Source: a virus | DNA: 64,000 nt | IMG/VR virus record: IMGVR_UViG_3300045988_171772 | Location: 1-64,000 of that record | Direction: 5' to 3' (one strand) | Program-made: the position numbers and the translations under genes | In this document: positions 1 to 64,000 of the stretch, piece after piece | Numbering within the stretch: position 1 is the first letter of the stretch | Layout of the letters: each line of letters opens with the position of its first letter | Notes under the pieces: model-generated | Seen by the model: only the letters and a program-made list of their open reading frames with translations | Database searches by the model: none | Told to the model about the DNA's origin: nothing

Positions 1-357
1 GAACTTAGCCTGATCACCCTTCGCAGGAGCCGGAACCAGACCGGTTCCACCAGCAGCAGAAGAAGTGGCACCCTTAAAGGCGGGATATTTTGTATCCGTA
101 TCCTGTGTCTGAATGGTACCAGAAGTACCGTCTCCTTTTGTATAGGTGACAGTTCTTCCGTTCACACTCAGACCAGTAATATAGGATGTCAGATCTTTGC
201 CATTCTTATCTCCGAGCGCCTTATTCATTACACCTTTGCTGGCGACATAATCCTGAAGGACTGAGTTATCATCAAAGTAAATTCCAACAGCTCTAGACGC
301 AGGCAAAATTACATTTCCGTCCTTGTCATTGAGCTTCCGAATAAATGCATTAGGCAT
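1..357 (-). CDS. tail fibre protein, N-terminal part (gene runs off the left edge)
   Basis: ATG at 357 after a GAGGAG RBS. MPNAFIRKLNDKDGNVILPASRAVGIYFDDN shares the N-terminal module of the fibres at 44124 and 46723. GLVPAPAKGDQAKF fibre repeat. Confidence 0.6.
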   Translation of the reverse strand, partial: MPNAFIRKLNDKDGNVILPASRAVGIYFDDNSVLQDYVASKGVMNKALGDKNGKDLTSYITGLSVNGRTVTYTKGDGTSGTIQTQDTDTKYPAFKGATSSAAGGTGLVPAPAKGDQAKF

Positions 358-449
358 GGATACTTTCTCCTCTCTGGTCTTTCTAAAAAACGACATTAAA
401 GAGACTTACTTAAGCGACTGTTTTTGATGTAAGGATACCCAAAACTTCC

Positions 450-1178
450 TCAGGGGATATCAGTCGTCTCAGACCCCCATCCTTTGTCAATGGTAATATC
501 GCCAAGAGACTGCTTCCATGTACCATCACCAGCCAAGAAGTATTCTTCCTGACCAGCAACAGGTTTGGGAACAAGGCCGTTGGTACCATCAGAGTCAGCA
601 GAAGCTCCGATGAAATCTGTGTATACATTATCACCATCAGCAACACCGAGATCAATAAGATCCTTCTTAGTAACCAAGGTTGCAGAAGATACATGACCGG
701 TAGCATCTACAGCGATTTTGTAAAGTCCAGAGGCAGCTGTGGTATAAGAAGGATGGACATAGTTATTGGCACCAGTGGCAATCCCATCCAGTTTGATTTT
801 ATCCTCAGGGGTCATCAAACCAGCAGCATCTTCCGAGACATTGGAGTATGCAGGGATTGTCTTCCAGGTACCATCTGCATTGAGGAATTTTCCAGAATCG
901 GTTGTCATGGGAGCGGGTACAAGACCAGCTGCGCCATTCTCGGAATCGGTTGCTCCTTTGACAAGAGCACGAAGATTCACCAACTTGGATCCAGTGTAGA
1001 GATAAAATCCCTCGTCTTCTTTGATGAAAGATGTCAAACCTTCCGGATTGGCACCACCATCAAGAATCGTTTGAAGTTCTTGAATTGTATCGTTGCACTC
1101 TCGCATATCAAGAAGAGATTTTGCATTCAAGATAAAGCCAGATGCAAGAGCAATTCCTTGCCGTTGATCCAGATTCAT
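450..1178 (-). CDS. tail fibre-like protein
   Basis: 242-aa ORF with a GGAGG RBS. Repeated GLVP.P....(K/Y)FL..DGTWK motif typical of phage fibres. Confidence 0.6.
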   Translation of the reverse strand: MNLDQRQGIALASGFILNAKSLLDMRECNDTIQELQTILDGGANPEGLTSFIKEDEGFYLYTGSKLVNLRALVKGATDSENGAAGLVPAPMTTDSGKFLNADGTWKTIPAYSNVSEDAAGLMTPEDKIKLDGIATGANNYVHPSYTTAASGLYKIAVDATGHVSSATLVTKKDLIDLGVADGDNVYTDFIGASADSDGTNGLVPKPVAGQEEYFLAGDGTWKQSLGDITIDKGWGSETTDIP

Positions 1179-1198
1179 GATTTAAATCCTCCCTCCTC

Positions 1199-2464
1199 TT
1201 AATATTTGAAAGTGAAGTTGAAGGCAGTGTTGGTCGAAGGACTATTATAGTAGATATAATAATCGAGACCATCGATCTGACCTTCAATACGAGTAAAGGT
1301 ACCAGTGGCATCGAATCCATTGGTATCCAGAATCTGAGAAATGGCTCCATTTCCCTTATAACAGGCAAAGACAGCTCTCTGCTGTGTCATAGTATAAGAA
1401 ATGATCTGATTGCCTTTACCAACAATCTTCTTGGTCATAGCAGCCACAGAATCCGCAGTAGGAATATCGGCAGAGACTCCATAATAGTACGGATAGACAA
1501 AGGTGAAACTACCAGAGGTAGCAGACACATATTTATTCGTATCATCATAGAGTCTCACAGTGATATTCTTTGCAGCAGAATCCTTGGCGATATCCAGATC
1601 AAGAGAGATGGTATTAGTACCAGGACTCACCGTCTCAGATGTAGTGAGCAGATCGGATCCATTATAGACCTCAATTTTTGTAAGAGGATTGGATCCCTGT
1701 TTCACTGTCACAATTGCAGAGGAAACATGCTGGGTTGTATTCCATTCCACAGTAGATCCATTGGTAGGACTCATACGGACACTCACCGAAGGAGCGACAT
1801 AAGGATGCAGAATCGTATAGAGAAGATCTGCAACCTTAATACCACCCGTAGGAGGAGTGTAACCAGCAGCAAGACCACCAATAGAAACTGTGGTAGGAAC
1901 GGTTGTATCATAGTCAGTCTCATCGATTGCATTGGTAATATACTCGGTAAGTCCATTGATATCGGACATATCATGTTTATGACCAGAAGGTGCAATTATA
2001 CTGATCTTATCAGCAATTGCTTCATCCAATCCTTCGATTTGGTTCGCTTCATGGACATGATCGTAGGTAGCTGCACCAAGTCGATCCGGATCCAGTTCAA
2101 TGGCAACTCTTCGAGATCCATTGTAGGTAAACTGATCATCATTCTCAGTTGTACCACCATTGATGCTGATAACAAGATCATTGGCGACCTTATTCGCAGT
2201 ACCAACGGTCATATTCCCAGGATTGAGATCAGTAATCTGAGACATCGTATGTGTATGAGTAGATTTCCATTCCTCTGTGTCATCTTTCCAGGTATTCAGA
2301 GTAGAGTTGGTCTGCTCCTGAGTAGTCTTGAAAGATTTCATGTCAGAATGAAAATCGGTGAGGGTAGTCCCATCACCCATAGCGACGTTACCCGCGACTG
2401 TATTGGGATATACAATCTCGTCCGTCTTTTTGATTTTCAGGTTCGCTAAGAGTGCATCTGGCAT
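1199..2464 (-). CDS. tail fibre / receptor-binding protein candidate
   Basis: 421-aa ORF with an AAGGAG RBS and Thr/Asn/Gly-rich composition, in a fibre gene cluster. Confidence 0.5.
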   Translation of the reverse strand: MPDALLANLKIKKTDEIVYPNTVAGNVAMGDGTTLTDFHSDMKSFKTTQEQTNSTLNTWKDDTEEWKSTHTHTMSQITDLNPGNMTVGTANKVANDLVISINGGTTENDDQFTYNGSRRVAIELDPDRLGAATYDHVHEANQIEGLDEAIADKISIIAPSGHKHDMSDINGLTEYITNAIDETDYDTTVPTTVSIGGLAAGYTPPTGGIKVADLLYTILHPYVAPSVSVRMSPTNGSTVEWNTTQHVSSAIVTVKQGSNPLTKIEVYNGSDLLTTSETVSPGTNTISLDLDIAKDSAAKNITVRLYDDTNKYVSATSGSFTFVYPYYYGVSADIPTADSVAAMTKKIVGKGNQIISYTMTQQRAVFACYKGNGAISQILDTNGFDATGTFTRIEGQIDGLDYYIYYNSPSTNTAFNFTFKY

Positions 2465-2484
2465 GTTGTATCATCTCCTTGCCA

Positions 2485-3228
2485 TTATTCTAACCACATA
2501 TCCGAGATGTCCATATAGGCAAAGCCATCCAGATTGCTCTCTCCATCTCCCCATCCGAAAGACAGATAGGTGATGACGAGCTCATCATTCTTGGTATAGA
2601 CCTCTTCTCCATAGCGTGTGGCAAGAGCTACGGTATCTCCGTCAGCTTCATTAATGCGAACGACCACATACTCATCCCGTTCGGTGGTAACATTCTCCTC
2701 GATATTGGTCAAGAGGAATGCATCCAGTCCCATAAGAGACATACCGACATGAATATTGATATAGGCCTCATCCAATCCAGTGACATCGATGATACCCCTC
2801 TCATACCAGCAAGTCTTGCCGGAGCAATCCCAGGTACGATAGATGGTATCACCACTTTGATCTTCCAAGGTGATATAGACATATCGTCTCAGAAGCTTAG
2901 GCACAAATTCCAGATTTCTTCGAGTGAAGATGAATTTCAATTTGTGCCGATGATGGAACTTGATTGGTTTATTGGTTTTGAAGGATACCGAATAAATATC
3001 GAAATCCGATAGTCTGTGTTTGATATAGACACAGATGGATCCAAGAGCTCCTTTGTTTAAGATATCCTCATTCTCCGGAAGAAAATCTTCTTCCCGTAAG
3101 AAAGAAGTAGCAAAGACAAAGTCGACAGTGTCTCCATTATTCAGGGTCCAACCTCCTGTGAGGTTTTCGTAATCATCAATGGGCTGATGAAGGAGAATTC
3201 GATTTGTTCTCGTGGTAATGATAGGCAT
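2485..3228 (-). CDS. hypothetical protein (fibre-cluster associated)
   Basis: 247-aa ORF with an AAGGAGG RBS, first gene of the minus-strand fibre operon. Confidence 0.55.
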   Translation of the reverse strand: MPIITTRTNRILLHQPIDDYENLTGGWTLNNGDTVDFVFATSFLREEDFLPENEDILNKGALGSICVYIKHRLSDFDIYSVSFKTNKPIKFHHRHKLKFIFTRRNLEFVPKLLRRYVYITLEDQSGDTIYRTWDCSGKTCWYERGIIDVTGLDEAYINIHVGMSLMGLDAFLLTNIEENVTTERDEYVVVRINEADGDTVALATRYGEEVYTKNDELVITYLSFGWGDGESNLDGFAYMDISDMWLE

Positions 3229-3347
3229 AATCCCAAATCCTCCTTGTGCCAGAATATTTGAAGTAACCTTTTAAGAGGGTGTTTTTGAATAGGGTATTTG
3301 CCGTCATATGTTTTCATTTTGCATAGAAACATTACATAGTAAAAATA

Positions 3348-3851
3348 ATGCCAAATCTAGAATGTAAGATGGTGAATGTATACATGGCAATGTCTGATGA
3401 AATTCGGAAAGTTCTTCCCGATTCCGTTCGAGAGATCAAAACTGCATCCATTGATTTGGATTTCACCGGTCTTTCCATTGCAGACATTTTTCGTAATCTC
3501 AACTCTGTCTATCCTCCCATTAGTCGAGAAAGAGGTCTTATCAAAGCTGGTAAGATGGTGATCTGCGTCATTGTAAAGTCTGAGTATCTGGCTCCCTATA
3601 AGGGAATCGTATTCATGATCACCGATGACAAGATCGAATTGAATGCTTTCTCGAAGAAGTATCTTGTATTTGCCATCAATGAGAAGAGTATCTCCGATGA
3701 GGATGATATTCTCAATATGATCAATCGACTGACAAAGTATTTGGTCCGTTACTCCAGAAATGAGATACTCAAATTACAGGACTTCTTTGTCAAATTTGTC
3801 TATGATCCTGGAGAAGAAAAACGAGAAAATGCACTTTTAGCAGAGAGCTGA
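3348..3851 (+). CDS. hypothetical protein (start uncertain)
   Basis: 167-aa ORF followed by the terminator at 3856-3910. No strong RBS. Confidence 0.5.
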   Translation: MPNLECKMVNVYMAMSDEIRKVLPDSVREIKTASIDLDFTGLSIADIFRNLNSVYPPISRERGLIKAGKMVICVIVKSEYLAPYKGIVFMITDDKIELNAFSKKYLVFAINEKSISDEDDILNMINRLTKYLVRYSRNEILKLQDFFVKFVYDPGEEKRENALLAES

Positions 3852-3855
3852 AATA

Positions 3856-3910
3856 TCCTATCTCTTCATATCACTGAGATACATCAGGTATGAAGAGATA
3901 GGATTCTTTT
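3856..3910 (+). terminator. intrinsic terminator
   Basis: 15-bp stem TCCTATCTCTTCATA/TATGAAGAGATAGGA + TTCTTTT. Confidence 0.75.
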
Positions 3911-3915
3911 GTCTG

Positions 3916-3923
3916 TATATTAT
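3916..3923 (+). promoter_or_regulatory. TATATTAT promoter-like motif
   Basis: ctgTATATTATacc, right after the terminator and upstream of gene 4012. Confidence 0.45.
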
Positions 3924-3975
3924 ACCAGTGTGATGGGTCGGTATAGAGGTCATCATAAAACTGTAATTTTCGATG

Positions 3976-3983
3976 TATATTAT
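3976..3983 (+). promoter_or_regulatory. TATATTAT promoter-like motif
   Basis: atgTATATTATtgt, 29 nt upstream of ATG 4012. Confidence 0.45.
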
Positions 3984-4011
3984 TGTATTAGAAAGGAGTG
4001 TGATTTCGGGT

Positions 4012-5133
4012 ATGATGACGGATAAAGTACCCACTCTGGAAGAGCTATTGGAGAAAGCAAAAGCACTTCCAGATTCGAAATATCCCAATTGGATATTCCA
4101 GGTTACCTTTCATCAGTTTGAAGATTTCCCGGAATATTGGACTGACTTCGATATGAGTGATCCTCGTGTCGAAGTCTTGCAAACCCTACCCAAGATCAAA
4201 GATGTGAATCGGTATCTGGAATTGCATCGGATGTGGGAAGACTATGTAGCTGACGTGGCTTACAAATATGGAGTCGACCCGTATCTGGTGCCAGATATGT
4301 TCCGGGTAGGTCTCATTCGGGAGTATATTCCGGATGAGCCGAGACTATCTAAGAAGACGAAGGAAACCAAAAAATTCCTCAAACATGGTATCATCCCACA
4401 GCAGACGATTGACAATGGAGAGGTCATTCACGGGTTTGTGGAGATGAATGCCAACAATGAGATCGATACCTCCTATGGTGGAGTCATTCGTGAACCGACT
4501 GAGGAGGAAGAAAATCTTCTGGGTCAAGGTACATTCGAGATTGCGTCCCAGAAACGAATGGCCGAATTCAAGAATTCTGGTATTGCTCATGACAGAAGAA
4601 TCGAGTTTGTGGGTGATTATTATAGGGCATTCAATGCAGGTGTCTATGATAGTGGACCGGCTGTGGATGCCGATGGAATGATCGATATCGACAAACTTCT
4701 CAAGGATGAAGAGGAGAAAGAAAGGAAACCCGAGTGGATGAGAGAGTCGGATGAATTCATGAATTCTCTCAAGGGATCCAAATTCATCGGAGGAAGGTTT
4801 GTTGATACCAAGCTGAGTGTGGATCGACAGATTCTGGCAGCCTTTATGGCAGCTGGATATAATCCGAACCTTCTGCATGAGAGTGGAATGATGAGTAAGA
4901 AGCAGGTCTTCCTCATGGGTGCCCAGGCTGGTCTTGATATGGACCAATTCGACAATCCCAAGAAATGGGAAAAGAAGAAGAGAAAGCGGGAGAAGAAGAT
5001 GCTCAAGCAGCATCAGAGGAAACTCGGTTCGATGGCATCTCTCTTGACTGCCAATGGATTCTCGGATGGATATGGAAATATGGATGATCCCATCAGTATC
5101 GGAATCGATGACGAAGATCTCTTCAAATTGTAA
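4012..5133 (+). CDS. hypothetical protein
   Basis: Long ORF. ATG 4012 lies downstream of AAAGGAG and two TATATTAT motifs. Lys/Glu-rich C-terminus. Confidence 0.6.
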   Translation: MMTDKVPTLEELLEKAKALPDSKYPNWIFQVTFHQFEDFPEYWTDFDMSDPRVEVLQTLPKIKDVNRYLELHRMWEDYVADVAYKYGVDPYLVPDMFRVGLIREYIPDEPRLSKKTKETKKFLKHGIIPQQTIDNGEVIHGFVEMNANNEIDTSYGGVIREPTEEEENLLGQGTFEIASQKRMAEFKNSGIAHDRRIEFVGDYYRAFNAGVYDSGPAVDADGMIDIDKLLKDEEEKERKPEWMRESDEFMNSLKGSKFIGGRFVDTKLSVDRQILAAFMAAGYNPNLLHESGMMSKKQVFLMGAQAGLDMDQFDNPKKWEKKKRKREKKMLKQHQRKLGSMASLLTANGFSDGYGNMDDPISIGIDDEDLFKL

Positions 5134-5153
5134 TAAGGAGGTGTCATAGTAGT

Positions 5154-6134
5154 ATGGATGACACACAGGATCGGATCCAATTCCAGAAGGATTTGGAGGA
5201 TGCAAATCAGGATCGGGATTATATCTCGGATTTCACAGATGAGCTCTTGGGAATTCGGCAACCGAGGACTCTCGATTCATTCTTTGATGATAAGATGGTG
5301 ACTCAGACAGCGACCATTCAAGGTGCTGCGAACCAGGAAGAGTTTCTTCGGTCGGATCTGATGGATGCCAAGTCCAGGGTGAATTCCAAGTTGATGAAGG
5401 AATTTACCAAGGATGAAATCAAGATGCTCTATGTATTGGCATTGAGTATCGACTATCGAGACAATAACCAGAAAGCCGATATGCTCAAGGAGTATATGGT
5501 GAAGAAAGGGTTTGTCCCGATCGGTACTGGAACCAATCGAATGAGCTTCAAGAAGGGTCGGTATTGTTATAAGTTTGCCTTGGATCGTCGAGGGATTGCC
5601 GATATGCTGAATGAAGCCAGAAGATCTGTGGATGCTCCTCAGTTTCTGGCTCATTGTTTTGAATGCTGTGGAGTTGCCGCAGTGGATGAGTATGTCGATG
5701 TCCTGGATCGAGAGACCTTTGCAAATCCGGATGTAAAGGCAGCAATTCTGACCGTCTTGAATGAGTTGAGCAAAGAATTCATCTTTGGGGATATGGGGTA
5801 CGATTCCAAGAATTATTGTAATATCGGTACCCGTCATGATTCCCAGGGAAGAGAAAGTCTGGTCTTTCTCGATTTTGCCTATATGCATCCGAGGATTGGA
5901 AATGAAGAAGCCTTCACATGTATCAAGGATGGGACGCCTCTGCGATACAATAGTCTCTTCACCAAGTATGTCTGTCCGAAATGTCAGGCAGAGTATGACT
6001 ATCGGGATATTCTCTGGAGGCTGAATGCCAATAAGAGCAATTTTGAGAATAGCTTCCTGGCAGAGATTCAGTCCAATCTCTATCTGGATGAAGATATCGA
6101 TACATCGGATCTGGCCGTCGATGCCGATATCTAA
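5154..6134 (+). CDS. protein-kinase-like fold protein with C-terminal zinc ribbon (tentative)
   Basis: AAGGAGG RBS. IGTGTNRMSF (Gly loop-like), YCYKFAL (Lys), GDMGYDSKNYCNIG (D..N catalytic loop-like), LDFAYM (DFG-like), C..C...C..C. Confidence 0.45.
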   Translation: MDDTQDRIQFQKDLEDANQDRDYISDFTDELLGIRQPRTLDSFFDDKMVTQTATIQGAANQEEFLRSDLMDAKSRVNSKLMKEFTKDEIKMLYVLALSIDYRDNNQKADMLKEYMVKKGFVPIGTGTNRMSFKKGRYCYKFALDRRGIADMLNEARRSVDAPQFLAHCFECCGVAAVDEYVDVLDRETFANPDVKAAILTVLNELSKEFIFGDMGYDSKNYCNIGTRHDSQGRESLVFLDFAYMHPRIGNEEAFTCIKDGTPLRYNSLFTKYVCPKCQAEYDYRDILWRLNANKSNFENSFLAEIQSNLYLDEDIDTSDLAVDADI

Positions 6135-6171
6135 TCTCTATTACAATCGAAACTTTATCAAGTAATTCGTA

Positions 6172-6179
6172 TATATTAT
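6172..6179 (+). promoter_or_regulatory. TATATTAT promoter-like motif
   Basis: cgtaTATATTATtag, 82 nt upstream of ATG 6261. Confidence 0.5.
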
Positions 6180-6260
6180 TAGAATGGAAAGAGATTAAAT
6201 TGCGATTGCAAGGTAATTTAATCTCGATTCATTCGAATGAAATCAAGGAGGTACGTAACT

Positions 6261-6872
6261 ATGGCAGCAATTGTATTTATCAGCAAAAAGCAGTTTAAGA
6301 AGGAGCAGGAGAAGTTGGCCAAGTGGGCAGACTATCAGCTCCTCGATGCAACGGGTGGGACGGATGTTTTGTCTCACAAGTATAACCACTGTGAGACCAC
6401 CGATGGATTCTGCCCGGACAAGAAAGTCTATAAGCCGGTGGAGAGGGATGTCCTCGACAGTGACTATGACATGCCGGATGATTTCTCTGGAGATATCTCG
6501 GCAATTCTCAAGAGTGGATCCAACTCCGAGAAGTTTACCGAGTCTCAGAAGAAGGCTCAGAAGAGATTCCTCAAGTCCAAGAACTTCATGATGGCCTTTG
6601 GTCTCTGTCTGGATATTCTGGTTCGGGCCAAGGGCATGGCGAATGTCTATATCATCGTCAAGAATGGCGTTTATAAGAACTTCGCCGAGAAGATGCTCAA
6701 CCGGATGGAGAAGATCATGGGGGACCATGTAGGAAAGATCTGTTATCTGTGGGATGATCTGGATGAAGGATCTACCAAGAAGGCTGTCTTGACTCAACAG
6801 GTTCCTCAGGCAGATCTCGACATCATCAAGGAAATGGCCATCGCCATCAATAAGGAGTATGCCGACAAATGA
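6261..6872 (+). CDS. hypothetical protein
   Basis: ATG 6261 lies 8 nt after AAGGAGG. 203 aa. Confidence 0.7.
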   Translation: MAAIVFISKKQFKKEQEKLAKWADYQLLDATGGTDVLSHKYNHCETTDGFCPDKKVYKPVERDVLDSDYDMPDDFSGDISAILKSGSNSEKFTESQKKAQKRFLKSKNFMMAFGLCLDILVRAKGMANVYIIVKNGVYKNFAEKMLNRMEKIMGDHVGKICYLWDDLDEGSTKKAVLTQQVPQADLDIIKEMAIAINKEYADK

Positions 6873-7278
6873 GAGAAGAGATTCCACTCAGGATGAATGG
6901 ACTTGAAAGGTGTCCGTATGAAAAAGGAGATATTCTCTTCTTAAAAGGATCGGTAAATATTCCGAAAGGATTGACCGTCATTACGGGATGCAATGGATCT
7001 GGAAAATCTACCCTTCTCTATGATATCGAGAAAAGATACAAAGGCAATGATGACTGGTATATCGTATCCTATTGAGAGAAGGAAGTCGGATTCAGGAAGT
7101 TCCTGTCTACATTCTGGTCTCTTCCAATAGCTGGGAATTCTGTGAAGGGGAACGTTGCTTAGATGCACGGTCTCTCAATTTCAAAAAATTCTCCACCTAT
7201 GAGGAATATCGGAAGTATATTCTGGATTCTAGGAAGAAGAAAGAACATCGACTGGAGACCTTAGAAAGACTGAGATAA
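6869..7278 (+). pseudogene. P-loop NTPase fragment, broken by TGA/frameshift at about 7073
   Basis: Walker A GCNGSGKST in the first 68 codons. Coding-like sequence continues in another frame (7072-7278). No Walker B. Terminator follows. Confidence 0.4.
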
Positions 7279-7280
7279 GA

Positions 7281-7333
7281 AATATACACAAGAGATAGAG
7301 GAAACCCTAGACTCTTGTGTATATTTTCTTTTT
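7281..7333 (+). terminator. intrinsic terminator
   Basis: Stem AATATACACAAGAG/CTCTTGTGTATATT + TTCTTTTT. Confidence 0.75.
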
Positions 7334-7345
7334 GAGGTGATCATC

Positions 7346-8128
7346 ATGTTTTGGGTAAATGGAAATCTACCTTATATCATTGACACTCCCATCACAGAGT
7401 ATGATATCAAGTCTGGCAATGTGAGTATCATGAGAACCTTCAAAGATCAGTTCGATCCTCCTCTGAATCTGGAGCAGATTGATCAGATCGCCAATCTGGA
7501 TAAGAGTGCTCGCGTCATTCGGGTTGGGAATATGATGCGGGACATTCCGAAATTCTCAGAAACTCTCGAGAAAGGTTTCAATACCATCGTCGTGGAGTTC
7601 TGTAAGGAGAATAATCTGGATACATCTGAATCATCCGAGGATATTGTCTCCATCAAACGAGATGCTGTCTTTGTGGTCGGTAAAGAAGTCTATCATACCG
7701 TCATTAGAGAGTATTGTCACTTTATCCCCAAGAATGTCTATGATGGCTATATGAGGATCAAGGGATATGAATTCTATATTGACTTCCAGCATCAGAAGGT
7801 GGATGTCAAAGGAATGCAAGATCAACTTCTTCCTCTCCATAAAGAAGGGATTCTCAATCTGATTCTAGCTCTCTATGATGAATGCGTCAAGACAGGGATG
7901 GATCGAACCAAGATCTCGAGATGGTTTGCGGATCTCTGTGATGCTTATCTATCTAGAGATCTTCCCTTTCCCTATTACCGTCAATTCGATGGGGAATCCA
8001 AGTATAGAATCCAGATGGGGGAGATGGATTATCTTACAGAAGATATCGAGGAGGAAGATCTTCAGGATCTCAACATCGAATTCAACTACAAGAGGATTTT
8101 GATTCCTCTACTCAATTTATTCATCTAA
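7346..8128 (+). CDS. hypothetical protein
   Basis: ATG after GAGGTG. 260 aa. Confidence 0.65.
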   Translation: MFWVNGNLPYIIDTPITEYDIKSGNVSIMRTFKDQFDPPLNLEQIDQIANLDKSARVIRVGNMMRDIPKFSETLEKGFNTIVVEFCKENNLDTSESSEDIVSIKRDAVFVVGKEVYHTVIREYCHFIPKNVYDGYMRIKGYEFYIDFQHQKVDVKGMQDQLLPLHKEGILNLILALYDECVKTGMDRTKISRWFADLCDAYLSRDLPFPYYRQFDGESKYRIQMGEMDYLTEDIEEEDLQDLNIEFNYKRILIPLLNLFI

Positions 8129-8141
8129 AATAGAAAGGAAA

Positions 8142-9608
8142 ATGATTATGAAATTTCGTGATTTGACCGATATGTCTGGAAGCGATCTTTTCCATTGGAC
8201 CATGAAGAGACAACCGAATGTCTATCGGAATACGGCAAAGATCACCATTCAGGAAAACATCTACGATCCGATTCAGAGAATGAATCGGATCAACTTCGAA
8301 TGCTGTGCTCTGGATATGATAGGTATTAATGCACACAATCATGCTATTACTGAGCTCACCCTGACAGTTGCTGCGAATGAGTTTGTGGCTCGTCTCTACT
8401 CCCTCATCAACTATACCAACTTCACCTTTGTGAATTCCATCCTCTTTGTGGAAGATGAGGAAGCCTTCTATGTCTCTGACAAGGATGCGAGTCTCTATAC
8501 GATGAACATTCGGACGCTCGAGAGTATGCTGAATACCTACGAGAATGAGCTGGATACAAAGCCGAGTCTTTCTCCTTCCATGGAGAGTCTCTATGAGATT
8601 ATCAAGAACCAATCGCTCCACTTCTTCAAACCTCTCCTGGAAGATGGTCTTCTCAATCCGGATATGGGTATTCGTAATGGTGAGCGACTCTACAAACTGG
8701 ATGTCGGCAAATTCATCAAACGATCGGATGACAATGGTTCCGATCGGAAAGAATACATGGCATTCCTCGACAGCTATTCGTATCTGATTGACGCCTATTG
8801 CTATGCTGTCGAGAAGAATGGGAAGAACCTCGACTTTGATGAGAAAAAAGCATCCAATCCTCTCCTCTATTGTGTGATCGATGAGGAGTTTTCGGACAAT
8901 GTCAAGACTGATTTCCGGAAGAAAGCCGATGTGATCGTTCGGGATCTGGATACCTATTATGGGAAGCTCTTTGATTCCACCCTGAAGCATCTCTTCAAAA
9001 TCCAGTCTTTCGCAGAGGATTATGCGATGATGCGGGAAGATGATGATGAGGACGAGAAGAATCTCTCGGATCGGATTCAGTCTGCCAAGCCCAATGTGGA
9101 CTATGCGTATACCACCTGCTCCCATCATTTTGAAACCGATTTCGATGATGAGGAAGAGGAGAAAGAAGACGATTCGACCGAATTGGAGCTCAAATCGGTA
9201 CAGATTCCTCCGGAAGAGATGGAAGATCTCTCGGAAGAAACTCCGGAAGAGAAGCCTGAGGAGAAAGAGAATAAGCCGAAGAAGCGTACGACTCGGAAAA
9301 AGAAGAGTGAGGATTCTTCTTCGGAGGAGAAACCCAAGAAAAAGAGAGGCCGTCCCAAGAAGGTACAGGAAGAACCTCCTGTGGAGGAGGAAGTTCCTGA
9401 GCTCATCGATGTATCGGAGGGTCCCTCCATTAAGATCACCATCGGCTGTCCTGTGGATGAAGATGGAAATCCTCTTCCGGAAGATACCGAGATCGTCTCC
9501 GAGCCCATCAACTTCGATGAACTTCATCGTCAGGATGTGACCGATACCGTCAACCAAGAAACCGCCATTCCCGTGGAAGAGACCGATACCTCCGACCAAA
9601 CCGAATAA
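8142..9608 (+). CDS. AT-hook-containing acidic/basic protein
   Basis: 488 aa. C-terminal low-complexity E/K tract with the canonical AT-hook KKKRGRPKK. Own terminator at 9647-9726. Confidence 0.65.
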   Translation: MIMKFRDLTDMSGSDLFHWTMKRQPNVYRNTAKITIQENIYDPIQRMNRINFECCALDMIGINAHNHAITELTLTVAANEFVARLYSLINYTNFTFVNSILFVEDEEAFYVSDKDASLYTMNIRTLESMLNTYENELDTKPSLSPSMESLYEIIKNQSLHFFKPLLEDGLLNPDMGIRNGERLYKLDVGKFIKRSDDNGSDRKEYMAFLDSYSYLIDAYCYAVEKNGKNLDFDEKKASNPLLYCVIDEEFSDNVKTDFRKKADVIVRDLDTYYGKLFDSTLKHLFKIQSFAEDYAMMREDDDEDEKNLSDRIQSAKPNVDYAYTTCSHHFETDFDDEEEEKEDDSTELELKSVQIPPEEMEDLSEETPEEKPEEKENKPKKRTTRKKKSEDSSSEEKPKKKRGRPKKVQEEPPVEEEVPELIDVSEGPSIKITIGCPVDEDGNPLPEDTEIVSEPINFDELHRQDVTDTVNQETAIPVEETDTSDQTE

Positions 9609-9646
9609 TCTCATCACACTTCATCTCGTCTCTTCCAATCCAATAT

Positions 9647-9726
9647 GAATGGGTATGGGAGTCAGAGCTAGAAAGACTTCTCTCCAATCTTTCTATTTCT
9701 CTGATTTCCATACCCATTCTTTTTTA
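9647..9726 (+). terminator. intrinsic terminator (long-range stem)
   Basis: GAATGGGTATGG...CCATACCCATTC + TTTTTT, with an inner hairpin. Confidence 0.6.
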
Positions 9727-9792
9727 CTTCTTAGAGCGGAAATAAACAAATTTTCTAATAAAAGAATCTAAAGATTGGAGGAGAGATTCCCA

Positions 9793-10059
9793 TTGAATAC
9801 CGATAGAGAAGATCGGGCGATTCAAGTGGCCAACTTTATGATTCAGAATCAAGCGACCATTCGTAAGGCTGCTGCTGAATTCCATGTATCAGCCACTACG
9901 ATCAGCCATGATCTTAGGAAGCGACTTCCAAATTTAGATCCTGATCTCGCCGATAAAGTCGGTCGAGTTCTCCGACATAATGCCGAAATCCGAGCATATC
10001 GTGGCGGAGAGAGCACAAGAAGAAAATATAGGAATAAGAAACTGAATAAAAATAAATGA
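9793..10059 (+). CDS. spoIIID: SpoIIID-like helix-turn-helix transcriptional regulator
   Basis: Probable TTG start 9 nt after GGAGGAG. ..ATIRKAAAEFHVSATTISHDLRKRLPNLDPDLADKV...IRAYRGGESTRRKY parallels B. subtilis SpoIIID (recalled from memory). Confidence 0.8.
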   Translation: MNTDREDRAIQVANFMIQNQATIRKAAAEFHVSATTISHDLRKRLPNLDPDLADKVGRVLRHNAEIRAYRGGESTRRKYRNKKLNKNK

Positions 10060-10133
10060 TGAGATACTTGATACATATTCCCATATTAGAAGAGGCTTTC
10101 TAGGGACTGTATCAAGTATCTTATTTAATCTCA

Positions 10134-10141
10134 TATATTAT
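10134..10141 (+). promoter_or_regulatory. TATATTAT promoter-like motif
   Basis: tcaTATATTATctc, 35 nt upstream of the polymerase ATG, after a hairpin. Confidence 0.5.
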
Positions 10142-10175
10142 CTCTTTGATAAACTGTGAGGTGATTTCAGACATT

Positions 10176-12347
10176 ATGATTATGCCAAAAGCAGCCGTAC
10201 CCATTTCCTCTCATTTTGAGAATCGATGGGTACAAGAAATGACCAATATGTATATCATGGAGTATGGAGCTCCCTTAGATGTAGATTTTGTCAAGGCACA
10301 GTTGCATCAGGTCTTTCAGTCGAGGGCCTATAATCCCAGAATGAGGATGGTGAATAACTATTCCAATCGGGTAGCTGAGACAGGTCTGATTCAGCTTTAT
10401 GATTACATTGCAGAGAAGAAACCCGTTATCTCTGGCAATGGCTGTCTCTTTCAGCAGCATAGCAGAGGATTCAATCCGGAGACAGCCTGGATTATCGGAT
10501 TGATGGATCGTCGGAAAGTCTTAAAGAAGAAAATGTTCCAGGCGATGGTGGCTGGTAATGATGCTCTATATAATGTCTATTACAGACTCCAGCTCAATAC
10601 CAAGATCAAGATTAATTCTCTCTATGGTGCTACCGGTTATATCCGGTTTATTCTCTATAATTTGTATCTGGCACAGGCTGTTACTGCCTATGGCCAGATG
10701 ATCATTTCTACCGCAGCGCAAACCTTTGAAGCCTTTATCGCAGACAATTACAATTTCCTCGATTCGACGACGGTCTATGGACTGATTCGAGACTGTGTCA
10801 AGGAATCGGTTCGTACCGATGATCAGGTAATTCTTCGGGATGAACGAATTGGGAATGTAACAGTGGAGGAAGTCTTTGGTCGTGTGATGCAGCAGATCGT
10901 CTTTCCGACCAATCCTCAGTTTGAGAATTCTCTCAGAAGAATGCTGGAGAATTGTGATGAATATGCACTCAAGCTCATCTATTATAAGAATAATCTCAGA
11001 GGTCTCTTTAGTCGGAATCCGGAATTGAAGGAGATTCTTCGGAGCTATCTCGTCAATCTTCATTCCGAGTCCAAGGATAAGGATGGCAATATCATCATCA
11101 TTCCCACTCTGATGGAGCCGAATAAAGGAGCCTTGGTACCAGAATCAGCTGAGGTGAATGATCTTCTCTGGAGATTCATCAAGCTCTTTGTCTTGTATAA
11201 GGAGCCGATCTATGACCGAGTGAGAAAGACCAAGTATCAATATAAGAAGGCAGTCTCATATATTGATACAGACTCCAATTTCCTCTGTCTGGATCCCTGG
11301 TTTGTCTATCTGAATGAGAATGTCTTCCATCTGGAAGATATGCCGCAGACCACCGAGGAGAAAGACCAGAGAACCTATGCGATTGCCAATACATTCAATG
11401 TCTGGATCAGTGATGTTGTCCATACCATGTTTGGAATCATGACAGGAAACTTCAATGTCGACCCGGAGATTGGTAAGAGGCTCAATATGAAATCGGAGGT
11501 TCTGTATTCCCGTATTGTCTTCGTCGATGTCAAGAAACGGTATCTGGGTAAGATGAAGCTCAAGGAAGGAAATGTCGTTCCTCCCAAGAAGCAGGCAGAC
11601 TTCAAAGGATTTGACTTTATGAAGTCCACCACCAAGCCATTCCTGAAAGAGTATTACATCAAACTGTCGATGGAGAAGATTCTCTCTCCGGATGTCATCT
11701 CTCCTAGGGATGTCTTCCGAGCCATTCTTCTCTTTAAGAGACAGATTGAGGAAGATCTTGAGAATGGTGAGACCAAGTATTACAAGCAAGCCAACATCAA
11801 ACGGATTGAGGAATACGCCGAAAGAGCCTATTCCACTCAAGGAATCAAAGCCGTCACTCTCTGGAATACTCTCAATCCAGATTATCAGATCCAACTTCCC
11901 TCCGATGTCGACATTGTGCCAATGCGGTGGGAAGAAGGAAGAAAGACCAAGGAAGGTCCCAAGGTCATTCAGGATCACTACGTCTATATCGGGAAGAAAC
12001 TCAAGAAGGCAAAGGATGGAGGTACGACCGAGGTGGATGTCTATCAAGACAATGACACTCCTGTACTTCGTGAATTGCAAGAGAAGTATCCCGAGACCTA
12101 TCAGGTTCTCAATGATAGGATCTTCCACAATGAGAATCCCAACATTCGCAAGATGGGAATTCAATGGATGGCAAAACCAAAGAATCCCAACATTCCGGTT
12201 CCGGCCTGGTACTATGACTTCGTGGATTCCGCCACGATTGTGGATGATGCACTGAAGCTCTATTATCCGGTCTTGGAATCGATCGGTCTCAATATTGCCA
12301 AAGTATCTACCAATAAGACCTGCTTAACCAACATGGTCAGTCTGTGA
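10176..12347 (+). CDS. family B DNA polymerase, polymerase (palm/fingers/thumb) module
   Basis: Motif B KIKINSLYGATG, motif C VSYIDTDS, KKRY motif. No recognisable 3'-5' exonuclease domain in this ORF. Confidence 0.85.
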   Translation: MIMPKAAVPISSHFENRWVQEMTNMYIMEYGAPLDVDFVKAQLHQVFQSRAYNPRMRMVNNYSNRVAETGLIQLYDYIAEKKPVISGNGCLFQQHSRGFNPETAWIIGLMDRRKVLKKKMFQAMVAGNDALYNVYYRLQLNTKIKINSLYGATGYIRFILYNLYLAQAVTAYGQMIISTAAQTFEAFIADNYNFLDSTTVYGLIRDCVKESVRTDDQVILRDERIGNVTVEEVFGRVMQQIVFPTNPQFENSLRRMLENCDEYALKLIYYKNNLRGLFSRNPELKEILRSYLVNLHSESKDKDGNIIIIPTLMEPNKGALVPESAEVNDLLWRFIKLFVLYKEPIYDRVRKTKYQYKKAVSYIDTDSNFLCLDPWFVYLNENVFHLEDMPQTTEEKDQRTYAIANTFNVWISDVVHTMFGIMTGNFNVDPEIGKRLNMKSEVLYSRIVFVDVKKRYLGKMKLKEGNVVPPKKQADFKGFDFMKSTTKPFLKEYYIKLSMEKILSPDVISPRDVFRAILLFKRQIEEDLENGETKYYKQANIKRIEEYAERAYSTQGIKAVTLWNTLNPDYQIQLPSDVDIVPMRWEEGRKTKEGPKVIQDHYVYIGKKLKKAKDGGTTEVDVYQDNDTPVLRELQEKYPETYQVLNDRIFHNENPNIRKMGIQWMAKPKNPNIPVPAWYYDFVDSATIVDDALKLYYPVLESIGLNIAKVSTNKTCLTNMVSL

Positions 12348-12360
12348 GGTGAAACGTCCT

Positions 12361-12669
12361 ATGAATGAGAGAAACACTCATCTCATCGTTGTCCCTGGAT
12401 TCATTCTGGGGAGATGGCTTCATGCAGTGGAAGTGAAACTGATGAGAGATCCCAATCTGGAGAATGAAGTCGTTCACTCAAGTGACCACTGTGTATTATT
12501 GGCTTTATCCGGAACGAATATCACAGGAGATCATCCAGAGAATATTGTCTCCGCCATCTTTCAGGTGGATGATGAATATCTCAAATTCTTTCTGGATACC
12601 ATCCAGCATTTGATCCAAGATGAGTTGAGAAATCAAAGATTGTATCCCAAAAACACAGATCGAGATTGA
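12361..12669 (+). CDS. hypothetical protein
   Basis: ATG after GAGGTG, immediately downstream of the polymerase gene. Confidence 0.6.
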   Translation: MNERNTHLIVVPGFILGRWLHAVEVKLMRDPNLENEVVHSSDHCVLLALSGTNITGDHPENIVSAIFQVDDEYLKFFLDTIQHLIQDELRNQRLYPKNTDRD

Positions 12670-12680
12670 GGAGAATTCGA

Positions 12681-12688
12681 TATATTAT
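12681..12688 (+). promoter_or_regulatory. TATATTAT promoter-like motif
   Basis: tcgaTATATTATttt, 24 nt upstream of ATG 12712. Confidence 0.45.
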
Positions 12689-12711
12689 TTTATTAGAGAG
12701 GCCGATATTCA

Positions 12712-13368
12712 ATGACCTATAAAGAATGGAAAAAATTGAATCCGGACATCATTCAAAAGCGCAAGGAGGAAAAGCGCATGGTAAAAGAAAAGAAAATGAT
12801 GGAGGAGACTCCGCATTATGAACCCCCCTATTGGCCTGTGATTATTGCCGGATTTCCCGGTGTGGGAAAGACCTATGCCAAAGAGCATTGTACCAAATGG
12901 GGCTTCAAGGTGGTAGAACTGGATACCACTCCCTATCTCTGGAAGAAGAATGAAGAGTCGGGAAAAATCCAGAAGGTTCCTGGCTTCCCTGGGAATTTCT
13001 ATGAGGATCTCCTCAAGATTCTCAAGGATGGTCAGAATACCGATGTGATCCTGGTGGATGCCCATTCCGCCGTACAAAAGCTTCTGATGGATCATCATTT
13101 GAAGTTTGTCACAGTCTATCCAAGAAAGGAGTGTAAAGAAGAATATCTGAGAAGGCATATCCGTGCTGGGAAGCCCTTCGCCTTTGTTGATTCCATCAAT
13201 GAGAATTGGGATTCTTTGATGGAAGAAGCACTCGAGAGAGCGAGAAAGGGCCAGGACATTCTCTTCTTGGGAAGTGACAAGTATCTCGATGAGGATACCA
13301 TCCTCAGTATCCGGATGAAATATGGAGCATTGAGAGCTGCCGCCATGGTGGCGATGGAATCATTGTAA
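12712..13368 (+). CDS. P-loop nucleotide/nucleoside kinase-like protein
   Basis: Walker A IIAGFPGVGKTY near the N-terminus. About 218 aa, the size and shape of small NMP kinases. Preceded by TATATTAT. Confidence 0.55.
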   Translation: MTYKEWKKLNPDIIQKRKEEKRMVKEKKMMEETPHYEPPYWPVIIAGFPGVGKTYAKEHCTKWGFKVVELDTTPYLWKKNEESGKIQKVPGFPGNFYEDLLKILKDGQNTDVILVDAHSAVQKLLMDHHLKFVTVYPRKECKEEYLRRHIRAGKPFAFVDSINENWDSLMEEALERARKGQDILFLGSDKYLDEDTILSIRMKYGALRAAAMVAMESL

Positions 13369-13454
13369 TCTCATATTACCGATTTCACATTCTCTATAAA
13401 TTCATTCCAGAGAAAGCCAAAGTAATTTTATGTATATTCAGGAGGAATATTCGT

Positions 13455-14270
13455 ATGCCGTATAACAATGGAAATGGGAATAGCAATGGACGGAATTACA
13501 GCCAGTTCGATGTGAACACCAATTCTCTGTCCGTCTTCTCTGGGAATATGTGCATGAGACTCGATCTGTATAACAAGAATCTGCAGGTCGGTCTGATTCG
13601 TGCGGTGCAGACTTCGGAAGGAAGAAACACCTATCCGAAGGACAATGCCATTCGGGCTCTCTTGACTCCGGATCGTGTCCAGGCTGTTGTGACTCTGATT
13701 ACCGATGGGGTCATTCCGGCTCTGGAAGCTCGTCGTCCCTATGAGGGTTCCATCATCACCAACTCCAAGATGTCTACCATCGTTCGGGTTGGCTGTGATG
13801 CGGATGGGAATGCATATTTCGACATCTATACCGGTATGGACGATCGTCGAATTCCGAAAGATGCCGCTCGGTATCAGTTCCCGAAAAATCAGACACTGTC
13901 TCGGTTTGATTCCAGAACGGGTGAGTATGAGCAGGGTCCTGACATTCAGGGTCAGCTCTATCTCGTTGCCCGTTGCATGGAAGACTTTATCTACAATTCT
14001 TCGATGGCGGCAGTTCATAACTACCGGATTGTGGAGAACTCCTACAATCGTCGGATCATGAATCTGCTCCAGGATATCGCTGCCAAGATGGGGATTCCTG
14101 TCCAGAGAGTTTCCTCCGAAGGAAATTCCAATGGCGGATATCGCTATGGTGGCAATGGCAACTCCAACAATGGTGGTGGGTTTGCCAACTCCTCGGTGAT
14201 GAACTCACCGATTCCGGAAGCGAATGTGACCACCCTCGACAACATCGACTCTCCGGAGCTTCCTTTCTGA
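13455..14270 (+). CDS. single-stranded DNA-binding protein candidate
   Basis: CAGGAGG RBS. Gly/Asn-rich flexible linker followed by the acidic tip ..NIDSPELPF, resembling the bacterial SSB C-terminal D-D-D-(I/L)-P-F. Confidence 0.5.
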   Translation: MPYNNGNGNSNGRNYSQFDVNTNSLSVFSGNMCMRLDLYNKNLQVGLIRAVQTSEGRNTYPKDNAIRALLTPDRVQAVVTLITDGVIPALEARRPYEGSIITNSKMSTIVRVGCDADGNAYFDIYTGMDDRRIPKDAARYQFPKNQTLSRFDSRTGEYEQGPDIQGQLYLVARCMEDFIYNSSMAAVHNYRIVENSYNRRIMNLLQDIAAKMGIPVQRVSSEGNSNGGYRYGGNGNSNNGGGFANSSVMNSPIPEANVTTLDNIDSPELPF

Positions 14271-14308
14271 CATTCTCTCTTATCTAGAGGAGGAGTCGGA
14301 CATCGATA

Positions 14309-14361
14309 GAATGGGTCTCTATAGGCAAAAATACATGTCTATAGAGACCCATTCTTTTTTA
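14309..14361 (+). terminator. intrinsic terminator
   Basis: 16-bp stem GAATGGGTCTCTATAG/CTATAGAGACCCATTC + TTTTTT. Confidence 0.85.
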
Positions 14362-14439
14362 TTCTCTAGGAGCCATTCTATGGTAGCATTTGAAGAATTT
14401 CATGACAACCGATTAAGATCCTAGGGAGGTATAAGAACT

Positions 14440-15084
14440 ATGGTACTGTCATCCGCCATCTGGTATTTACGAAATGGACATATGGTAGGAATTCAATCCA
14501 AGAAATCCTATCCAAACACTCTCTACCGATTCTATTTTCTGAATGAGTATAGGGATCAACTTCTCTTCTTTGATACTACCCTGGATCATCTCAAGAGAGA
14601 ATTGACTCAGGAGGGAGGAGAGTATTCTCTTATCAAAAAACTCATCAAAGAGAATCGAGCCTTTGTGACAAAGACCTTCCCTTCGAAAGAAGATCAATGG
14701 GTAACTCCCATCCAGTATAGTTCCCCGAATGAGTTTCGGAAGATCCAGAGAAGACTTGGATCGGATGATGCTCAGAGACAGAGGAAGTATATTGCAGGAG
14801 TCTTGAATCATGAGCATCTCTATCTCGATGAGATTGTATCTCTGGTATCCAGATGTAAGACTAGTATGGAAATTACAAGGTCGATCATCAATGATCCCAA
14901 GAAGGATCTTCAACAGGATGAGAATCTTCTGATATCCTATATGAAAACCAAACACTATCAAGACATCTCCACCTATAAGGTGATGCAAGGAAATAACAGA
15001 AAGCCTAGGAAGGAACCCTACTCCATTACATTGAGAGATATCATCTTCAGCTGGAGAGTGGAGCCTTCTTCAACATCCTATTGA
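14440..15084 (+). CDS. hypothetical protein
   Basis: GGGAGG RBS, 214 aa. Confidence 0.6.
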   Translation: MVLSSAIWYLRNGHMVGIQSKKSYPNTLYRFYFLNEYRDQLLFFDTTLDHLKRELTQEGGEYSLIKKLIKENRAFVTKTFPSKEDQWVTPIQYSSPNEFRKIQRRLGSDDAQRQRKYIAGVLNHEHLYLDEIVSLVSRCKTSMEITRSIINDPKKDLQQDENLLISYMKTKHYQDISTYKVMQGNNRKPRKEPYSITLRDIIFSWRVEPSSTSY

Positions 15085-15100
15085 GGAGGTGGATCTCTCT

Positions 15101-15469
15101 ATGTATGTGATGGAACAGATTCCTGCCATGATGGTGAGGGGAAATCTGAAGAGAGGAACCACTCTGTGTTCCTTTCTGGTACAGAATCGAAAGAATGTCG
15201 GAATTCGATTCTATCAATTCACAGGATATTCCAGAACCAAGGGTGTGAAGATGTATTCCACCTTTGAGACGAAGGATTATCTCTTCTCCTCTCCCAAGAG
15301 TCGGATGAGTCAAGGAGATTTGGAGAAGGCCTATAACGATCTTCAAGAATTTTCCAAGAATGGAGAGTCTACCAAGGAGAAGACTGCTGTCTTACAGAAA
15401 TCTTCTCAGGAAGTAGATTTGGATCAACTCATTCGCAATAAGAAATTCTTTAAGATCAATAAGGTATGA
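15101..15469 (+). CDS. hypothetical protein
   Basis: ATG after GAGGAGG. Terminator at 15478-15524. Confidence 0.55.
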   Translation: MYVMEQIPAMMVRGNLKRGTTLCSFLVQNRKNVGIRFYQFTGYSRTKGVKMYSTFETKDYLFSSPKSRMSQGDLEKAYNDLQEFSKNGESTKEKTAVLQKSSQEVDLDQLIRNKKFFKINKV

Positions 15470-15477
15470 GACAAACT

Positions 15478-15524
15478 CCCGTATCTATCCATTCTTTTTC
15501 TATGGATAGATACGGTTTCTTTAT
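15478..15524 (+). terminator. intrinsic terminator
   Basis: Stem CCGTATCTATCCAT/ATGGATAGATACGG + TTTCTTT. Confidence 0.8.
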
Positions 15525-15549
15525 AGAATATAATGAAGGTGATGCAATT

Positions 15550-16188
15550 ATGAATACGCATACATCAGTCATTGCGTTTGATATTGATGGGACATTGACA
15601 AATGATGTCCAGATCATGAAGCAATGCATTCAGAAATGGAATACCCATGTAGGGTATTCGTCTTTTGATTCTGTCAATTATAATCCCAAGAAGGTGAGTC
15701 TGGTAGACTTTCCTCCTTTTATGAATGAGACATCTTTCTGGCAATACACTGAGAATATCCACAAATACCCAGAAATTGATGCCTATACAGTGAATGCTCT
15801 GATTGGAATCCACAATCTGGGATATACTATTATATTACTAACAAAGAGACCCATTCATATCTCTGAGAAATCTGGAGAATTACCCTATACAGGGACAAAG
15901 GATTGGTTGGAGAGAAATGGTGTATACTTTGATCATTTAATCTGCACCAATGACAGTGATAAGTCTCCCTTCTTACGGGAATACAACTGTGAATATATTG
16001 TGGAGAATGACCCCCATATTTTTATAGATCTCCGAGATCATAACTGTAAATCGACTCCCATTATGGTGAGAAAGAGTTACAATCGCACCTATGAGAATTC
16101 GATTCCCAATGCAATTTTTATTAATTGCATATATGATTTCTATATGATGCTTATCAAGGATAGGCAAATCATTGGAAGGAGAATCTAA
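15550..16188 (+). CDS. HAD-superfamily phosphatase (nucleotidase-like)
   Basis: N-terminal motif I VIAFDIDGTLTND (DxDxT), LLTKRP (motif II Thr), ENDP (motif IV-like). Confidence 0.7.
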   Translation: MNTHTSVIAFDIDGTLTNDVQIMKQCIQKWNTHVGYSSFDSVNYNPKKVSLVDFPPFMNETSFWQYTENIHKYPEIDAYTVNALIGIHNLGYTIILLTKRPIHISEKSGELPYTGTKDWLERNGVYFDHLICTNDSDKSPFLREYNCEYIVENDPHIFIDLRDHNCKSTPIMVRKSYNRTYENSIPNAIFINCIYDFYMMLIKDRQIIGRRI

Positions 16189-16193
16189 CGATT

Positions 16194-17147
16194 ATGAAGA
16201 TGAATCTTACACAGCCGACGATTAAGGTGGAAAATTCCAAAGGGGTCTCCTATACTGGTAAGATTACCAAGTTTACCTTTATCGGGAGCGGAGCAAGCAT
16301 CAACTTTAAGACGAAGGATGATGTTCTCATCATGGGCATCCATGTACCAGATGCAGTTGTGCCAGAGGTCGTCAATCGAATGCTTAATCGTAGATATGAG
16401 GATATCACCATCACATGTATGCGGAATGCCGATGAAGATGACAATATCGCTATGGCGATTTGTGATGTAGATGAAAATGAAGAGGAAGATACTCCGATCT
16501 ACTATTCGGTTACTGGAACTCTGGAAAGTGTCGTGACCTATGAGAAGCCATCCATCTATGAGAGAGCTTTGGTTACTATCAAGGAAGCGGACGAACGAAT
16601 GCAGTTCTGGGTTCAGCCATCCATTCATACCATTCCGAGGGATGTCTTTCATCTGATTCGAGAACTTGAATTCATCGAGAAGAATAATGAAGAGTTGAAT
16701 TATCCTACCTTTATCTTTCTCTATCATAAAAAGAACGATAAGTTTGTTTTGGACGGAATTCAGCCAAGCAAATATGCATCGGTTTTATTTACAGATCAAG
16801 GGAATCGGATTATCTCTTACTATAAGAAAGATCTGAAAGCCCTCCAACTTGGAGGTTATGTCATTTTCCCGAAAGATAAGTATGAGATTAATCCCATTAT
16901 TGGAGTAATTCAGAATATTTCTTATGATTCTCTCTATAATGGATCCTTTGTCCTCACAGTATATGACAAGTATGGAGAAGGACATACTATCTATATGACA
17001 TCGGCCTGGAATTTCCTTGGTAAATTCCTCTTTGAAAATCTCATCGATATGACAGGAAAAGTCGATAACGAATTTGCTTTCTTCACCAAGAAGATGAACT
17101 ATGAAGGAAAAGAAATCAACTATTTGACGGGGTTGTATAAAGAATGA
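16194..17147 (+). CDS. hypothetical protein
   Basis: GAAGGAG RBS, 317 aa. Confidence 0.7.
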   Translation: MKMNLTQPTIKVENSKGVSYTGKITKFTFIGSGASINFKTKDDVLIMGIHVPDAVVPEVVNRMLNRRYEDITITCMRNADEDDNIAMAICDVDENEEEDTPIYYSVTGTLESVVTYEKPSIYERALVTIKEADERMQFWVQPSIHTIPRDVFHLIRELEFIEKNNEELNYPTFIFLYHKKNDKFVLDGIQPSKYASVLFTDQGNRIISYYKKDLKALQLGGYVIFPKDKYEINPIIGVIQNISYDSLYNGSFVLTVYDKYGEGHTIYMTSAWNFLGKFLFENLIDMTGKVDNEFAFFTKKMNYEGKEINYLTGLYKE

Positions 17148-17338
17148 AGAGGAAATATCATGTGACAGTCTATACCTGGGGAGATCAGGTCCTATATCAA
17201 AAGATTGATGAGAGAGATTTAAGACCTCATAAGGGATTAAAAAATATAATCCTTGGTATAATTCCTTTAATGAAATCCTGGCTTTACCAATCAAAAACAA
17301 AAGCGAGTCAGGTGTTTCATAGAGACAAAGAAATCTAA
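17144..17338 (+). CDS. hypothetical small protein
   Basis: ATGA overlap with the upstream gene. 64 aa. Confidence 0.4.
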   Translation: MKRKYHVTVYTWGDQVLYQKIDERDLRPHKGLKNIILGIIPLMKSWLYQSKTKASQVFHRDKEI

Positions 17339-17355
17339 GAAGGAGGCTATTAACA

Positions 17356-17544
17356 ATGAACATGAACATCAACAAGACTCATCTGGGTGCTATTCTCCTG
17401 GGTACTGGTGTTTTCCTGGGTCTGACTGGCGCTGCTCTGGTCGCTACCGACAAGAAGGAAGATGCGGAAGCTGCTAACTGCGACTGTGAGTGTTGCGTCC
17501 GGGATACCAAAGTTCCCACTATGAGCACCGACACTGTCGAGTGA
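17356..17544 (+). CDS. small membrane protein, GC3-rich codon usage
   Basis: AAGGAGG RBS. TM helix LGAILLGTGVFLGLTGAALVA, CDCECC cluster. Strong terminator follows. Confidence 0.65.
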   Translation: MNMNINKTHLGAILLGTGVFLGLTGAALVATDKKEDAEAANCDCECCVRDTKVPTMSTDTVE

Positions 17545-17548
17545 GATT

Positions 17549-17594
17549 AGAGAGGATACACGAAGAATGAAAGTGTATCCTCTCTTTTTATTTT
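17549..17594 (+). terminator. intrinsic terminator
   Basis: Stem AGAGGATACAC/GTGTATCCTCT + CTTTTTATTTT. Confidence 0.8.
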
Positions 17595-17612
17595 CGTTTG
17601 GAGGTGAGTATT

Positions 17613-18413
17613 ATGAATTTGGATTATGCACATCCCATTCGTAACAACACTCGAGATGAAATCTTCTCTGTCCCTCTCAATTCTCTCTTTGTACTCAATA
17701 TGGGAATCTATCGATTTATGATGAGGCATCCTGAAAAATACAAAGAGGAAGAATATCCCTATCTGAAGGAGATTGATCCCAATACAGGAGAAAGACAATT
17801 CATTCAGTTGTCTATCTATTCTACCTGGGAATTCTTTAACTACCTTCGGTATGGGGAAGACTATCGGAATCATACTCATGATGAATTCTTAGAGAAGGAT
17901 GCATCTGTCTATGCGGAGATCCGTATGGATTGGGATCCAATCCAAGACTGTGAAAGAACGAATTTCTTAGGAGCCATTCTGCATCTCTTGACCATTGGAG
18001 TCATCAAGAAGCTCTATATCTATGATGAGATTGCCAAGTATGACAAAGCGATTCAGGCACTTATCGCTCTTACTTTCAATCTTGTCTTAGAGGATCATCC
18101 GGATGTCCAATTGATTCAAGCAGAGTCGACATATGCCTTCTATGATTCCTTCTGTTTTGAAGAAACGACAACATTTGTCTTGGAAGAGAATGACGATCTT
18201 CATAGAATTCTCATGGAATTATCTGAGAAGAATCCGAAAGTCTTACGAGAGAAATATTTTATCTTACCGAAATTGAAGACTTCGAATTTCACAGAGGAGA
18301 GTGTAAGAATCTCTTCTCCTTCCTATTGGGTCCTCAATCACTATGAGGATTATAAGGATTTGGAATCGAAGGGGTTATTCAATGTCGGGTATTACACCCT
18401 TATGCCATTATAA
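17613..18413 (+). CDS. hypothetical protein
   Basis: ATG after GGAGGTG, 266 aa, immediately upstream of the chaperonin. Confidence 0.7.
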   Translation: MNLDYAHPIRNNTRDEIFSVPLNSLFVLNMGIYRFMMRHPEKYKEEEYPYLKEIDPNTGERQFIQLSIYSTWEFFNYLRYGEDYRNHTHDEFLEKDASVYAEIRMDWDPIQDCERTNFLGAILHLLTIGVIKKLYIYDEIAKYDKAIQALIALTFNLVLEDHPDVQLIQAESTYAFYDSFCFEETTTFVLEENDDLHRILMELSEKNPKVLREKYFILPKLKTSNFTEESVRISSPSYWVLNHYEDYKDLESKGLFNVGYYTLMPL

Positions 18414-18437
18414 AGAAAAGGAGAGATCGAAAGTCTT

Positions 18438-20687
18438 ATGGAACACAAGTCGATATCTCAATTGGATCGTATGAGAGCATCCACCAATGTAATTGGAGAT
18501 GCGGAATACAAGGAGGCATTTCAGAATGTCTCTCATGTGGCTGCTGAGATTCTTTCTAGAACCTTAGGGCCTTATGCACATACTACCATCATTGATGATG
18601 GATCCTATCGGTATTCTACCAAGGATGGTTGGTCGATTGCCAATCGGATTCTTTTCAATGATGCTTTGGCCAATAGTCTCTTCTCCTTCATCAAGACAAT
18701 CTCTTTCAATCTGGTCTCTAAGGTTGGAGATGGTACGACAACTGCCATCGTGGCTGCGGATAAGTTTATTCGCAATATGGCCAAGACGGATCAGTTTAAG
18801 AATGTGAGACAGAAGGATCTTCTGGAGGATCTGGAGACTGCAAAGGAAACCATCATCCAGATGCTCAAGAATGGCGGATACATTCACACCATTCAGCAAG
18901 ATGGAGATATGGAAGATATCTATCGGATTGCCTATACCTCCACAAATGGAAATGCGAAGATTGCTTCTATGATCAAGCAGATCTATCTAGAGACTCACAA
19001 TCCTACCATCTATGTCAATATCGGAAATGATCTTGAGACTACGATGGAGATTCAGAATGGGTATCGGTTTGATTGTAATCCTATTATGCTCAAGAATTAC
19101 ACCAATACAGATACCAAGGAATTCAAGACGGATGTGGGAAATGCAAGTGCCATCTTCTTCAACCACAATGTCAATTATGTCACCCATCGGAGATTGATCG
19201 AAGAGATTCTGACTATGGTGCAGGATGCTCCTGCTCTGAGAGGAATGACCATCATTCTCATTGCTCCTTACTTTGATGATACTCTGAGTGGAGCCATCAA
19301 TAATGCAAATAACAAATTCGTCGCTAATGGTCTGAATCCTCCCATTATGATGATTCAGGTTCCGATGATGAATACTGTCCAGAAGCATTTCTATAATGAC
19401 TTCCGGGCTGTGATTGGCAATCTCTTCCTGGAAGAATCTGCGGTGGAGATGTTTAACAGACTGAAGGATCCGGATAAGTTCACGGATGAATCTCAGGAAG
19501 CCTTCAAGGATAACTTTAGCAATCTGGCTGGGTATCACTCCTGCAGAGAATTGATCATGGATTATCTGAAGCCGATGGATCATTGCACCATTGGTAAGGA
19601 TTTCATTCTGGTCGAAAAGTATGACAGAAACTCCAAGGATTTCAAAGAAGTATTCGAGGATGCCAAGAAGAACTATGAGGAAGAATTGGCAGAATCGGCT
19701 AAGAGAATGACCGATCTGGATCGCACCTTCATGAATGCCTCGATGCGGTATACTCGTATCTGTGGTAAGATGGGTATTATCAATGTCGGTGGTGCTTCTG
19801 AGCTGGAAAGAAAATGCCTGAAGGATAGTGTCGATGACGCTGTCTTGGCATCCAGATCTGCCTATGAGAATGGCTATGTCGCTGGTATGAATCTTTCTAT
19901 CATCAGTGCCATTGCTGCCTGTAAGAAGGAATTTACCGATTCTCAATTTGATGCTATCTATGATCTTCTGATGAAATCCTTCATGGATACCGATATGGAG
20001 ATCATTCGGAATATGATGCCGAATTGGTCCGATGAGGAGATTGACAAGTATCTCTGTCCTGTCTTCCAGAGAGCCATTCAGAATAAGTACGGCTTTGATC
20101 TGGTACGAGAGGAATTCGAAGATCCGAATCATCTCACTGTCATCAACTCGGTTATGACCGATATCGAGATTCTGAAATCTGTGGTATCCATTCTGGGATA
20201 TTCTCTTACTTCGAATCAGATGATCTCTATGACAAGAAGCTTTGACCGAGATGTCTTTACCAAGGTGAAGGAATCGGAAGAGACGGAGAAGTATTACCGG
20301 ATTGGTAAAGCAATTGCAGAGGCTATGAAGGATGCTAAGATCTTTCCGGATGTGGAACCTCTGGTGATCCAGAGAGATTTCCCGAAGAATGATATCGATC
20401 CTGGATTCTTTCAGGAAATTGATCCTGGAATCTATGAGAAAGTAAGTCCGGTGATCGAAGCCTCCAAGAAGACAGACCTCAATCCTCATGAGAAGATTGA
20501 GATCCCTGAGTGGGATAAGAGACAAGAGACCACTCCTTTTAGAGCGGATCTTGGTCCTACCTCTACAGGAGACAAGCTGCCTGATCTTGGTACCACTGTT
20601 TGTCATACAGGAGGGATTTCTTCTGTAACTTATGACAAGACTTCTGATGTCATCAACATCAGAGATATGGACCAGAGTAATCATTAA
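18438..20687 (+). CDS. GroEL/Cpn60-family chaperonin with a long C-terminal extension
   Basis: LGPYAHTTII..STKDGWSIA......KVGDGTTTAIVAA matches the GroEL N-terminal equatorial domain (GDGTTT ATP motif). VGGASELERKCLKDSVDDAVLASRSA matches the GroEL C-terminal equatorial segment. 749 aa versus about 550 for GroEL. Confidence 0.85.
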   Translation: MEHKSISQLDRMRASTNVIGDAEYKEAFQNVSHVAAEILSRTLGPYAHTTIIDDGSYRYSTKDGWSIANRILFNDALANSLFSFIKTISFNLVSKVGDGTTTAIVAADKFIRNMAKTDQFKNVRQKDLLEDLETAKETIIQMLKNGGYIHTIQQDGDMEDIYRIAYTSTNGNAKIASMIKQIYLETHNPTIYVNIGNDLETTMEIQNGYRFDCNPIMLKNYTNTDTKEFKTDVGNASAIFFNHNVNYVTHRRLIEEILTMVQDAPALRGMTIILIAPYFDDTLSGAINNANNKFVANGLNPPIMMIQVPMMNTVQKHFYNDFRAVIGNLFLEESAVEMFNRLKDPDKFTDESQEAFKDNFSNLAGYHSCRELIMDYLKPMDHCTIGKDFILVEKYDRNSKDFKEVFEDAKKNYEEELAESAKRMTDLDRTFMNASMRYTRICGKMGIINVGGASELERKCLKDSVDDAVLASRSAYENGYVAGMNLSIISAIAACKKEFTDSQFDAIYDLLMKSFMDTDMEIIRNMMPNWSDEEIDKYLCPVFQRAIQNKYGFDLVREEFEDPNHLTVINSVMTDIEILKSVVSILGYSLTSNQMISMTRSFDRDVFTKVKESEETEKYYRIGKAIAEAMKDAKIFPDVEPLVIQRDFPKNDIDPGFFQEIDPGIYEKVSPVIEASKKTDLNPHEKIEIPEWDKRQETTPFRADLGPTSTGDKLPDLGTTVCHTGGISSVTYDKTSDVINIRDMDQSNH

Positions 20688-20693
20688 AATACT

Positions 20694-20734
20694 GAGAGTA
20701 TACTCCATAGCGGGGTATACTCTTTTTTATTTTA
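20694..20734 (+). terminator. intrinsic terminator
   Basis: Stem AGAGTATAC/GTATACTCT + TTTTTATTTT, after the chaperonin gene. Confidence 0.75.
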
Positions 20735-20798
20735 ATCTTGTATATCATTGACATGGAAACGAGAAGATAATCAAAATGGAAAGGAACGACTCCGAATT

Positions 20799-21956
20799 AT
20801 GAATTATGATATCGCAGTGATTGCGGATATTCATTGGGATGCTCTTGACCCTAAGAAGCAATATCATGAATTGCAATTCTTCAATGCTTTTGTGGAGAGA
20901 GTCGAGCATCTGGATCTGGTAGTCATTGCAGGAGATGTCTTTGATACCAAGATTCTATTGAATAGCAAGACTTCTTTGAAAGCCCTTCAGTGGATGTCTG
21001 AATTGGTAGAGATCTGTAAGAAGAGAAATACCAAGATTCGGATTATCAAAGGGACAAATTCACATGATAATAACCAGCTGGATGCCTTTAATGGATATGA
21101 TAATGGAACCGATTTCTTTCATATTTTTAGACAGTGCACCAGTGAAGAGACCTTACCCGGAATGCAATGTCTCTATTGTCCGGATGAGGTTATGAGTCAG
21201 AAAGAATGGGAAGATGCCTATATCGATCTTCTCTATGGGAAGATCTATGATGCGGTATTCTTCCATGGATCCTTTGACATTGTCTTACCAGAGATCGTCA
21301 ATCAGGAATCTGAGTTTGTCGGTGCCAAAGGAATTGCCTTTAAGTATTCTCACTTCAGAGAGATTTCTCATGTCATGGTAGGAGGCCATTGGCATGATGG
21401 ATCTGCTTCTGAAGGAGAGCATATGTATTATACGAGATCTTATAGTCGGTGGAGTTATGGAGAGATGAACCCAAAAGGATTCGTCTATTTGAATTATGAT
21501 ACGGATGATAAATCGTACTGTCTTCAGAGAGTGGAGAATCCCTATGCAGATCTCTATATGACCTATAGTGTCGATACGAGAAGTATGCCAAATGTGGATT
21601 CTTATCAAGGACTGATACAAAAGATCCATGAAGACTTACAGGATCCCAAAGTGCATATCCGAATCTCAATCCGAATCACCGATACCAAGATTGAGAATCA
21701 GAATGCCATTGATATGCTGAGAAGAACCTTCATTGATCAGACGAGGAGAGTTAAGATTCACCTCAGGAATGAGATGAAGGAAGAGATCCGAAAGCGAGAT
21801 CAAGAGAGAACCGAGAGAATTCGGGATCGATTTGATTTTGTCCGGGATAAGAATAACACCACTTCTCAGATCATCCAGAAGTTTATTCATGAAACCAAGG
21901 ATGTCGATATATCATTAGAGGATATCGACCGATTTGTAACCAAGTATATGAGGTAA
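20799..21956 (+). CDS. Mre11/SbcD-family metallophosphoesterase nuclease
   Basis: Motifs IADIHWD, AGDVFD, GTNSHD, FFHGS, GGHWHD in the canonical order. Confidence 0.8.
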   Translation: MNYDIAVIADIHWDALDPKKQYHELQFFNAFVERVEHLDLVVIAGDVFDTKILLNSKTSLKALQWMSELVEICKKRNTKIRIIKGTNSHDNNQLDAFNGYDNGTDFFHIFRQCTSEETLPGMQCLYCPDEVMSQKEWEDAYIDLLYGKIYDAVFFHGSFDIVLPEIVNQESEFVGAKGIAFKYSHFREISHVMVGGHWHDGSASEGEHMYYTRSYSRWSYGEMNPKGFVYLNYDTDDKSYCLQRVENPYADLYMTYSVDTRSMPNVDSYQGLIQKIHEDLQDPKVHIRISIRITDTKIENQNAIDMLRRTFIDQTRRVKIHLRNEMKEEIRKRDQERTERIRDRFDFVRDKNNTTSQIIQKFIHETKDVDISLEDIDRFVTKYMR

Positions 21957-21962
21957 GGAACT

Positions 21963-22556
21963 ATGCCAAAAGATCTGATGATTGGAGAAGATGCCTATCA
22001 TCTCCAGACAGAAATCTTGGGTCTATTGCCAGAGCATCCGAAGCTGATCTTTGCATTGAAGAATAAGTATGCAGATGATCATGCTTGGGATACCGCATTG
22101 GAAGCAGATCCTTCCATCTTTGCTTTCTATAAAGACCCGGAATACAATGACTGTCTCAAGGCAGTCTTATTGGATGGAAGAAATATTCAGTATGTCCCCT
22201 ATCGGAATCTCACCTATGAAATCTGTGTCACATCCATTCGCTCTTTCCCGAGAGCGATTCTTCTCATCCCGAGAGAGAAATTGGATATGAGAATGATTCA
22301 GCAAGCTGTCGATCTGGATCCTTCCCTCATCAAAGAGTATGAAGATGAGTTAGATGGATTCTATATTGAGGATAAGATCAAGGAGATGCCCGAGCTCATT
22401 CTGTCTTTGAATCATCCGGATGATGATTGTATTGTCATAGCCATCAATGCAAATCCAGGATTGATGTTTAAGATGCCGAAGGAATGGTGGACCGAGACCG
22501 TGAAGAAAGAAATTCGAGAAACACATCCGGATTGGGATTCTTACATTCCGAATTAA
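21963..22556 (+). CDS. hypothetical protein (repeat-containing, DUF4116-like guess)
   Basis: 197 aa. Repeated ..A(V/L).(L/D)D(G/P)..I.Y(V/..)P segments. Confidence 0.4.
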   Translation: MPKDLMIGEDAYHLQTEILGLLPEHPKLIFALKNKYADDHAWDTALEADPSIFAFYKDPEYNDCLKAVLLDGRNIQYVPYRNLTYEICVTSIRSFPRAILLIPREKLDMRMIQQAVDLDPSLIKEYEDELDGFYIEDKIKEMPELILSLNHPDDDCIVIAINANPGLMFKMPKEWWTETVKKEIRETHPDWDSYIPN

Positions 22557-22614
22557 GCAAAAACCTATCTATATTTTGTAAAATCGAAAAAGATGGGAGT
22601 GTGTGATAATCCCA

Positions 22615-24348
22615 ATGGCCAGAATCAAGAGAAGATCGAAATCTTCGAATACTACTTCCTCTTCGAGACAGACTTTCCATATGAATCTGGATAGTCATAT
22701 GATCGAGTCTCTCTTGAAGTATGTGGTGGCTGAGTGTGTCACCACATCCGAACTCAATAACCTGAGAAAGTTATTGGAGAGAATCGACTTAGAGGATTTT
22801 AAGTTTTCACAAGCGAAATACAATAACATTCGTCTTGTCAAATATATCAGTGAAGCAAAGAGTACAGGATCTCTGGAAGATACCGGTGCGATCTGCTCCT
22901 ATGTCATAGACAAATGCCCGGAATTGTCCGAGGCATTACAAACCGTCAATTGGGACAAGAATCAGATGTCCCCGGTAGATGCCAGACAGATTTCGAGGAG
23001 TATCTCGGAGAAACTTCAGTATTCTATTATCATGAGTATGGAAGATGAGATTGTTTCTCTCTATGACAAACTTCGGAACTGCGGCTTCTATAGTATGAGT
23101 GAGTATACCAAAACTCTTCGAGAGGTACTCACTCGTGGATTGACCTCCATGCAAAAGACTGCCATATCGAGTGGTATGGTGGATGAAATTGATTTCAGTA
23201 GTGTGGATGGCATTGATACCCTTCGGACGATTGTCGAAAGAGCCCATCGTCCGGGTGCTGTCCTATCTACCGGAATCAAGGCACTCAATGCCATTCTGTC
23301 TCCCGGATTCCAATCGGGAAGACTGTATACCTTCTTGGGATTGACTGGTGGTTTTAAATCCGGTATGTTGCTGAATTTGGCGGATGAGATTCGTCAATGT
23401 AATCCAAGAATCTTAGACCAAAATGAAGACAAACAAAAGACCATCCTCTTCATCACGATGGAGAACTCGATCAACGAGACTGTGGGAAGACTGTATGATA
23501 TGTATAGCGATGAAAATGCTGACATAGCGACAGATCCCTATGAGAAGGTGGTAGAGGTTCTCCATAAAGAAGCTGGATATACCTTCGGGGCTTCTTTCAT
23601 TGACAAGGATGGAAATGATATCTCTAAGGAAAATGCCAAGAAGCATATCAGCATCCACTTTGTCTACAAAGCGAATCTGAGCATTACTACGGGTGATCTC
23701 TATACCATGATCCAGTCTCTGGAAGACCAGGGGAAAGAAGTCATCTGTGTCATTCTTGATTATATCAAGAGAATTGACTCGGTGAATGACTGGTATGGAG
23801 ATGAGCGGATTCGTCTTGCGAATGTCGCTCAGGAATTAAAATCTCTTGCAGAGTATTTCCAGATTCCGGTCATTACGGCACAGCAGGTAAACCGTGAAGG
23901 TAATGCCATTGTCGATGCCGCCATGAGAGAGAATAAGCAGGATGTCTTGCAGTTTGTCGGATCTGCGAATATTGGTTCCTCCTGGGCCATTGCAGAAGAG
24001 TCTGACTGGATGGCGATTCTGAATCGTGAGAGACAGAAGGGGACCAACCAACTCTATCTCACCGTCAAGAGAGTCAAGATTCGTGGGAAATCGGATCCCA
24101 AGGCATTGGATTACTTCAATCATCCCTTTACGAATGAGAAGTGTATCCGTCTTGAGATGGATTATGACAAACCCTTCTCGGTATCCAAACGTTCTTTGGC
24201 TTCTACTCTGGAAGCAGTCTCTACCGATGATCCCTTTGAGAATGATCACAGTAGACCCTCCATTCATGACATCAAAGATCCGAGAAAGAAAGCAAAGTTG
24301 GCCATGCAGAAAGCTGGTTTGGAAGAAATCGGAGATATGGAGCTGTAA
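22615..24348 (+). CDS. DnaB/gp41-family replicative helicase (RecA-like C-terminal domain)
   Basis: Walker A-like LGLTGGFKSG (deviant), Walker B VILDYIKRI, helicase motif H4 ITAQQVNREGN. Confidence 0.7.
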   Translation: MARIKRRSKSSNTTSSSRQTFHMNLDSHMIESLLKYVVAECVTTSELNNLRKLLERIDLEDFKFSQAKYNNIRLVKYISEAKSTGSLEDTGAICSYVIDKCPELSEALQTVNWDKNQMSPVDARQISRSISEKLQYSIIMSMEDEIVSLYDKLRNCGFYSMSEYTKTLREVLTRGLTSMQKTAISSGMVDEIDFSSVDGIDTLRTIVERAHRPGAVLSTGIKALNAILSPGFQSGRLYTFLGLTGGFKSGMLLNLADEIRQCNPRILDQNEDKQKTILFITMENSINETVGRLYDMYSDENADIATDPYEKVVEVLHKEAGYTFGASFIDKDGNDISKENAKKHISIHFVYKANLSITTGDLYTMIQSLEDQGKEVICVILDYIKRIDSVNDWYGDERIRLANVAQELKSLAEYFQIPVITAQQVNREGNAIVDAAMRENKQDVLQFVGSANIGSSWAIAEESDWMAILNRERQKGTNQLYLTVKRVKIRGKSDPKALDYFNHPFTNEKCIRLEMDYDKPFSVSKRSLASTLEAVSTDDPFENDHSRPSIHDIKDPRKKAKLAMQKAGLEEIGDMEL

Positions 24349-24364
24349 GTCGAGTCAAAATAAA

Positions 24365-24419
24365 TTCCGTATAGAGAATGATCCAAGAGGAATCGTCTTT
24401 ATACGGAATCTTTTGGTTT
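24365..24419. terminator. hairpin between convergent genes
   Basis: TTCCGTATA...TATACGGAA + TCTTTTGGTTT. Confidence 0.6.
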
Positions 24420-24420
24420 G

Positions 24421-24900
24421 TTAGGTAGAAGATGCATTGATCTCCTCGGCATTCTGTTTCTGCAACATGGATGTGACAGACTTTCTGTCTTTGGAGACCT
24501 CAGACTGATTCTCCGAGATGAAGGTCTTATCCACAGACAATACCGTTGAGAAGGCAGAGATTCCCTCACGGGTAAACACCTTGATGACATTGTCTCGAGA
24601 GAAATCGAACTCAGTCAGAGAATGAATCTGATTTGCAAAGATGATGGACCACCAGTAGGAAGTCGTACCATAGAGATTGAAGGAAAGTCTCTTGGGATTG
24701 TAGCGATACTTTCGCATCTCTTCCTGAGACAATTCAATCTCTGTGATGTAATCTCGGATGTATTGGACATATCGATCCATGATGGATTGATAATTCATAA
24801 TAACATGGAGATTATCTTCCGAGATAACTTTCTGGTAGTAGTAGTTCGGATACTTGACAGATTTATTCTGCTCGGTCTGGATGAATTGATCGATGGTCAT
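24421..24900 (-). CDS. hypothetical protein
   Basis: GAGGTG RBS. Part of a two-gene minus-strand cassette inside the plus-strand block. Confidence 0.6.
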   Translation of the reverse strand: MTIDQFIQTEQNKSVKYPNYYYQKVISEDNLHVIMNYQSIMDRYVQYIRDYITEIELSQEEMRKYRYNPKRLSFNLYGTTSYWWSIIFANQIHSLTEFDFSRDNVIKVFTREGISAFSTVLSVDKTFISENQSEVSKDRKSVTSMLQKQNAEEINASST

Positions 24901-24908
24901 AATTCACC

Positions 24909-25367
24909 TCATTCACCAACCTCACCTTCATCAATCCCCATAGACTGATAGAGGTAAGATTTGTAATTCTTATTGACAGACTTGGACTTGGAATACTCAG
25001 ACTGATCTGTCATATTGGTGATGTAGAGTGTATTGACAGAGTCTCCGGTATTTCCAATGGTCAATTCAGCACCCTTCTTGAGGATGGGTCGTTTGAATTC
25101 CATATTGTCTTTTGTCTTGATCTTGAGATAATTGGCGGTGGTAACGGTACCAGCTGATGTGATGGTACACTCTCCATCATTGATGAAGCAGGAAGTATCC
25201 AATGGAGAGGGAGTCTCCAAGGCATCCCCCTGCTCCACAAGAGGAAGAACATTCGGTACATAGACTTTGTAAGAATCCGCATCCTGAGACAAGGAATCTT
25301 CATCTACCATATACCCAACTTCTTCCGTATTCAACTTCCATTGGGAAATCCCTGTTAAATCAGCCAT
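24909..25367 (-). CDS. hypothetical protein (possibly structural)
   Basis: GGAG RBS, 152 aa, beta-rich composition. Confidence 0.55.
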   Translation of the reverse strand: MADLTGISQWKLNTEEVGYMVDEDSLSQDADSYKVYVPNVLPLVEQGDALETPSPLDTSCFINDGECTITSAGTVTTANYLKIKTKDNMEFKRPILKKGAELTIGNTGDSVNTLYITNMTDQSEYSKSKSVNKNYKSYLYQSMGIDEGEVGE

Positions 25368-25474
25368 TGTAAATCTCTCATCTCCATAGCAAATCTTAAT
25401 CTGAAGTTAAATTACTTAGGATTCTAGGGAATCCAGATAGTATCTCCTGACAGAAAGGATGATGAATTCTCTCT

Positions 25475-26719
25475 ATGAAAGAGAAGAACGCTAAGCGTGT
25501 GATGCGGATGCCCATCCCTCCGAATATGATCAACTTTACTCCAAATGAATCTCAGCAGGGTGCTTTACAGGCAATGAAACATTGGTATGAGGAAGAGAAG
25601 ACCTTCAAACCTTACTTTACCTTATCGGGCGCTGCTGGTACTGGTAAGACTTCTCTGATCTTATACTTCTTCCAGATGATGGGGTTCTCGATGGATGATT
25701 TTATCTGTGCTGCCTATGTAGGAAAGGCAGTGACTGTATTGGCTTCGAAGGGTCTTCCTGCCAAGACGATCCATTCCCTCATCTATAAGAGGGTCATCTC
25801 CTATGAGAAAGATGAGCAAGGGAATATCGTCTTAGACGAAGATGGAAATCCCAAAGAGAAGTTTGCGTTTGTCTTGCGAGACAGACTCGAAGGAGATTAC
25901 AAGATCATTGCCATTGATGAGGCCTCTATGGTAGATACCAATATGGAGGCAGACTTACTCTCCTTTGGAATTCCTATCATCTTCATTGGGGATCATCATC
26001 AGCTTCCTCCCATCTTTGGGAATTCTGCTGTCATGATGAATCCAGATTACATCCTCAATCAGATTATGAGACAGAATCGAGACAATCCCATCATCTATCT
26101 GTCTCAGTTGGTGATCCGAGGAATGCCATTGGAATTGGGTACTTATGGAGATTCCAAGATCACTGCTGAGGTAGATCTTGGTACCAATCTTCTGACCGAT
26201 TATGATACCATCATTATGGGAAGAAATAAGGTCAGGCAGATGTTTAATGACCATATCCGATTCAGAATCTTAGGTGCCAAAGACTTTCTCCCGATGGAAG
26301 GAGAGAAACTCATCTGTAGACAGAATAACTGGAATCAGGAGTTGGGAGATGGTCTCTATCTCACGAATGGTACCCAAGGGATCTGTGATCATGTCTACTT
26401 TGATAAGATGAAGAAGGGTATAGTTCCCATAGACTTTACTCCGGATATCACCAAGAGAAAGATTCGGAAGCTGGGGATGGATACCAAGTATCTCAAGCTC
26501 AAATGCTATGAGACAAATGACTATGGCATCTCTCCCTATAACAAGTTTGAGTATTCCTATGCCATCACAGCGCATCTTTCTCAAGGCAGTGAATGGCCAT
26601 CGGTACTCTTCCTGGATGGGAAATTCCAGGATTATGACACGACACAAAAATTACGGTATACAGCGATCACAAGAGCTTCTGAGAAGATTCATATTGTCAT
26701 ACAAGGAAGGAGACTATAA
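25475..26719 (+). CDS. SF1B helicase (Dda/RecD/Pif1-like)
   Basis: Walker A SGAAGTGKTS, Walker B IAIDEASMVD, FIGDHHQLPPI, YAITAHLSQGSEW, YTAITRA. Confidence 0.85.
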   Translation: MKEKNAKRVMRMPIPPNMINFTPNESQQGALQAMKHWYEEEKTFKPYFTLSGAAGTGKTSLILYFFQMMGFSMDDFICAAYVGKAVTVLASKGLPAKTIHSLIYKRVISYEKDEQGNIVLDEDGNPKEKFAFVLRDRLEGDYKIIAIDEASMVDTNMEADLLSFGIPIIFIGDHHQLPPIFGNSAVMMNPDYILNQIMRQNRDNPIIYLSQLVIRGMPLELGTYGDSKITAEVDLGTNLLTDYDTIIMGRNKVRQMFNDHIRFRILGAKDFLPMEGEKLICRQNNWNQELGDGLYLTNGTQGICDHVYFDKMKKGIVPIDFTPDITKRKIRKLGMDTKYLKLKCYETNDYGISPYNKFEYSYAITAHLSQGSEWPSVLFLDGKFQDYDTTQKLRYTAITRASEKIHIVIQGRRL

Positions 26720-26750
26720 AATAGGTCGAAAATGACCGGTAAAATCTCTA

Positions 26751-26758
26751 TATATTAT
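26751..26758 (+). promoter_or_regulatory. TATATTAT promoter-like motif
   Basis: ctcTATATATTATtta, 56 nt upstream of ATG 26814. Confidence 0.5.
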
Positions 26759-26813
26759 TTAGGTATAATAAGACAAGGAAGAAGTCTCTAAAACCACAGA
26801 AAGGAAGCTCTAT

Positions 26814-27068
26814 ATGAAAATCGCCATCGTGATTAGCCAGGAAGATTTCGAACTGGCTAATGAGATTACTCGGAAGTGTGGGTATGAGATCCCGCACTCC
26901 TATAACCGGAAAGGAAATGTCGTGGTGGAAACCAATGACATCACACCCTGGTTGAAGAAGCTGAGGTTCGGTCTGAACTTTGTGACGGCCGATACCATCA
27001 TCAAGTATAGGAGGAAATTGGAAAAGACGGTGATGTCCATCATCCCGTTGAAAAAGATCTTTAAGTAA
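26814..27068 (+). CDS. hypothetical small protein
   Basis: GAAAGGAAG RBS, TATATTAT 56 nt upstream, terminator downstream. Confidence 0.55.
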   Translation: MKIAIVISQEDFELANEITRKCGYEIPHSYNRKGNVVVETNDITPWLKKLRFGLNFVTADTIIKYRRKLEKTVMSIIPLKKIFK

Positions 27069-27070
27069 GA

Positions 27071-27144
27071 AAGAAGGTATCTATGACAGAGTATGTCTAT
27101 TGAAAAGATCATACAAAATTCTGTCATGGATACCTTCTTTTTTG
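27071..27144 (+). terminator. intrinsic terminator
   Basis: GAAGGTATC.ATGACAG...CTGTCATGGATACCTTC + TTTTTT. Confidence 0.75.
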
Positions 27145-27172
27145 TAATCGAAAAGTCGACCTATAAAGTCTA

Positions 27173-27180
27173 TATATTAT
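27173..27180 (+). promoter_or_regulatory. TATATTAT promoter-like motif
   Basis: gtcTATATATTATata, 56 nt upstream of ATG 27236, after a terminator. Confidence 0.5.
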
Positions 27181-27235
27181 ATAGATAAGAATAGGGAATC
27201 GATACCTTAAATATCTTTAAAAGGAGTAATTCAAA

Positions 27236-27493
27236 ATGACTTTCAACACTTGGATCAATTTGTTCTTTTCCAATGGTGGCATAATCGTTGTCACCATCTA
27301 TGCTATCTTCTCTGTTGCAGCCACCCTGCAGATGATCTATAAGACTCATCTCCAGAAAAAGCGGAATGTCAGTAACCCTGAAGTGATCGTGCTTCTGATC
27401 ATGACCATCTTCAAATGGATTGCTGGAATTGCATTCCCAGCATCTTTGGTTATCACTATGGTTCATGTGTCTGAACTGAACCTTGGTCTGTAA
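27236..27493 (+). CDS. small membrane protein (2-3 TM)
   Basis: AAAGGAG RBS. Hydrophobic segments IIVVTIYAIFSVAA and VIVLLIMTIFKWIAGIAF. Confidence 0.55.
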   Translation: MTFNTWINLFFSNGGIIVVTIYAIFSVAATLQMIYKTHLQKKRNVSNPEVIVLLIMTIFKWIAGIAFPASLVITMVHVSELNLGL

Positions 27494-27506
27494 AGGAGCA
27501 TATATC

Positions 27507-27668
27507 ATGAATATCACTGCTATCATCTTTGTCATCTCTATCATCTGCTTCCTCATCTCCCTCCCGATCCTCATCGCTTACATCAAGTGGAGCAAGTCCT
27601 ACTCCAAATATTGGAGTGAGTCTGTATACATGATCGAGGGTCTCTCTGATCAGATTCTTCATCACTGA
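27507..27668 (+). CDS. small membrane protein (1 TM)
   Basis: AAAGGAG 8 nt upstream. ITAIIFVISIICFLISLPILIAYI. Confidence 0.5.
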   Translation: MNITAIIFVISIICFLISLPILIAYIKWSKSYSKYWSESVYMIEGLSDQILHH

Positions 27669-27679
27669 TCGGAGAAAAA

Positions 27680-27731
27680 GAATGGATACCTCTGAGACTG
27701 GATTAATTCTCTCGGGTATCCATTCTTTTTT
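27680..27731 (+). terminator. intrinsic terminator
   Basis: GAATGGATACC...GGGTATCCATTC + TTTTTT. Confidence 0.8.
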
Positions 27732-27856
27732 GTATATTTACTCCCTATTTCTCTATCGAATTACTCATTTTACAATTTCTAAAATGTCAAATATATGCGA
27801 CATTCTGTAAAGCATACCAGACAAAATGTAAAACGAGATATAGGATTTTCAAAATT
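27726..27856 (+). repeat. ~130-nt non-coding repeat, copy 1
   Basis: Near-identical to 46378-46506: TTTGTATATTTAC.CC.ATTTCTCTATCGAATTACTCAT...AAAATGTCAAATATATGCGACATTCTGTAAA.CATACCAGACAAAATGTAAAACGAGATA..GATTTTCAAAATT. Confidence 0.85.
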
Positions 27857-28102
27857 GAGAAATTTCAAATTACTCTTCGAATTACTCAATATAGAAGAAA
27901 GGTATTCTCATCTGAATTTTCATTTGAATCTTGGTTAGATATTTTCCTATATACGACAGTGCCGATATTCCCACTATATGACGCAGTAAAATCTCTCACT
28001 ACGGTTCTAGTTTGGGCACTGCAATTGAAAAATATATCCCGAAGAATCCATCCAGATGGGCACAAGGTATTTGGTTATTTGGTGTGAAGTAATTTTATTA
28101 TA

Positions 28103-28165
28103 CAAAAAGAAAGGTATGATACTTTACTCTGATAGATAGAGCGATAGTCATCATACCTTTCTTTT
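28103..28165 (-). terminator. intrinsic terminator
   Basis: AAAGAAAGGTATGAT...ATCATACCTTTCTTT, T-rich on both sides. Confidence 0.7.
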
Positions 28166-28735
28166 TTATTTTGTCATCCGATCTTTCAATGCTTCTTTGA
28201 GAAGATCGAGTTGCTTTAAGAATGCCTGGTCTTTGTAATCAAAGAAGAAGGGATCTTCTTCCAATTCTTCTTTATACTGACTGAGGATATCATGGATTCG
28301 GGATTCTAGGAAATCTATATTCTGCTCTACGAAATAGAGATAAGTAATGGTTTCATCCATAGAGAGAAGCATGATATCAGTATACCGTATCTTTCGGTCA
28401 TGCTTTCGGATGAAACGAAGAAGATCATGCATGAATACTCCAAACCATCTCTTCTCACTCTCTTCTGTAAAGGGATTCACTCTCGATAATACAGCTTCTT
28501 CTAAGAATGTCTTGCCATCTTGCATATGTTTAAGGATCTCTTCGGTGACTGTGTCTACATAGTAGAGATAATACTTTCCTCTACCTAAGTATCCGCCCTC
28601 AATAAGAGATTTCTTGATCTTCTCTTTCTTAAGGAAATCAAAGACTTCATCAATATGCTCAGGGTGTATCAGACATTCTTTGTTATTCTCATCAAAGAGA
28701 TGAATGTTTCCTTTTCTGTCTGTAAGCATTTCCAT
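28166..28735 (-). CDS. hypothetical protein
   Basis: AGGAG RBS, 189 aa, terminator at 28103-28165. Confidence 0.65.
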   Translation of the reverse strand: MEMLTDRKGNIHLFDENNKECLIHPEHIDEVFDFLKKEKIKKSLIEGGYLGRGKYYLYYVDTVTEEILKHMQDGKTFLEEAVLSRVNPFTEESEKRWFGVFMHDLLRFIRKHDRKIRYTDIMLLSMDETITYLYFVEQNIDFLESRIHDILSQYKEELEEDPFFFDYKDQAFLKQLDLLKEALKDRMTK

Positions 28736-28749
28736 AGTAAGATATCTCC

Positions 28750-29646
28750 TTATTTGAAGATCAATTGCATCATTGAGTCTCCAGATATTACGGCAACTCC
28801 ATAGAATCTAGAAGGATCCGTTTCTACATTACACTGGATATATTTGGAGATTCCATAGACTTCATTAAAACTAGAAATCTCACTGAGATCATATCCAAGG
28901 TAATCCAGATTGAATTTAGATCGTCTTAAATGGAGATAAGAATGACTGGTAAAGAATCTAGATGCTTTTACATGGATCCAATCAAACTCTTTGAGATTGT
29001 TATCAGGAATACCAGCATATTGATCCAGATCGATATAGATGATTTCGGAAGGAAGTCCATAAGGATCTAAGAAGTATACCATGTTAGTATCACACTTGAT
29101 GAAGATCGGATATACTTGGATATTGGTATCAGGGGTATAATCCTTCATGATTATACTGACTTGATACTGGCAAGATTGGCTAGAGATTTCATATGCCTTA
29201 TCAATGAAAGATTCTTTATTATCAGATTCCTTGAAGGAATCAATTTGAATCTTAAAATCGATTCCAATTTCAGACATCTTGGAAGCATCATCATCCTCAA
29301 TATCAAACGTATGACACATATACATTTCCGGATTTTCCTCATTTTCCTCATTTTCCATAGAGGGAGCAAATCCTCCATGATAATACATCTCATCCGGAAA
29401 ATCGATATAGGGAATCAATTTAGTAGGCCAATATCTTTGGATAGATTTCGGATCAAGTTGATCGAATCGATCCAGATTCTCTTTTAATCTTTTTACAGTC
29501 AGATCCACTCTGGGTCTAAATCCAGGAAGTCTTTTTGATTCTGTCTGTAATAAAAAGAATTCATCCTTTCCACAGTTATCCGTAATTCTGATATACTGCT
29601 CATACTGATGCTGGAAGGCCGATACATTACTTACATATCTCGTCAT
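28750..29646 (-). CDS. hypothetical protein
   Basis: GAAAGGAG RBS. TATATTAT motif (minus strand) about 58 nt upstream. Confidence 0.7.
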   Translation of the reverse strand: MTRYVSNVSAFQHQYEQYIRITDNCGKDEFFLLQTESKRLPGFRPRVDLTVKRLKENLDRFDQLDPKSIQRYWPTKLIPYIDFPDEMYYHGGFAPSMENEENEENPEMYMCHTFDIEDDDASKMSEIGIDFKIQIDSFKESDNKESFIDKAYEISSQSCQYQVSIIMKDYTPDTNIQVYPIFIKCDTNMVYFLDPYGLPSEIIYIDLDQYAGIPDNNLKEFDWIHVKASRFFTSHSYLHLRRSKFNLDYLGYDLSEISSFNEVYGISKYIQCNVETDPSRFYGVAVISGDSMMQLIFK

Positions 29647-29703
29647 AGTTATGATACTCCTTTCTTATATAGGGAAACTTTTATCTTTCTGATTTCCATC
29701 AAA

Positions 29704-29711
29704 ATAATATA
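29704..29711 (-). promoter_or_regulatory. TATATTAT promoter-like motif (minus strand)
   Basis: Plus-strand ATAATATA, 58 nt upstream of the minus-strand ATG 29646. Confidence 0.4.
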
Positions 29712-29790
29712 CTGATTTATAGTCTACTATGCAGGTACCCGAAAACACCTGGTTAAATTTAACCAATAGGGAATCGAGGGTTAATCAAAT

Positions 29791-30660
29791 ATGAGAACCG
29801 TAAAATACTACAGGTGCCCTTGCTGTACGATGAAATACAAATCATTGACACCATGGGGCACTCATGTTCGGACCCATCATCCTGATTGGGTGATTCCAAA
29901 TTTCTCAGACTCTAGATTATTCTACTATGCTCAGACAGGTAGAGTGACTGGAGCCTGTGTTGTCTGTAAGAAACCGACCGATTGGAATGAAGAGACTGGG
30001 AAATACAATCGGTTTTGTAACAATCCCAAATGCAAAGAGATGTATCGAGAGCAGTTTAAGAAGAGAATGATTGACAAATATGGTCGAGTTCATCTTCTGA
30101 ACGATCCCGAGCAGCAGAGAAAGATGCTTCAGAATCGGAAGATCTCTGGCTATGTAGAATTCAAGGATGGAAAGAGATCCTATGTGGGATCTTATGAGAA
30201 AGACTTCCTGGAATTCTGTAGAGATAAGATTGGATTGCAGGCTAAGGATATCGAATCTCCTTCTCCTCATACTTACACCTACAAGTTTGATGGTAAGGAT
30301 CATTTCTATATTCCTGATTTCTTTATTCCCAATCTGAATCTGGAAGTAGAGATCAAGACCCATAAGACCACTCACCCGAAGTTTGTAGCAGTAGACTTCA
30401 AGAAGGAAGCTGCTAAGACGGAAATGATGAAGGGTCTTAAAGATATCAATTATGTCGTAATTCCAGACAAAGACTATCGTGAGTTTATCTCCCTCTATAC
30501 TTCTCTGAGATCTCAGATTCGAGAAGAGGATATTCCGAAGGATAGTGAGCAGAAGAATCAGATCATCAATGCTTCTGCTACAGAGTCTTATCGGAGAGAT
30601 CAGAAGAATCTCTATGATGTCATCGAATCCTATTTCAATATTGGAGTGAAGAAAGCATGA
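29791..30660 (+). CDS. zinc-finger + T7 endonuclease I-like (PD-(D/E)xK) nuclease candidate
   Basis: N-terminal C2H2-type CPCC...H....HH. ..HTYTYKFDGKDHFYIPDFFIPNLNLEVEIK resembles T7 gp3 HTYTPDFLLPNGIFVETKG (recalled). Confidence 0.45.
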   Translation: MRTVKYYRCPCCTMKYKSLTPWGTHVRTHHPDWVIPNFSDSRLFYYAQTGRVTGACVVCKKPTDWNEETGKYNRFCNNPKCKEMYREQFKKRMIDKYGRVHLLNDPEQQRKMLQNRKISGYVEFKDGKRSYVGSYEKDFLEFCRDKIGLQAKDIESPSPHTYTYKFDGKDHFYIPDFFIPNLNLEVEIKTHKTTHPKFVAVDFKKEAAKTEMMKGLKDINYVVIPDKDYREFISLYTSLRSQIREEDIPKDSEQKNQIINASATESYRRDQKNLYDVIESYFNIGVKKA

Positions 30661-30769
30661 ATGACTTTGATATCTTACAAGCATTGGATCCTCATGTTGT
30701 CATAGAGTGTCTGAATCCGGAGTCTCTTCTCTATGTCCCTTCTATATAGAGGACGAAGTAGAAGAAGCT

Positions 30770-31441
30770 ATGGAAGCATCGGATAAAGTGAAGACCCAGA
30801 AATGGTATCCAGTATACATCTTCGTATGTCATACAGGTACACTTCTTTCTTCATTGATCCAATTATGGACGAAGGATCAGTATTCGCATTCTCTGATCTC
30901 CTTTGATGCTTCTATGACACAGATGTATTCCTTTGGTAGAAAGAAGCTTAATGATGATATTCCCATCACAGGGGCTTCCAATGGCTTTGCTGTGGATGAT
31001 ATTAACAATGACTTCTATACCAAGTGGAAGAAGAATATCAAGTATGCAACGTTTGTCATCTTCGTAACGAAGAAGCAGAGAGCTGCTATGATCAAGAAAG
31101 TGAAATTCTTTATCGAGAATCAAGTGAAATTTACCTATGATATGGCTGGGTTATTTGCCTATGCTGCTCATCTTCCTCATGAGAAACAGTGGTCTTACTT
31201 CTGCTCTGGATTTGTAGCCGATGTGCTACAGACAGGAGAAGTATTGGGTAAGAAGAGATCCTACTCTTCTTATAGTCCTCAAGATCTTGCTGAACTTCCT
31301 ATGGCCTATAAGGTCAATGAGGGTGATGATTTCTCTGAGTATAGAGAAAGTAAGACAAAAGCAAAAGTCAAATCAGCCTGGAATAAGTTCTTAAAAGAAT
31401 CTCACATAGAATCTGATACCAATACATTGGTCTTGGTATAA
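30770..31441 (+). CDS. permuted papain-like (NlpC/P60, YiiX-type) hydrolase candidate
   Basis: His-containing N-terminal segment (VCHTG..SHSLISF) and a downstream Cys in YFCSGFVADVL. Order His...Cys as in the permuted family. Confidence 0.4.
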   Translation: MEASDKVKTQKWYPVYIFVCHTGTLLSSLIQLWTKDQYSHSLISFDASMTQMYSFGRKKLNDDIPITGASNGFAVDDINNDFYTKWKKNIKYATFVIFVTKKQRAAMIKKVKFFIENQVKFTYDMAGLFAYAAHLPHEKQWSYFCSGFVADVLQTGEVLGKKRSYSSYSPQDLAELPMAYKVNEGDDFSEYRESKTKAKVKSAWNKFLKESHIESDTNTLVLV

Positions 31442-31472
31442 ACCAGATTCTCCCAAAGGAGACATTCATACT

Positions 31473-32315
31473 ATGAAATTTTCATTATTCTTTGATCTTG
31501 CTATGGTAGTATCTGGAAATGGAATTCCAGATCGTAAAGCTACCGAAGCAATGATGGAAAGTGTAAAAACCAATCCAAGAGCAGGGAGATATTTCCATAA
31601 AGCTTTTAAGGATCCCTTAGATGGAATTCCCGAAGAAGACATTGTGGAAGATCTTCCTAAGGATACCGAAGATCCTGCTGAGGAGAAACCCATCGGAGAT
31701 GAGATTCTGAATCCTACTGTGGATATGGAAAAATCTCCTAAGAATGAGGAAGTAGATCCTATTGAGACTCCGACTCCTTCTACAGAAGATGAAGATGAGG
31801 AATATGCTCAGGAATCTACCGAAGAGAATGAAGAAGAATCAGAGTCTCATATGAGCGATGAATTCAAAGAGGATGTAGCTGCTCTGGAAGATCTTCTGAA
31901 CGCTTTCTCCAATATGGAAGAAGAGGGAGAAGTAGAACCGATTCCAGACACTCCTGTAGAGGAAGCTGTGGGTAGAGAGACTCCTGCAATTCCATCTGTA
32001 TTGAGAGAAGTAGAAGCAGAAGATAATGAGACTCCTATTCCTCTGAATGTATCTGTAGAAGTCAATAAAGAGACTGCAGATATGAAGGTAAATAAGACCA
32101 CCTATGTAGATAAGGTGGAGAATAAGGAGCTTGCTAAAGTAAGAAAGATGATTACTGACTTTGCTATGGCTCCTACTACCAAGAAGAAAGAGCTTGCGAA
32201 TAAGATCTACTACTATGTGATTGATCACAATGTAGATATTGATCTCAGTAAATATCGTATGATCTGGAAATTGGTAGATAAACCCTTTATCACTTCCAAG
32301 AAGGAAGAGAAATAA
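31473..32315 (+). CDS. acidic hypothetical protein
   Basis: AAAGGAG RBS, Glu/Asp/Pro-rich centre, terminator at 32321-32370. Confidence 0.65.
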   Translation: MKFSLFFDLAMVVSGNGIPDRKATEAMMESVKTNPRAGRYFHKAFKDPLDGIPEEDIVEDLPKDTEDPAEEKPIGDEILNPTVDMEKSPKNEEVDPIETPTPSTEDEDEEYAQESTEENEEESESHMSDEFKEDVAALEDLLNAFSNMEEEGEVEPIPDTPVEEAVGRETPAIPSVLREVEAEDNETPIPLNVSVEVNKETADMKVNKTTYVDKVENKELAKVRKMITDFAMAPTTKKKELANKIYYYVIDHNVDIDLSKYRMIWKLVDKPFITSKKEEK

Positions 32316-32320
32316 AAATT

Positions 32321-32370
32321 AAACCGTAATGATGATAGTGACAAATACTACATCATTACGGTTTTTCTTC
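32321..32370 (+). terminator. intrinsic terminator
   Basis: AAACCGTAATGATG...CATCATTACGGTTT + TTCTTC. Confidence 0.8.
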
Positions 32371-32451
32371 CTATACATGGTTGATGATTCTAATATGACC
32401 GAAATTAATGGAGGATGCGGAGGGGCTATTCTTTTTGAATCAGTCTAACCA

Positions 32452-32503
32452 TAAGAAGAAATAAAACCCCGTAATGACGAAATAAAAACGTCATTACGGG
32501 GTT
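32452..32503 (-). terminator. intrinsic terminator
   Basis: AACCCCGTAATGACG...CGTCATTACGGGGTT, T-run on the minus strand. Confidence 0.8.
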
Positions 32504-32536
32504 ATTTAGGATTTAAATTGTGTCAGTCCCAAGTAA

Positions 32537-33244
32537 TCAGGACAGAACATCGTCGGCCTTCTTGTTCAGCTTCTGAGCCTGCTCACGCTTCTTCATGGCG
32601 ATGACACCCTTCTGGGCGGCCTTGTTCAGCATGGAGGTGCACTTGTTGATCAGCTTTCCAGTGGCCTTGGCTTCGTCGTTCAGGGTCTTCACGTCGGCGC
32701 TCTCAGGCTTGCGCAGAGCATTCTGCAGCTTGGTGTTGGTCTTGATGCCGATAGACAGAACGGCCTTGGTGATGCAAGCCAGCTGCTCAGCGTCGACCTT
32801 ACCATCGGCAGAAATGCCATTGAGTTCGAGGCCAGCCTGACGGGCCAGAGTGTTCAGTTCATCAGCATTGTCGATGGTGATAGTGTTGTCACGGATGGCT
32901 TTCGCCCTGTCGCTCAGCTCACCCTTCTTGTTCTTCTGGAAGTAGGTCTTGTCGATGGATTTCTGGGTGTTCTTGAAGATGATGCCACGGACCATGGCCT
33001 GGAAACGCATCAGCAGTCTCTTGAACTAATCGGCAACCTTCTTCATTTCATCGCACATCTTAGATGCCTTGGAGAAATATTTGTAAGCCTCACTGAATAC
33101 TCCAAGTTTGTATGCTTTGACTGCATACTTTGTCATTTTGCGCATCTCATAAACCCGAGGGTCTTTGATCAGCTTGGCTGTATCCATGTTGTATCCTTCT
33201 TCAACAGGATCCAGAAACTCAAGCACAGTATCAAAATTGTCCAT
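32537..33244 (-). CDS. helical paralog family member A1, contains an in-frame TAG (33026-33028)
   Basis: ORFs 33026..33244 and 32537..33010 share one frame, separated by TAG + 5 codons. ..KKVAD*FKRLLMRFQAMVRGIIFK aligns with ..KKIATWFKNLLIKFKAMIRKIVFK of A6. No RBS before the internal ATG. Confidence 0.7.
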
Positions 33245-33267
33245 ATTCTATATATCTCATTTGAAAT

Positions 33268-33300
33268 AGATCTATTCCTAATTATTAGGCAAATAGATCT
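33268..33300. promoter_or_regulatory. nested palindrome in a divergent promoter region (operator candidate)
   Basis: AGATCTATT-CCTAAT-T-ATTAGG-CA-AATAGATCT, between divergent paralogs A1 and A2. Confidence 0.4.
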
Positions 33301-33471
33301 CTGAACCATAAATGATCTGGGTCCCTTCTCACCCAGTAACAAAAAAGTAGGAATTTGAAACTGATTCATTTATGAATCAGAGAGAAAGCATTTTCTCCTC
33401 TATATATCTATTTGATTTATATATGTATCAAAAGAATTCATGTATTTTTCTTATAAAGGAGAATTCTCGTT

Positions 33472-34617
33472 ATGAATGAATTAGATATTGTATTGGAGTC
33501 TTATGAGACTACATCTGAGATTTATAGATCCGATATGGAGAATTCCATTGTATGCGAATCTCTGTGCCTTCCTGCTGAGGAAGGAGTTGTAGATGCAGTC
33601 AAGAAGACCGTTACGGCTATCTACGATAAATTCAAGAGATTGGTAGCAGCGTTTAAGAAGTGGGTTAAGAGCATTATTGCTCGTATCAAGGCTTTCTTTA
33701 GGAAAGGTAAGAAAAAAGATGAGCCTGCTTCTGATACTGATTCTTCAGATTCTAAATCTTCAGAACCTCCTTCTTCTGTGAAAGTAACACAGGAAGATGC
33801 AAAAGAAGATGTATCTAAGCTTCAGAATATTATCAAACAAGCGGATGCTGTGGAAACTAGTCTGAAGAAAGCTTCTACAGGTGAAGTTACTCCTGAAGAA
33901 GCAAAAGATCTGAATAAACAGGCGGATGATGCAGCTTCTGAAATGAAGGAAGCTAAAAAGACTATGGAAGTCAAATATCTAATTCTTCCTGCTAATTCTG
34001 AATCTGGGAATACAAAAGATACAGAAACCGATCAGTCTCTTGAAGAAAGGCATAATAATTACTTGAAAGCTCTTAACGATTCTAAAGATTCAAAGGATCC
34101 TACCAAGCCGACAGCGAGCGATTTTGCTGGTATGAATAAAGTCGTTAGCGAAATTGCCTCTAAAGATCCGTTTAAATTAGGAGATGCTGATTACAAAGAT
34201 CGTGGAGCGACTTGGCAGTTTATTTCCAGATGCGGGGAAATTGAAGCTGGAGGAAAGAAGTCTTTTGGATGGATTAATGCATCCGTGAGAGAACTCGTTA
34301 GACGTATATTGAGAGTTATGGATAGCGAGAATCCAAATTATAAGAGTGCGCAACTTATGCTGTCCTATATGCAATCCAGAATTCCATCCCAGCTTCAAAA
34401 GTATATCAATTCTAATAAGAATCAAGTTGCTAAACTTAAGAAAGGCCTGGCTAATTACCAGAAAAAGCCTCTTGATGTCGATAAATATAAAGAGTATGCT
34501 GGTTTTGCAAAAGCACAGGGCATCCAAGTGTATACCAAAGAAATTTTCGAGGGTGAACCTAATATGCAAAACCTGAAGAAATTCATTAAGGCTAAGGAGC
34601 AAACTAATCAATCTTAA
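33472..34617 (+). CDS. helical paralog family member A2
   Basis: AAAGGAG RBS. MNELDIVLE.. N-terminus and ..KKTVTAIYDKFKRLVAAFKKWVKSIIARIKAFFRK family helix. Confidence 0.7.
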   Translation: MNELDIVLESYETTSEIYRSDMENSIVCESLCLPAEEGVVDAVKKTVTAIYDKFKRLVAAFKKWVKSIIARIKAFFRKGKKKDEPASDTDSSDSKSSEPPSSVKVTQEDAKEDVSKLQNIIKQADAVETSLKKASTGEVTPEEAKDLNKQADDAASEMKEAKKTMEVKYLILPANSESGNTKDTETDQSLEERHNNYLKALNDSKDSKDPTKPTASDFAGMNKVVSEIASKDPFKLGDADYKDRGATWQFISRCGEIEAGGKKSFGWINASVRELVRRILRVMDSENPNYKSAQLMLSYMQSRIPSQLQKYINSNKNQVAKLKKGLANYQKKPLDVDKYKEYAGFAKAQGIQVYTKEIFEGEPNMQNLKKFIKAKEQTNQS

Positions 34618-34866
34618 TATAATAAATTTACCATAGAGGTCAATTCGCTTAATAAAGAGATTTCCAGAATTGGAACCAAAAAAGACCCGGAATATGAGTT
34701 TATATCCGATGATGTTAAGTCAAACCCTGATCGTGCTGAGAGATTTAACAATCGTCGCAAATTCCAGTTAATGATTCGGATTTTCAAGTATCAGCCGAAT
34801 ATGAAAAACCTGAATACCATTATCTCTATGGTAAATAACGATAATTCCATCATTCATTTGATCTAA
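34618..34866 (+). pseudogene. remnant of a family paralog C-terminus (no start codon)
   Basis: 82 stop-free codons in frame directly after the TAA of A2. ..IRIFKYQPNMKNLNTIISM resembles A2 ..KEIFEGEPNMQNLKKFIKA. Confidence 0.4.
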
Positions 34867-34870
34867 CGCA

Positions 34871-34923
34871 AAATATACGCATATGAAACCTTCTATTTTG
34901 AAGATATTCATATGCGTATATTT
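34871..34923. terminator. bidirectional hairpin
   Basis: 17-bp stem AAATATACGCATATGAA/TTCATATGCGTATATTT between convergent genes. Confidence 0.7.
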
Positions 34924-35666
34924 CATTTCCCAGAAGATACTTTGGTTACCTTGGTAGCGTCACCATTCTTTTTATTCTCTTTATCGAGGGCCATCTTATT
35001 GGATTGCGCAGTATTGAGAATGGAGATGACTTCTTTAATAGCCTCGGTAGTCTTCTTCGCTCTGAATCGTAACCATCTGGGATAATCCTTTTCATCGAGT
35101 TTGTATTTCTCCATGAATTCTCTAGCCGGGTTGGACTTTCCAGAGATGATATTCACCAAAGCTTCATCAAGATACTGAGCATTCTTAAAGAGATTCTGAA
35201 GATAATGTGCGATCGACTGTACAGGAACTTTGCACATATCATCTTCCGCAAATCTCTCATCGGATTTCTCCGTGTAATAGTTATCATCGAATCCCTTAAG
35301 ATCCAGATTGTCAAAGACTTTCTCAAGTCTATCGACTTCTTCTGTGGAGATGAGAATGGTAACTCCATAGAGATCATTGATGAGCCTTCTTGATTTCTTC
35401 TGACGGTGCTTCCGAATAAAACTGCGGATGAATACTTCGAATTTGACCAATGCTGTATGGAAGGCCTGCTGAATCTTCTTAAAGGTCTTCTTGATCGTAT
35501 CCATAGCAGATTCAATCGCAATGGAGGTATCATATCCTTCGATAAGATACCCTACTTCTGTAAGCCTGTAATATGTCTCTTCTGCATTCTGGCATTCCAA
35601 CTCTTCATTTCTGGAAAGAGTGAATTCCAGAGCAGTATAGAGATCTTGAGCTTCTGAATAGAGCAT
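34923..35666 (-). CDS. helical paralog family member A3
   Basis: GAGGAGGG RBS. MLYSEAQDLY.., ..AIESAMDTIKKTFKKIQQAFHTALVKFEVFIRSFIRK. Confidence 0.7.
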   Translation of the reverse strand: MLYSEAQDLYTALEFTLSRNEELECQNAEETYYRLTEVGYLIEGYDTSIAIESAMDTIKKTFKKIQQAFHTALVKFEVFIRSFIRKHRQKKSRRLINDLYGVTILISTEEVDRLEKVFDNLDLKGFDDNYYTEKSDERFAEDDMCKVPVQSIAHYLQNLFKNAQYLDEALVNIISGKSNPAREFMEKYKLDEKDYPRWLRFRAKKTTEAIKEVISILNTAQSNKMALDKENKKNGDATKVTKVSSGK

Positions 35667-35792
35667 GATCTAATTCATACCCTCCTCTCTAGTATACTTG
35701 CTTACTTCAATGTCCGGATATATTCCTATGCATATGATAATAAACTCTACGATGGAACTATAACGATTCCATCGTAGAGTATGAAGCGAATC

Positions 35793-36512
35793 TTATTGAT
35801 CTTTCTTTTCTTCTGATTTACCTTTTGATTTCGCGTTCTTCTTCGCAGCTTTCTGGGCATCAACAGTCTGTTTCTGAATCGTAAGCACATAAATATTCAG
35901 GAAGTTGATGGTGAGGTTGATCGCTTTTGTACACTTATTGGCATCATCACGAAGCTTCTTTGTATCAACCTCGGGATCCGGATTATCCAGCCAATCTTCG
36001 AGATTTCCATCAATCTCGGATGCTTTTGTTGTGATATCACGAATGTTGCGCTTAATTTCAGGAAGCGTAAGGACATGACTGGCATTATAGTCAAATGCAT
36101 TCCCTTGCTTCTCAGTTTTCCAACTGTCTTTCAATTCGACAGTGTTAAAAGCATCTCTCAATTCATAGATTTTGCCGAGAAGAGCAGCAGGAACTTCCAG
36201 TCCGCGATTTCCAAGCAGAAGAATATCGGATGCGAGTTTCTTAGCCTGAGCACGATGCTGGAAGGTACGGACAATAAGCCCAAATTTGATGACCAACTTA
36301 TGGAATGCTTCCTTAACTTTCTTCATGACACTCTTGATAGTATCCAGGGCGCCTTCCATAGCAGAAGAATACTCAGAGTCATGATCGATCAGAGATTCCA
36401 TAGAAACAAGAAATGATACCTTCTGCTGAGCAGATTCGAGAGCTCTTTCTTCAGATTCCTCCAGAGAGAAATTCATACACGAAAAGAGTTCATTTGCTTC
36501 TACGAGGGTCAT
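35793..36512 (-). CDS. helical paralog family member A4
   Basis: MTLVEANELF.., ..AMEGALDTIKSVMKKVKEAFHKLVIKFGLIVRTF. Own terminator. Confidence 0.7.
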   Translation of the reverse strand: MTLVEANELFSCMNFSLEESEERALESAQQKVSFLVSMESLIDHDSEYSSAMEGALDTIKSVMKKVKEAFHKLVIKFGLIVRTFQHRAQAKKLASDILLLGNRGLEVPAALLGKIYELRDAFNTVELKDSWKTEKQGNAFDYNASHVLTLPEIKRNIRDITTKASEIDGNLEDWLDNPDPEVDTKKLRDDANKCTKAINLTINFLNIYVLTIQKQTVDAQKAAKKNAKSKGKSEEKKDQ

Positions 36513-36539
36513 GAGAAATATCCACCTTTCTTTTATGAA

Positions 36540-37202
36540 TTAGGCATGAGCCGGAAGAGCTTTGATGGTAGTGTCAACCTCTTTGTCTTTACTCTTCGAT
36601 TCAACAACCTCATCTTTGATCGCAGAGTTGATGAATTTGAGGCAAATACGAACAAGCTTCGCATAGCTATTTGCTTTCTTCTTCTCTTCCTTGAGCCAGA
36701 TGTTGATCTGCTGAGGATCTCTAATGATCTGGTCACCAGTAAATTCGGCTTTCAGTTCATTATTGATCTCATTCCCTTTCTGCAGAGCAGTCTTGCAGAT
36801 CTTAGCCAGATCCGTAGCAGTCAGCTTTTCTGGAAGCGATTCCATAGGAGTTTTGAGTTCAGAGAGAGCATCCTTCATGTTATCAAGTTCTTCTTTACTG
36901 ATTGTGATAGCAGTTTTACCAACGTCGCTCTCCAGTTTCTTCAGCTTCTTAGATGAGGCTTTGAAAGTAATGGAACGAATGACAGCCTGAAATCTTGAGA
37001 AGAGGTTCTTGAACCAGGTCGCCAGAGATTTTAAAGCTTCCATAGCAGTTCCATACGCTTCCGTAACAGCTTCATCATTATGATCAAGAAGTCCATCGAA
37101 AGGCATAACCATCATTGCTTCCTGTACAGATTTGTCTGAAAAGAAAGACTCTGCATTCATAGAAGCAAGAGCATAGAGTTCTTTTGCTTCAGTGTATTTC
37201 AT
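36540..37202 (-). CDS. helical paralog family member A5
   Basis: AAGGAG RBS. MKYTEAKELY.., ..AMEALKSLATWFKNLFSRFQAVIRSITFK. Confidence 0.7.
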   Translation of the reverse strand: MKYTEAKELYALASMNAESFFSDKSVQEAMMVMPFDGLLDHNDEAVTEAYGTAMEALKSLATWFKNLFSRFQAVIRSITFKASSKKLKKLESDVGKTAITISKEELDNMKDALSELKTPMESLPEKLTATDLAKICKTALQKGNEINNELKAEFTGDQIIRDPQQINIWLKEEKKKANSYAKLVRICLKFINSAIKDEVVESKSKDKEVDTTIKALPAHA

Positions 37203-37306
37203 GATACATATCTCCTTATTAAATAAGCATAAAATGTACTACTAGGTACAGAATCGCATCGTACCTAGTAGTACCTATTTTAAGCAAATTGTTGATTTGC
37301 TAAATC

Positions 37307-38065
37307 TTACTTGACAGGGTTGCCGTTCTTGTCAATGACTTCGACTTCAACAGACTCAGCCTTATCGGCAGCCTTGGCATCGCTGTTCTGAACAACGCCG
37401 GCCTTGACAGCCTTGTTCAGCAGAGAGGTGGCGATCTTCATGGCGCGAGCAACCAGCTTGCAGTTCTCATTCAGATCCTTCACCGAGACATCGGCAGAAG
37501 GGTTCTTCATGGCGTCAGCCAGCTTCTTCTCGCACTCGTCGCCACGGCTGGCAATCATCTTGCACAGGTTGGCCAGAGTCATAGCGTTCATGTTGGCACC
37601 AATGAAACCAGCCTTGATGCCCTTCTCATCCAGAGCCTTGAAGACTTCGTTGTAGCTCTCGACCTCTTCATCGGTCAGATCAACAACGCCCTTGGCAGGA
37701 GCAGCAGATCCAGCAGCCTTGGCATTCTTGGACATCTTGGCAACAGCCTTGTCAGCAGCCTTCACACGAGCCTTGAAGACGATCTTACGGATCATGGCCT
37801 TGAACTTGATCAGCAGGTTCTTGAACCAAGTAGCGATCTTCTTCAGAGTCTCGGTGACAGCATTGGCAGCCTCAGTGGCGATTTCGATATTCTCACTGCG
37901 CAGCTCATCGACATCATCGACGAAAGCGCCCAGAGTGGACTCGAAAGCCATCTGATTGCGGAAGGACTCCTCAGCAGCAATCGCACGCTTGAAAGAATCC
38001 GCATAGGCAACGTCAGGCTCGAAATCCAGGAGACGAGCGTACTCCATCGCTTCAGCGTATTTCAT
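37307..38065 (-). CDS. helical paralog family member A6 (GC3-rich)
   Basis: AAGGAG RBS. MKYAEAMEYA.., ..TLKKIATWFKNLLIKFKAMIRKIVFK. Visibly G/C-ending codons. Confidence 0.75.
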   Translation of the reverse strand: MKYAEAMEYARLLDFEPDVAYADSFKRAIAAEESFRNQMAFESTLGAFVDDVDELRSENIEIATEAANAVTETLKKIATWFKNLLIKFKAMIRKIVFKARVKAADKAVAKMSKNAKAAGSAAPAKGVVDLTDEEVESYNEVFKALDEKGIKAGFIGANMNAMTLANLCKMIASRGDECEKKLADAMKNPSADVSVKDLNENCKLVARAMKIATSLLNKAVKAGVVQNSDAKAADKAESVEVEVIDKNGNPVK

Positions 38066-38108
38066 GTTTGTCAGACTCCTTACTGTATATTTTAGGTAAT
38101 GAAAATTC

Positions 38109-38978
38109 TTAGAACTTCAGAGTGCCATCGGCATTCAGAAGATCGGAACTCTCAGAGACAGACTCCTCAGCAACCTCGAAATCGAAGTCGTCGTTCATCA
38201 TGCTCTCGCAGGAATCCGCATACTCGTTCAGCTCATCCTCAGAGAAAGTGACAGACTCCTTGCAGGACTCTTCCTCAGAATCTTCCTCATCGTCGTCATC
38301 TTCATCGTCAGACTCGTCTTCGTCCTCATCCTCTTCGTCTTCATCAGACTCATCGGAATCGTCGTCTTCCTCGTCCTTGTCCTTCTTGCACTCCTCGTCA
38401 TCAGGATCGCACTCTTCATCCTCAGACTCGGTAACCTTGCACTTCTTCTTCTTAGGAGCACAGACTTCCTCGGCATCGGACAGTTCGGCATCCAGAGACT
38501 CCAGAATAGCTCTCAGCTCAGGATCTTCGATATCCTCATAGCTCTCCTTCGCAGCAGAAGCCTTAGCCAGCTCCTTCTTGCGATCGTTCAGCAGCTTCTT
38601 CAGACCAGACAGATACTTCTGGAAGGCCTGAATCTCATCAGAAGTGACACCGGCCTTGCTCTCAACCACATTGCCGAGCTTGGCATACAGAGTCTTGATC
38701 GGAGACGCGATTGACTTGCTGGCATCTTTGATGGCGGCTTTGAATTCCTTGTCGTCCATAGAACCAGCAGCACGCTTCTTAGCGGCATCGGCCATGGTCT
38801 TCAGGGTTGTATTCACAGCTTTACCAGACTCATTGACAGCCTGCAGTTTAGCATCAACGTCTTCGACGGTCTTCAGACGAGAAACTTTCTTCTGAGCGGT
38901 AGCCAGGAGATCCTCAACAGTCTTCTTCTTGGTGAAGAGACCTTCCTGAGCAACCTGATTGTAGCTTGCTACATTCAT
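38109..38978 (-). CDS. Lys/Ala-rich helical protein with a poly-acidic C-terminal tail (GC3-rich; family membership uncertain)
   Basis: GGAGG RBS. C-terminus ..DEEDDDSDESDEDEEDEDEDESDDEDDDDEEDSEEE. Confidence 0.7.
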   Translation of the reverse strand: MNVASYNQVAQEGLFTKKKTVEDLLATAQKKVSRLKTVEDVDAKLQAVNESGKAVNTTLKTMADAAKKRAAGSMDDKEFKAAIKDASKSIASPIKTLYAKLGNVVESKAGVTSDEIQAFQKYLSGLKKLLNDRKKELAKASAAKESYEDIEDPELRAILESLDAELSDAEEVCAPKKKKCKVTESEDEECDPDDEECKKDKDEEDDDSDESDEDEEDEDEDESDDEDDDDEEDSEEESCKESVTFSEDELNEYADSCESMMNDDFDFEVAEESVSESSDLLNADGTLKF

Positions 38979-39184
38979 GTTTCAAACCTCCAATATTTGG
39001 ATATTGGTCTTTATAATACAGGACTTGATTGACTTCTAGTGAAAGAAATCACGGGAAACCGTTTAGAATCCCATATTTAAAGCTATGTTTTCTATTTAGA
39101 TTCGTAAGGATTATAAATAATTGCGTATAGGAATCAAATAAATAGCCAATTAGGAATTTCCTAATTGGCTATTATATCCTTAGA

Positions 39185-39775
39185 TCAGGACTTCTGAACT
39201 TCTTTCATCTCGTTGACAACAGCTTCACGCATAGACATCAGATCAGCCAGAAGCTTCCGCATAGTATTCTTCGGATCTTCCTTGACACTCTTGGCGAAGG
39301 CCTTGAGGTTCTCTTCGTTCTCCTTGTCAATCTTCGCATAGTACAGATTCTGGCCAACAAGAGAAGCACTGCTTCCGGCAATCTGACCCACAAAGGCACC
39401 AGTTGTGTTTCCAGTCTTCTTAGCGAAACCCACCGCTCCGGAAAACGACAAAAGATTGCTAAGCATTGCGAGGCCGCAAGCAATCAGAATTTTCTTCACC
39501 CGATCGGAGACGCTTCCAGAAGAAAGAAGATTATTAGCCAGCTTATTGAAAGCTTTGGCAGTATTGTCGATCTCCTTGATACATTTCTTGTAGTAATCGA
39601 CAGCTTCCTTCTTGTAACCTTTCTTAGAGTTTTCTCTCGCCTGAGAAAGGTACTTTTTGGCAGCTTTCATAGATTCGGATGACTTGATGGCCTTGAGGTC
39701 TTCATACTGCTTGGTCATCGTCTTTTCCATATCTTCGGAGTAGGCTTTCTCCATGACAATATCGAAGTTTTCCAT
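39185..39775 (-). CDS. family subtype B member B1 (helical N-terminus + Gly-rich hydrophobic segment)
   Basis: MENFDIVMEKAY.. N-terminus. ILIACGLAMLSNLLSFSGAVGF..GAFVGQIAGSSASLVG. Confidence 0.65.
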   Translation of the reverse strand: MENFDIVMEKAYSEDMEKTMTKQYEDLKAIKSSESMKAAKKYLSQARENSKKGYKKEAVDYYKKCIKEIDNTAKAFNKLANNLLSSGSVSDRVKKILIACGLAMLSNLLSFSGAVGFAKKTGNTTGAFVGQIAGSSASLVGQNLYYAKIDKENEENLKAFAKSVKEDPKNTMRKLLADLMSMREAVVNEMKEVQKS

Positions 39776-40027
39776 ATCATTCACTCTTTCGTGTATAGTT
39801 TTAAAAGTACACTGCATCTTAGATAATGAAGTGCACAGATTACCAGAATGTTTCGATACCTCAGAGGGACAACTACCAATATTCCTGTAATGATTTTATA
39901 GATTACAAGAATATTGGAAGAACTGGACCATTTATGGTCCAGAGATTTTTCTTCTATGGATTCATAATACAGTCCTTTCCTTTTAATAAATAGAAGGATC
40001 GATCTCTTATAAAGGAGAAATGGATAT

Positions 40028-40579
40028 ATGAATTCTTTCGATATTGTAATGGAAATGCTCTCTGATAAGGAAGCATCAAAGTTTAAGAGTAAAGAAGAGG
40101 GATCTAAGAAGCTTCAAGCTGATCTAAAAGAGAAAGTAAAAGAATTCCAGAAAAATGAGAAGATTGCTAGATCCTTAATTAAGAAATACTCCGATGATGC
40201 AACGAATAAGAAATCTGATCATTATAAAGAAATCAAGATCTATGTTGATAATGCTCACAAGGCATTGTCAGACGCTTCTGATCTCTATTTTAAATTCGGA
40301 AGCATTTATCCTATTAACAAAACTGTGGATAAAGCCCCGGAGATTTCCGCTATCATTGGAATCGTCACAAGCTTTTTGATTGTGCCTCTGGTTCTCACAT
40401 TACCAACTACGGCAGTATTGTCTGGAGTTAGAAAGATTTCAGAGAATAAGTGGAAGAAAAAGTATGATGAGTACAAAGCTCTGGCTAAGAGTGACTATGT
40501 AGAGGCTTATAATAAGATGTATGATGACATCAATGAGATGGCAACTGCATTTGTTGATAAGTATGAACCCTGGATCTGA
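40028..40579 (+). CDS. family subtype B member B2
   Basis: AAAGGAG RBS. MNSFDIVMEML.., TM-like IIGIVTSFLIVPLVLTLP, C-terminus ENKWKKKYDEYK...DKYEPWI. Confidence 0.65.
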   Translation: MNSFDIVMEMLSDKEASKFKSKEEGSKKLQADLKEKVKEFQKNEKIARSLIKKYSDDATNKKSDHYKEIKIYVDNAHKALSDASDLYFKFGSIYPINKTVDKAPEISAIIGIVTSFLIVPLVLTLPTTAVLSGVRKISENKWKKKYDEYKALAKSDYVEAYNKMYDDINEMATAFVDKYEPWI

Positions 40580-40654
40580 TGAATTTCATGATTAGATATA
40601 ATAAATCCACATACTCTGCAAGAATACGAGAGTATGTGGATTTATTATATTCAA

Positions 40655-41086
40655 TTATCTCTTATTATAGAAAGGATACTTATTCTCAAAGTCTCCGATA
40701 AGATCTTTGATCTGTCTTTCTACAAGTTCAAGAGACTCCCATACCGAGAGATTCTTCTTCTGCTTGTATTCTACAAGTTTCTCTTTCCACTTATTGTTAT
40801 AGTCAATAATCTCAGTCCTCTTGGAGACAGTTCCTCCAATACCAGTAAGACCTAAACCAACTCCAGCTTCAATCGGAGTGGTTTTATCCTTACGGATCAT
40901 AAGAGTGAGAATGAAGTATACAAATCCAAATACCATTGCAATGGTACTAGCGGTATGAACTTTGGATAGAGCACCTTTATTCTCAGGGACAAGATTAATC
41001 TCGATACATTTCTGAGCATTATAGAGCTCTTCACTGGTCTTCTTGCAGTAGGTATCGGAACTTCGATTGTATCTTCGAAGATTCAA
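40655..41086 (-). pseudogene. 5'-truncated subtype B paralog (B3)
   Basis: Lacks the M.NFDIVME N-terminus. Only a TTG at the ORF start, with TGA 3 codons upstream. Keeps the TM segment and NNKWKEKLVEYKQKK...NKYPFY. Confidence 0.45.
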
Positions 41087-41105
41087 TCTGTAGTATCAAT
41101 TAAAA

Positions 41106-41256
41106 ATGATAAGAAATGGGAAGAAAAGAAAAAGAAAAAGAGTGGAAAGAGCTGAATCCGAATAATGTATATGCCAAAATGGAAGAGATGGAAGATCTCG
41201 TTGATAAAATGAGATCTGCTCTTTCCGACAAATATGCGCCCTGGATGGTATGCTAA
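41106..41256 (+). pseudogene. frameshifted 3' remnant of a subtype B paralog
   Basis: KKWEEKKKKK.. then, in another frame, WKELNPNNVYAKMEEMEDLVDKMRSALSDKYAPW, similar to the B2 C-terminus. Abuts B3 head to head. Confidence 0.4.
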
Positions 41257-41285
41257 CGTATACTCCCTATATGAAGAAATATGTG

Positions 41286-41293
41286 TATATTAT
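41286..41293 (+). promoter_or_regulatory. TATATTAT promoter-like motif
   Basis: tgtgTATATTATctt, 78 nt upstream of ATG 41371. Confidence 0.45.
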
Positions 41294-41370
41294 CTTCATA
41301 TAGGGAGTGTATTTCTACCTAGCAAGAAGCAAATCATGTAAAGATATCATGTATCAGAAAGGAGTAAAGT

Positions 41371-42507
41371 ATGGAAACCAGAAGAAGTATGGAAATTAAA
41401 AGAATTCCTCTAAATACCAATATCGGGTTTCTTCCTATGAGTGAATTTCTCAAAGAGGAATCCGGGATTCGATATTATCAGAAACCTATCTTGTGTATTC
41501 TGGTAGATAAAGACCTATGTTCTCACAATAGAGTTTACATCGTCCTCAGAAACGGTGCATCGATTGCGTTTGAGTATGGGTATGATTCAGTAACCGTAAA
41601 GAATCCATACAAAGAACTGGGAGATTTCTTGAGTATCCATCCAAAGAATTCTACCTCTTTCGTAGGATACAACTTCGCTATCTATCGGGATCAAGAAATT
41701 ACGAAGGGACTTCTCGATATGGATTTCATCCGTAAGGCTATCTACAATCCCGAGAATTATCCAAATCTCATCAATAATCGTCCATATGAGATATTCCAAC
41801 CGAGTATATATACCGAGATCTCTTTCTCTGTGTCGGAAGAGATAGCCAATTATACGATCACTTCTGAATTGCATAGATTTTTCAGACTTAACTATCAGAA
41901 GAATGTCAATTTCTATTCGTCGAATTTCCAGGAAAATGAAATTACGTCCTTTGGAAATCATTTGTATTGCTATACGCAAAGTACCATCGTAACTACGGCA
42001 CAGAAACGGTATGTGAAATGCCCGATTTGTGGAAATAATGATCATACCAATAAATTCGTCATGCCTCTTCGTGGCTATACCTTCGGTTTGGTATATGCTT
42101 ATAGCATCCTTCCTACGGATGAAGAAGTCACTGATGAGATGGTGAAGACTGTTATGGCCAAATCCAATGAAGAGATATTTTCTTTGCTTTATCGGAATTC
42201 CCGTAACTTTATAGAGAATCATGAAAGCGATCATTTCTTTTCTGGTAATCCTACCGCAGGGTTTATTTGGAATGAGGATTTCATTCGGAAGATTTACTTT
42301 ACTTCCGATTTAGAACCATCTGATTCAAAACCTCTCATGGTATATACCAGGGAAGATCAGAAGAATCTTGTCGATAGGTTTATGAAACTCTATAACGGAG
42401 AAGAGCGTGTAATTCCCATCTATCTGGATGTCGAAACCACTTGGAATGGTAGTCATCTCTATCATTACACACTAACCCCGGACAATGAATTGCAGGATAA
42501 GGAGTAA
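41371..42507 (+). CDS. hypothetical protein with zinc-ribbon-like CPICGNNDH
   Basis: GAAAGGAG RBS. TATATTAT 78 nt upstream. 378 aa. Confidence 0.7.
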   Translation: METRRSMEIKRIPLNTNIGFLPMSEFLKEESGIRYYQKPILCILVDKDLCSHNRVYIVLRNGASIAFEYGYDSVTVKNPYKELGDFLSIHPKNSTSFVGYNFAIYRDQEITKGLLDMDFIRKAIYNPENYPNLINNRPYEIFQPSIYTEISFSVSEEIANYTITSELHRFFRLNYQKNVNFYSSNFQENEITSFGNHLYCYTQSTIVTTAQKRYVKCPICGNNDHTNKFVMPLRGYTFGLVYAYSILPTDEEVTDEMVKTVMAKSNEEIFSLLYRNSRNFIENHESDHFFSGNPTAGFIWNEDFIRKIYFTSDLEPSDSKPLMVYTREDQKNLVDRFMKLYNGEERVIPIYLDVETTWNGSHLYHYTLTPDNELQDKE

Positions 42508-42575
42508 TCAAGGTATTCCATTATGAGGCGGGGATTACCAAAGTAACCGATTCTAGGAGAACCGTCTATAGTGGG

Positions 42576-42761
42576 ATGCGCGGGGAGAGATTCAAATTCA
42601 TTCTTGTCACCCTTCTGGAAGAAATGGATAAGAATCTCGGTATCTTGACTAGTATGGAGGATGCTGAGGAGATCTGTAATACAATCAAGAGTCAGAATGA
42701 TCTTGAAGATTTCCAATTCTATAAAATGGAATCCATGCATCGCAAAGATCTATCAGTATGA
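42576..42761 (+). CDS. hypothetical small protein (start uncertain)
   Basis: The stop-free frame extends back to 42505 without a canonical start. Confidence 0.35.
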   Translation: MRGERFKFILVTLLEEMDKNLGILTSMEDAEEICNTIKSQNDLEDFQFYKMESMHRKDLSV

Positions 42762-42811
42762 TGACAAAGAAGAGGATCGATTCGTTGCAATTTACACGGA
42801 GGAGAATGAAG

Positions 42812-43246
42812 ATGAATGATAAAGTGATTCACTTACAAGCGAGAATGTTTCATAGGAATAATACGTGCGCTCCTCCTTTGAAGGAGAGATTCTTGAAAAT
42901 GAGAGAGCCTTCTAAGAAGGAAGATACTCCCAAGAAAATCTTTCTCAACATTGATGGATATCGTCTGATCAATGTGGATGATATCTCCTAGGTCGGCATC
43001 GAGAAAGTAACAGCACTGGAATCCTGCAAAGATCTTGCAAAAATCACGGATCCCAATGAGAAGATTAGAGCGAAGATTGTGTATACAGTAAAGATCCGAT
43101 CTTCTAGCGGGTTCATTATCTGGTCTTCGGATATTGGTGACAAAGTAGAGATTACACATCTCTATTATAGGATTCATGAGATTCTTAAGAACTATGGAAT
43201 CTCTATCAATTACGTAGAGTTTGAACCCTCTGAGTTCAGACTGTAA
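42812..43246 (+). CDS. hypothetical protein containing an in-frame TAG (42989-42991)
   Basis: ATG after GGAGGAG. After TAG the same frame stays open for 84 codons with no ATG. ..IFLNIDGYRLINVDDIS*VGIEKV weakly parallels ..TFLDIRNRLTLNVNEILTIVIVKE of the next gene. Confidence 0.5.
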
Positions 43247-43259
43247 AAGGAGAATCTTT

Positions 43260-43520
43260 ATGCTGTTTAATCAGGAACATATGCCTTGTACAACGTTTCT
43301 CGACATTCGGAATCGACTCACCCTCAATGTAAATGAGATTCTGACCATCGTCATAGTGAAAGAGAGCGAGGATGAGTATTCCGTGCAGGCTCAAATGAAA
43401 ACCGGAGTTATCGTGAAACTTCATTCCGCTTTCGATTCATTGGAGAAAGCTGAAAACTTCTATGTTGAAGTCAAGAACGCTCTGTTTGATCTTGACACTG
43501 TCCGTATGATTGGTATCTAA
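43260..43520 (+). CDS. hypothetical small protein (paralog of the preceding gene)
   Basis: AAAGGAG RBS, 86 aa. Confidence 0.6.
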   Translation: MLFNQEHMPCTTFLDIRNRLTLNVNEILTIVIVKESEDEYSVQAQMKTGVIVKLHSAFDSLEKAENFYVEVKNALFDLDTVRMIGI

Positions 43521-43599
43521 AAAGAGAAAAAGAAAGGTTGGATGATTTTCGTAGAGTTGTATACTCACGATTTATCCAACCTTTCTTTTTTGTATCACA

Positions 43600-44076
43600 T
43601 TAACTTACTCTTTTCCACATACAGCATACCAAATAGGGAGGTATGTTGTTATGTGCTTTGCCTCCACCGGTATAAGCTGTTGTTCCAACACTACCCTTCG
43701 GAGTCCCATCCCACAGTTTATACCAACTATCATATTTATTGTCAAAATCTTGTAGAAATCCGGCAGTTGTTTCAGAACCAGTCGAATCTAAAACCAAAGC
43801 AGATCCTCCCTTGCTAGGGTTATTATGTTGATGACTGGGAATGGTATTCACAGTCAGAGTTACTTTTTCTTCACCACCAGTAGTATTCACCTTGTAGCTA
43901 TTGGAATTACTCAATAGAAATACTCCATTGATCTGTGTCCAACTACCACCAAAAAGACTAGCAGGTGATGTGGTATTCATACTCTGGTAGATAGCTCCTA
44001 CAGGATAGAAGGATAACTTTGTCAATGCGGTATTGTCATCAAAGTATACACAGGAAGATCTTGTAGTGGATACCAC
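43600..44076 (-). CDS. tail-collar-domain fibre protein (copy A; canonical start lost)
   Basis: FYPVGAIYQS...SLFGGSW...IPSHQHNN...GGGKAHNNIPPY. The frame is open up to 44124 (SIATYKRKLKDRSGNYVV..), but the ATG of copy B is replaced by TGG TGA. Only GTG 44076 remains. Confidence 0.55.
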   Translation of the reverse strand: MVSTTRSSCVYFDDNTALTKLSFYPVGAIYQSMNTTSPASLFGGSWTQINGVFLLSNSNSYKVNTTGGEEKVTLTVNTIPSHQHNNPSKGGSALVLDSTGSETTAGFLQDFDNKYDSWYKLWDGTPKGSVGTTAYTGGGKAHNNIPPYLVCCMWKRVS

Positions 44077-44186
44077 ATAATTCCCACTACGATCTTTCAG
44101 TTTTCTCTTATAGGTAGCGATACTTCACCACCCAATACGATAACAGAGAGATGAAGTGATAGTTCCCCTACATATCTTCGTCTCCC

Positions 44187-44217
44187 CCTCTATTCTATAT
44201 CTATATTAATAAATTAA
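44187..44217. repeat. 31-bp perfect inverted repeat, left arm
   Basis: CCCTCTATTCTATATCTATATTAATAAATTA is the reverse complement of 46599-46629. Upstream of fibre copy A. Confidence 0.85.
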
Positions 44218-44783
44218 TATAGTCCACTAAGTTTAAGAAATAAAACACAATACCCTGTACATAGACCTTCTCAACTATGTACAGGGTATTGTGCTAGGAC
44301 TGTATAAGAGCATCGCTCTTAATATAAGGTAGTTAATTTCATCTAGATAACGAAAGTAATTACCTTCGAATTTAAAATAATCACCCATATAGAGAGAAGA
44401 GATATTTCCCTCTATATGGGATTTTGATTTGGAGGTAAACCAATATGAACTTAGTTAAAAACACTTTTGAACCAAGATTCTCTACCAAGGAGAATATTGC
44501 CGACATCATATACTCAATACGATGATTGATGGTTTTGAGGTCTACCTCTTACTTAGAAGGTAGACCTTTCTTTTTGATTTTAAGATAACTATTAATCCCA
44601 TCGATAGAAATGTGGTAACCAAACCATATGGTCAAACTCTATCGATGGGATTAAAACGGAGGCTCTCTTCATGACAACAACAAACCCAGAGCAAGAAGAG
44701 AAAAAGAATCTCACATGCCATTTTGTATATGAAATTCTTTATATGAGTAGTAGTCTCTTTGATAATATCTTGATAAATTTCTA

Positions 44784-44791
44784 TATATTAT
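44784..44791 (+). promoter_or_regulatory. TATATTAT promoter-like motif
   Basis: ttcTATATATTATatt, about 90 nt upstream of ATG 44880. Confidence 0.45.
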
Positions 44792-44879
44792 ATTCATAGA
44801 GATGGAAGAAGTAAACTGTCTTTGTCTCTATGAAAGGAAATCCATTTTGTCAAGCATGTATCACGGAGGTATGACTACA

Positions 44880-45785
44880 ATGAAATTCGTAACGCATCCC
44901 ATTCGTATTAACCCGGTGAATCTTGGAGAGGATACTGGGAAGTTATTACCCTATCTCCACGCTCGTATCGTATCTATCTATACCAGGGGATATAAATCCC
45001 ATATTGATCTTCTGATTCAGATGAGTGATGGGAATTATATCTACATCAAACTCTATAGTGTCCTGAGAAAGGATAACTCTCTTACCAATACCAGAGATGG
45101 TGTTGGTACCAAACCTGCTTGGGGTCTCAAGTATGTCAAGAAGACTTCTATCGAAGGTTGTGTCCTGGATGTGATTCCTTCTTCGGAAGAGCTTAAGGGA
45201 TTCAAACGGTATTTCTGTATCCTTCCTCTCCGTATGGCTTACTATGAGACCAATAAGTCTCTCTTTATCTGCTCTCACAATTTCGTAGAGGGTATTGATA
45301 TGGATGCCAGAGGGATTCTCATCTACACAGATAAAGATATGGAGAGTGCACTCTTTCTCAATACCCACTTCTTTGCTCCTGAGAATCTCAATTCTCGGAT
45401 TCATCCTTATCGCACTCTTCTCTTCCATATCCATGAGTCTCATGACTTCTCTACCAAGTTGGCATACTCGGATGAGACCAATGCAGGTAGATTTGAAGTC
45501 TCGGATGCACCCATAGCCTTCCATGAAACTCTCTGGAATGGTGAGGATTATCAACTCTTCATCACCAGTCAGAAACCCGTCTCCATCTATAACGATGGAT
45601 ATCAGAATGGAGAACCTGAGAATGAAGATCTGGAAAAGAGAATCTATTCCACTTTTGAGAATATCGCAGAATCTGTTTCCAGCTCCTTCTCTGTCTATGC
45701 AACGTTTGCCTTCTCCTATGCCCGCGTCTATTTCCTTGACAATGGTGAGTACATTATCGTCAAGGAGCAAGATGTAACCCGTTAA
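44880..45785 (+). CDS. hypothetical protein
   Basis: ATG 10 nt after GGAGG (the ORF could start at 44802). Terminator at 45817-45867. Confidence 0.6.
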   Translation: MKFVTHPIRINPVNLGEDTGKLLPYLHARIVSIYTRGYKSHIDLLIQMSDGNYIYIKLYSVLRKDNSLTNTRDGVGTKPAWGLKYVKKTSIEGCVLDVIPSSEELKGFKRYFCILPLRMAYYETNKSLFICSHNFVEGIDMDARGILIYTDKDMESALFLNTHFFAPENLNSRIHPYRTLLFHIHESHDFSTKLAYSDETNAGRFEVSDAPIAFHETLWNGEDYQLFITSQKPVSIYNDGYQNGEPENEDLEKRIYSTFENIAESVSSSFSVYATFAFSYARVYFLDNGEYIIVKEQDVTR

Positions 45786-45816
45786 GAATCTCTATCTCCT
45801 CTTGTGGAGGGAAAAA

Positions 45817-45867
45817 GAATGGATACCCGAGAGACATAAAGTATCTCAAAGGTATCCATTCTTTTTT
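45817..45867 (+). terminator. intrinsic terminator
   Basis: GAATGGATACC...GGTATCCATTC + TTTTTT. Confidence 0.8.
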
Positions 45868-46183
45868 GTAAATTAGTATATACTATATAGATGACTACCA
45901 GTAAGGAGGTATACTTATGTCCTACGAAGAAATTGCTGTCCGTTGCTTTCTCATCAAGTCGAAGAATGTATCTCCGATACATCCTGTCATATTTTCGGAT
46001 TCCTCTATATCTTACATATAGGGAATTCTTCCAATGTATTCATCAATAAGCAGATTCTGTGATATAGGAGGAATTTTTAGATGGTTCAGTGGAATAATTA
46101 TTTCTTTAATGAGAGTCATGTGAGCTTGTATTTACGTATGTCATTCTTCTGAGAAAGATGAGAATGGAAATGCTCTATTTGAA

Positions 46184-46372
46184 GTGACTGTTAAATTATC
46201 TGGGAACGATAATCTAGTCATCACAAAACCAATCTCCTATGAGAAAGCACTCGCGATAGCAAAAGATATCTCGCTCATGATTGACAAGGCGAGTCATCCA
46301 GAGATGTACTCCTATGATGGAGTACCAAGAATCTTTAAGCAACATCCTATGTGGCAATCTAATGAATATTGA
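46184..46372 (+). CDS. hypothetical small protein (GTG start; uncertain)
   Basis: 62 codons. Same frame as the upstream ORF 45917.. , which is interrupted by TAG and TGA. Confidence 0.3.
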   Translation: MTVKLSGNDNLVITKPISYEKALAIAKDISLMIDKASHPEMYSYDGVPRIFKQHPMWQSNEY

Positions 46373-46377
46373 TTCCT

Positions 46378-46506
46378 CTTTTTGTATATTTACCCCAATT
46401 TCTCTATCGAATTACTCATATTATCATTTTCAAAATGTCAAATATATGCGACATTCTGTAAAACATACCAGACAAAATGTAAAACGAGATATGAGATTTT
46501 CAAAAT
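46378..46506 (+). repeat. ~130-nt non-coding repeat, copy 2
   Basis: Same orientation as copy 1, a handful of substitutions or indels. Followed by the 19-bp-stem hairpin at 46545-46607. Confidence 0.85.
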
Positions 46507-46544
46507 TCTGGAAAATGGTATTTACTCTAAAAATTGGAGAAGAA

Positions 46545-46607
46545 TTACTACCCACTATAGAAGAGATACTCATATAGAGATTCTTCTATAGTGGGTAGTA
46601 ATTTATT
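46545..46607 (+). terminator. strong hairpin + T-rich tail after repeat copy 2
   Basis: 19-bp stem TTACTACCCACTATAGAAG/CTTCTATAGTGGGTAGTAA + TTTATT. Confidence 0.6.
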
Positions 46608-46629
46608 AATATAGATATAGAATAGAGGG
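46599..46629. repeat. 31-bp perfect inverted repeat, right arm
   Basis: TAATTTATTAATATAGATATAGAATAGAGGG. Upstream of fibre copy B. Confidence 0.85.
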
Positions 46630-46722
46630 AGAATACGATACTAGGTAGGGTATTAGAGATACTAGGGATATCTCTCTATCCTATCATTAGAGGAGTATCG
46701 TATTCTTATATAGACCATTGGG

Positions 46723-47227
46723 ATGATCTATATCGCTACTTATATTAGGAAATTGAAAGATCGTAGTGGGAATTATGTAGTACCTGATACTAGAGCATCT
46801 TGTGTCTACTTTGATGACAACACCTCTCTGTCTAAGTTGACCTTCTATCCAGTAGGGTCTATCTATCAGAGTGTCAATGAGACTTCACCTGCTTCTCTTT
46901 GGTGGAGATTGGGAGAGACAGTATGACAGATTTCTCATTGGTGGAGGTAAGACATATAAGATGGGAGAAAAGGATAGCTCCGCTACTGTATATATTGCTA
47001 CAGAAAACCTTCCTAATCATACACATATGATCGGTGACCCTGAGTGGAGACTGATGATCGGGGATGAACCTACTCTACCAAACAAAATCTGGGTTGATGC
47101 TGGATATGATCAAACTTCAGATAGATCCATTCCATTATATTATGAATGGAGAGATCAGTATACCTCTGGAGTAGGTGGTGGGGTCCATCATAATAATATA
47201 CCTCCGTATAGAGCTATTGCTATGTGA
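46723..47227 (+). pseudogene. tail-collar-domain fibre protein (copy B), frameshifted at about 46898-46902
   Basis: ORFs 46723..46926 and 46871..47227 together match copy A. SPASL|FGGDW needs 2 extra T in the T-run (T3 here, T5 in copy A). Ends HHNNIPPY. Confidence 0.6.
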
Positions 47228-47341
47228 ATTCGTAATGCATAATTCCTAAATATTCACTCTATGATTTCATAAAACTAATGAAGTCATAGAGTGACTTTAT
47301 TCTATCCTATACCTTATATACTGGAAAGGAGTATATAGAAA

Positions 47342-47788
47342 ATGAATATCGTCTTTGATAATGATAGCAACCCTAATGAAATCTATTCTATCTCAATTTA
47401 TGCTAATGATCCAGAGATCTATTATATCGATGATGCTAGATTCTATAGAATGGGATATAATACCCTCATTGGTTCTATGAATTTTCGTATAGATATAGAG
47501 AAAGCCATTGAGAAATTCAAGAAACCTGAGACATCTCCCTTTATCAACTATGCGTTTCATACAGAGAGACATCCCGAATATGCCCTCATTCCTATGATGT
47601 TTACCGCTATTCCCAATAATCCAGATGTACCTCCTTTATTCGGTATTACGTACAACGATGGAAGTATCTCTTTGGATCTAGCAAATGTATTATCTATGAT
47701 ACATACATCAGAGGATATTGAGAGATACAAAGAGGGATACTCCTCTGTCAGACTCCATTTCTCTACATTCTATCGTAAGATGGAATAA
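47342..47788 (+). CDS. hypothetical protein (downstream of the fibre gene; assembly-factor guess)
   Basis: GAAAGGAG RBS, 148 aa. Confidence 0.55.
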   Translation: MNIVFDNDSNPNEIYSISIYANDPEIYYIDDARFYRMGYNTLIGSMNFRIDIEKAIEKFKKPETSPFINYAFHTERHPEYALIPMMFTAIPNNPDVPPLFGITYNDGSISLDLANVLSMIHTSEDIERYKEGYSSVRLHFSTFYRKME

Positions 47789-47897
47789 AAGAATCATCTT
47801 AGATTCTAAAAATGATCGACTATAATAGTTTACTATTATAGAATACTATAAGAAGACACGAGGGGATAAGTAGATATCATATGGAGGTATACTACTT

Positions 47898-48164
47898 ATG
47901 CCTGATAAGCTTTTATCTCCTGAATATGGACTTAGCAATTCTAAACTGGAAGAATGTAATACTTCTCCTTCTGATGTAAGAAGTGGAAAGACATTCTATA
48001 GTGGAGATACTTCAGATAGATCTCCACAGAAAGGATATGTAAACTCGACTCTTGTGAGATATTATAACTCAAGCGTGAAAGCATTTACTGCCATGCCTGA
48101 ATATATAAATGTGAATTGCTGGCAAAGGTGTCCTAAATTCAATTCCAATAAGAAACTAGATTGA
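47898..48164 (+). CDS. short fibre-like fragment
   Basis: GGAGG RBS. ..SPSDVRSGKTFYSGD.. motif common in Firmicutes phage fibres. Only 88 aa. Terminator follows. Confidence 0.4.
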   Translation: MPDKLLSPEYGLSNSKLEECNTSPSDVRSGKTFYSGDTSDRSPQKGYVNSTLVRYYNSSVKAFTAMPEYINVNCWQRCPKFNSNKKLD

Positions 48165-48854
48165 TAAGAGATATCTTAGGATGCTAGAGGGTTTTCCTTG
48201 TCGTTTTCCCTTCTAGTAGTCTGACTGAGGGTATTTCTTTACTCCTTTCTTTCCATATGAGAGATATCATTACTTCTTGCCCCCACTTCCCTTGCTAAGA
48301 AGAATCATCTCTCATATGGATCTTTTTGTATAAAAAAGAAGGGATAAGGAATTTCCCCAATAATAAATAAACTCCTTATCCCGGTAAGTGCGAATATACT
48401 ATAGAGTAAAAGGTTGAGTATTATGCGCTATATGGTTCCGTAAGTTTCCTAAAGCCAATATGTCTCTCACGAAGATATCTGACCATAGGATTTCTCTTAC
48501 ACATGCCATACAGAAGATACTCCTGCTTAGTATTGACAAGATATTCATGATCCTTGGAATTCGGGTCATATTGATTGGTGAAATGTCAAAGAGCGTAGTC
48601 TTCAGAATTTTCCAATCTTTCTTTTTGGATATCTAATGTCTGAATGTAGTCAAGTACATCCTTTATTTCAAGCAGTGGGTTCTGCATAAGTATCATACCT
48701 TTAGTCCCATATGGAATGTCCCCTAAGACTTCCATATGGGATTTTCTATAAGAATCTATCCTCACTTACCTATATAATATACAGAGATTTCTGAGATTCA
48801 ATAAACCCAGATAGATACTTATCTTCATTCTTAGTATCTATCTGGGTTTATCTC

Positions 48855-49010
48855 TTATTTCTCTTTATCTTTCAATCTCTCAATGTTCCATACATGAGTA
48901 TGGGCGATCTTTACCAGGATTTCATATGCTTTTCTTTTATTGGGAGCGTCACATTCCACAATGGAGATGTCGCCATTCTTTTTCGTCACATACCCAATAT
49001 AATGTCGCAT
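48855..49010 (-). CDS. hypothetical small protein
   Basis: 51 codons. ATG 9 nt after GGAGGA. Hairpin terminator downstream. Confidence 0.3.
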   Translation of the reverse strand: MRHYIGYVTKKNGDISIVECDAPNKRKAYEILVKIAHTHVWNIERLKDKEK

Positions 49011-49118
49011 AGGAAGAATCCTCCATTTCTATATGAGAGTAAAGATTTTTACCTCTCTGTATAAAAAAGAAAGGTAGGTATCTAGCTTTGATATACTAGA
49101 TACCTACCTTCTTAAGAC

Positions 49119-49562
49119 TTAGGAGTCATCTTTCTCGTCATCCATCGGGATATCAAACCAGTGATCGTTGATATACTTACCAACTTTCACCACAGGGTCT
49201 CCCTTGAGATGGTAGCTGCCATCCTTTCTCTTCTGATATCCATACTTCTGACAGGCTTCATCGAAAAGCTTCATGAATCGGTTGAAGTTCTCATGAATAT
49301 CATCGTGCATATCAGAGAAATCAAAGAGATCGTCCATAATTCTCTCAACGGGAGTCATAGAAGGAACGACATTCTCGAATTTCTCGGGAATAGTCATCTC
49401 GGCATCATCGGTTTCTTCCTGCTTCTTGATCCGAGAAATCTCGTTGACCAAAGCTTCCTTAGCTCCCTCAGGAGTATCGAAGTCGATGAAAGGATCATCC
49501 AAGACATTCTTGGCTGCCCGCAGGATGAGATCTACCTTTCTCTTATAAATAGAATCGTTCAT
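49119..49562 (-). CDS. hypothetical protein
   Basis: GGAGG RBS, 147 aa. Confidence 0.65.
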   Translation of the reverse strand: MNDSIYKRKVDLILRAAKNVLDDPFIDFDTPEGAKEALVNEISRIKKQEETDDAEMTIPEKFENVVPSMTPVERIMDDLFDFSDMHDDIHENFNRFMKLFDEACQKYGYQKRKDGSYHLKGDPVVKVGKYINDHWFDIPMDDEKDDS

Positions 49563-49566
49563 GGTA

Positions 49567-49779
49567 TTACCTCCAATTTTCCCGGATGAATTTACTGACT
49601 CTCATTTTCTGATTCTCGGTCAGAAGATACTCACCAGTCTTGGAAGGCTGGAAACAATAATGACTGCAAGCTCTCTCAAAGAGCTCGACATATTTGTGAA
49701 GACTTTCCATACCGATTTCAACCTTCCGCCGTGATCTGGGTTTGACTTCCATTGTTGCTGTCATCTTCCATTCCTCCAA
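49567..49779 (-). CDS. hypothetical small protein, paralog of the C-terminal half of 49119..49562 (start uncertain)
   Basis: LHKYVELFERACSHYCFQPSKTGEYLL...FIRENW versus FNRFMKLFDEACQKYGYQKRKDGSYHL...YINDHW. Confidence 0.45.
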   Translation of the reverse strand: MEEWKMTATMEVKPRSRRKVEIGMESLHKYVELFERACSHYCFQPSKTGEYLLTENQKMRVSKFIRENWR

Positions 49780-50767
49780 CGGGTTCGACAGAGATGACTC
49801 CCTGGATAATATTCCGATGAGGAATCTCCTTCAGAAGTTCCTCGGTTTCCTCCTCTGTCTTAGGAGAGCTCATGAGCATATTGTAAGTACGCAGAGAGGA
49901 GGAGATCTGAGAACCTTCCTTCTGCTCCAAGCTGTTGCTGATCTCCTCCGAACGATCCAGAAGAGTATTCTTCATCTCCGGAGTTGCATAGGCGGTCCCT
50001 TCGATGGAATCGAGGACACTCAGCAGACAATCCGAGGAGATGATACCGAACTTCTGAGACTTGATAAATTCATGGATGGCTTCGACATAGTTGATGGCCA
50101 TCGGATGGAAGATGACACAGTGATCAAACTTCCACCAATTGATATCCAGGCGAATGTCATCTTTGATTTTGCTCATGGCATCGGTACCATAGACGATGAG
50201 ATCGATGCTCTCGAAAGGAATCTCCTCATCGAGCATCTGACGGAAGGTGAACCCCTCCATCTTATTCTCATCCAGATAGACACCACTTATGGGATCTTTG
50301 GTCATCGCCCAACGATAGAAGGTGAACCCCATCGGATCATAGGTCAGAAGTTCGGTAAAGATCTTCGGACTCACATTCTGGAAATTAGTACCAACCTTAT
50401 TGAGAAGACGATTGGTCTTAGTGACGCGGATCATCTTCTTCTGAGGAATATCCACAATGCACTCTTCCAGGGAATTCATCGGTTGATTCGCATGGTTCGG
50501 ATTGAGGATGTCCTCCATATTGAAATTGGAAGGGACATCCTCTGGTTCATGATTGGCATTCATGATCTTAGTAATCTCATCAATGCCATAGTCGTCTTTG
50601 GCCTCGGGTTTGGAATGCATCGGAAAGGAGGCGGTCACCTCCTTATTCGTCTTCGCGTGATAGTGGTTCGGATTTGCTGCTTTCTTCTTCTGGTAGATGG
50701 TCATGCTGATCATCATGATTGCAAACATACCAAAGCCTACCAAGATACCAATCATAATCGGATTCAT
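49718..50767 (-). CDS. N-terminally membrane-anchored hypothetical protein
   Basis: GAAAGGA RBS. TM IMIGILVGFGMFAIMMISMTIY. Confidence 0.7.
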   Translation of the reverse strand: MNPIMIGILVGFGMFAIMMISMTIYQKKKAANPNHYHAKTNKEVTASFPMHSKPEAKDDYGIDEITKIMNANHEPEDVPSNFNMEDILNPNHANQPMNSLEECIVDIPQKKMIRVTKTNRLLNKVGTNFQNVSPKIFTELLTYDPMGFTFYRWAMTKDPISGVYLDENKMEGFTFRQMLDEEIPFESIDLIVYGTDAMSKIKDDIRLDINWWKFDHCVIFHPMAINYVEAIHEFIKSQKFGIISSDCLLSVLDSIEGTAYATPEMKNTLLDRSEEISNSLEQKEGSQISSSLRTYNMLMSSPKTEEETEELLKEIPHRNIIQGVISVEPVGGMEDDSNNGSQTQITAEG

Positions 50768-50841
50768 AATACACTCATATCCTTTCTTTTCAAAGAGAGA
50801 ATCTGAGAGGCTCCAAATTCTGCCATACCTCCTTCCTATTC

Positions 50842-53526
50842 TTAGGATTCTGCCTCCTTGACATTCTTCTCACAGACTCTCATGACAGTGATCATACCAT
50901 TGTCTTCCACATGCTCCTCGGTCGTCATAATGACATTGACACTATGACCTTCAAAGGTATTATTGTGCGACACGAGGAAGATTTGCTCGGCATTGATCTC
51001 TGCTATCTGTTTATATAATATATCGAAAAATTTCGTTCTGTCGGAGGCGTACAATGGGCCATCCATCTCATCCAGGAGAAGGATATTATATTTGGTCGTA
51101 GCCTGACGAATGAGCGCAAAACTCAATGCAAGAGAGATGATCGACCGCTGACCCTGACTGGCTTTTACGATGTCATCCACCATCGTTCCATTGATGGAAT
51201 AGGGAATCTTGAATTCATCCTGGGTGATGACGAAATCCAATACCTCAATGGAATCTCCAAAGACATCGGAAATCAATTCATTGAGAATCTCTTTGCAGCT
51301 TCTTAGGAAGAGCTGGATATAGACCAGAGGAATTCCCTTGGAGGAAGAGACAGCTTCCACGATATACTTGAGAATCTCCTGATCCTCCTGCATCTTCTGA
51401 AGATCTTTGGAAGTGGACTCATATTCAGATAGAGCCAACCGATTTTGATCTTGGATTTCCTGCAAGACTTCGAGATCCTTCTGATTGGACTCGATCATCA
51501 TGAGGATAGGTTCCATCTTTCCTCTGAGTTGCTTGACTTTCTCCATCACATCCTTCTTGGAATCAAATTCAGATTGAAGCTGATCCTCATCACGCTTCTT
51601 CTCTGTGATCTGATCCCAGATCCTCTCATTCTCCATCAGACGAGTTAATGCTTTCTGAAGATCATCCTCCTTCTTCTGGAGATTGCGGTATTCCTCCTCT
51701 AAGTCAGAGCATTGCTTCGAGAGAGATTCTCCTTTCTTCTGTAATTCCTCATACTCTGTCTGAAGTTTCCCGGCATCACTCGCCTTGATAGATTCTAGCT
51801 GAGACTGAAGATCAGTCAATTGCAAAGAGAGCTTATTCTTCATCTCATAATTCTCAGATTTTTCAATACATCTCATGAGAAGATCATGATCATACCAGAC
51901 TTGACTCTGAAGAGAGGAGAAGATAGACTTGAAATCTCTTGCAATCAAGACATGAAGATTGGAGAGAATAGGAGCAATCTCATTCCACACCACTCTCATC
52001 GCCGAGATCTTAGAGACAATCACCGGATACTCTGCATATCGATCAATCTCCTTCTCGGTGAGATCAAGATTCTCCCGATTCTTTTTCGTCTCCTCATCCA
52101 TAGGAAGTCCCTGAAGAGTCTCCGCTACCGTAATCGGATGCGTCTTATAATAGGGACAGTCATGAGTCGGACAATCCGGAGGAAAGAATACAACATCTTC
52201 CGGTTTATACTGCTTCAGATAGTCGAAATTATTGAGTCTCTTCTGGATCTTACTCCTCACCTTGAGAAGCACCTCTGTCTTCTTCTTGGCAATGGTGAGA
52301 GAATAATCTCCATGTCGAAGAATATCCTGGACAGATTCGGGATTGTATAGAGAGATCTCGTGGATGAGAATATTGATGGTATTGATATGGCTCATGACTC
52401 TCATGAGAGTGGTGGAGTCATACTGATAGGAATAGGAAGAGACACTCTCACTCAATTCCACAAACTTCTTCTGGATCTGGTCATACTGATTCTCCAAGGT
52501 CTTGATCTGATCCTGAGAGACAGAAACCAATTTCTTTTCCAGAATGGTCTCTGCTTGCAGTCGGGTATCCTGACATTGGGCATCCAACTGCATCAACTGT
52601 GCCGAGATGGACTCCATCTTCTGCTTTCCAGCTCCAATGGCAACCAAGATATCTGAGATAGATCCATAGGGAGATTGAGAAGCATTCTCCTCCATTCTCT
52701 TTTCCAGATCTTCAATCTCTTTCTGCTTGGCATGGATCTGTACCTGGAGTTCGTCCATATACTTGGAGAATTCCGTTACGGTCATTCCATTGGTGGAAGA
52801 TTGAATCAGGACATTCATCGAGTTGAGTTTTTCTTGTAACTCTGCATTTTCTTCGGTGCGGATTCGAATCTGCTCAATCCCCTTCTCATACTGATTCCGG
52901 ATCTCATCAATATTTCCTTTACTGACTTTCGCCAGTCGATTGGTCATGACAGAGACCTGAGCATTCATCATCCGAAGATCATCATTCAGCTTTTTGTAAA
53001 GCATGGTATAGACTTCGGTATCCTGAAGAAGATTGGCCATGAAGGACTTTCTCTGAGAAGAGGGAAGATCGATCATGTTGGTGACATTGGGACCCAATCG
53101 AATGAGAGTCAAGAGATTCTGATCAATCCCAAGTTTGCTCTCCACCAGCATCTTGAAGTTGGTGGGAGATCCTGTGGGATTCAAATCTTTACCATCTTCA
53201 CTGATATAGGACCGAATGGTATGATGACCATTCTTCCAGGTATAGGTATGGACGATCTTGTAGAGTACATTTCCATCCCGGATATGGAGTTCTTTTCTCC
53301 CATTCTCTCCTGGAATTACGATTCCATCCTGGTTTCTGGCATCAATTGTACCAAAGTTGGCAAAGGGTTGGAGATGACCTAAGATCACCGTCTTACAGGA
53401 TCCCATCTTGCCAATAATAACATTGATCACCTTGGTATTCTCATAGAAGTCAAGATAGACATCTCTGACTCCGAGACCGGAATAGATATGAGAGAAATTG
53501 TGAAGGTGAAGATAAAGGATCTTCAT
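50842..53526 (-). CDS. Rad50/SbcC-family SMC-like ATPase
   Basis: Walker A GKMGSCKT, long central coiled coil with a Cys pair (CPTHDCP) mid-way, signature-like SQGQRS, Walker B LLLDEMDG. Confidence 0.85.
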   Translation of the reverse strand: MKILYLHLHNFSHIYSGLGVRDVYLDFYENTKVINVIIGKMGSCKTVILGHLQPFANFGTIDARNQDGIVIPGENGRKELHIRDGNVLYKIVHTYTWKNGHHTIRSYISEDGKDLNPTGSPTNFKMLVESKLGIDQNLLTLIRLGPNVTNMIDLPSSQRKSFMANLLQDTEVYTMLYKKLNDDLRMMNAQVSVMTNRLAKVSKGNIDEIRNQYEKGIEQIRIRTEENAELQEKLNSMNVLIQSSTNGMTVTEFSKYMDELQVQIHAKQKEIEDLEKRMEENASQSPYGSISDILVAIGAGKQKMESISAQLMQLDAQCQDTRLQAETILEKKLVSVSQDQIKTLENQYDQIQKKFVELSESVSSYSYQYDSTTLMRVMSHINTINILIHEISLYNPESVQDILRHGDYSLTIAKKKTEVLLKVRSKIQKRLNNFDYLKQYKPEDVVFFPPDCPTHDCPYYKTHPITVAETLQGLPMDEETKKNRENLDLTEKEIDRYAEYPVIVSKISAMRVVWNEIAPILSNLHVLIARDFKSIFSSLQSQVWYDHDLLMRCIEKSENYEMKNKLSLQLTDLQSQLESIKASDAGKLQTEYEELQKKGESLSKQCSDLEEEYRNLQKKEDDLQKALTRLMENERIWDQITEKKRDEDQLQSEFDSKKDVMEKVKQLRGKMEPILMMIESNQKDLEVLQEIQDQNRLALSEYESTSKDLQKMQEDQEILKYIVEAVSSSKGIPLVYIQLFLRSCKEILNELISDVFGDSIEVLDFVITQDEFKIPYSINGTMVDDIVKASQGQRSIISLALSFALIRQATTKYNILLLDEMDGPLYASDRTKFFDILYKQIAEINAEQIFLVSHNNTFEGHSVNVIMTTEEHVEDNGMITVMRVCEKNVKEAES

Positions 53527-53885
53527 ATGTTTACAATGCCTCCATGCTCACTGACGAATCTCTCGACATCATCCATGGCAACGTTTCCGTAGATATACCG
53601 AACTCCATCACCAGGAAGAAATCCAGTAGTCTCACAGAAATAATGATCGTCTAGAATCGGATCGGAATCCAGAAGACCAACCTCAACCGAGATATACTTC
53701 GAGGTAAACTCCTTCGGTTTGGAATAATGACAGGGAGATCCCTGAAGAGAGATAATGGTTCCATCTGCACAGACTGCTCAAGGTCTCACCGACATATAGA
53801 TCATACGATACTCCGGATCATGGGCATTATGATTCCGCATCTTGTAATAGGATGATTTCATCCAATCTGCTGCTGTCATAGACAT
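53523..53885 (-). pseudogene. ORF interrupted by a single in-frame TGA (53778-53780)
   Basis: One frame runs from ATG 53885/53879 to a TGA that overlaps the ATG of the Rad50-like gene (ATGA). ..MSVRP*AVCADGTIISL... Confidence 0.45.
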
Positions 53886-53922
53886 AAAATCACATCCTTT
53901 CTGATAAGATGATATACGCTAT

Positions 53923-54189
53923 TTACTGATGTCTCTTTTTCGGTTCATCCATATAGGTGAACCAATTCCCTTGGGAATCCTGCATGATGGGTTTGTGACA
54001 GAATCTGCATCTGGAATGAAAACTACATCCATCATAGTATTCATCCCCATCATCCGGTTTGTGCCATTCCAGGATCCCATGATAGAACCAGGTCATTGCC
54101 TTGAAGGGATGGACATACCAGATGAATCCAAGGATCCATAATAGACCAAGGAGAAAACCCAGAATGGAAAAGACATACAACATACTCAA
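53923..54189 (-). CDS. small membrane protein with a Cys/His cluster
   Basis: TM VFSILGFLLGLLWILGFIWY. C..H..C..C. Confidence 0.6.
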   Translation of the reverse strand: MSMLYVFSILGFLLGLLWILGFIWYVHPFKAMTWFYHGILEWHKPDDGDEYYDGCSFHSRCRFCHKPIMQDSQGNWFTYMDEPKKRHQ

Positions 54190-54974
54190 TCATCCTCTTC
54201 CTTCTCGAGATCTGGATTCGCGGTGCGGAATTCATCCGGATCTCCAATCGACATACTGAAGGTATCATCCGAAGATGCGATCAGAGGTTCATCGAGAGGA
54301 TCCCCAACCACATGCTTGGGATCTGCATCGGTGATGACAATGGCATACCGAAGATTGAAGGCTTCACATCCTCTCTCAAAGAGCAACCAGCTCAGCTGAG
54401 AGGTAGAGCTTCTCATCACAGATTTGAAGTTGAATCTGGCATTCTTATCCGGGAATTGATTCTGACACTGATCAATGTCAATTCCCTTCTTCTGAATTGC
54501 CATCTTCAGAATTCGTTTGAGGAGTTTGTCATTCTCCTGGATCTCAGGAATGAATGCCTTGGTAGAGACAGCCTTCTGTTTGGCATAGATACTCTCCTCA
54601 TTCTTCTCAAGATCCTTAGCCATCAGAATGGGATTCAGCTTTGCAATATGCTCCGGATCTGCCTTGAAGTACCTGCAGTGCTCCTCATTGTTGGGATCAC
54701 ATTCGACCAGATAATAGGTCTGGGTCTTTTTGTCCCAGTAGATACCAGGTTCATTTGCCAACTCTCTCAGCTGAGGACCCATATACCGATAGAAAAATCC
54801 ATTATAGAGATAGGCAGTCTTGGTGTCATACTCCCCAGAATCCGGATCCAACACCTTGATTCTCATACAGCCCATGGAACCCAGAAGAGCCATAGGCTGC
54901 TCATTCTCGTCCAAATAGCCTTTGGACTTCTCTTCTTCCACCTTGGGCAATTCGGTAAATGCAACGATTTTCAT
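54186..54974 (-). CDS. hypothetical protein
   Basis: GAAAGGAG RBS, 262 aa. Confidence 0.7.
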   Translation of the reverse strand: MKIVAFTELPKVEEEKSKGYLDENEQPMALLGSMGCMRIKVLDPDSGEYDTKTAYLYNGFFYRYMGPQLRELANEPGIYWDKKTQTYYLVECDPNNEEHCRYFKADPEHIAKLNPILMAKDLEKNEESIYAKQKAVSTKAFIPEIQENDKLLKRILKMAIQKKGIDIDQCQNQFPDKNARFNFKSVMRSSTSQLSWLLFERGCEAFNLRYAIVITDADPKHVVGDPLDEPLIASSDDTFSMSIGDPDEFRTANPDLEKEEDD

Positions 54975-54992
54975 AGAACGTTACTCCTTTCT

Positions 54993-55691
54993 TTATTTGA
55001 GGGAAAACCCTCTGGAATTCTTATTGGCGATGACATTTCCATGAATGACATCGTCGATTTTGTTATTGGGATTGGTGGCACTAAAGCCATTACTCTCAAT
55101 GACATTCTTGTGTCTCTCTGCAAAGGCATAGACATTCAGCAATTTGAATGTCTCCTCTGCATAGGAATACTGCTTGAGGACATAGACAAAACTGCGAAAT
55201 TCTGCATAGGTCATCGTCGTCTGAATGTCAATGTCTCTCAGATGGATGAGGATACCTTCAAAAGTATTGTCTCCTCTCCTACATAGAGTTGGAAGAATGG
55301 TAACTTCTTGGGTATTGGGATACTTCCTGGAATCTCGGAAGGAGATCTTGAGAGAGTTATAGGCAGAATTGAAGGCCAACTTATTCTCCTCATCATAGAT
55401 AAAGAGATCCTTCATATTCTCATCGGTAAACCAATTCAACGCTGTCATACATGATTTGGTCATCTCATAATACTCATTCTCCAGAAAGAAAGTGGTCTTG
55501 GTTGAGAATGGCATCTCCCTTCTGGATTTCGGGGATATTACCAGATTCAGCCATACATTCGGAATATCCATCTCTGGTATGCTATAGCTGCCATCCTTCT
55601 TGGCATAATAGGAAAACTTCGGAATTGACACTACTGATGTGAGCTTCAATTCCGAAGTTGCAAATAGACATCTGGATAGTTTGTCAATCAT
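54993..55691 (-). CDS. hypothetical protein
   Basis: AAGGGAG RBS, 232 aa. Confidence 0.7.
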   Translation of the reverse strand: MIDKLSRCLFATSELKLTSVVSIPKFSYYAKKDGSYSIPEMDIPNVWLNLVISPKSRREMPFSTKTTFFLENEYYEMTKSCMTALNWFTDENMKDLFIYDEENKLAFNSAYNSLKISFRDSRKYPNTQEVTILPTLCRRGDNTFEGILIHLRDIDIQTTMTYAEFRSFVYVLKQYSYAEETFKLLNVYAFAERHKNVIESNGFSATNPNNKIDDVIHGNVIANKNSRGFSLK

Positions 55692-55704
55692 GAGAGAATC
55701 TCCC

Positions 55705-57195
55705 TTATTCTTTCATCATGTAATTGATGAAATTGAGTGCTTTGCCATTTCTTAAATAATCTATGACTCTTTTTCGAGATGAGACACAATAGTCAAATCC
55801 AAAGTCATAGAGCATGACAAAGAGGGCATAATGATTCGGATCCGTAGAAGGTCTCACACGACCAGCAGCCTGATTGGCTTGAATTCTACTAATCTGATCA
55901 CAGGAGATGACACACTGGATATTCGGCACATCCAAACCGACACTGAAGGTACCATAGGTGGCCACAATGATTCTCCCATGTTGCTTCGTATCCTCTTTGG
56001 CTTCATCTTCCATATCTCCATAATATTCCATCACAGGTCCCAGGGTGTCTTCATACTTCTCTTTGACTCTGTGATAGATCTGATGAAGTCCATCCACAAA
56101 AGATGTTAGAATCAGAATTCTGGCATCCTTCTGGAATTTCTCAGAGTCTCTCAACTTATCCAGAATCACTTCAATACTCTGATAGAAGATCTCCTGGGTA
56201 TACTCATATCTCATATAATCCAAGATAGAGAAACCAATCTTCTTCTCGGTAGATTTAATAGCTCTCAGAGGAGGATGGGAATTGTAGATGATGGACATAC
56301 AGGTCACATACCGAACTCCCTTATTGGAAGTGGGTAAGATCGGTACATTCTTGAAGATATTCCGATATTTGTATGCCTTTGTGTTGCTAGACTGATTATA
56401 GTCGGCAGTCAGATAGTAGGTATACTCCACACTGGTATAGGCATCAATGGCAACCATAGATCGGATACTATGATGGGCCTCATCATAGATCTTGACTCCA
56501 ATTCCAAGAGAAGCAAAGAGATCGCTGATACCAGGATATCCATACTTCTTCGCATAGGAAGTCAACGTCTCATGGGAGATGAGAAAGATATCATAGCTGT
56601 GATATTTGAAGGGATTCTTCCTCATTCTCTCTAACATTTCCGATCCCTTGACTGTCAAGATTCTCTCTTTGGGAAGATCAGTTCTCTCCTCAAAGACTTC
56701 AGACCACTGATTGATCAATCGATCCATATAGGTGATCATCACAGTCTTCTTCTGATGGAATTGCAGCATATAGATCATAGCCAAGGTCTTACCAAAACCA
56801 GTCTGCATATTACAGAAGATCCTTCGATGTCCATTTCGGATTGCCATCTGTGCTTCCTCAATGAATTGAACCTGCTGAGGTCGTAATTCATCGATATTCA
56901 CCTGGAATGGATAACATGCCTCTGCTACTGTAGGTGGTACCATAACCGGAAGATATCCAGGAAAGTATTGACCTACTAGAAATTCCATGGATAGATCTGA
57001 GGGACATACAAAGACATGCTCTTTGGTCAGATAGAATCCGGAATAGGGCACAGCAAACTTTGCATTCTTTCTCCGGATACTGTATCTCTTTTCAAAATCC
57101 GGAGATAAATTGGATTTATAGGGACTGATCATCGTCCCTGTCGTCGTTCGATAGACATATCTCTCATGGTTGTCCATCCAACTTGCTTTTGGCAT
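55705..57195 (-). CDS. SF2 DEAH-box helicase (UvsW/Rad25-type)
   Basis: Motif I MQTGFGKT, motif II YDEAHH, motif III LTAD, motif VI QAAGRVRP. Confidence 0.85.
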   Translation of the reverse strand: MPKASWMDNHERYVYRTTTGTMISPYKSNLSPDFEKRYSIRRKNAKFAVPYSGFYLTKEHVFVCPSDLSMEFLVGQYFPGYLPVMVPPTVAEACYPFQVNIDELRPQQVQFIEEAQMAIRNGHRRIFCNMQTGFGKTLAMIYMLQFHQKKTVMITYMDRLINQWSEVFEERTDLPKERILTVKGSEMLERMRKNPFKYHSYDIFLISHETLTSYAKKYGYPGISDLFASLGIGVKIYDEAHHSIRSMVAIDAYTSVEYTYYLTADYNQSSNTKAYKYRNIFKNVPILPTSNKGVRYVTCMSIIYNSHPPLRAIKSTEKKIGFSILDYMRYEYTQEIFYQSIEVILDKLRDSEKFQKDARILILTSFVDGLHQIYHRVKEKYEDTLGPVMEYYGDMEDEAKEDTKQHGRIIVATYGTFSVGLDVPNIQCVISCDQISRIQANQAAGRVRPSTDPNHYALFVMLYDFGFDYCVSSRKRVIDYLRNGKALNFINYMMKE

Positions 57196-57221
57196 CTGAT
57201 TTCATCCTCTCATAAGGAAAT

Positions 57222-57818
57222 TTATACGAGAATGGGATAGAGATCACAATCAATGAGCTTCTTAGTAGGAACGCCCTCATTGATTCTCAGATAATCTAAC
57301 TTACTCCCATTCTCAAAGTGATTTTCTCGATCGGCACTGATCTTATCCAAAGTCAATACCACATCCGAAGTCAAGACTCCCAAATCTACCTCATGATAGC
57401 AGAATGCAATCGGAGTCTTGTAGGATCCTTCGAATTCGTACATGTTATAGTTGCAGAGATGAATCCTTGGATCAAATCTTTTGGTAGGTTTCGGTAACCA
57501 CCCGGATCGTACCTCCATATCATCTCCCATAGGGATTACCAACCATCCCAAGAAGACCTTTACTCTGAGATCTCTTCCGACTCTCATATAGGGTCTCTGA
57601 AATAGATAATTCAAGAAATTCGGATTGTCTTCCTGTTTATTCAATAGATGCAGGATTCCTTTTACGGTATCGGTATCATCATACCGAAAGAAGGACACTC
57701 CATTCTTCGGATAGATGGGAAGATCATTGCTCTTTGTGGCGGAATCATACAAAAGCCGTATCGATTCCTTGACAAAGGTCTTCTCTCCACTGCTGCGAAA
57801 CCTCTTCAAACCAAACAT
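57222..57818 (-). CDS. hypothetical protein
   Basis: GAAAGGAAAG RBS. TATATCAT variant motif about 38 nt upstream. Confidence 0.7.
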   Translation of the reverse strand: MFGLKRFRSSGEKTFVKESIRLLYDSATKSNDLPIYPKNGVSFFRYDDTDTVKGILHLLNKQEDNPNFLNYLFQRPYMRVGRDLRVKVFLGWLVIPMGDDMEVRSGWLPKPTKRFDPRIHLCNYNMYEFEGSYKTPIAFCYHEVDLGVLTSDVVLTLDKISADRENHFENGSKLDYLRINEGVPTKKLIDCDLYPILV

Positions 57819-57976
57819 ATAGATCTTTCCTTTCTTTTTAACTTACTCCACGAAAATGATATATTAAGAAAAGTTTATTTTTCTAAACCGAATTTATTTT
57901 AAAGGTTAAAATCCCTATAGACGGATAAGAAGGTATATGAGTAATACGAATCTTACTCATATACCTTCTTCAAAGA

Positions 57977-58243
57977 TTACTGAGGAGTCTCTGTTTCATT
58001 GGAATCTTCTTCCACCTGTTTTGAACTCTGAATCTCGACAATCTGCTTCACAGATTTATCCAAAGATGCAGCATACTTTACCAAAGCCGCCATATTCTTA
58101 TCATTGGAGATATGGAAATGCTTCAGGCGAATCAAGATCAACTCCAACTGGACACTAATCTTGACAATAATGGCGATAAAGAAGATGATGATCAAGAGTT
58201 CGAAAGTAGGCATGTCTTGTGCACCACGCTTTCTGAATTTCAA
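57977..58243 (-). CDS. small membrane protein (start uncertain)
   Basis: TM FELLIIIFFIAIIV. TTG or an internal ATG start. Confidence 0.45.
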   Translation of the reverse strand: MKFRKRGAQDMPTFELLIIIFFIAIIVKISVQLELILIRLKHFHISNDKNMAALVKYAASLDKSVKQIVEIQSSKQVEEDSNETETPQ

Positions 58244-58260
58244 AAGATTTATAGGTAGGT

Positions 58261-58473
58261 TTAGTTACCTCTCTGTGTCAACCAGAAGATGATCGCTACT
58301 GCAATCATAACCACAATCACAAAGTGTAGAATTCCTTGGAAGACTTCGATGAAGATGGAAAATGCTTCTAGGATGACAGCAGCTTTGAATATCATCGGAA
58401 AGACGAAGATGGCGACTGCCAATAGAAGAATGGAACCCAAAATGATCCATACTATGATCGATAATTTCTTCAT
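58261..58473 (-). CDS. small membrane protein (3 TM)
   Basis: GAAAGGAG upstream. 70 aa, almost entirely hydrophobic. Confidence 0.55.
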   Translation of the reverse strand: MKKLSIIVWIILGSILLLAVAIFVFPMIFKAAVILEAFSIFIEVFQGILHFVIVVMIAVAIIFWLTQRGN

Positions 58474-58540
58474 AAAAGGACAATCAGCTCCTTTCTATAC
58501 AGTGTCTCCTCTTCTTTTTCTTTATTTCTATGTAAATATG

Positions 58541-58586
58541 TAAAAAGAAAGGCTATGAGAGCTTATATTAACGCCTCATAGCCTTT
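58541..58586 (-). terminator. terminator of the RNAP operon
   Basis: AAAGGCTATGAG...CTCATAGCCTTT, T-runs on both strands. Confidence 0.7.
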
Positions 58587-58597
58587 TTAGATTTTCT

Positions 58598-60655
58598 TTA
58601 GATCATGACATCACTGCCATCATCATCCGGAATGATGGAGCTCACCTTGGATACAAAGAGAGGATCCAGATGAGAGGATGCTGTCTTCTCATAGAATTCC
58701 GGAGAGAGCAGCTGCTTCTTCAGATATCCATAAGACAGAGAGATGACCGGAGAGGGATTCTTAAAGAGAGCATCATTCAATCTCAGAATGACGTAATCAT
58801 TCAGATCCCCATTGGGTCCAAAGTCAGGGTCTTCATAGACATTGCTCTTCTTCCGGATGAGAGCACGTACCAGCATCTCCATATGGACGAAGTTGTAGTC
58901 AATGCCTGCTTCCAACTGCTGCTCTGCCATCATCTGCAAGACTTCATCAATGGTATTGCAACCCATACGGTCGTTGGTATTGAGAAGCTTGTTGATATTC
59001 TTAATGGGCCGAGTCAGCTCCTGCGATTTGACCTCTACATTGAAGAGGACCGAAGAGTCATCATCGAAATTCTCCAGAGAGATGGGCTTGCTCCGATCTT
59101 TCTGCTTCAGAATCATAGAAGCCAACTGATCACTCAGATAGAGTTTGGCTCCACCTTCTTCCTTGATGGGATAGAGCACTCGACCAGAGAAGTCGATGAT
59201 ATTGAAAGAGTTGCAATAGTAATCAACCGTATCCTCGGTCTCTTCTTTGAGAATCTCCGGAATCTGGATAAAGAGTTCTTCATCCGATTCTGCATTCGAC
59301 TTCATTGTGATGTCGTTGGAGTAGAGCTCAAACTGCTCATCGAACTCCGGAGACATGACGATGGGATCACTGTGGGTCATCTGCAGATGCTTGGAAGAAA
59401 GGACACGCTGACCCAGAGGTTCAGTCACCTTCATAGCAGCATAGGCACCAGCAGAATAGAGATCCTTATTCAACTCAAAGAGTCCACCATAGCAGTAGGC
59501 ACAGATACCATCCCGAGATGCACAGGTACAAGGAGAACGGAACTGAATGTGATGACCAATCAGATCCTTGTCTCTCTTATAGCTCAGCATTTTCAGATCC
59601 CCGTTCTCGTCATAGTAATACCGACGATCGAGCATCTTGAGGAATTTGTCATCCTTGATGAAGTATGTAACCGGCTTGGATGTATTGCACTTGAGATAAT
59701 CTCTTCTCAATTGCACAGCTGTCGCAGCAGTGGTTGCCTTCTTGGAGAATGCGCCAGGCTCACCCATCTTGGTCTTGGACATAATCAGAGACTTACGACC
59801 AGACATGGCATCCAGATAATACGCAGAGGGACTGCTGATGCCATCCACTAAGATATTCTTGTCGATCAGATGAGGAACGGTGGTACCATTGATGTCAGAC
59901 TTCAAGCCGATCATAATGGCGATCTCTTTAAACTGACCTTTGCTCAGGTTATTGCCAGACTGGAAGAGAGGTTTCAGATCATTGTCTTCATCCTGTACGA
60001 AGAGATCAATCAATCTCGAAGTCCTCTTATCCAATTCTGCTTCAATCTCAATCGGCTGCAGATTGGGATCGAGTTTCTCATGCATGAGATAATCAATCTC
60101 AGGATTTCTCTTGGCAGCCTGAATGATGGAATAAACCGAAACGCCCAAACCAAAGATGGGAGAGAATGCCCGAGAAATGGCAGTCATATGATGGGTGATC
60201 TCATCAATGATGCGACTCTGGGTATGGAAATCCACATCGGTGATATTGGGAAGAATCATATCATTGATATACTCAGTGATCTGATTCATAGAGGCATTCT
60301 TGAAATCAAAGATGAAAGATTCATCCAGGATATCATAGCAGTCACATTCCATGAATGCATACCACAGAATGAGATTGCTCAAGAAATGCCGAATTTGTAA
60401 AGTATGCAGATTCTTTTTCTTATCCTTCTCATCTCCATGATGAATATAGAAGTGAATCGGCATGGTGCGGATCTCTTTGTCTTCGAATTTGTATTTCAGA
60501 ATATCCAAAAGATCCTGGTAGACTTCCTCAAAGGAATCCTTATCCTTCAGGATATCATCGAGGAAGAAATAGACGTTGCTGTAGGTGGACATCAATTCCT
60601 CGAAGGATTTCTTCGGATGCCCATCGTATTCAATCGTAATACCTGCTCCCATCAT
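58598..60655 (-). CDS. multisubunit RNA polymerase beta'-like subunit, C-terminal half
   Basis: Bridge-helix region SGNNLSKGQFKEIAIMIGLK...AMSGRKSLIMSKTKMGEPG and trigger-loop region FRSPCTCASRDGICAYCYG...AAMKVTEPLGQRVLSSKH parallel bacterial beta' (SGARG..Q..QL.GMRG; HGARKGLADTALKTA; RSPLTC...GVCA.CYG...IGEPGTQLTMRTFH). Confidence 0.8.
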   Translation of the reverse strand: MMGAGITIEYDGHPKKSFEELMSTYSNVYFFLDDILKDKDSFEEVYQDLLDILKYKFEDKEIRTMPIHFYIHHGDEKDKKKNLHTLQIRHFLSNLILWYAFMECDCYDILDESFIFDFKNASMNQITEYINDMILPNITDVDFHTQSRIIDEITHHMTAISRAFSPIFGLGVSVYSIIQAAKRNPEIDYLMHEKLDPNLQPIEIEAELDKRTSRLIDLFVQDEDNDLKPLFQSGNNLSKGQFKEIAIMIGLKSDINGTTVPHLIDKNILVDGISSPSAYYLDAMSGRKSLIMSKTKMGEPGAFSKKATTAATAVQLRRDYLKCNTSKPVTYFIKDDKFLKMLDRRYYYDENGDLKMLSYKRDKDLIGHHIQFRSPCTCASRDGICAYCYGGLFELNKDLYSAGAYAAMKVTEPLGQRVLSSKHLQMTHSDPIVMSPEFDEQFELYSNDITMKSNAESDEELFIQIPEILKEETEDTVDYYCNSFNIIDFSGRVLYPIKEEGGAKLYLSDQLASMILKQKDRSKPISLENFDDDSSVLFNVEVKSQELTRPIKNINKLLNTNDRMGCNTIDEVLQMMAEQQLEAGIDYNFVHMEMLVRALIRKKSNVYEDPDFGPNGDLNDYVILRLNDALFKNPSPVISLSYGYLKKQLLSPEFYEKTASSHLDPLFVSKVSSIIPDDDGSDVMI

Positions 60656-60658
60656 TCT

Positions 60659-61171
60659 TTACTCCTCTGCTTCCGTGTTGAGTTCTTCGGAAGGAATCTC
60701 CTCATCTTCCGAAGCTTCTTCTCCATGCACCTTCTTCTCAATCTCTTTGGAGACTTTCTTCATACGATTCTCCATCGCATTCTTCCAATCGGTGGAGGTA
60801 TCCTCCTTTTCTACGATTTTGATCTCGGCATACTTCAATCCATCAAACTGGACCGAAGAGTCATACTCATTGATGAATTTGAGATAGTCCTCCAGACTGT
60901 CAAAGGAGATCTCAACGGGGAATCCTTTGGCTTGACAGGTATCACTGTTATAGTATTCAGCAATCTCCTGGTGAATGTGGTATCCGGCATCACAAGGTTC
61001 CGGATTCGGATTGAAATAGAAGTTATCGAAGAGCTCCATGAAGGGAGTGAATGCACCACTCATACCGACATCGGAGTTGGAAGAGACATTCAGGTCGATC
61101 TTCCCAAGATAGGAGGGATGGATATTACGATATTTCTGGGAAATGATTTTAGAGCTCTGCTCACCTAGAGA
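60659..61171 (-). CDS. RNA polymerase beta-like subunit (N-terminal-half type), exon 2
   Basis: Starts SLGEQSSKIISQKYRNIHPSYLGKIDL..SDVGMSGAF (compare beta RDVHPSHYGR.CP.ETPEG.N.GL). In frame with exon 1 after intron removal. Confidence 0.75.
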   Translation of the reverse strand, partial: SLGEQSSKIISQKYRNIHPSYLGKIDLNVSSNSDVGMSGAFTPFMELFDNFYFNPNPEPCDAGYHIHQEIAEYYNSDTCQAKGFPVEISFDSLEDYLKFINEYDSSVQFDGLKYAEIKIVEKEDTSTDWKNAMENRMKKVSKEIEKKVHGEEASEDEEIPSEELNTEAEE

Positions 61172-61579
61172 CGACTTATAGGTTTCACTATAAGACTGAC
61201 TATATCTTACCCGAGATAAGGAGTTCTTTCTTATCTCGAATCTCTCCCGCTTTGATTGAATGGAATTACGATAGACTACTGTCATCTATCTACCAACTAA
61301 GAGAAGTCTCTTAGCTCTACTCTACTCAGTTCTACCTGAGGTATTCCTACCTAAGTTACCCTTTCGATAGTCGATGAACCTTATCCTACTTTCATAGGAT
61401 CTTGGCTGCGTGATTGGCCCTACTCTCGACCTTGTTACTATACCAACTGAAATAATGTCCTCTTTAGATCAAGTCCAGTTGCCATATAGGCAGTGATGTC
61501 TATATTTAGTAGTCGGGATTTGACAGGCTATCGTCCCCGCAATTCAAGAGAGTTTATACCGAACTCTTTCAGGTATCAA
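61172..61579 (-). ncRNA. group I self-splicing intron (no internal ORF)
   Basis: P AATTGCGGGG 61544-61535, Q AATCCCGAC 61520-61512, R GGTTCATCGACTATCG 61380-61365, S AAGATATAGTC 61208-61198. P1 ACCGAAU/GUUCGGU with U.G at the 5' splice site. P9 hairpin 61194-61175. Terminal G at 61172. Confidence 0.85.
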
Positions 61580-62956
61580 ATTCGGTCCTTTAGCAGAGAA
61601 ATAGAGATCTTGGAGCATGGTCATATCATTGACCAACTCATCGGATTTCACAAGGTCTCCAATGTTTCTCATGCCATTGATGATGATGTCCGAACCAAAG
61701 TTGAAGAGTTCCAGGAGGGTATCCATGGTATTCAACTTAGACTTGGACTTCTTCTCGATGAGCTTGTTGATATTCTCGTTGATCTTCTTTCCCAGAGAAG
61801 ACATAACGATGTATTCATTCTTCCGGATTCTCTTATTATCCAGATCCATATTATTCCGATTCTTGAGAGAATCAAAATCCAGGATCATCCATCTGAGAAT
61901 CGAGTAGATATTCTTCTTATAACAGTCAGGAAGACGGAGATTGACCTGGGTAATGGTATCCAAGAGTCTCTCGATCATATGCATGGTGGTTTTGCCCTTC
62001 TCTGCAAAGGTCTCGAGATTCTTAGAGTGAGCAGATCCAATGGAACCTACTCGACAGGTCCAATACATAGTATTCTCTACCGTCTCCATGGTCATAGGAA
62101 AGTCTGCAGACATGCAGGCCGCGATCATAGCGGTGAAGTTTCCTACAAACGGTACATTCTCCATGAGGTAACGATCTACCTGGAGAATGATCTCATTCAC
62201 CCCGAAATACCGATACCGCTCATGATCATACTGATCCGCATGATCATCAAAGAAGAGCTTATCGAAGGGGAGAATCTTGATGACATCCTGGAGGCCAAAG
62301 TAGGCAATGGTATTCTTCAATCCAATCTTCGCAGAGAAGATCATGACAGGATTGATGAATTTTACCTTGGCTGCTTTGGACTTGGATGCAAATCTCGTCT
62401 TCCGATTCAATGCATAGCTATAGGTAGAGAATTGCATGACCTCACCATTCATATCGATGAGAGGACGCTTCTTACTCTTATAGACGATGATCGGCATACG
62501 GGACTTCATCGTGATCTTACCCTTCTGACTATAGGTAGATGCATCCACCAGCTGCCAGAGAGCTTTCCACTTTTTGTTATTGAGGGTATAGAATCCATCA
62601 TACTCAATCGGAATCAGAATCTTCTTGACGATATTCCTCTCATTCTTATTCGTCTTGATGTTGACGTGGAACTGGATCTCACCCACTCGATTGGTAGCCA
62701 GATATTTGAATTTGGGAATGTCATAATTCCCAGACTTTCTTTTGTAGTTGATATTGACAGAGTGCTCATTCACATCCACTTTGTCAGGATCCACTACGAT
62801 GTCATACCCGGTGATGGTGATGTTTTCAATGGCTTCAAATTCTTTCATCGCCATCACAACCAGATCGGGAATGGGGATGTCATTCTCCGATCTCAGAAAA
62901 GGAAGATTGAGCTCCTTTTCCATAGGATTGGGAAATTGATAGATATAATTTAGCAT
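61580..62956 (-). CDS. RNA polymerase beta-like subunit, exon 1
   Basis: TAGGAGA RBS. Ends ..DLYFSAKGPN (compare beta ..SALGPGG). The ORF-track tail LIPERVRYKLS* lies inside the intron. Confidence 0.75.
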
Positions 62957-62982
62957 TTTCTGTGATCTCCTATGAGAATTTC

Positions 62983-63036
62983 AAGTAAAAGAAAAGGTGT
63001 CATTCCAGAGTTCTCTCTGTGAGATAACACCTTTTC
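62983..63036 (-). terminator. intrinsic terminator
   Basis: GAAAAGGTGT...ACACCTTTTC, followed by TTTTAC on the minus strand. Confidence 0.6.
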
Positions 63037-63044
63037 TTACGGAC

Positions 63045-63467
63045 TTACTTGGAGAATACGACCTTGGTCACATCCAGCTTCTGAGGATCGGTCTTGTTCG
63101 GTTTGGCCTCAAAGCTGCTGATCACCACCGGAGTGATATTCATCGTCTTCTGGTATTTCCCCAGAGGAAGACGAACTTCATCTCCTTCCTGAATGATCTC
63201 AGACTTCCAGTCATCTTCCGGAATCCTGGTGGTATAGATGACGACCTTCAGAATATGAACGGTGTCACCCACCAGGGCATTCAGCGGTTCCATAGGATCT
63301 TCTTTGGTGAAGTCCACCATACTCTCCAAGAGAGCTGCCACAGCAGTCTTCTCAGTGAGATAGAAGGACTCTTTCCGGGGATCGATCTTCATCGTTTCCC
63401 CATTCTTCATCTTGTATGCCTTATACAAGGTGAGGGTCTTTTTGGTACGAAGTGCTTCCGAAACCAT
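63045..63467 (-). CDS. hypothetical protein (GC3-rich)
   Basis: 140 aa, AAGAGG RBS, terminator at 62983-63036. Confidence 0.65.
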   Translation of the reverse strand: MVSEALRTKKTLTLYKAYKMKNGETMKIDPRKESFYLTEKTAVAALLESMVDFTKEDPMEPLNALVGDTVHILKVVIYTTRIPEDDWKSEIIQEGDEVRLPLGKYQKTMNITPVVISSFEAKPNKTDPQKLDVTKVVFSK

Positions 63468-63482
63468 CTTGTATCAGCCTCT

Positions 63483-64000
63483 TTATCCTTTCTCGGTAAA
63501 GGAATCCTGCTTGATGGTGAGCTTAGCGCATACACCAGGAAGGATTCGGAAGAACGGTTCACCCTTGCGGATGACGACAGAGACTTCGATCACATCACCC
63601 AGATTATACATGATGGTGTGACCCGTCTCTTCTGCCAACTCTGCCAGCGTGTCAAACATCCCTGCCAGGAAATAGCAGCCGACCATCGCCGGAAGATCTC
63701 CATCCATCGTCATGATGGCATGTTTCTCCTGAAGGTCTTTGATGGTCGAGGTGTTGATCCTTCTCATGAGATGCTCTTCATTCGGATCATCCGGATTGTG
63801 CATCCTGAGAATATGGACATCCTGACCATTCTGCTTGGTGACCGTCACGATGAATTTCTTCATGTCATCCAGATGGACTTCCATACAACGGTCAAAGACG
63901 ACATTCAGATTGCCGTCCTTCTCCTCATCGGCATCCTTGGCACTCAGATAGGCAGTCAGGATCGGCCACAGACTAAGCTGGGTAATCCCTTGACGTTTCG
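63483..64000 (-). CDS. hypothetical protein, C-terminal part (frame open to the right edge; GC3-rich)
   Basis: The reading frame of ORF 63483..63884 continues stop-free to 64000 (..KRQGITQLSLWPILTAYLSAKDADEEKDG..). Confidence 0.6.
   Translation of the reverse strand, partial: KRQGITQLSLWPILTAYLSAKDADEEKDGNLNVVFDRCMEVHLDDMKKFIVTVTKQNGQDVHILRMHNPDDPNEEHLMRRINTSTIKDLQEKHAIMTMDGDLPAMVGCYFLAGMFDTLAELAEETGHTIMYNLGDVIEVSVVIRKGEPFFRILPGVCAKLTIKQDSFTEKG

What the first reader, a model, noticed from the sequence alone, without database searches (positions are those of the whole stretch)
32537..33244. In-frame TAG at a position where the closest paralogs have Trp, coinciding with a sharp compositional junction
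ORFs 33026..33244 and 32537..33010 share one frame and are separated only by TAG (33026-33028) plus five sense codons. Together they give a 235-aa protein collinear with its neighbours. ..MKKVAD[TAG]FKRLLMRFQAMVRGIIFK aligns with ..LKKIATWFKNLLIKFKAMIRKIVFK (37307..38065) and ..LKSLATWFKNLFSRFQAVIRSITFK (36540..37202). TAG therefore sits where both have TGG. No RBS precedes the internal ATG at 33010. The 5' part is AT-rich with an M.NFD.V.E N-terminus like subtype B. Everything 3' of the TAG is strongly G/C-ending and resembles the C-terminus of 37307..38065, so the gene also looks like a recombinant mosaic. Possible explanations are a recoded or suppressed amber codon, a very recent TGG>TAG pseudogenisation, or a recombination scar.
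Basis: seen in the sequence. Interest (0 to 1): 0.7.

Follow-up and report, generated by a model that had tools for sequence, protein, structure and literature searches.

The report
Amber-truncated hybrid gene in gut jumbo phage
The in-frame TAG is a real and widespread TGG-to-TAG nonsense mutation lying two codons after the crossover point of a recently formed hybrid gene in an uncultured gut jumbo phage, and because related strains have broken the same gene in several other ways it is ordinary gene decay, not a recoded stop codon.

Summary
Observation confirmed. On the minus strand, 33244..33029 (72 codons), TAG (33028..33026) and 33025..32540 (162 codons) form one frame. GC3 jumps from 0.48 to 0.77 at the junction.

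The gene is a proven chimera. Codons 1-70 and about 90 nt upstream come from a 183-186-aa 'MDNFD' gene. Codons 67-235 and the terminator come from a 240-aa paralogue-family gene. The two parents overlap in 12 nt (TGAAGAAGGTTG, 33045..33034).

All 13 full-length 240-aa alleles read, and three intact 235-aa chimeras in other metagenomes, have TGG at this codon. The TAG allele occurs on at least 33 contigs from many samples, so it is not an error.

Related strains carry other lesions in the same gene:
- GAG>TAG at codon 52
- a +1 frameshift at codon 134
- CAG>TAG at codon 154
- a 39-nt deletion that removes the stop codon

None of the roughly 70 other genes in the window needs TAG as a sense codon. 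The one other in-frame TAG lies in a second decaying accessory gene. No tRNA was found in about 95 kb.

Verdict: a recent nonsense mutation in a young, dispensable hybrid gene. One oddity remains: TAG never terminates any of about 96 genes in this phage clade.

The parts
33029..33244 (-). 5' module of the chimera: 72 codons (MDNFDTVLEF...MKKVAD) derived from a 183-186-aa 'MDNFD' gene. In this allele it is the whole translated product.
   Evidence: It is 93% identical to the N-terminus of P0003 (183 aa), and P0004-P0006 are similar. DNA homology to L003/L004 covers CDS nt 1-211 at 97% and window 33334..33034. GC3 is 0.48.
33245..33334 (-). Upstream leader and promoter region inherited with the MDNFD-type 5' module. 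It has no strong Shine-Dalgarno.
   Evidence: L003 homology starts at window 33334 and L029/L030 homology at 33383/33355. The upstream sequence is listed.
33034..33045 (-). Crossover: the 12-nt microhomology TGAAGAAGGTTG shared by both parental genes (..M/L-K-K-V..).
   Evidence: MDNFD-type parents (L003, L004, L029, L030) align up to 33034. P0002-type parents (L005-L008, L029, L030) align from 33045.
33026..33028 (-). Amber codon TAG at codon 73, two codons 3' of the crossover. It is TGG (Trp) in the parents and in intact chimeras.
   Evidence: Sequence. TGG is present in L001, L002, L019, L020 and L005-L008. W is present in P0001, P0002, P0016, P0017, P0022 and P0024-P0036. P0019 has CAG.
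32540..33025 (-). 3' module: 162 codons derived from a 240-aa P0002-type member of the MxYxEA paralogue family. It is untranslated, or at most reinitiated, in this allele and carries further lesions in sister strains.
   Evidence: It is 96.6-97% identical in DNA to L005-L008 over CDS nt 200-708. GC3 is 0.77. Lesions in other TAG alleles: +C at codon 134 (L013, L018), CAG>TAG at codon 154 (L010), and a 39-nt deletion over the stop (L015, L016).
33008..33010 (-). Internal ATG (Met79), the start of the mechanical 157-aa ORF. It lies 15 nt after the TAG and is preceded only by AAGAGA.
32537..32539 (-). TGA stop codon of the chimera, which is the native stop of the P0002-type parent.
32457..32503 (-). 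Intrinsic terminator inherited with the P0002-type 3' end: a 15-bp stem, a 9-nt loop and a U-run.
   Evidence: RNA fold of -25.2 kcal/mol, z = -7.3 against shuffles. The same sequence follows the 240-aa gene in L005-L008.
34923..38065 (-). Context: tandem array of four intact MxYxEA-family paralogues (252, 220, 239 and 247 aa), the family to which the chimera's 3' module belongs.
   Evidence: Alignments A1 and A3. None of them has an in-frame stop in the window.

Best explanation
The region holds a young hybrid gene that has been knocked out by an ordinary amber nonsense mutation.

Origin. An illegitimate crossover at a 12-nt microhomology (TGAAGAAGGTTG) joined two pieces. The first is the promoter-proximal 70 codons of a 183-186-aa 'MDNFD' gene. 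The second is the last ~165 codons, stop codon and terminator of a 240-aa gene from the neighbouring MxYxEA paralogue family. In sister genomes the two parental genes lie about 830 nt apart on the same strand, so the crossover was an unequal exchange between genome copies or between co-infecting relatives. The result was a 235-aa chimera, which still exists intact in a few strains.

Mutation. In the lineage of this window a G>A transition then changed the only Trp codon (TGG, codon 73) to TAG. Translation therefore stops after 72 residues, that is, after the MDNFD-derived module. The gene is the last in its transcription unit, so there is no polar effect.

Fate of the 3' part. The G/C-ending 3' part is no longer protected by selection and is collecting further lesions in different strains.

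Shown: the chimera, both parents, the junction, the ancestral TGG, the spread of the TAG allele and the additional lesions.

Inferred: that the TAG terminates translation efficiently in the host, and that the loss is neutral or favoured.
For: Parents and junction:
- P0003-P0006 (183-186 aa) share residues 1-70 and then diverge (..MKKVVDQAREPEK..).
- P0002 (240 aa) shares residues 67-235 (..WLKKVADWFKRLLMRFQ..).
- DNA homology of the two parent types ends at 33034 and begins at 33045 in every representative.
- L029 and L030 carry both parents in one genome, in the order 240 aa, 166 aa(-), 186 aa.

Ancestral TGG:
- All 13 P0002-type alleles read have W.
- Intact 235-aa chimeras P0016, P0017 and P0022 (loci L019, L020) have TGG and keep parent-like states at most polymorphic sites.

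Real and common:
- 72-aa products occur on at least 33 contigs.
- Ten loci from ten runs are 98.2-100% identical to the window across the chimera, and all carry the A at 33027.

Independent lesions in the same gene:
- GAG>TAG at codon 52, with TGG retained (L001, L002).
- +C in a CCC run at codon 134 (L013, L018; P0019 shows the same shifted peptide).
- CAG>TAG at codon 154 (L010).
- A 39-nt deletion across the stop (L015, L016).

Derived replacements: the window clade has changes at residues invariant in functional alleles (K113R, I139L, R157C and then F).

No genome-wide recoding:
- ORF coverage gains no more from making TAG a sense codon than from doing the same with TGA or TAA.
- All paralogues and tail genes are uninterrupted.
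- No tRNA was found in the window or in the loci scanned.

Decay is general in this region and not specific to TAG:
- A TAA nonsense in the 239-aa paralogue of L019.
- Gene 42806..43246 carries TAG, TGA or frameshifts depending on the strain.
- A frameshifted Gp10_C paralogue at 46714..47227.

'Always TAG' is expected here: 53 of the 78 possible single-step nonsense changes in this gene give TAG, and 10 of the 11 that are transitions do.
Against: 1. TAG terminates none of about 96 called genes in this phage clade. This is what a TAG-suppressing system would look like.
2. Two of the polymorphisms are TAG/CAG exchanges: codon 73 in P0019 and codon 154 in L010. They would be synonymous under TAG=Gln.
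3. Within the TAG clade the downstream N/S ratio (7 non-synonymous, 5 synonymous, 1 nonsense) is not clearly different from that of other fast-evolving intact neighbours, such as the 381-aa gene at 12:6. Relaxed constraint therefore rests on the disabling lesions, not on rates.
4. The stem of the TAG clade has 8 synonymous and 4 non-synonymous changes. This would suggest constraint if they post-date the TAG. However, L015 and L016 are demonstrably recombinant, so the order of events cannot be established.
5. Only about 95 kb of a 255-273-kb genome could be scanned for a suppressor tRNA.
Confidence: 0.85

Rival explanations
1. Recoded or suppressed amber codon. The phage, or its host, reads UAG as an amino acid (most likely Gln, as in genetic code 15), at least late in infection. 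The full 235-aa chimera is then still made from the TAG allele.
For: TAG is not used as a terminator in about 96 genes of the clade, although the TAG trinucleotide is common in other frames. P0019 has CAG at codon 73, and L010 has CAG>TAG at codon 154. A second in-frame TAG (Tyr62) lies in window gene 42806..43246, with conserved sequence on both sides. Code-15 phages are established in the gut (PMC9523058, PMC10607447).
Against: Only two in-frame TAGs occur among roughly 70 genes. Both are in genes that other strains disrupt by frameshift, TGA or deletion. Known recoded phages carry TAG in dozens of ORFs (41 in phAss-1, PMC10607447). ORF coverage shows no TAG-specific gain. Tail and baseplate genes (450..3228, 43600..44076) have none. 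No tRNA was found in the window or in the seven extra loci scanned. TAG replaces W, E and Y as well as Q. TAG alleles acquire a +1 frameshift that no recoding can rescue.
Confidence: 0.07
2. Adaptive truncation (a variant of the best explanation). The full-length hybrid protein is harmful, for example because it feeds a paralogue-family C-terminal domain into the wrong pathway or is sensed by a host defence. Stops at or before the junction were therefore selected, and the 72-aa MDNFD module is the functional product.
For: The two independent primary lesions (codon 52 in L001/L002, codon 73 in the TAG clade) both lie at or before the junction, and both prevent synthesis of the foreign part. The TAG clade is by far the most prevalent allele, with at least 33 contigs against 3 intact. 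Among nine TAG loci the 216-nt 5' module has no variable site, against 13 in the 489-nt 3' part.
Against: The numbers are small: at the local diversity of about 2 per 100 nt, P(0) is about 0.01-0.02. Eight single-residue variants of the 72-aa product exist elsewhere. The L001 type keeps only 51 residues. There is no functional information for either family.
Confidence: 0.25
3. Split gene. Termination at TAG is followed by reinitiation at the ATG 15 nt downstream (33010), so two polypeptides (72 aa and 157 aa) replace the fusion.
For: The spacing is short (5 codons). An AAGAGA purine tract lies 7 nt before the ATG, and it is no weaker than the leader of the gene's own start.
Against: There is no consensus Shine-Dalgarno, in a phage where most genes have AAGGAG or GGAGG. 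Five of the eleven distinct TAG loci carry a further lesion inside the 157-aa ORF: a frameshift, a nonsense codon or a C-terminal deletion.
Confidence: 0.05
4. Sequencing or assembly error at 33027, or a minor intra-sample polymorphism.
For: None, beyond the fact that a single base is involved.
Against: The same base is present in independent assemblies from at least ten runs and several projects, including loci 100% identical to the window (L012, L014). Eight amino-acid variants of the 72-aa product all end at the same codon.
Confidence: 0.01

Closest known systems
Mosaic phage genes made by illegitimate recombination at short microhomologies (the Hendrix/Hatfull model of phage mosaicism; from general knowledge)
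   Same: There is a sharp junction between two unrelated or very distant sequence blocks. The two parents share only 12 nt at the crossover. Each parent is still found intact in related genomes.
   Different: Here the junction falls inside two coding sequences and preserves the frame, creating a fusion protein. The product can be followed in natural populations from intact to multiply disrupted.
Amber (nonsense) alleles and pseudogenes of dispensable phage accessory genes
   Same: A single-base change of a sense codon to TAG, with intact alleles in relatives, further independent lesions, and a position at the end of an operon.
   Different: The allele is the majority form in the sampled population. 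It sits two codons from a recombination junction, so exactly the foreign module is lost.
Genetic code 15 (TAG read as Gln) in gut phages such as crAss-like, Lak and phAss-1 (PMC9523058, PMC10607447)
   Same: It is a gut phage, it has in-frame TAGs opposite sense codons of relatives, TAG is not used as a terminator, and one relative has CAG at the same codon.
   Different: There are no in-frame TAGs in the other roughly 70 genes, including tail genes. There is no TAG-specific gain in ORF coverage and no suppressor tRNA in about 95 kb. TAG replaces W, E and Y, and TAG alleles also carry frameshifts.
phiKZ-like internal head protein paralogue arrays (Pfam PF12699; phiKZ gp92-96; SPN3US paralogue family A, PMC5694885)
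   Same: A tandem array of fast-evolving helical paralogues of variable copy number in a phiKZ/AR9-related jumbo phage. The array has a conserved A/V-x-E motif near residue 65, resembling the S/A/G-x-E prohead-protease site. PF12699 is the only Pfam family hit repeatedly, by 5 of 28 members.
   Different: All PF12699 hits are below threshold (at most about 20 bits against a cut-off of 27). The profile-profile comparison with phiKZ gp92-96 is negative (probability 0.3%). The proteins are about half the length. No fold match was found.

Membership tests
Stop-codon-recoded phage (code 15, TAG sense) | Many genes, especially late ones, need TAG read as sense to be full length | tested here: not met
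   Only the chimera and gene 42806..43246 have an in-frame TAG flanked by conserved coding sequence. All other TAG-joined segments are antisense or lie upstream of real starts. Tail and baseplate genes are intact.
Stop-codon-recoded phage (code 15, TAG sense) | Coding density rises specifically when TAG is treated as sense | tested here: not met
   ORF coverage is 0.863 under code 11. It becomes 0.908 with TAG as sense, 0.904 with TGA as sense and 0.918 with TAA as sense.
Stop-codon-recoded phage (code 15, TAG sense) | Phage-encoded suppressor tRNA (anticodon CUA) | tested here: inconclusive
   ARAGORN finds no tRNA at all in the 64-kb window or in seven loci that extend it by about 30 kb. About 160-180 kb of the genome could not be fetched.
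Stop-codon-recoded phage (code 15, TAG sense) | TAG not used as a gene terminator | tested here: met
   0 TAG among about 96 called genes in L003, L009, L019, L021, L023 and L028. The exceptions are the chimera and two tiny antisense-looking ORFs. TAG-terminated ORFs in the window are wrong-strand calls.
Nonsense-mutated pseudogene | Orthologous alleles with a sense codon at the same position | tested here: met
   TGG in L001, L002, L019 and L020, and in all P0002-type parents.
Nonsense-mutated pseudogene | Independent additional disabling lesions in the same gene | tested here: met
   An amber at codon 52, a +1 frameshift at codon 134, an amber at codon 154, and a 39-nt deletion over the stop.
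Nonsense-mutated pseudogene | Relaxed selective constraint downstream of the stop (dN/dS near 1) | tested here: inconclusive
   Downstream changes are 7 non-synonymous, 5 synonymous and 1 nonsense on 376 non-synonymous and 110 synonymous sites, giving omega of about 0.5. This cannot be distinguished from 1 or from intact fast-evolving neighbours.
Recombinant (mosaic) gene | Both parental sequences identified, with a sharp breakpoint | tested here: met
   The MDNFD type aligns to CDS nt 1-211 and the P0002 type to nt 200-708. The window limits are the same (33034 and 33045) in L003, L005-L008, L029 and L030.
phiKZ_IP internal head proteins (PF12699) | Pfam match above the gathering threshold | tested here: not met
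   Best E = 6.5e-4, at about 17-20 bits against a cut-off of 27. Five of 28 family members give sub-threshold hits. phiKZ gp92-96 score 32-253 bits.
phiKZ_IP internal head proteins (PF12699) | Profile-profile or fold similarity to bona fide members | tested here: not met
   hhalign of A4 against phiKZ gp92-96 gives probability 0.3% and E = 0.2. Foldseek best hits have TM 0.33-0.42 and E > 0.009, with nothing below 0.001.
phiKZ_IP internal head proteins (PF12699) | Packaged in the capsid and processed by the prohead protease | not testable with these tools
   This needs virion proteomics. The only indication here is a conserved A/V-x-E motif.

The most novel reading that the evidence does not exclude
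The phage clade may be at an early, 'codon-capture' stage of TAG reassignment, or may replicate in a host where UAG is leaky. TAG would have been purged from all terminators, and new in-frame TAGs (codons 52, 73 and 154 of the chimera, and Tyr62 of gene 42806..43246) would be partly read through. They would therefore be tolerated first in accessory genes, and the TAG/CAG exchanges at codons 73 and 154 would be effectively synonymous.
Probability: 0.07. Interest if true: 0.7.

Novelty: new member of a known kind. Interest (0 to 1): 0.25.

Why it matters
As a candidate for stop-codon recoding it does not hold up, and that saves follow-up effort.

What remains is a well-resolved natural example of gene birth and death in a phage:
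- an in-frame fusion created at a 12-nt microhomology between two neighbouring genes;
- both parents, the intact hybrid and at least five independent knock-out alleles all recoverable from public gut metagenomes;
- a tandem paralogue array in a prevalent, uncultured AR9/phiKZ-related gut jumbo phage that is a zone of rapid recombination and decay.

The complete avoidance of TAG as a terminator in this clade is a separate unexplained observation. It would be worth checking on the full genomes.

Tried and rejected
1. Close relatives in GenBank phages. There is no DNA match to the locus and no tblastn match for the family or for the 381-aa neighbour. The nearest cultured phages are Staphylococcus jumbo phages and AR9/PBS1, at about 30% identity on an RNA polymerase subunit.

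2. Junction pattern scans of IMG/VR and JGI metagenome contigs found nothing. All relatives came from the ENA and Logan assemblies.

3. Function of the families:
- PHROGs gave no hit for the chimera halves or the paralogues.
- Pfam gave only sub-threshold hits.
- A PDB sequence-profile search was negative.
- An AlphaFold model of P0002 (pLDDT 80.6, all-helical) had no significant Foldseek match in BFVD or PDB.
- hhalign against phiKZ gp92-96 was negative.
The 'internal head protein' idea therefore stays a hypothesis.

4. Rate-based test of relaxed selection. There are too few substitutions, and the neighbours also evolve fast. Polarising the stem changes was abandoned because L015 and L016 are recombinant.

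5. Walking out of the window to find tRNAs. All long contigs that carry the left-end genes stop about 490 nt beyond gene 450..1178. One look-up failed. The two 10-kb extensions obtained have no tRNA.

6. The two TAG-terminated small ORFs in L023 look like antisense artefacts.

7. The sigma-70 promoter scan found nothing. The terminator scan missed the real hairpin because its loop is 9 nt. Folding confirmed the hairpin.

Full report
OBSERVATION

The minus strand of 32537..33244 reads as one frame:
- ATG at 33244;
- 72 sense codons ending ..AAG GTT GCC GAT;
- TAG at 33028..33026;
- five sense codons (TTC AAG AGA CTG CTG);
- ATG at 33010;
- 156 further codons and TGA at 32539..32537.

Read through, this is a 235-codon gene. 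A 200-nt GC profile rises from 0.33-0.42 over the 5' part to 0.52-0.575 over the 3' part. GC3 is 0.48 against 0.77, while most genes of the window are near 0.45. MAFFT puts the TAG opposite Trp in the two closest paralogues (37307..38065 and 36540..37202). The more distant family members have A, A, K or Y there.

WHAT THE GENOME IS

The window encodes a divergent family-B DNA polymerase, a divergent DnaB, GroEL, SbcCD, Dda- and SNF2-type helicases and split multisubunit RNA-polymerase genes. The nearest cultured relatives are Staphylococcus jumbo phages and Bacillus phages AR9 and PBS1, at about 30% protein identity. Nothing similar at the DNA level is in GenBank phages.

Near-identical contigs of 255-273 kb occur in many human and animal gut metagenomes. 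Most genes have strong AAGGAG or GGAGG ribosome-binding sites. This points to a Firmicute-like host (inference).

THE GENE IS A CHIMERA, AND BOTH PARENTS ARE KNOWN

A search with the fused protein found two unrelated full-length families.
- Proteins of 183-186 aa (P0003-P0006) match residues 1-70 at 77-93% and then continue differently (..MKKVVDQAREPEKF..).
- Proteins of 240 aa (P0002, and P0024-P0036 in its cluster) belong to the MxYxEA paralogue family. They match residues 67-235 at 91-98% (..WLKKVADWFKRLLMRFQAMVRG..).

At the DNA level the MDNFD-type parents (L003, L004, L029, L030) align with the window down to 33034. The P0002-type parents (L005-L008, L029, L030) align from 33045 onward, through the stop codon and the terminator. 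The 12 nt shared by both, TGAAGAAGGTTG, are the crossover.

In the sister genomes L029 and L030 both parents lie on the same strand, about 830 nt apart, in the order 240-aa gene, 166-aa gene (opposite strand), 186-aa MDNFD gene. A simple deletion would give the opposite fusion. The observed MDNFD-5'::P0002-3' product is followed by the 166-aa gene in L001, L009, L017 and L019. This is what an unequal exchange between two genome copies or two co-infecting relatives gives (inference).

The compositional step is thus a true recombination junction. The high GC3 is a property of this paralogue: 37307..38065 and 38109..38978 share it.

THE TAG IS A MUTATION OF TGG THAT AROSE AFTER THE FUSION

Every P0002-type allele read has Trp here. 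Three intact 235-aa chimeras exist (P0016, P0017, P0022). Two of them were fetched as loci L020 and L019. They have the same junction and TGG, and they keep parent-like states at most polymorphic sites. The TAG is therefore derived, and it is not the recombination scar.

It is also not an error. The exact 72-aa product is indexed in 42 blocks of the collection, and eight single-residue variants end at the same codon. Ten loci from ten sequencing runs all have the A, and two of them (L012, L014) are 100% identical to the window.

THE SAME GENE IS BROKEN IN OTHER WAYS IN OTHER STRAINS

- L001 and L002 keep TGG but have GAG>TAG at codon 52.
- Within the TAG clade, L013 and L018 have an extra C in a CCC run at codon 134.
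- L010 has CAG>TAG at codon 154.
- L015 and L016 have a 39-nt deletion across the stop codon.
- P0019 has CAG at codon 73 together with the shifted peptide expected from the codon-134 frameshift.

So five of the eleven distinct TAG loci carry a second lesion in the 3' part. The window clade also has replacements at residues that are invariant in 13 functional 240-aa alleles: K113R, I139L, and R157C followed by F.

Rate statistics are weak. Downstream of the TAG there are 7 non-synonymous, 5 synonymous and 1 nonsense change, for omega of about 0.5. This cannot be distinguished from neutrality or from intact fast-evolving neighbours. The 5' module shows no variable site in 216 nt, against 13 in 489 nt downstream. 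That is mildly suggestive that the 72-aa product is retained.

L015 and L016 are recombinants: they are nearly identical to the window down to about codon 85 and 3.3% divergent after it. The clade-specific substitutions therefore cannot be ordered relative to the TAG.

RECODING

Treating TAG as sense raises crude ORF coverage no more than doing the same with TGA or TAA. No other real gene of the window needs it, with one exception. Gene 42806..43246 has TAT>TAG at 42989..42991, while L030 has an intact 146-aa orthologue. That gene is also broken by a 48-nt deletion plus 1-nt insertion in L010, L013, L015 and L016, by CGA>TGA in L009, and by an extra A in L011.

Other paralogues decay with other lesions:
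- GAA>TAA in the 239-aa paralogue of L019;
- a frameshift in a Gp10_C paralogue at 46714..47227.

In the chimera, 53 of the 78 possible single-step nonsense changes give TAG, and 10 of the 11 that are transitions do. The predominance of TAG is therefore expected. No tRNA is present in the window or in seven loci that extend it by about 30 kb. Known code-15 phages carry TAG in dozens of ORFs (PMC10607447) and have proteomic support (PMC9523058). This phage does not look like them.

One point does not fit. TAG terminates none of about 96 called genes of the clade. The TAG-terminated ORFs in the window are wrong-strand calls. The trinucleotide itself is common. Together with the two TAG/CAG exchanges, this keeps a small probability (about 7%) that UAG is leaky in this system.

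MECHANISM AND CONSEQUENCE

The gene has its own leader, inherited with the MDNFD module (homology from 33334). It is followed by a strong intrinsic terminator inherited with the P0002 module (32503..32457, -25.2 kcal/mol, z = -7.3). The stop therefore has no polar effect.

Translation most likely ends after Asp72, giving exactly the MDNFD-derived module. Reinitiation at Met79 cannot be excluded, since an AAGAGA tract lies 7 nt upstream. It is unlikely given the lack of a consensus Shine-Dalgarno and the downstream lesions.

Whether the loss is neutral or favoured is open. Both independent primary stops lie at or before the junction, and the TAG allele is the majority form. This would fit selection against the hybrid protein (inference, about 0.25).

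WHAT THE FAMILY IS

The MxYxEA family is confined to this phage clade: 27 cluster representatives among 1.84 billion proteins. It forms tandem arrays of variable composition. It is predicted to be all-helical (pLDDT 80.6) and has a conserved A/V-x-E motif near residue 65.

PF12699 (phiKZ internal head proteins) is the only Pfam family hit repeatedly, but always below threshold. A profile-profile comparison with phiKZ gp92-96 and the fold searches are negative. Variable paralogue arrays of head or ejection proteins are typical of phiKZ-like phages (PMC5694885), so this is a reasonable but untested analogy. Membership is not supported.

VERDICT

The mosaic reading and the 'recent TGG>TAG pseudogenisation' option are supported. 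Recoding is not supported, and an error is excluded. This is a new instance of known processes, namely illegitimate recombination followed by nonsense decay. It is documented unusually completely, and interest is low to moderate.

Noticed in passing
whole window and loci L003, L009, L019, L021, L023, L028: TAG is essentially never used as a gene terminator in this phage clade: 0 of about 96 called genes, against roughly 65% TAA and 30% TGA. The TAG trinucleotide is nevertheless common (1297 occurrences against 1533 for TAA on both strands). No tRNA was found in about 95 kb. This is unexplained.
   Followed up: partly
window 42806..43246 (+), TAG at 42989..42991: A second in-frame amber codon: TAT (Tyr62) has become TAG in a small gene whose intact 146-aa orthologue is in L030 (4088..4528, minus strand). 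Other strains break the same gene by a 48-nt deletion plus 1-nt insertion (L010, L013, L015, L016), by CGA>TGA (L009), or by an extra A (L011). In L029 it is fused to the next gene (237 aa).
   Followed up: yes
window 46714..47227 (+): A paralogue of the Gp10_C-domain protein 43600..44076 is split between two reading frames near 46890. Joining frame 0 and frame 1 by hand gives a continuous 50%-identity alignment over 84 residues. It is either a frameshifted pseudogene or a programmed shift.
   Followed up: partly
L019 6116..6835 (orthologue of window 35793..36512): In strain L019 the 239-aa array paralogue carries ATGGAA>ATTTAA, a TAA nonsense, which splits it into 38 and 188 aa. Array members are therefore knocked out with stops other than TAG too.
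   Followed up: yes
window 60659..62956 (-); L023 10512..12809; L024 10512..12401: The RNA-polymerase-like genes of 470 aa and 208 aa are separate, with a 258-nt gap, in the window and in L023. In L024 they are replaced by a single 629-aa ORF. This suggests a strain-specific split, insertion or fusion.
   Followed up: no
window 1..500 and 45800..49100: All long contigs that carry the left-end genes stop about 490 nt beyond gene 450..1178, close to window position 1. A 265-kb contig starts near window 48200, inside a gene-poor stretch (45.8-49.1 kb). These may be genome termini or repeats that break assemblies.
   Followed up: no
window 32316..32536 against L009 10709..11382, L001 2113..2787, L019 10094..10839: The opposite-strand 166-aa gene that follows the chimera (and follows the parental 240-aa gene in L006, L029 and L030) is absent from the window lineage. 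This is a further deletion in the same hot spot.
   Followed up: partly
L028 6189..8372 (about 6-8 kb beyond the window's left end): The phage encodes a 727-aa protein with polyphosphate-kinase C-terminal domains (PF17941, PF13090).
   Followed up: no
window 33472..34617 (+): The 381-aa divergently transcribed gene next to the chimera is absent from L003, L029 and L030. It shows more non-synonymous than synonymous differences among near-identical strains (12 against 6). Its N-terminus (MNELDIVLE) and a KFKRLVAAFKKW segment resemble both parental families.
   Followed up: partly

What the first reader, a model, noticed from the sequence alone, without database searches (positions are those of the whole stretch)
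61172..61579. ORF-less group I intron splits the phage RNAP beta-like gene inside its most conserved fork-loop codons
Read on the minus strand, the gap between ORFs 61544..62956 and 60659..61285 carries the four classical group I core elements in the canonical order. They are P AATTGCGGGG (61544-61535), Q AATCCCGAC (61520-61512), R GGTTCATCGACTATCG (61380-61365) and S AAGATATAGTC (61208-61198). R and S form P7 (GACTAT/ATAGTC). The exon sequence ACCGAAU (61586-61580) pairs with an internal guide GUUCGGU (61564-61558), giving the hallmark U.G pair exactly at the proposed 5' splice site. A P9 hairpin (CTTATAG/CTATAAG, 61194-61175) is followed by UCG, so the terminal G is at 61172. The first exon-2 bases UCU can pair with AGA next to the guide (P10). 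Joining 61580 to 61171 is in frame. It gives ..FSAKGPN-SLGEQSSKIISQKYRNIHPSYLGKI.., which recreates the bacterial beta motif SALGPGG...RDVHPSHYGR. The ORF-track stop at 61544 and the ATG at 61285 therefore lie within the intron. The 408 nt contain no homing-endonuclease ORF.
Basis: partly seen in the sequence, partly recalled or inferred. Interest (0 to 1): 0.85.

Follow-up and report, generated by a model that had tools for sequence, protein, structure and literature searches.

The report
Self-splicing intron in phage polymerase gene
A 408-base self-splicing (group I) RNA intron with no gene of its own interrupts an essential RNA-polymerase subunit gene of an uncultivated giant phage. It is real and precisely mapped, but it is a new example of a known phenomenon, not a new kind of element.

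Summary
The finding holds. Rfam's group I intron model (RF00028) matches window 61176-61604 (-) at 58.2 bits (cut-off 50, E 3.4e-12), the only Rfam hit at gathering level in 64 kb. A 96%-identical intron-less allele from another sample lacks exactly the 408 nt 61579..61172. Many uninterrupted homologues (99% to about 52% identity) read ..FSAKGPN|SLGEQ.., the predicted junction.

A P1-P9 model is 97% base-paired across five same-site variants, with 21 pairs showing compensatory changes (shuffles 10.4; slid controls 1-5).

The host protein is the N-terminal half of a non-virion RNA polymerase β subunit (AR9 gp105, PDB 7S00_c, E 5.9e-39). The site lies in an invariant GP-NS motif opposite E. coli β G536|G537, between Rif-pocket S531 and fork-loop-2 R540.

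The true Q is AAUCACGCAGCC (61415-61404).

Relatives carry the same intron with an intact HNH endonuclease gene in P6, with decayed remnants of it, or with none, so the window copy is a late stage of a homing cycle.

Group I introns in jumbo-phage RNA polymerase genes are already published (ΦPA3, AR9/PBS1). This is a new member of a known kind. RNA splicing itself is inferred, not shown.

The parts
61580..62956 (-). Exon 1 of the nvRNAP beta N-half gene (codons 1-459, ends ..KGPN)
   Evidence: PHROG 2943 positions 83-414. PDB 7S00_c.
61172..61579 (-). Group I intron, 408 nt, no ORF; subgroup IA-like (no P2; P7.1 and P7.2 present)
   Evidence: RF00028 at 58.2 bits. Exactly absent from the intron-less allele L001. 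An identical copy is in L135 from another sample. Covariation.
60659..61171 (-). Exon 2 (codons 460-629 plus stop, starts SLGEQ..)
   Evidence: PHROG 2943 positions 454-519.
61558..61586 (-). P1: exon ACCGAAU (61586-61580) pairs with the internal guide GUUCGGU (61564-61558). U61580.G61558 is the wobble pair at the 5' splice site. The loop is 61579-61565.
   Evidence: Sequence. All 7 pairs are standard and invariant in 5 same-site variants. Also present in the MFE fold.
61565..61567 (-). P10 guide AGA, pairing with exon-2 UCU (61171-61169). It is 5 bp (AAAGA/UCUUU) in relatives and 3 bp here.
61545..61552 (-). P3 5' strand CUCUCUUG, pairing with 61249-61242 CGGGAGAG
   Evidence: Many CG<->UA double changes in 52 family members.
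61242..61249 (-). P3 3' strand
61536..61541 (-). P4 5' strand (within element P, 61544-61535)
   Evidence: near-invariant.
61404..61415 (-). True Q element AAUCACGCAGCC. The P4 3' strand is 61413-61407, with A61411 bulged.
   Evidence: Rfam alignment.
61417..61528 (-). P5 (61528-25/61420-17) and a roughly 100-nt three-way extension: P5a 61518-11/61431-24, P5a' 61510-07/61440-37, P5b hairpin 61505-00/61489-84, P5c 61481-74/61451-44.
   Evidence: RNAfold. Compensatory changes in P5a, P5b and P5c. P5b is inverted relative to L134.
61379..61405 (-). P6 (61405-04/61380-79) and the short P6a hairpin (61400-395/61388-83). Relatives carry the HNH gene in this loop.
61367..61372 (-). P7 5' strand GACUAU (within element R, 61380-61365)
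   Evidence: Invariant in 52 sequences.
61198..61203 (-). P7 3' strand AUAGUC (within element S, 61208-61198)
61334..61356 (-). P7.1 hairpin with a GGAA tetraloop
   Evidence: Covariation (helix 13).
61270..61316 (-). P7.2 region: two hairpins (61316-08/61303-295 and 61290-84/61276-70). The ORF-track ATG at 61285 sits inside the second one.
   Evidence: Four and three pairs with double changes (helices 15 and 16).
61211..61239 (-). P8 hairpin
61175..61194 (-). P9 hairpin CUUAUAG/CUAUAAG
   Evidence: One G-C to C-G swap in L011.
61172..61172 (-). Terminal guanosine (omega-G) at the 3' splice site
   Evidence: All ten same-site introns end in G.
58598..60655 (-). Downstream neighbour: the beta-prime C-terminal-half subunit of the same polymerase. 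It is uninterrupted here.
   Evidence: PDB 7S00_D at E 4.9e-48 and bacterial beta' residues 720-960. The relative L104 has a group I intron in this gene.

Best explanation
Window 61579..61172 (minus strand) is a genuine ORF-less group I intron of the phage-typical IA type. It lacks P2 and has P7.1 and P7.2.

It interrupts the gene for the N-terminal half of the β subunit of a jumbo-phage non-virion multisubunit RNA polymerase, between codons N459 and S460.

Proposed mechanism, which is inferred from the anatomy and not shown here:
1. The pre-mRNA folds into the P1-P9 core.
2. An external guanosine bound at P7 attacks the phosphate after U61580, which is held in the U.G pair of P1.
3. The terminal G61172 then occupies the G site.
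4. The exon-1 3'-OH attacks after G61172, with exon 2 aligned by a short P10.
5. The exons are ligated in frame, giving a 629-aa subunit.

Without splicing, translation stops 11 codons into the intron and the polymerase loses its invariant fork-loop / HPSYLG / SNSD segment.

The window copy is a derivative that has lost its endonuclease gene. The same intron in close relatives carries an HNH homing endonuclease in the P6 loop. At the DNA level this copy most likely persists by vertical descent. It may also be mobilised in trans by relatives' endonucleases, and it disrupts their target site.
For: Shown:
- Rfam RF00028 at 58.2 bits (cut-off 50), E 3.4e-12, full-length model. The same model hits the homologous introns in L005 (89.2 bits), L135 (61.2), L133 (53.3) and L009 (88.6). 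It does not hit the intron-less locus L001.
- The DNA of the 96%-identical intron-less allele lacks exactly these 408 nt.
- The predicted 629-aa product equals database proteins P0001-P0005 in length at 99% identity. Every uninterrupted homologue reads KGPN|S[LIM]GE.
- Both ORF halves hit one PHROG in colinear order and one PDB chain, AR9 gp105.
- Covariation in 52 diverse family members: score 0.201 against 0.113 in shuffles (0/500) and 0.08-0.11 for slid controls. P3, P6 and P6a carry many double changes.
- Covariation in five same-site variants: 97% of cells paired, and 21 pairs with double changes against 10.4 in shuffles (0/500) and 1-5 for slid controls.
- MFE z-score of -3.3.
- Substitutions between variants in the stretch downstream of the internal ATG are mostly amino-acid-changing but keep the helices. 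L011 has an indel in P8 and a UAG stop in that frame.
- An identical intron is found in an independent sample (L135). The exon-1 ORF cluster P0010 has 115 member sequences, so the allele circulates.
- HNH-bearing versions (L134, L011), decayed versions (L104, L014) and ORF-less versions (L133, L005) occur at the same site.
Against: - No RNA evidence. Splicing, GTP dependence and self-sufficiency are inferred from structure and from the need for an intact essential gene.
- This copy has three small blemishes compared with relatives: a C.A mismatch in P5a (61516/61426), P10 of only 3 bp, and an inverted P5b hairpin that replaces a GNRA-type GUGA loop with UCAC. Any of these could lower self-splicing efficiency.
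- Rfam's own alignment of P1/P2 contains non-canonical pairs, so P1 was assigned by hand.
- P1, P4 and P7 never vary among the same-site variants, so they are neither supported nor contradicted by covariation.
- Subgroup IA2 was not tested with subgroup-specific models.
Confidence: 0.93

Rival explanations
1. The intron is a decayed, splicing-dead relic. The gene is now either a pseudogene or a further-split gene expressed as two polypeptides: 1-459 plus an 11-aa tail, and a second product starting at ATG 61285.
For: - Jumbo-phage RNAP β and β' are already split into separate polypeptides. Intron-driven gene splitting has been proposed for them (PMC7598289).
- An ATG-initiated frame happens to run from 61285 into exon 2.
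- The copy has lost its endonuclease gene and has an inverted P5b loop, a P5a mismatch and a short P10.
Against: - All core helices are intact and 97% paired. Compensatory changes among variants show that selection acts on the RNA fold.
- U.G, omega-G and P7 are all present.
- ATG 61285 is buried in the P7.2b hairpin and lacks the AGGAG-type ribosome-binding site seen before the real gene starts.
- The 38 intron-encoded codons are not conserved as protein, and L011 has a UAG stop in that frame.
- The break would fall inside an invariant GP-NS motif.
Confidence: 0.04
2. It is a true group I intron that is spliced in vivo but is not self-sufficient. It needs a phage or host protein cofactor (a maturase or chaperone), for example because the P5b tetraloop contact is lost.
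For: - The P5b hairpin is inverted, with GUGA changed to UCAC. Four close relatives (L133, L134, L011, L014) keep a GCGA or GUGA (GNRA-type) loop there.
- P10 is only 3 bp here.
- Many group I introns are protein-assisted in vivo (general knowledge).
Against: - No candidate cofactor was identified.
- Phage IA introns generally self-splice in vitro, for example Pf-WMP3 (PMC3428280).
- The rest of the fold is complete.
Confidence: 0.15
3. The insertion is an assembly or chimera artefact of the contig and not part of a real phage genome.
For: The window is probably from a metagenomic assembly. No cultured phage matches at the nucleotide level.
Against: - An identical 408-nt intron sits at the same site in an independent sample (L135).
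- At least nine further contigs carry variants of it at the same site.
- The boundaries obey group I rules exactly.
Confidence: 0.005

Closest known systems
ΦPA3 group I intron carrying the HNH endonuclease gp210, in a virion RNAP β-subunit gene (Birkholz et al., Science 2024; PMC11620839)
   Same: - A group I intron in a β-like subunit gene of a jumbo-phage multisubunit RNAP.
- It is inserted at highly conserved catalytic-centre residues.
- An HNH endonuclease is associated with the intron. Here that applies to the relatives L134 and L011.
   Different: - A different polymerase: virion, versus non-virion here.
- A different site: after the DD motif at E. coli D675, versus G536|G537 (the start of fork loop 2) here.
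- A different phage lineage: Pseudomonas chimalliviruses, versus an AR9-distant uncultivated clade here.
- The window copy has no endonuclease gene.
[quoted passage not shown] 5 legend; Lavysh et al. 2016, which could not be read here)
   Same: - These are the nearest cultured relatives of the host gene (AR9 gp105, 28.5% identity).
- They too have RNAP subunit genes invaded by self-splicing introns, some with endonuclease genes.
   Different: - A different subunit (vRNAP β'N, versus nvRNAP βN here) and different sites.
- In the GenBank record, AR9 gp105 is annotated as a single continuous CDS with no join flag.
Phage subgroup IA2 introns with HNH genes: SPO1/SP82, Bastille, ΦI/W31 and Pf-WMP3 DNA polymerase introns, and the Staphylococcus Twort/K-like introns
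   Same: - Architecture: P1-P10 without P2, and P7.1 and P7.2 between P7 and P3' (criteria quoted in PMC3428280).
- The endonuclease ORF starts in P6 and runs into P7 in relatives.
- The ribozyme core shows 73-77% BLAST similarity to Staphylococcus (75-76%), Listeria LPJP1 (77%) and Vibrio (73%) phage introns; Bacillus phage records are also among the 85 matching records.
   Different: - A different host gene and insertion site.
- The window intron has a large three-way P5 extension and no ORF.
- IA2 membership was not tested with subgroup-specific models.
Group I introns of gut 'Jug' jumbo phages and crAss-like phages (PMC12880540)
   Same: - Uncultivated gut-associated large phages whose essential genes (terL, nrdD, DNA polymerase) are fragmented by many group I introns.
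- Splicing of 37 of 76 such introns was confirmed by metatranscriptome reads.
- Introns related to the window's sit in terminase-like genes of other contigs (L007, L008).
   Different: - Jug genomes are 360-402 kb with about 18 introns each. Relatives of this window are about 230-287 kb, and the 64-kb window holds one intron.
- The passages read list terL, nrdD and DNA polymerase genes as interrupted and do not mention RNAP genes.

Membership tests
Group I intron (Rfam RF00028) | Conserved catalytic core P3-P9 with the P/Q/R/S elements, scoring above the curated threshold | tested here: met
   58.2 bits against a gathering score of 50, E 3.4e-12, model positions 1-253.
Group I intron (Rfam RF00028) | Core helices, including the P3/P7 pseudoknot, supported by compensatory substitutions | tested here: met
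   covariation 0.201 against 0.113 in shuffles (0/500); 21 double-change pairs against 10.4, and 97% paired. P4 and P7 are invariant, so they are uninformative.
Group I intron (Rfam RF00028) | 5' splice site after a U that forms a U.G wobble pair with the internal guide sequence in P1 | tested here: met
   ACCGAAU (61586-80) with GUUCGGU (61564-58). All 7 pairs are standard.
Group I intron (Rfam RF00028) | Intron ends in a guanosine (omega-G); P10 can align the 3' exon | tested here: met
   G61172. All ten same-site introns end in G. P10 AGA/UCU is 3 bp here and 5 bp in relatives.
Group I intron (Rfam RF00028) | Precise removal restores an uninterrupted, conserved reading frame | tested here: met
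   The intron-less allele L001 lacks exactly 408 nt. Homologues read KGPN|SLGEQ.
Group I intron (Rfam RF00028) | Guanosine-dependent splicing of the RNA, in vitro or in vivo | not testable with these tools
   No transcript data are available. This is inferred from the fold and from the essential nature of the gene.
Subgroup IA2 (phage-type group I introns) | P7.1 and P7.2 between P7 and P3'; P2 often absent (criteria as quoted in PMC3428280) | tested here: met
   The P7.1 hairpin (61356-34, GGAA loop) and the P7.2 hairpins (61316-61270) are both supported by covariation. Only AUAAA lies between the guide sequence and P3, so there is no P2.
Subgroup IA2 (phage-type group I introns) | Best match to a subgroup-specific covariance model (GISSD or the Selles Vidal 2025 set) | not tested
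   Those models are not available here. Only the general Rfam model was run.
Mobile (homing) group I intron | Intron encodes its own homing endonuclease | tested here: not met
   The window intron has stops in all frames, and there is no homologue of the relatives' HNH anywhere in the window. Relatives L134 and L011 do encode an HNH (phrog_59 at 1.9e-25 for L011; Pfam HNH_3 weak for L134; L134-L011 71% identical).
Jumbo-phage non-virion multisubunit RNAP, β N-terminal subunit (AR9 gp105 type) | Full-length sequence homology to the structurally defined subunit | tested here: met
   PDB 7S00_c at E 5.9e-39 for residues 100-518. The family profile gives E 6e-167. AR9 annotates this protein as 'non-virion RNAP subunit, beta N-terminus'. 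The adjacent gene matches 7S00_D, which aligns with bacterial β' residues 720-960.
Jumbo-phage non-virion multisubunit RNAP, β N-terminal subunit (AR9 gp105 type) | Insertion site corresponds to fork loop 2 of cellular β | tested here: inconclusive
HMM searches did not reach bacterial β chains. No structural superposition was done.

The most novel reading that the evidence does not exclude
The fork-loop-2 codons of the non-virion RNAP β gene may be a contested homing site among co-infecting gut jumbo phages.

Relatives' HNH endonuclease would cut intron-less alleles such as L001. This would resemble ΦPA3 gp210, which disables ΦKZ. The window's ORF-less intron would then act as inherited immunity, because the target is split, while still being mobilisable in trans.

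Related introns 3 nt upstream (L009), in 26%-identical homologues (L046, L070) and in the neighbouring β' gene at G298|E299 (L104), a segment that by my unaided comparison resembles the bridge helix, would then reflect repeated targeting of RNAP catalytic-centre motifs as a form of inter-phage warfare.
Probability: 0.25. Interest if true: 0.55.

Novelty: new member of a known kind. Interest (0 to 1): 0.4.

Why it matters
- Annotation. Gene callers split this essential polymerase subunit into a 470-aa and a 208-aa ORF, as seen in many database entries. The correct product is a 629-aa protein.
- Biology. The finding adds a third documented case of self-splicing introns in jumbo-phage multisubunit RNAP genes. 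It is in a new subunit (nvRNAP βN), at a new site and in an uncultivated lineage.
- A natural series. The metagenomic relatives give a complete series at one site: intron-less, HNH-bearing, HNH-decaying and ORF-less. This could be used to study the homing cycle, endonuclease target specificity, and the proposal that introns seeded the splitting of jumbo-phage RNAP genes.
- It does not change what is known about how group I introns work.

Tried and rejected
- Megablast of the locus against cultured phages found no match.
- Pfam gave nothing for the host ORFs.
- An IMG/VR scan with the exon-1 protein found no relative.
- A family profile and an 81-aa segment searched against PDB sequences reached only AR9 gp105, not bacterial β.
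- Lavysh et al. 2016 (the AR9 genome paper) is not held, so AR9's own intron list could not be read.
- The genome-contig scan for the 18-mer core hit 14 MAG contigs from unrelated phyla and gives no host inference.
- Rfam's own P1/P2 pairing has non-canonical pairs. I replaced it with the hand-assigned P1 and concluded there is no P2.
- A long-range helix closing the P7.2 region (61328-19/61266-57), predicted by RNAfold, has no covariation and shows mismatches in relatives (helix 14). I rejected it.
- P1, P8, P9 and P7.1 scored poorly on the 52-sequence MAFFT alignment because those regions were misaligned. I retested them on same-site variants.
- The intron ORF of L002/L003 (148-167 aa) has no Pfam or PHROG hit, so its function is left open.
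- An evalue-level Rfam scan found no second intron in the window.

Full report
**1. The observation**

  - P (61544-61535), R (61380-61365) and S (61208-61198).
  - The P7 pairing GACUAU/AUAGUC.
  - P1, ACCGAAU/GUUCGGU, with a terminal U.G pair.
  - AGA next to the guide sequence, opposite exon-2 UCU.
  - The P9 hairpin, followed by UCG with G at 61172.
- Joining 61580 to 61171 is in frame and gives a 629-aa protein. The 408-nt insert has stop codons in all three frames.
- This is far beyond chance. Rfam's group I intron model RF00028 matches 61176-61604 (-) over its full length at 58.2 bits (curated cut-off 50, E 3.4e-12). It is the only Rfam family reaching its threshold in the 64-kb window.

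**2. Exact boundaries from an independent source**

- A search of the protein database with the predicted spliced product returned proteins P0001-P0005. They are 629 aa long, 99% identical and cover the full length. It also returned many 470-aa proteins that equal the exon-1 ORF, including its intron-encoded tail ..LIPERVRYKLS.
- In an alignment, every uninterrupted homologue from 99% down to about 52% identity reads ..KGPN|S[LIM]GE.. across the predicted junction.
- The DNA of one uninterrupted allele (L001, 96% identical) aligns to window 63100..61579 and 61171..60402, with the two blocks abutting. The insertion is therefore exactly 408 nt, with a 1-nt T ambiguity.

**3. The fold**

- I derived a P1-P9 model from the Rfam alignment plus sub-domain folding and tested it on two alignments.
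- First alignment: 52 non-redundant introns from metagenomes that share the R-element 18-mer.
  - The covariation score is 0.201, against 0.113 in column shuffles (0 of 500 as high) and 0.08-0.11 when partners are slid.
  - P3, P6 and P6a show many CG<->UA exchanges. P4 and P7 are invariant.
- Second alignment: five variants inserted at the very same site, namely the window, L133, L134, L011 and L014, with P6 inserts trimmed.
  - 97% of cells pair.
  - 21 pairs carry changes on both sides, against 10.4 in shuffles (0 of 500) and 1-5 in slid controls.
  - Support covers P5a, P5b, P5c, P6, P6a, P7.1, both P7.2 hairpins, P8 and P9.
- The structure was derived from the window sequence, so the percentage paired is biased upward. 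The double-change counts are not biased in that way.
- A long-range helix closing the P7.2 region was not supported and is dropped.
- The MFE z-score is -3.3.
AATCCCGAC (61520-61512) is not Q. It is the 5' strand of P5a. The P4 3' strand lies in AAUCACGCAGCC (61415-61404).
- There is no P2. P7.1 and P7.2 lie between P7 and P3'. These are the criteria quoted for subgroup IA2 in PMC3428280. I did not have subgroup-specific models, so 'IA, probably IA2' is an inference.

**4. The host gene**

- Both ORF halves hit one PHROG in colinear order.
- The spliced protein matches AR9 gp105 (PDB 7S00 chain c) at E 5.9e-39. The AR9 record annotates this protein as the N-terminal part of the non-virion RNAP β subunit.
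- The downstream ORF, 58598-60655 (-), matches 7S00 chain D and bacterial β' residues 720-960, so it is the β' C-terminal half.
- No cultured phage is close. The best are AR9/PBS1, LPJP1, the Staphylococcus jumbo phages and phiR1-37, at 24-29% identity.
- Related contigs are about 230-287 kb, and some come from human gut assemblies.
- The junction sits in an invariant G457-P458 and near-invariant N459-S460 motif.
- BLASTP aligns FSAKGPNSL...RNIHPSYLGKI with E. coli RpoB ISALGPGGL...RDVHPTHYGRV (E 2e-4). This places the junction opposite G536|G537, between Rif-pocket residue S531 and R540. R540 is described as fork loop 2 in PMC13404664.
- HMM searches did not bridge to bacterial β. The fork-loop statement is therefore well supported but not proven structurally.

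**5. How it most likely works**

- Shown: the fold, the splice-site signatures and the precise restoration of the frame.
- Inferred: the standard two-step, guanosine-initiated transesterification that yields the 629-aa subunit.
- The alternative, two separate polypeptides, is unlikely for four reasons:
  - ATG 61285 lies inside the P7.2b hairpin and has no AGGAG-type ribosome-binding site. The real gene starts do have one.
  - Differences among variants in that stretch change amino acids but preserve helices.
  - L011 has an indel in P8 and a UAG stop in that frame before exon 2.
  - The break would cut an invariant motif.
- The allele is not a one-off. An identical intron occurs in an independent sample (L135), and the exon-1 ORF cluster P0010 has 115 member sequences.

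**6. Evolutionary context**

- At this one site, relatives carry introns of 324, 407/408, 549, 599, 874, 1023 and 1040 nt.
- L134 and L011 carry a 206-207-aa HNH endonuclease gene. L134's ribozyme halves are 94% identical to the window's. For L011 the best PHROG hit is phrog_59 at 1.9e-25, and the L134 protein has a weak Pfam HNH_3 hit and is 71% identical to L011's. The gene sits in the P6 loop, and its last codons overlap P6'/P7.
- L104 and L014 keep only fragments of that gene. The window, L133 and L005 have none. L001 has no intron. This is the classical gain, decay and loss cycle of a homing intron.
- No homologue of the HNH is encoded in the window.
- The intron-less allele differs from the window at three consecutive synonymous positions right after the junction: TCC CTC GGC against TCT CTA GGT. 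Intron-bearing alleles keep UCU(U/C)U, which pairs with AAAGA next to the guide sequence. A P10 constraint is the simplest explanation. Endonuclease-target divergence is an alternative.
- Related introns sharing the same core occur in other genes, for example terminase-like genes in L007 and L008. They are abundant in gut and rumen metagenomes.

**7. Comparison with what is known**

- Group I introns in essential phage genes at conserved codons are textbook.
- In jumbo-phage multisubunit RNAP genes, two cases are already published:
  - The ΦPA3 HNH intron in a virion RNAP β gene, inserted after the DD motif (PMC11620839).
  - Group I and II introns in the virion RNAP β'N genes of AR9/PBS1-like phages (PMC12350094).
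- Gut 'Jug' jumbo phages carry about 18 group I introns per genome, and many were validated by metatranscriptomes (PMC12880540).
- What is new here is the subunit (non-virion βN), the site, the phage lineage and the complete allelic series. That makes it a new member of a known kind, of moderate interest (0.4).

Noticed in passing
window 61505-61484 (-), compared with L134: The P5b hairpin of the window intron (TATAGACATCACTGCCTATA) is the exact reverse complement of the hairpin at the same position in its closest HNH-bearing relative, L134 (TATAGGCAGTGATGTCTATA). This is a hairpin inversion that turns a GUGA (GNRA-type) loop into UCAC. Four close relatives (L133, L134, L011, L014) keep a GCGA or GUGA loop there.
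   Followed up: partly
L134:3499-4521, L011:3887-4926, L104:4490-5038, L014:3878-4476: The same-site introns of relatives hold either an intact 206-207-aa HNH endonuclease gene in P6, whose 3' end overlaps P7, or only decayed fragments of it. Together with the ORF-less and intron-less alleles, this gives every stage of a homing cycle at one site.
   Followed up: yes
L002:4544-5047 and L003:4544-5047: In a 66%-identical relative, the intron at this site carries a different 148-167-aa ORF in P6. It has no Pfam or PHROG match and no similarity to the HNH protein. It may be an unrecognised intron-encoded protein.
   Followed up: partly
L009:1853-2160 (IMG/VR contig; host gene 49% identical): A related intron with the same 23-nt core is inserted 3 nt upstream (KGP|NSLGE). 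It has its own P1 (GGCCCU/GGGGCU) and a terminal G. So two neighbouring phosphodiester bonds in this motif are used as insertion sites in different phages.
   Followed up: partly
L104:6377-6707: A relative has a second group I intron (RF00028, 73.5 bits) in the adjacent β' C-half gene. It lies between residues equivalent to G298|E299 of the window protein (..SKTKMG|EPGAF..). By my unaided comparison this segment resembles the bridge helix. The window's copy of that gene is uninterrupted.
   Followed up: partly
L046:8787-9737 and L070 (278-kb contigs; host gene 26% identical): A very distant homologue of the same gene is interrupted in the equivalent region by about 950 nt. This stretch contains one Rfam-level group I intron and a second R/S-like core (GGTTCAACGACTATCG ... 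GACATAGTC), so it may hold two introns. The exact junctions were not resolved.
   Followed up: partly
L007:1751-2100 and L008:4655-5068: Close relatives of the intron core interrupt a gene whose halves look like a large terminase (a Walker-A-like ..PRQTGKTQ.. half and a ..GEHDDCVMAY.. half). The intron family has therefore moved between genes and phages.
   Followed up: partly
window 61163-61171 (-) compared with L001:4378-4386: There are three consecutive synonymous differences immediately after the junction between the intron-bearing and intron-less alleles (TCT CTA GGT against TCC CTC GGC). The background is about 1 difference per 26 nt. This is consistent with a P10 pairing constraint or with divergence of the endonuclease target.
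   Followed up: partly
window 61493-62953 (+): A 486-aa ORF runs antisense to exon 1. It was not tested and is assumed to be a by-product of the sense gene's codon usage and not a gene.
   Followed up: no
window 49069-49111 (+): There is a sub-threshold Rfam match to IBV_D-RNA (32.5 bits against a cut-off of 35, E 0.001). It is almost certainly a chance hairpin.
   Followed up: no
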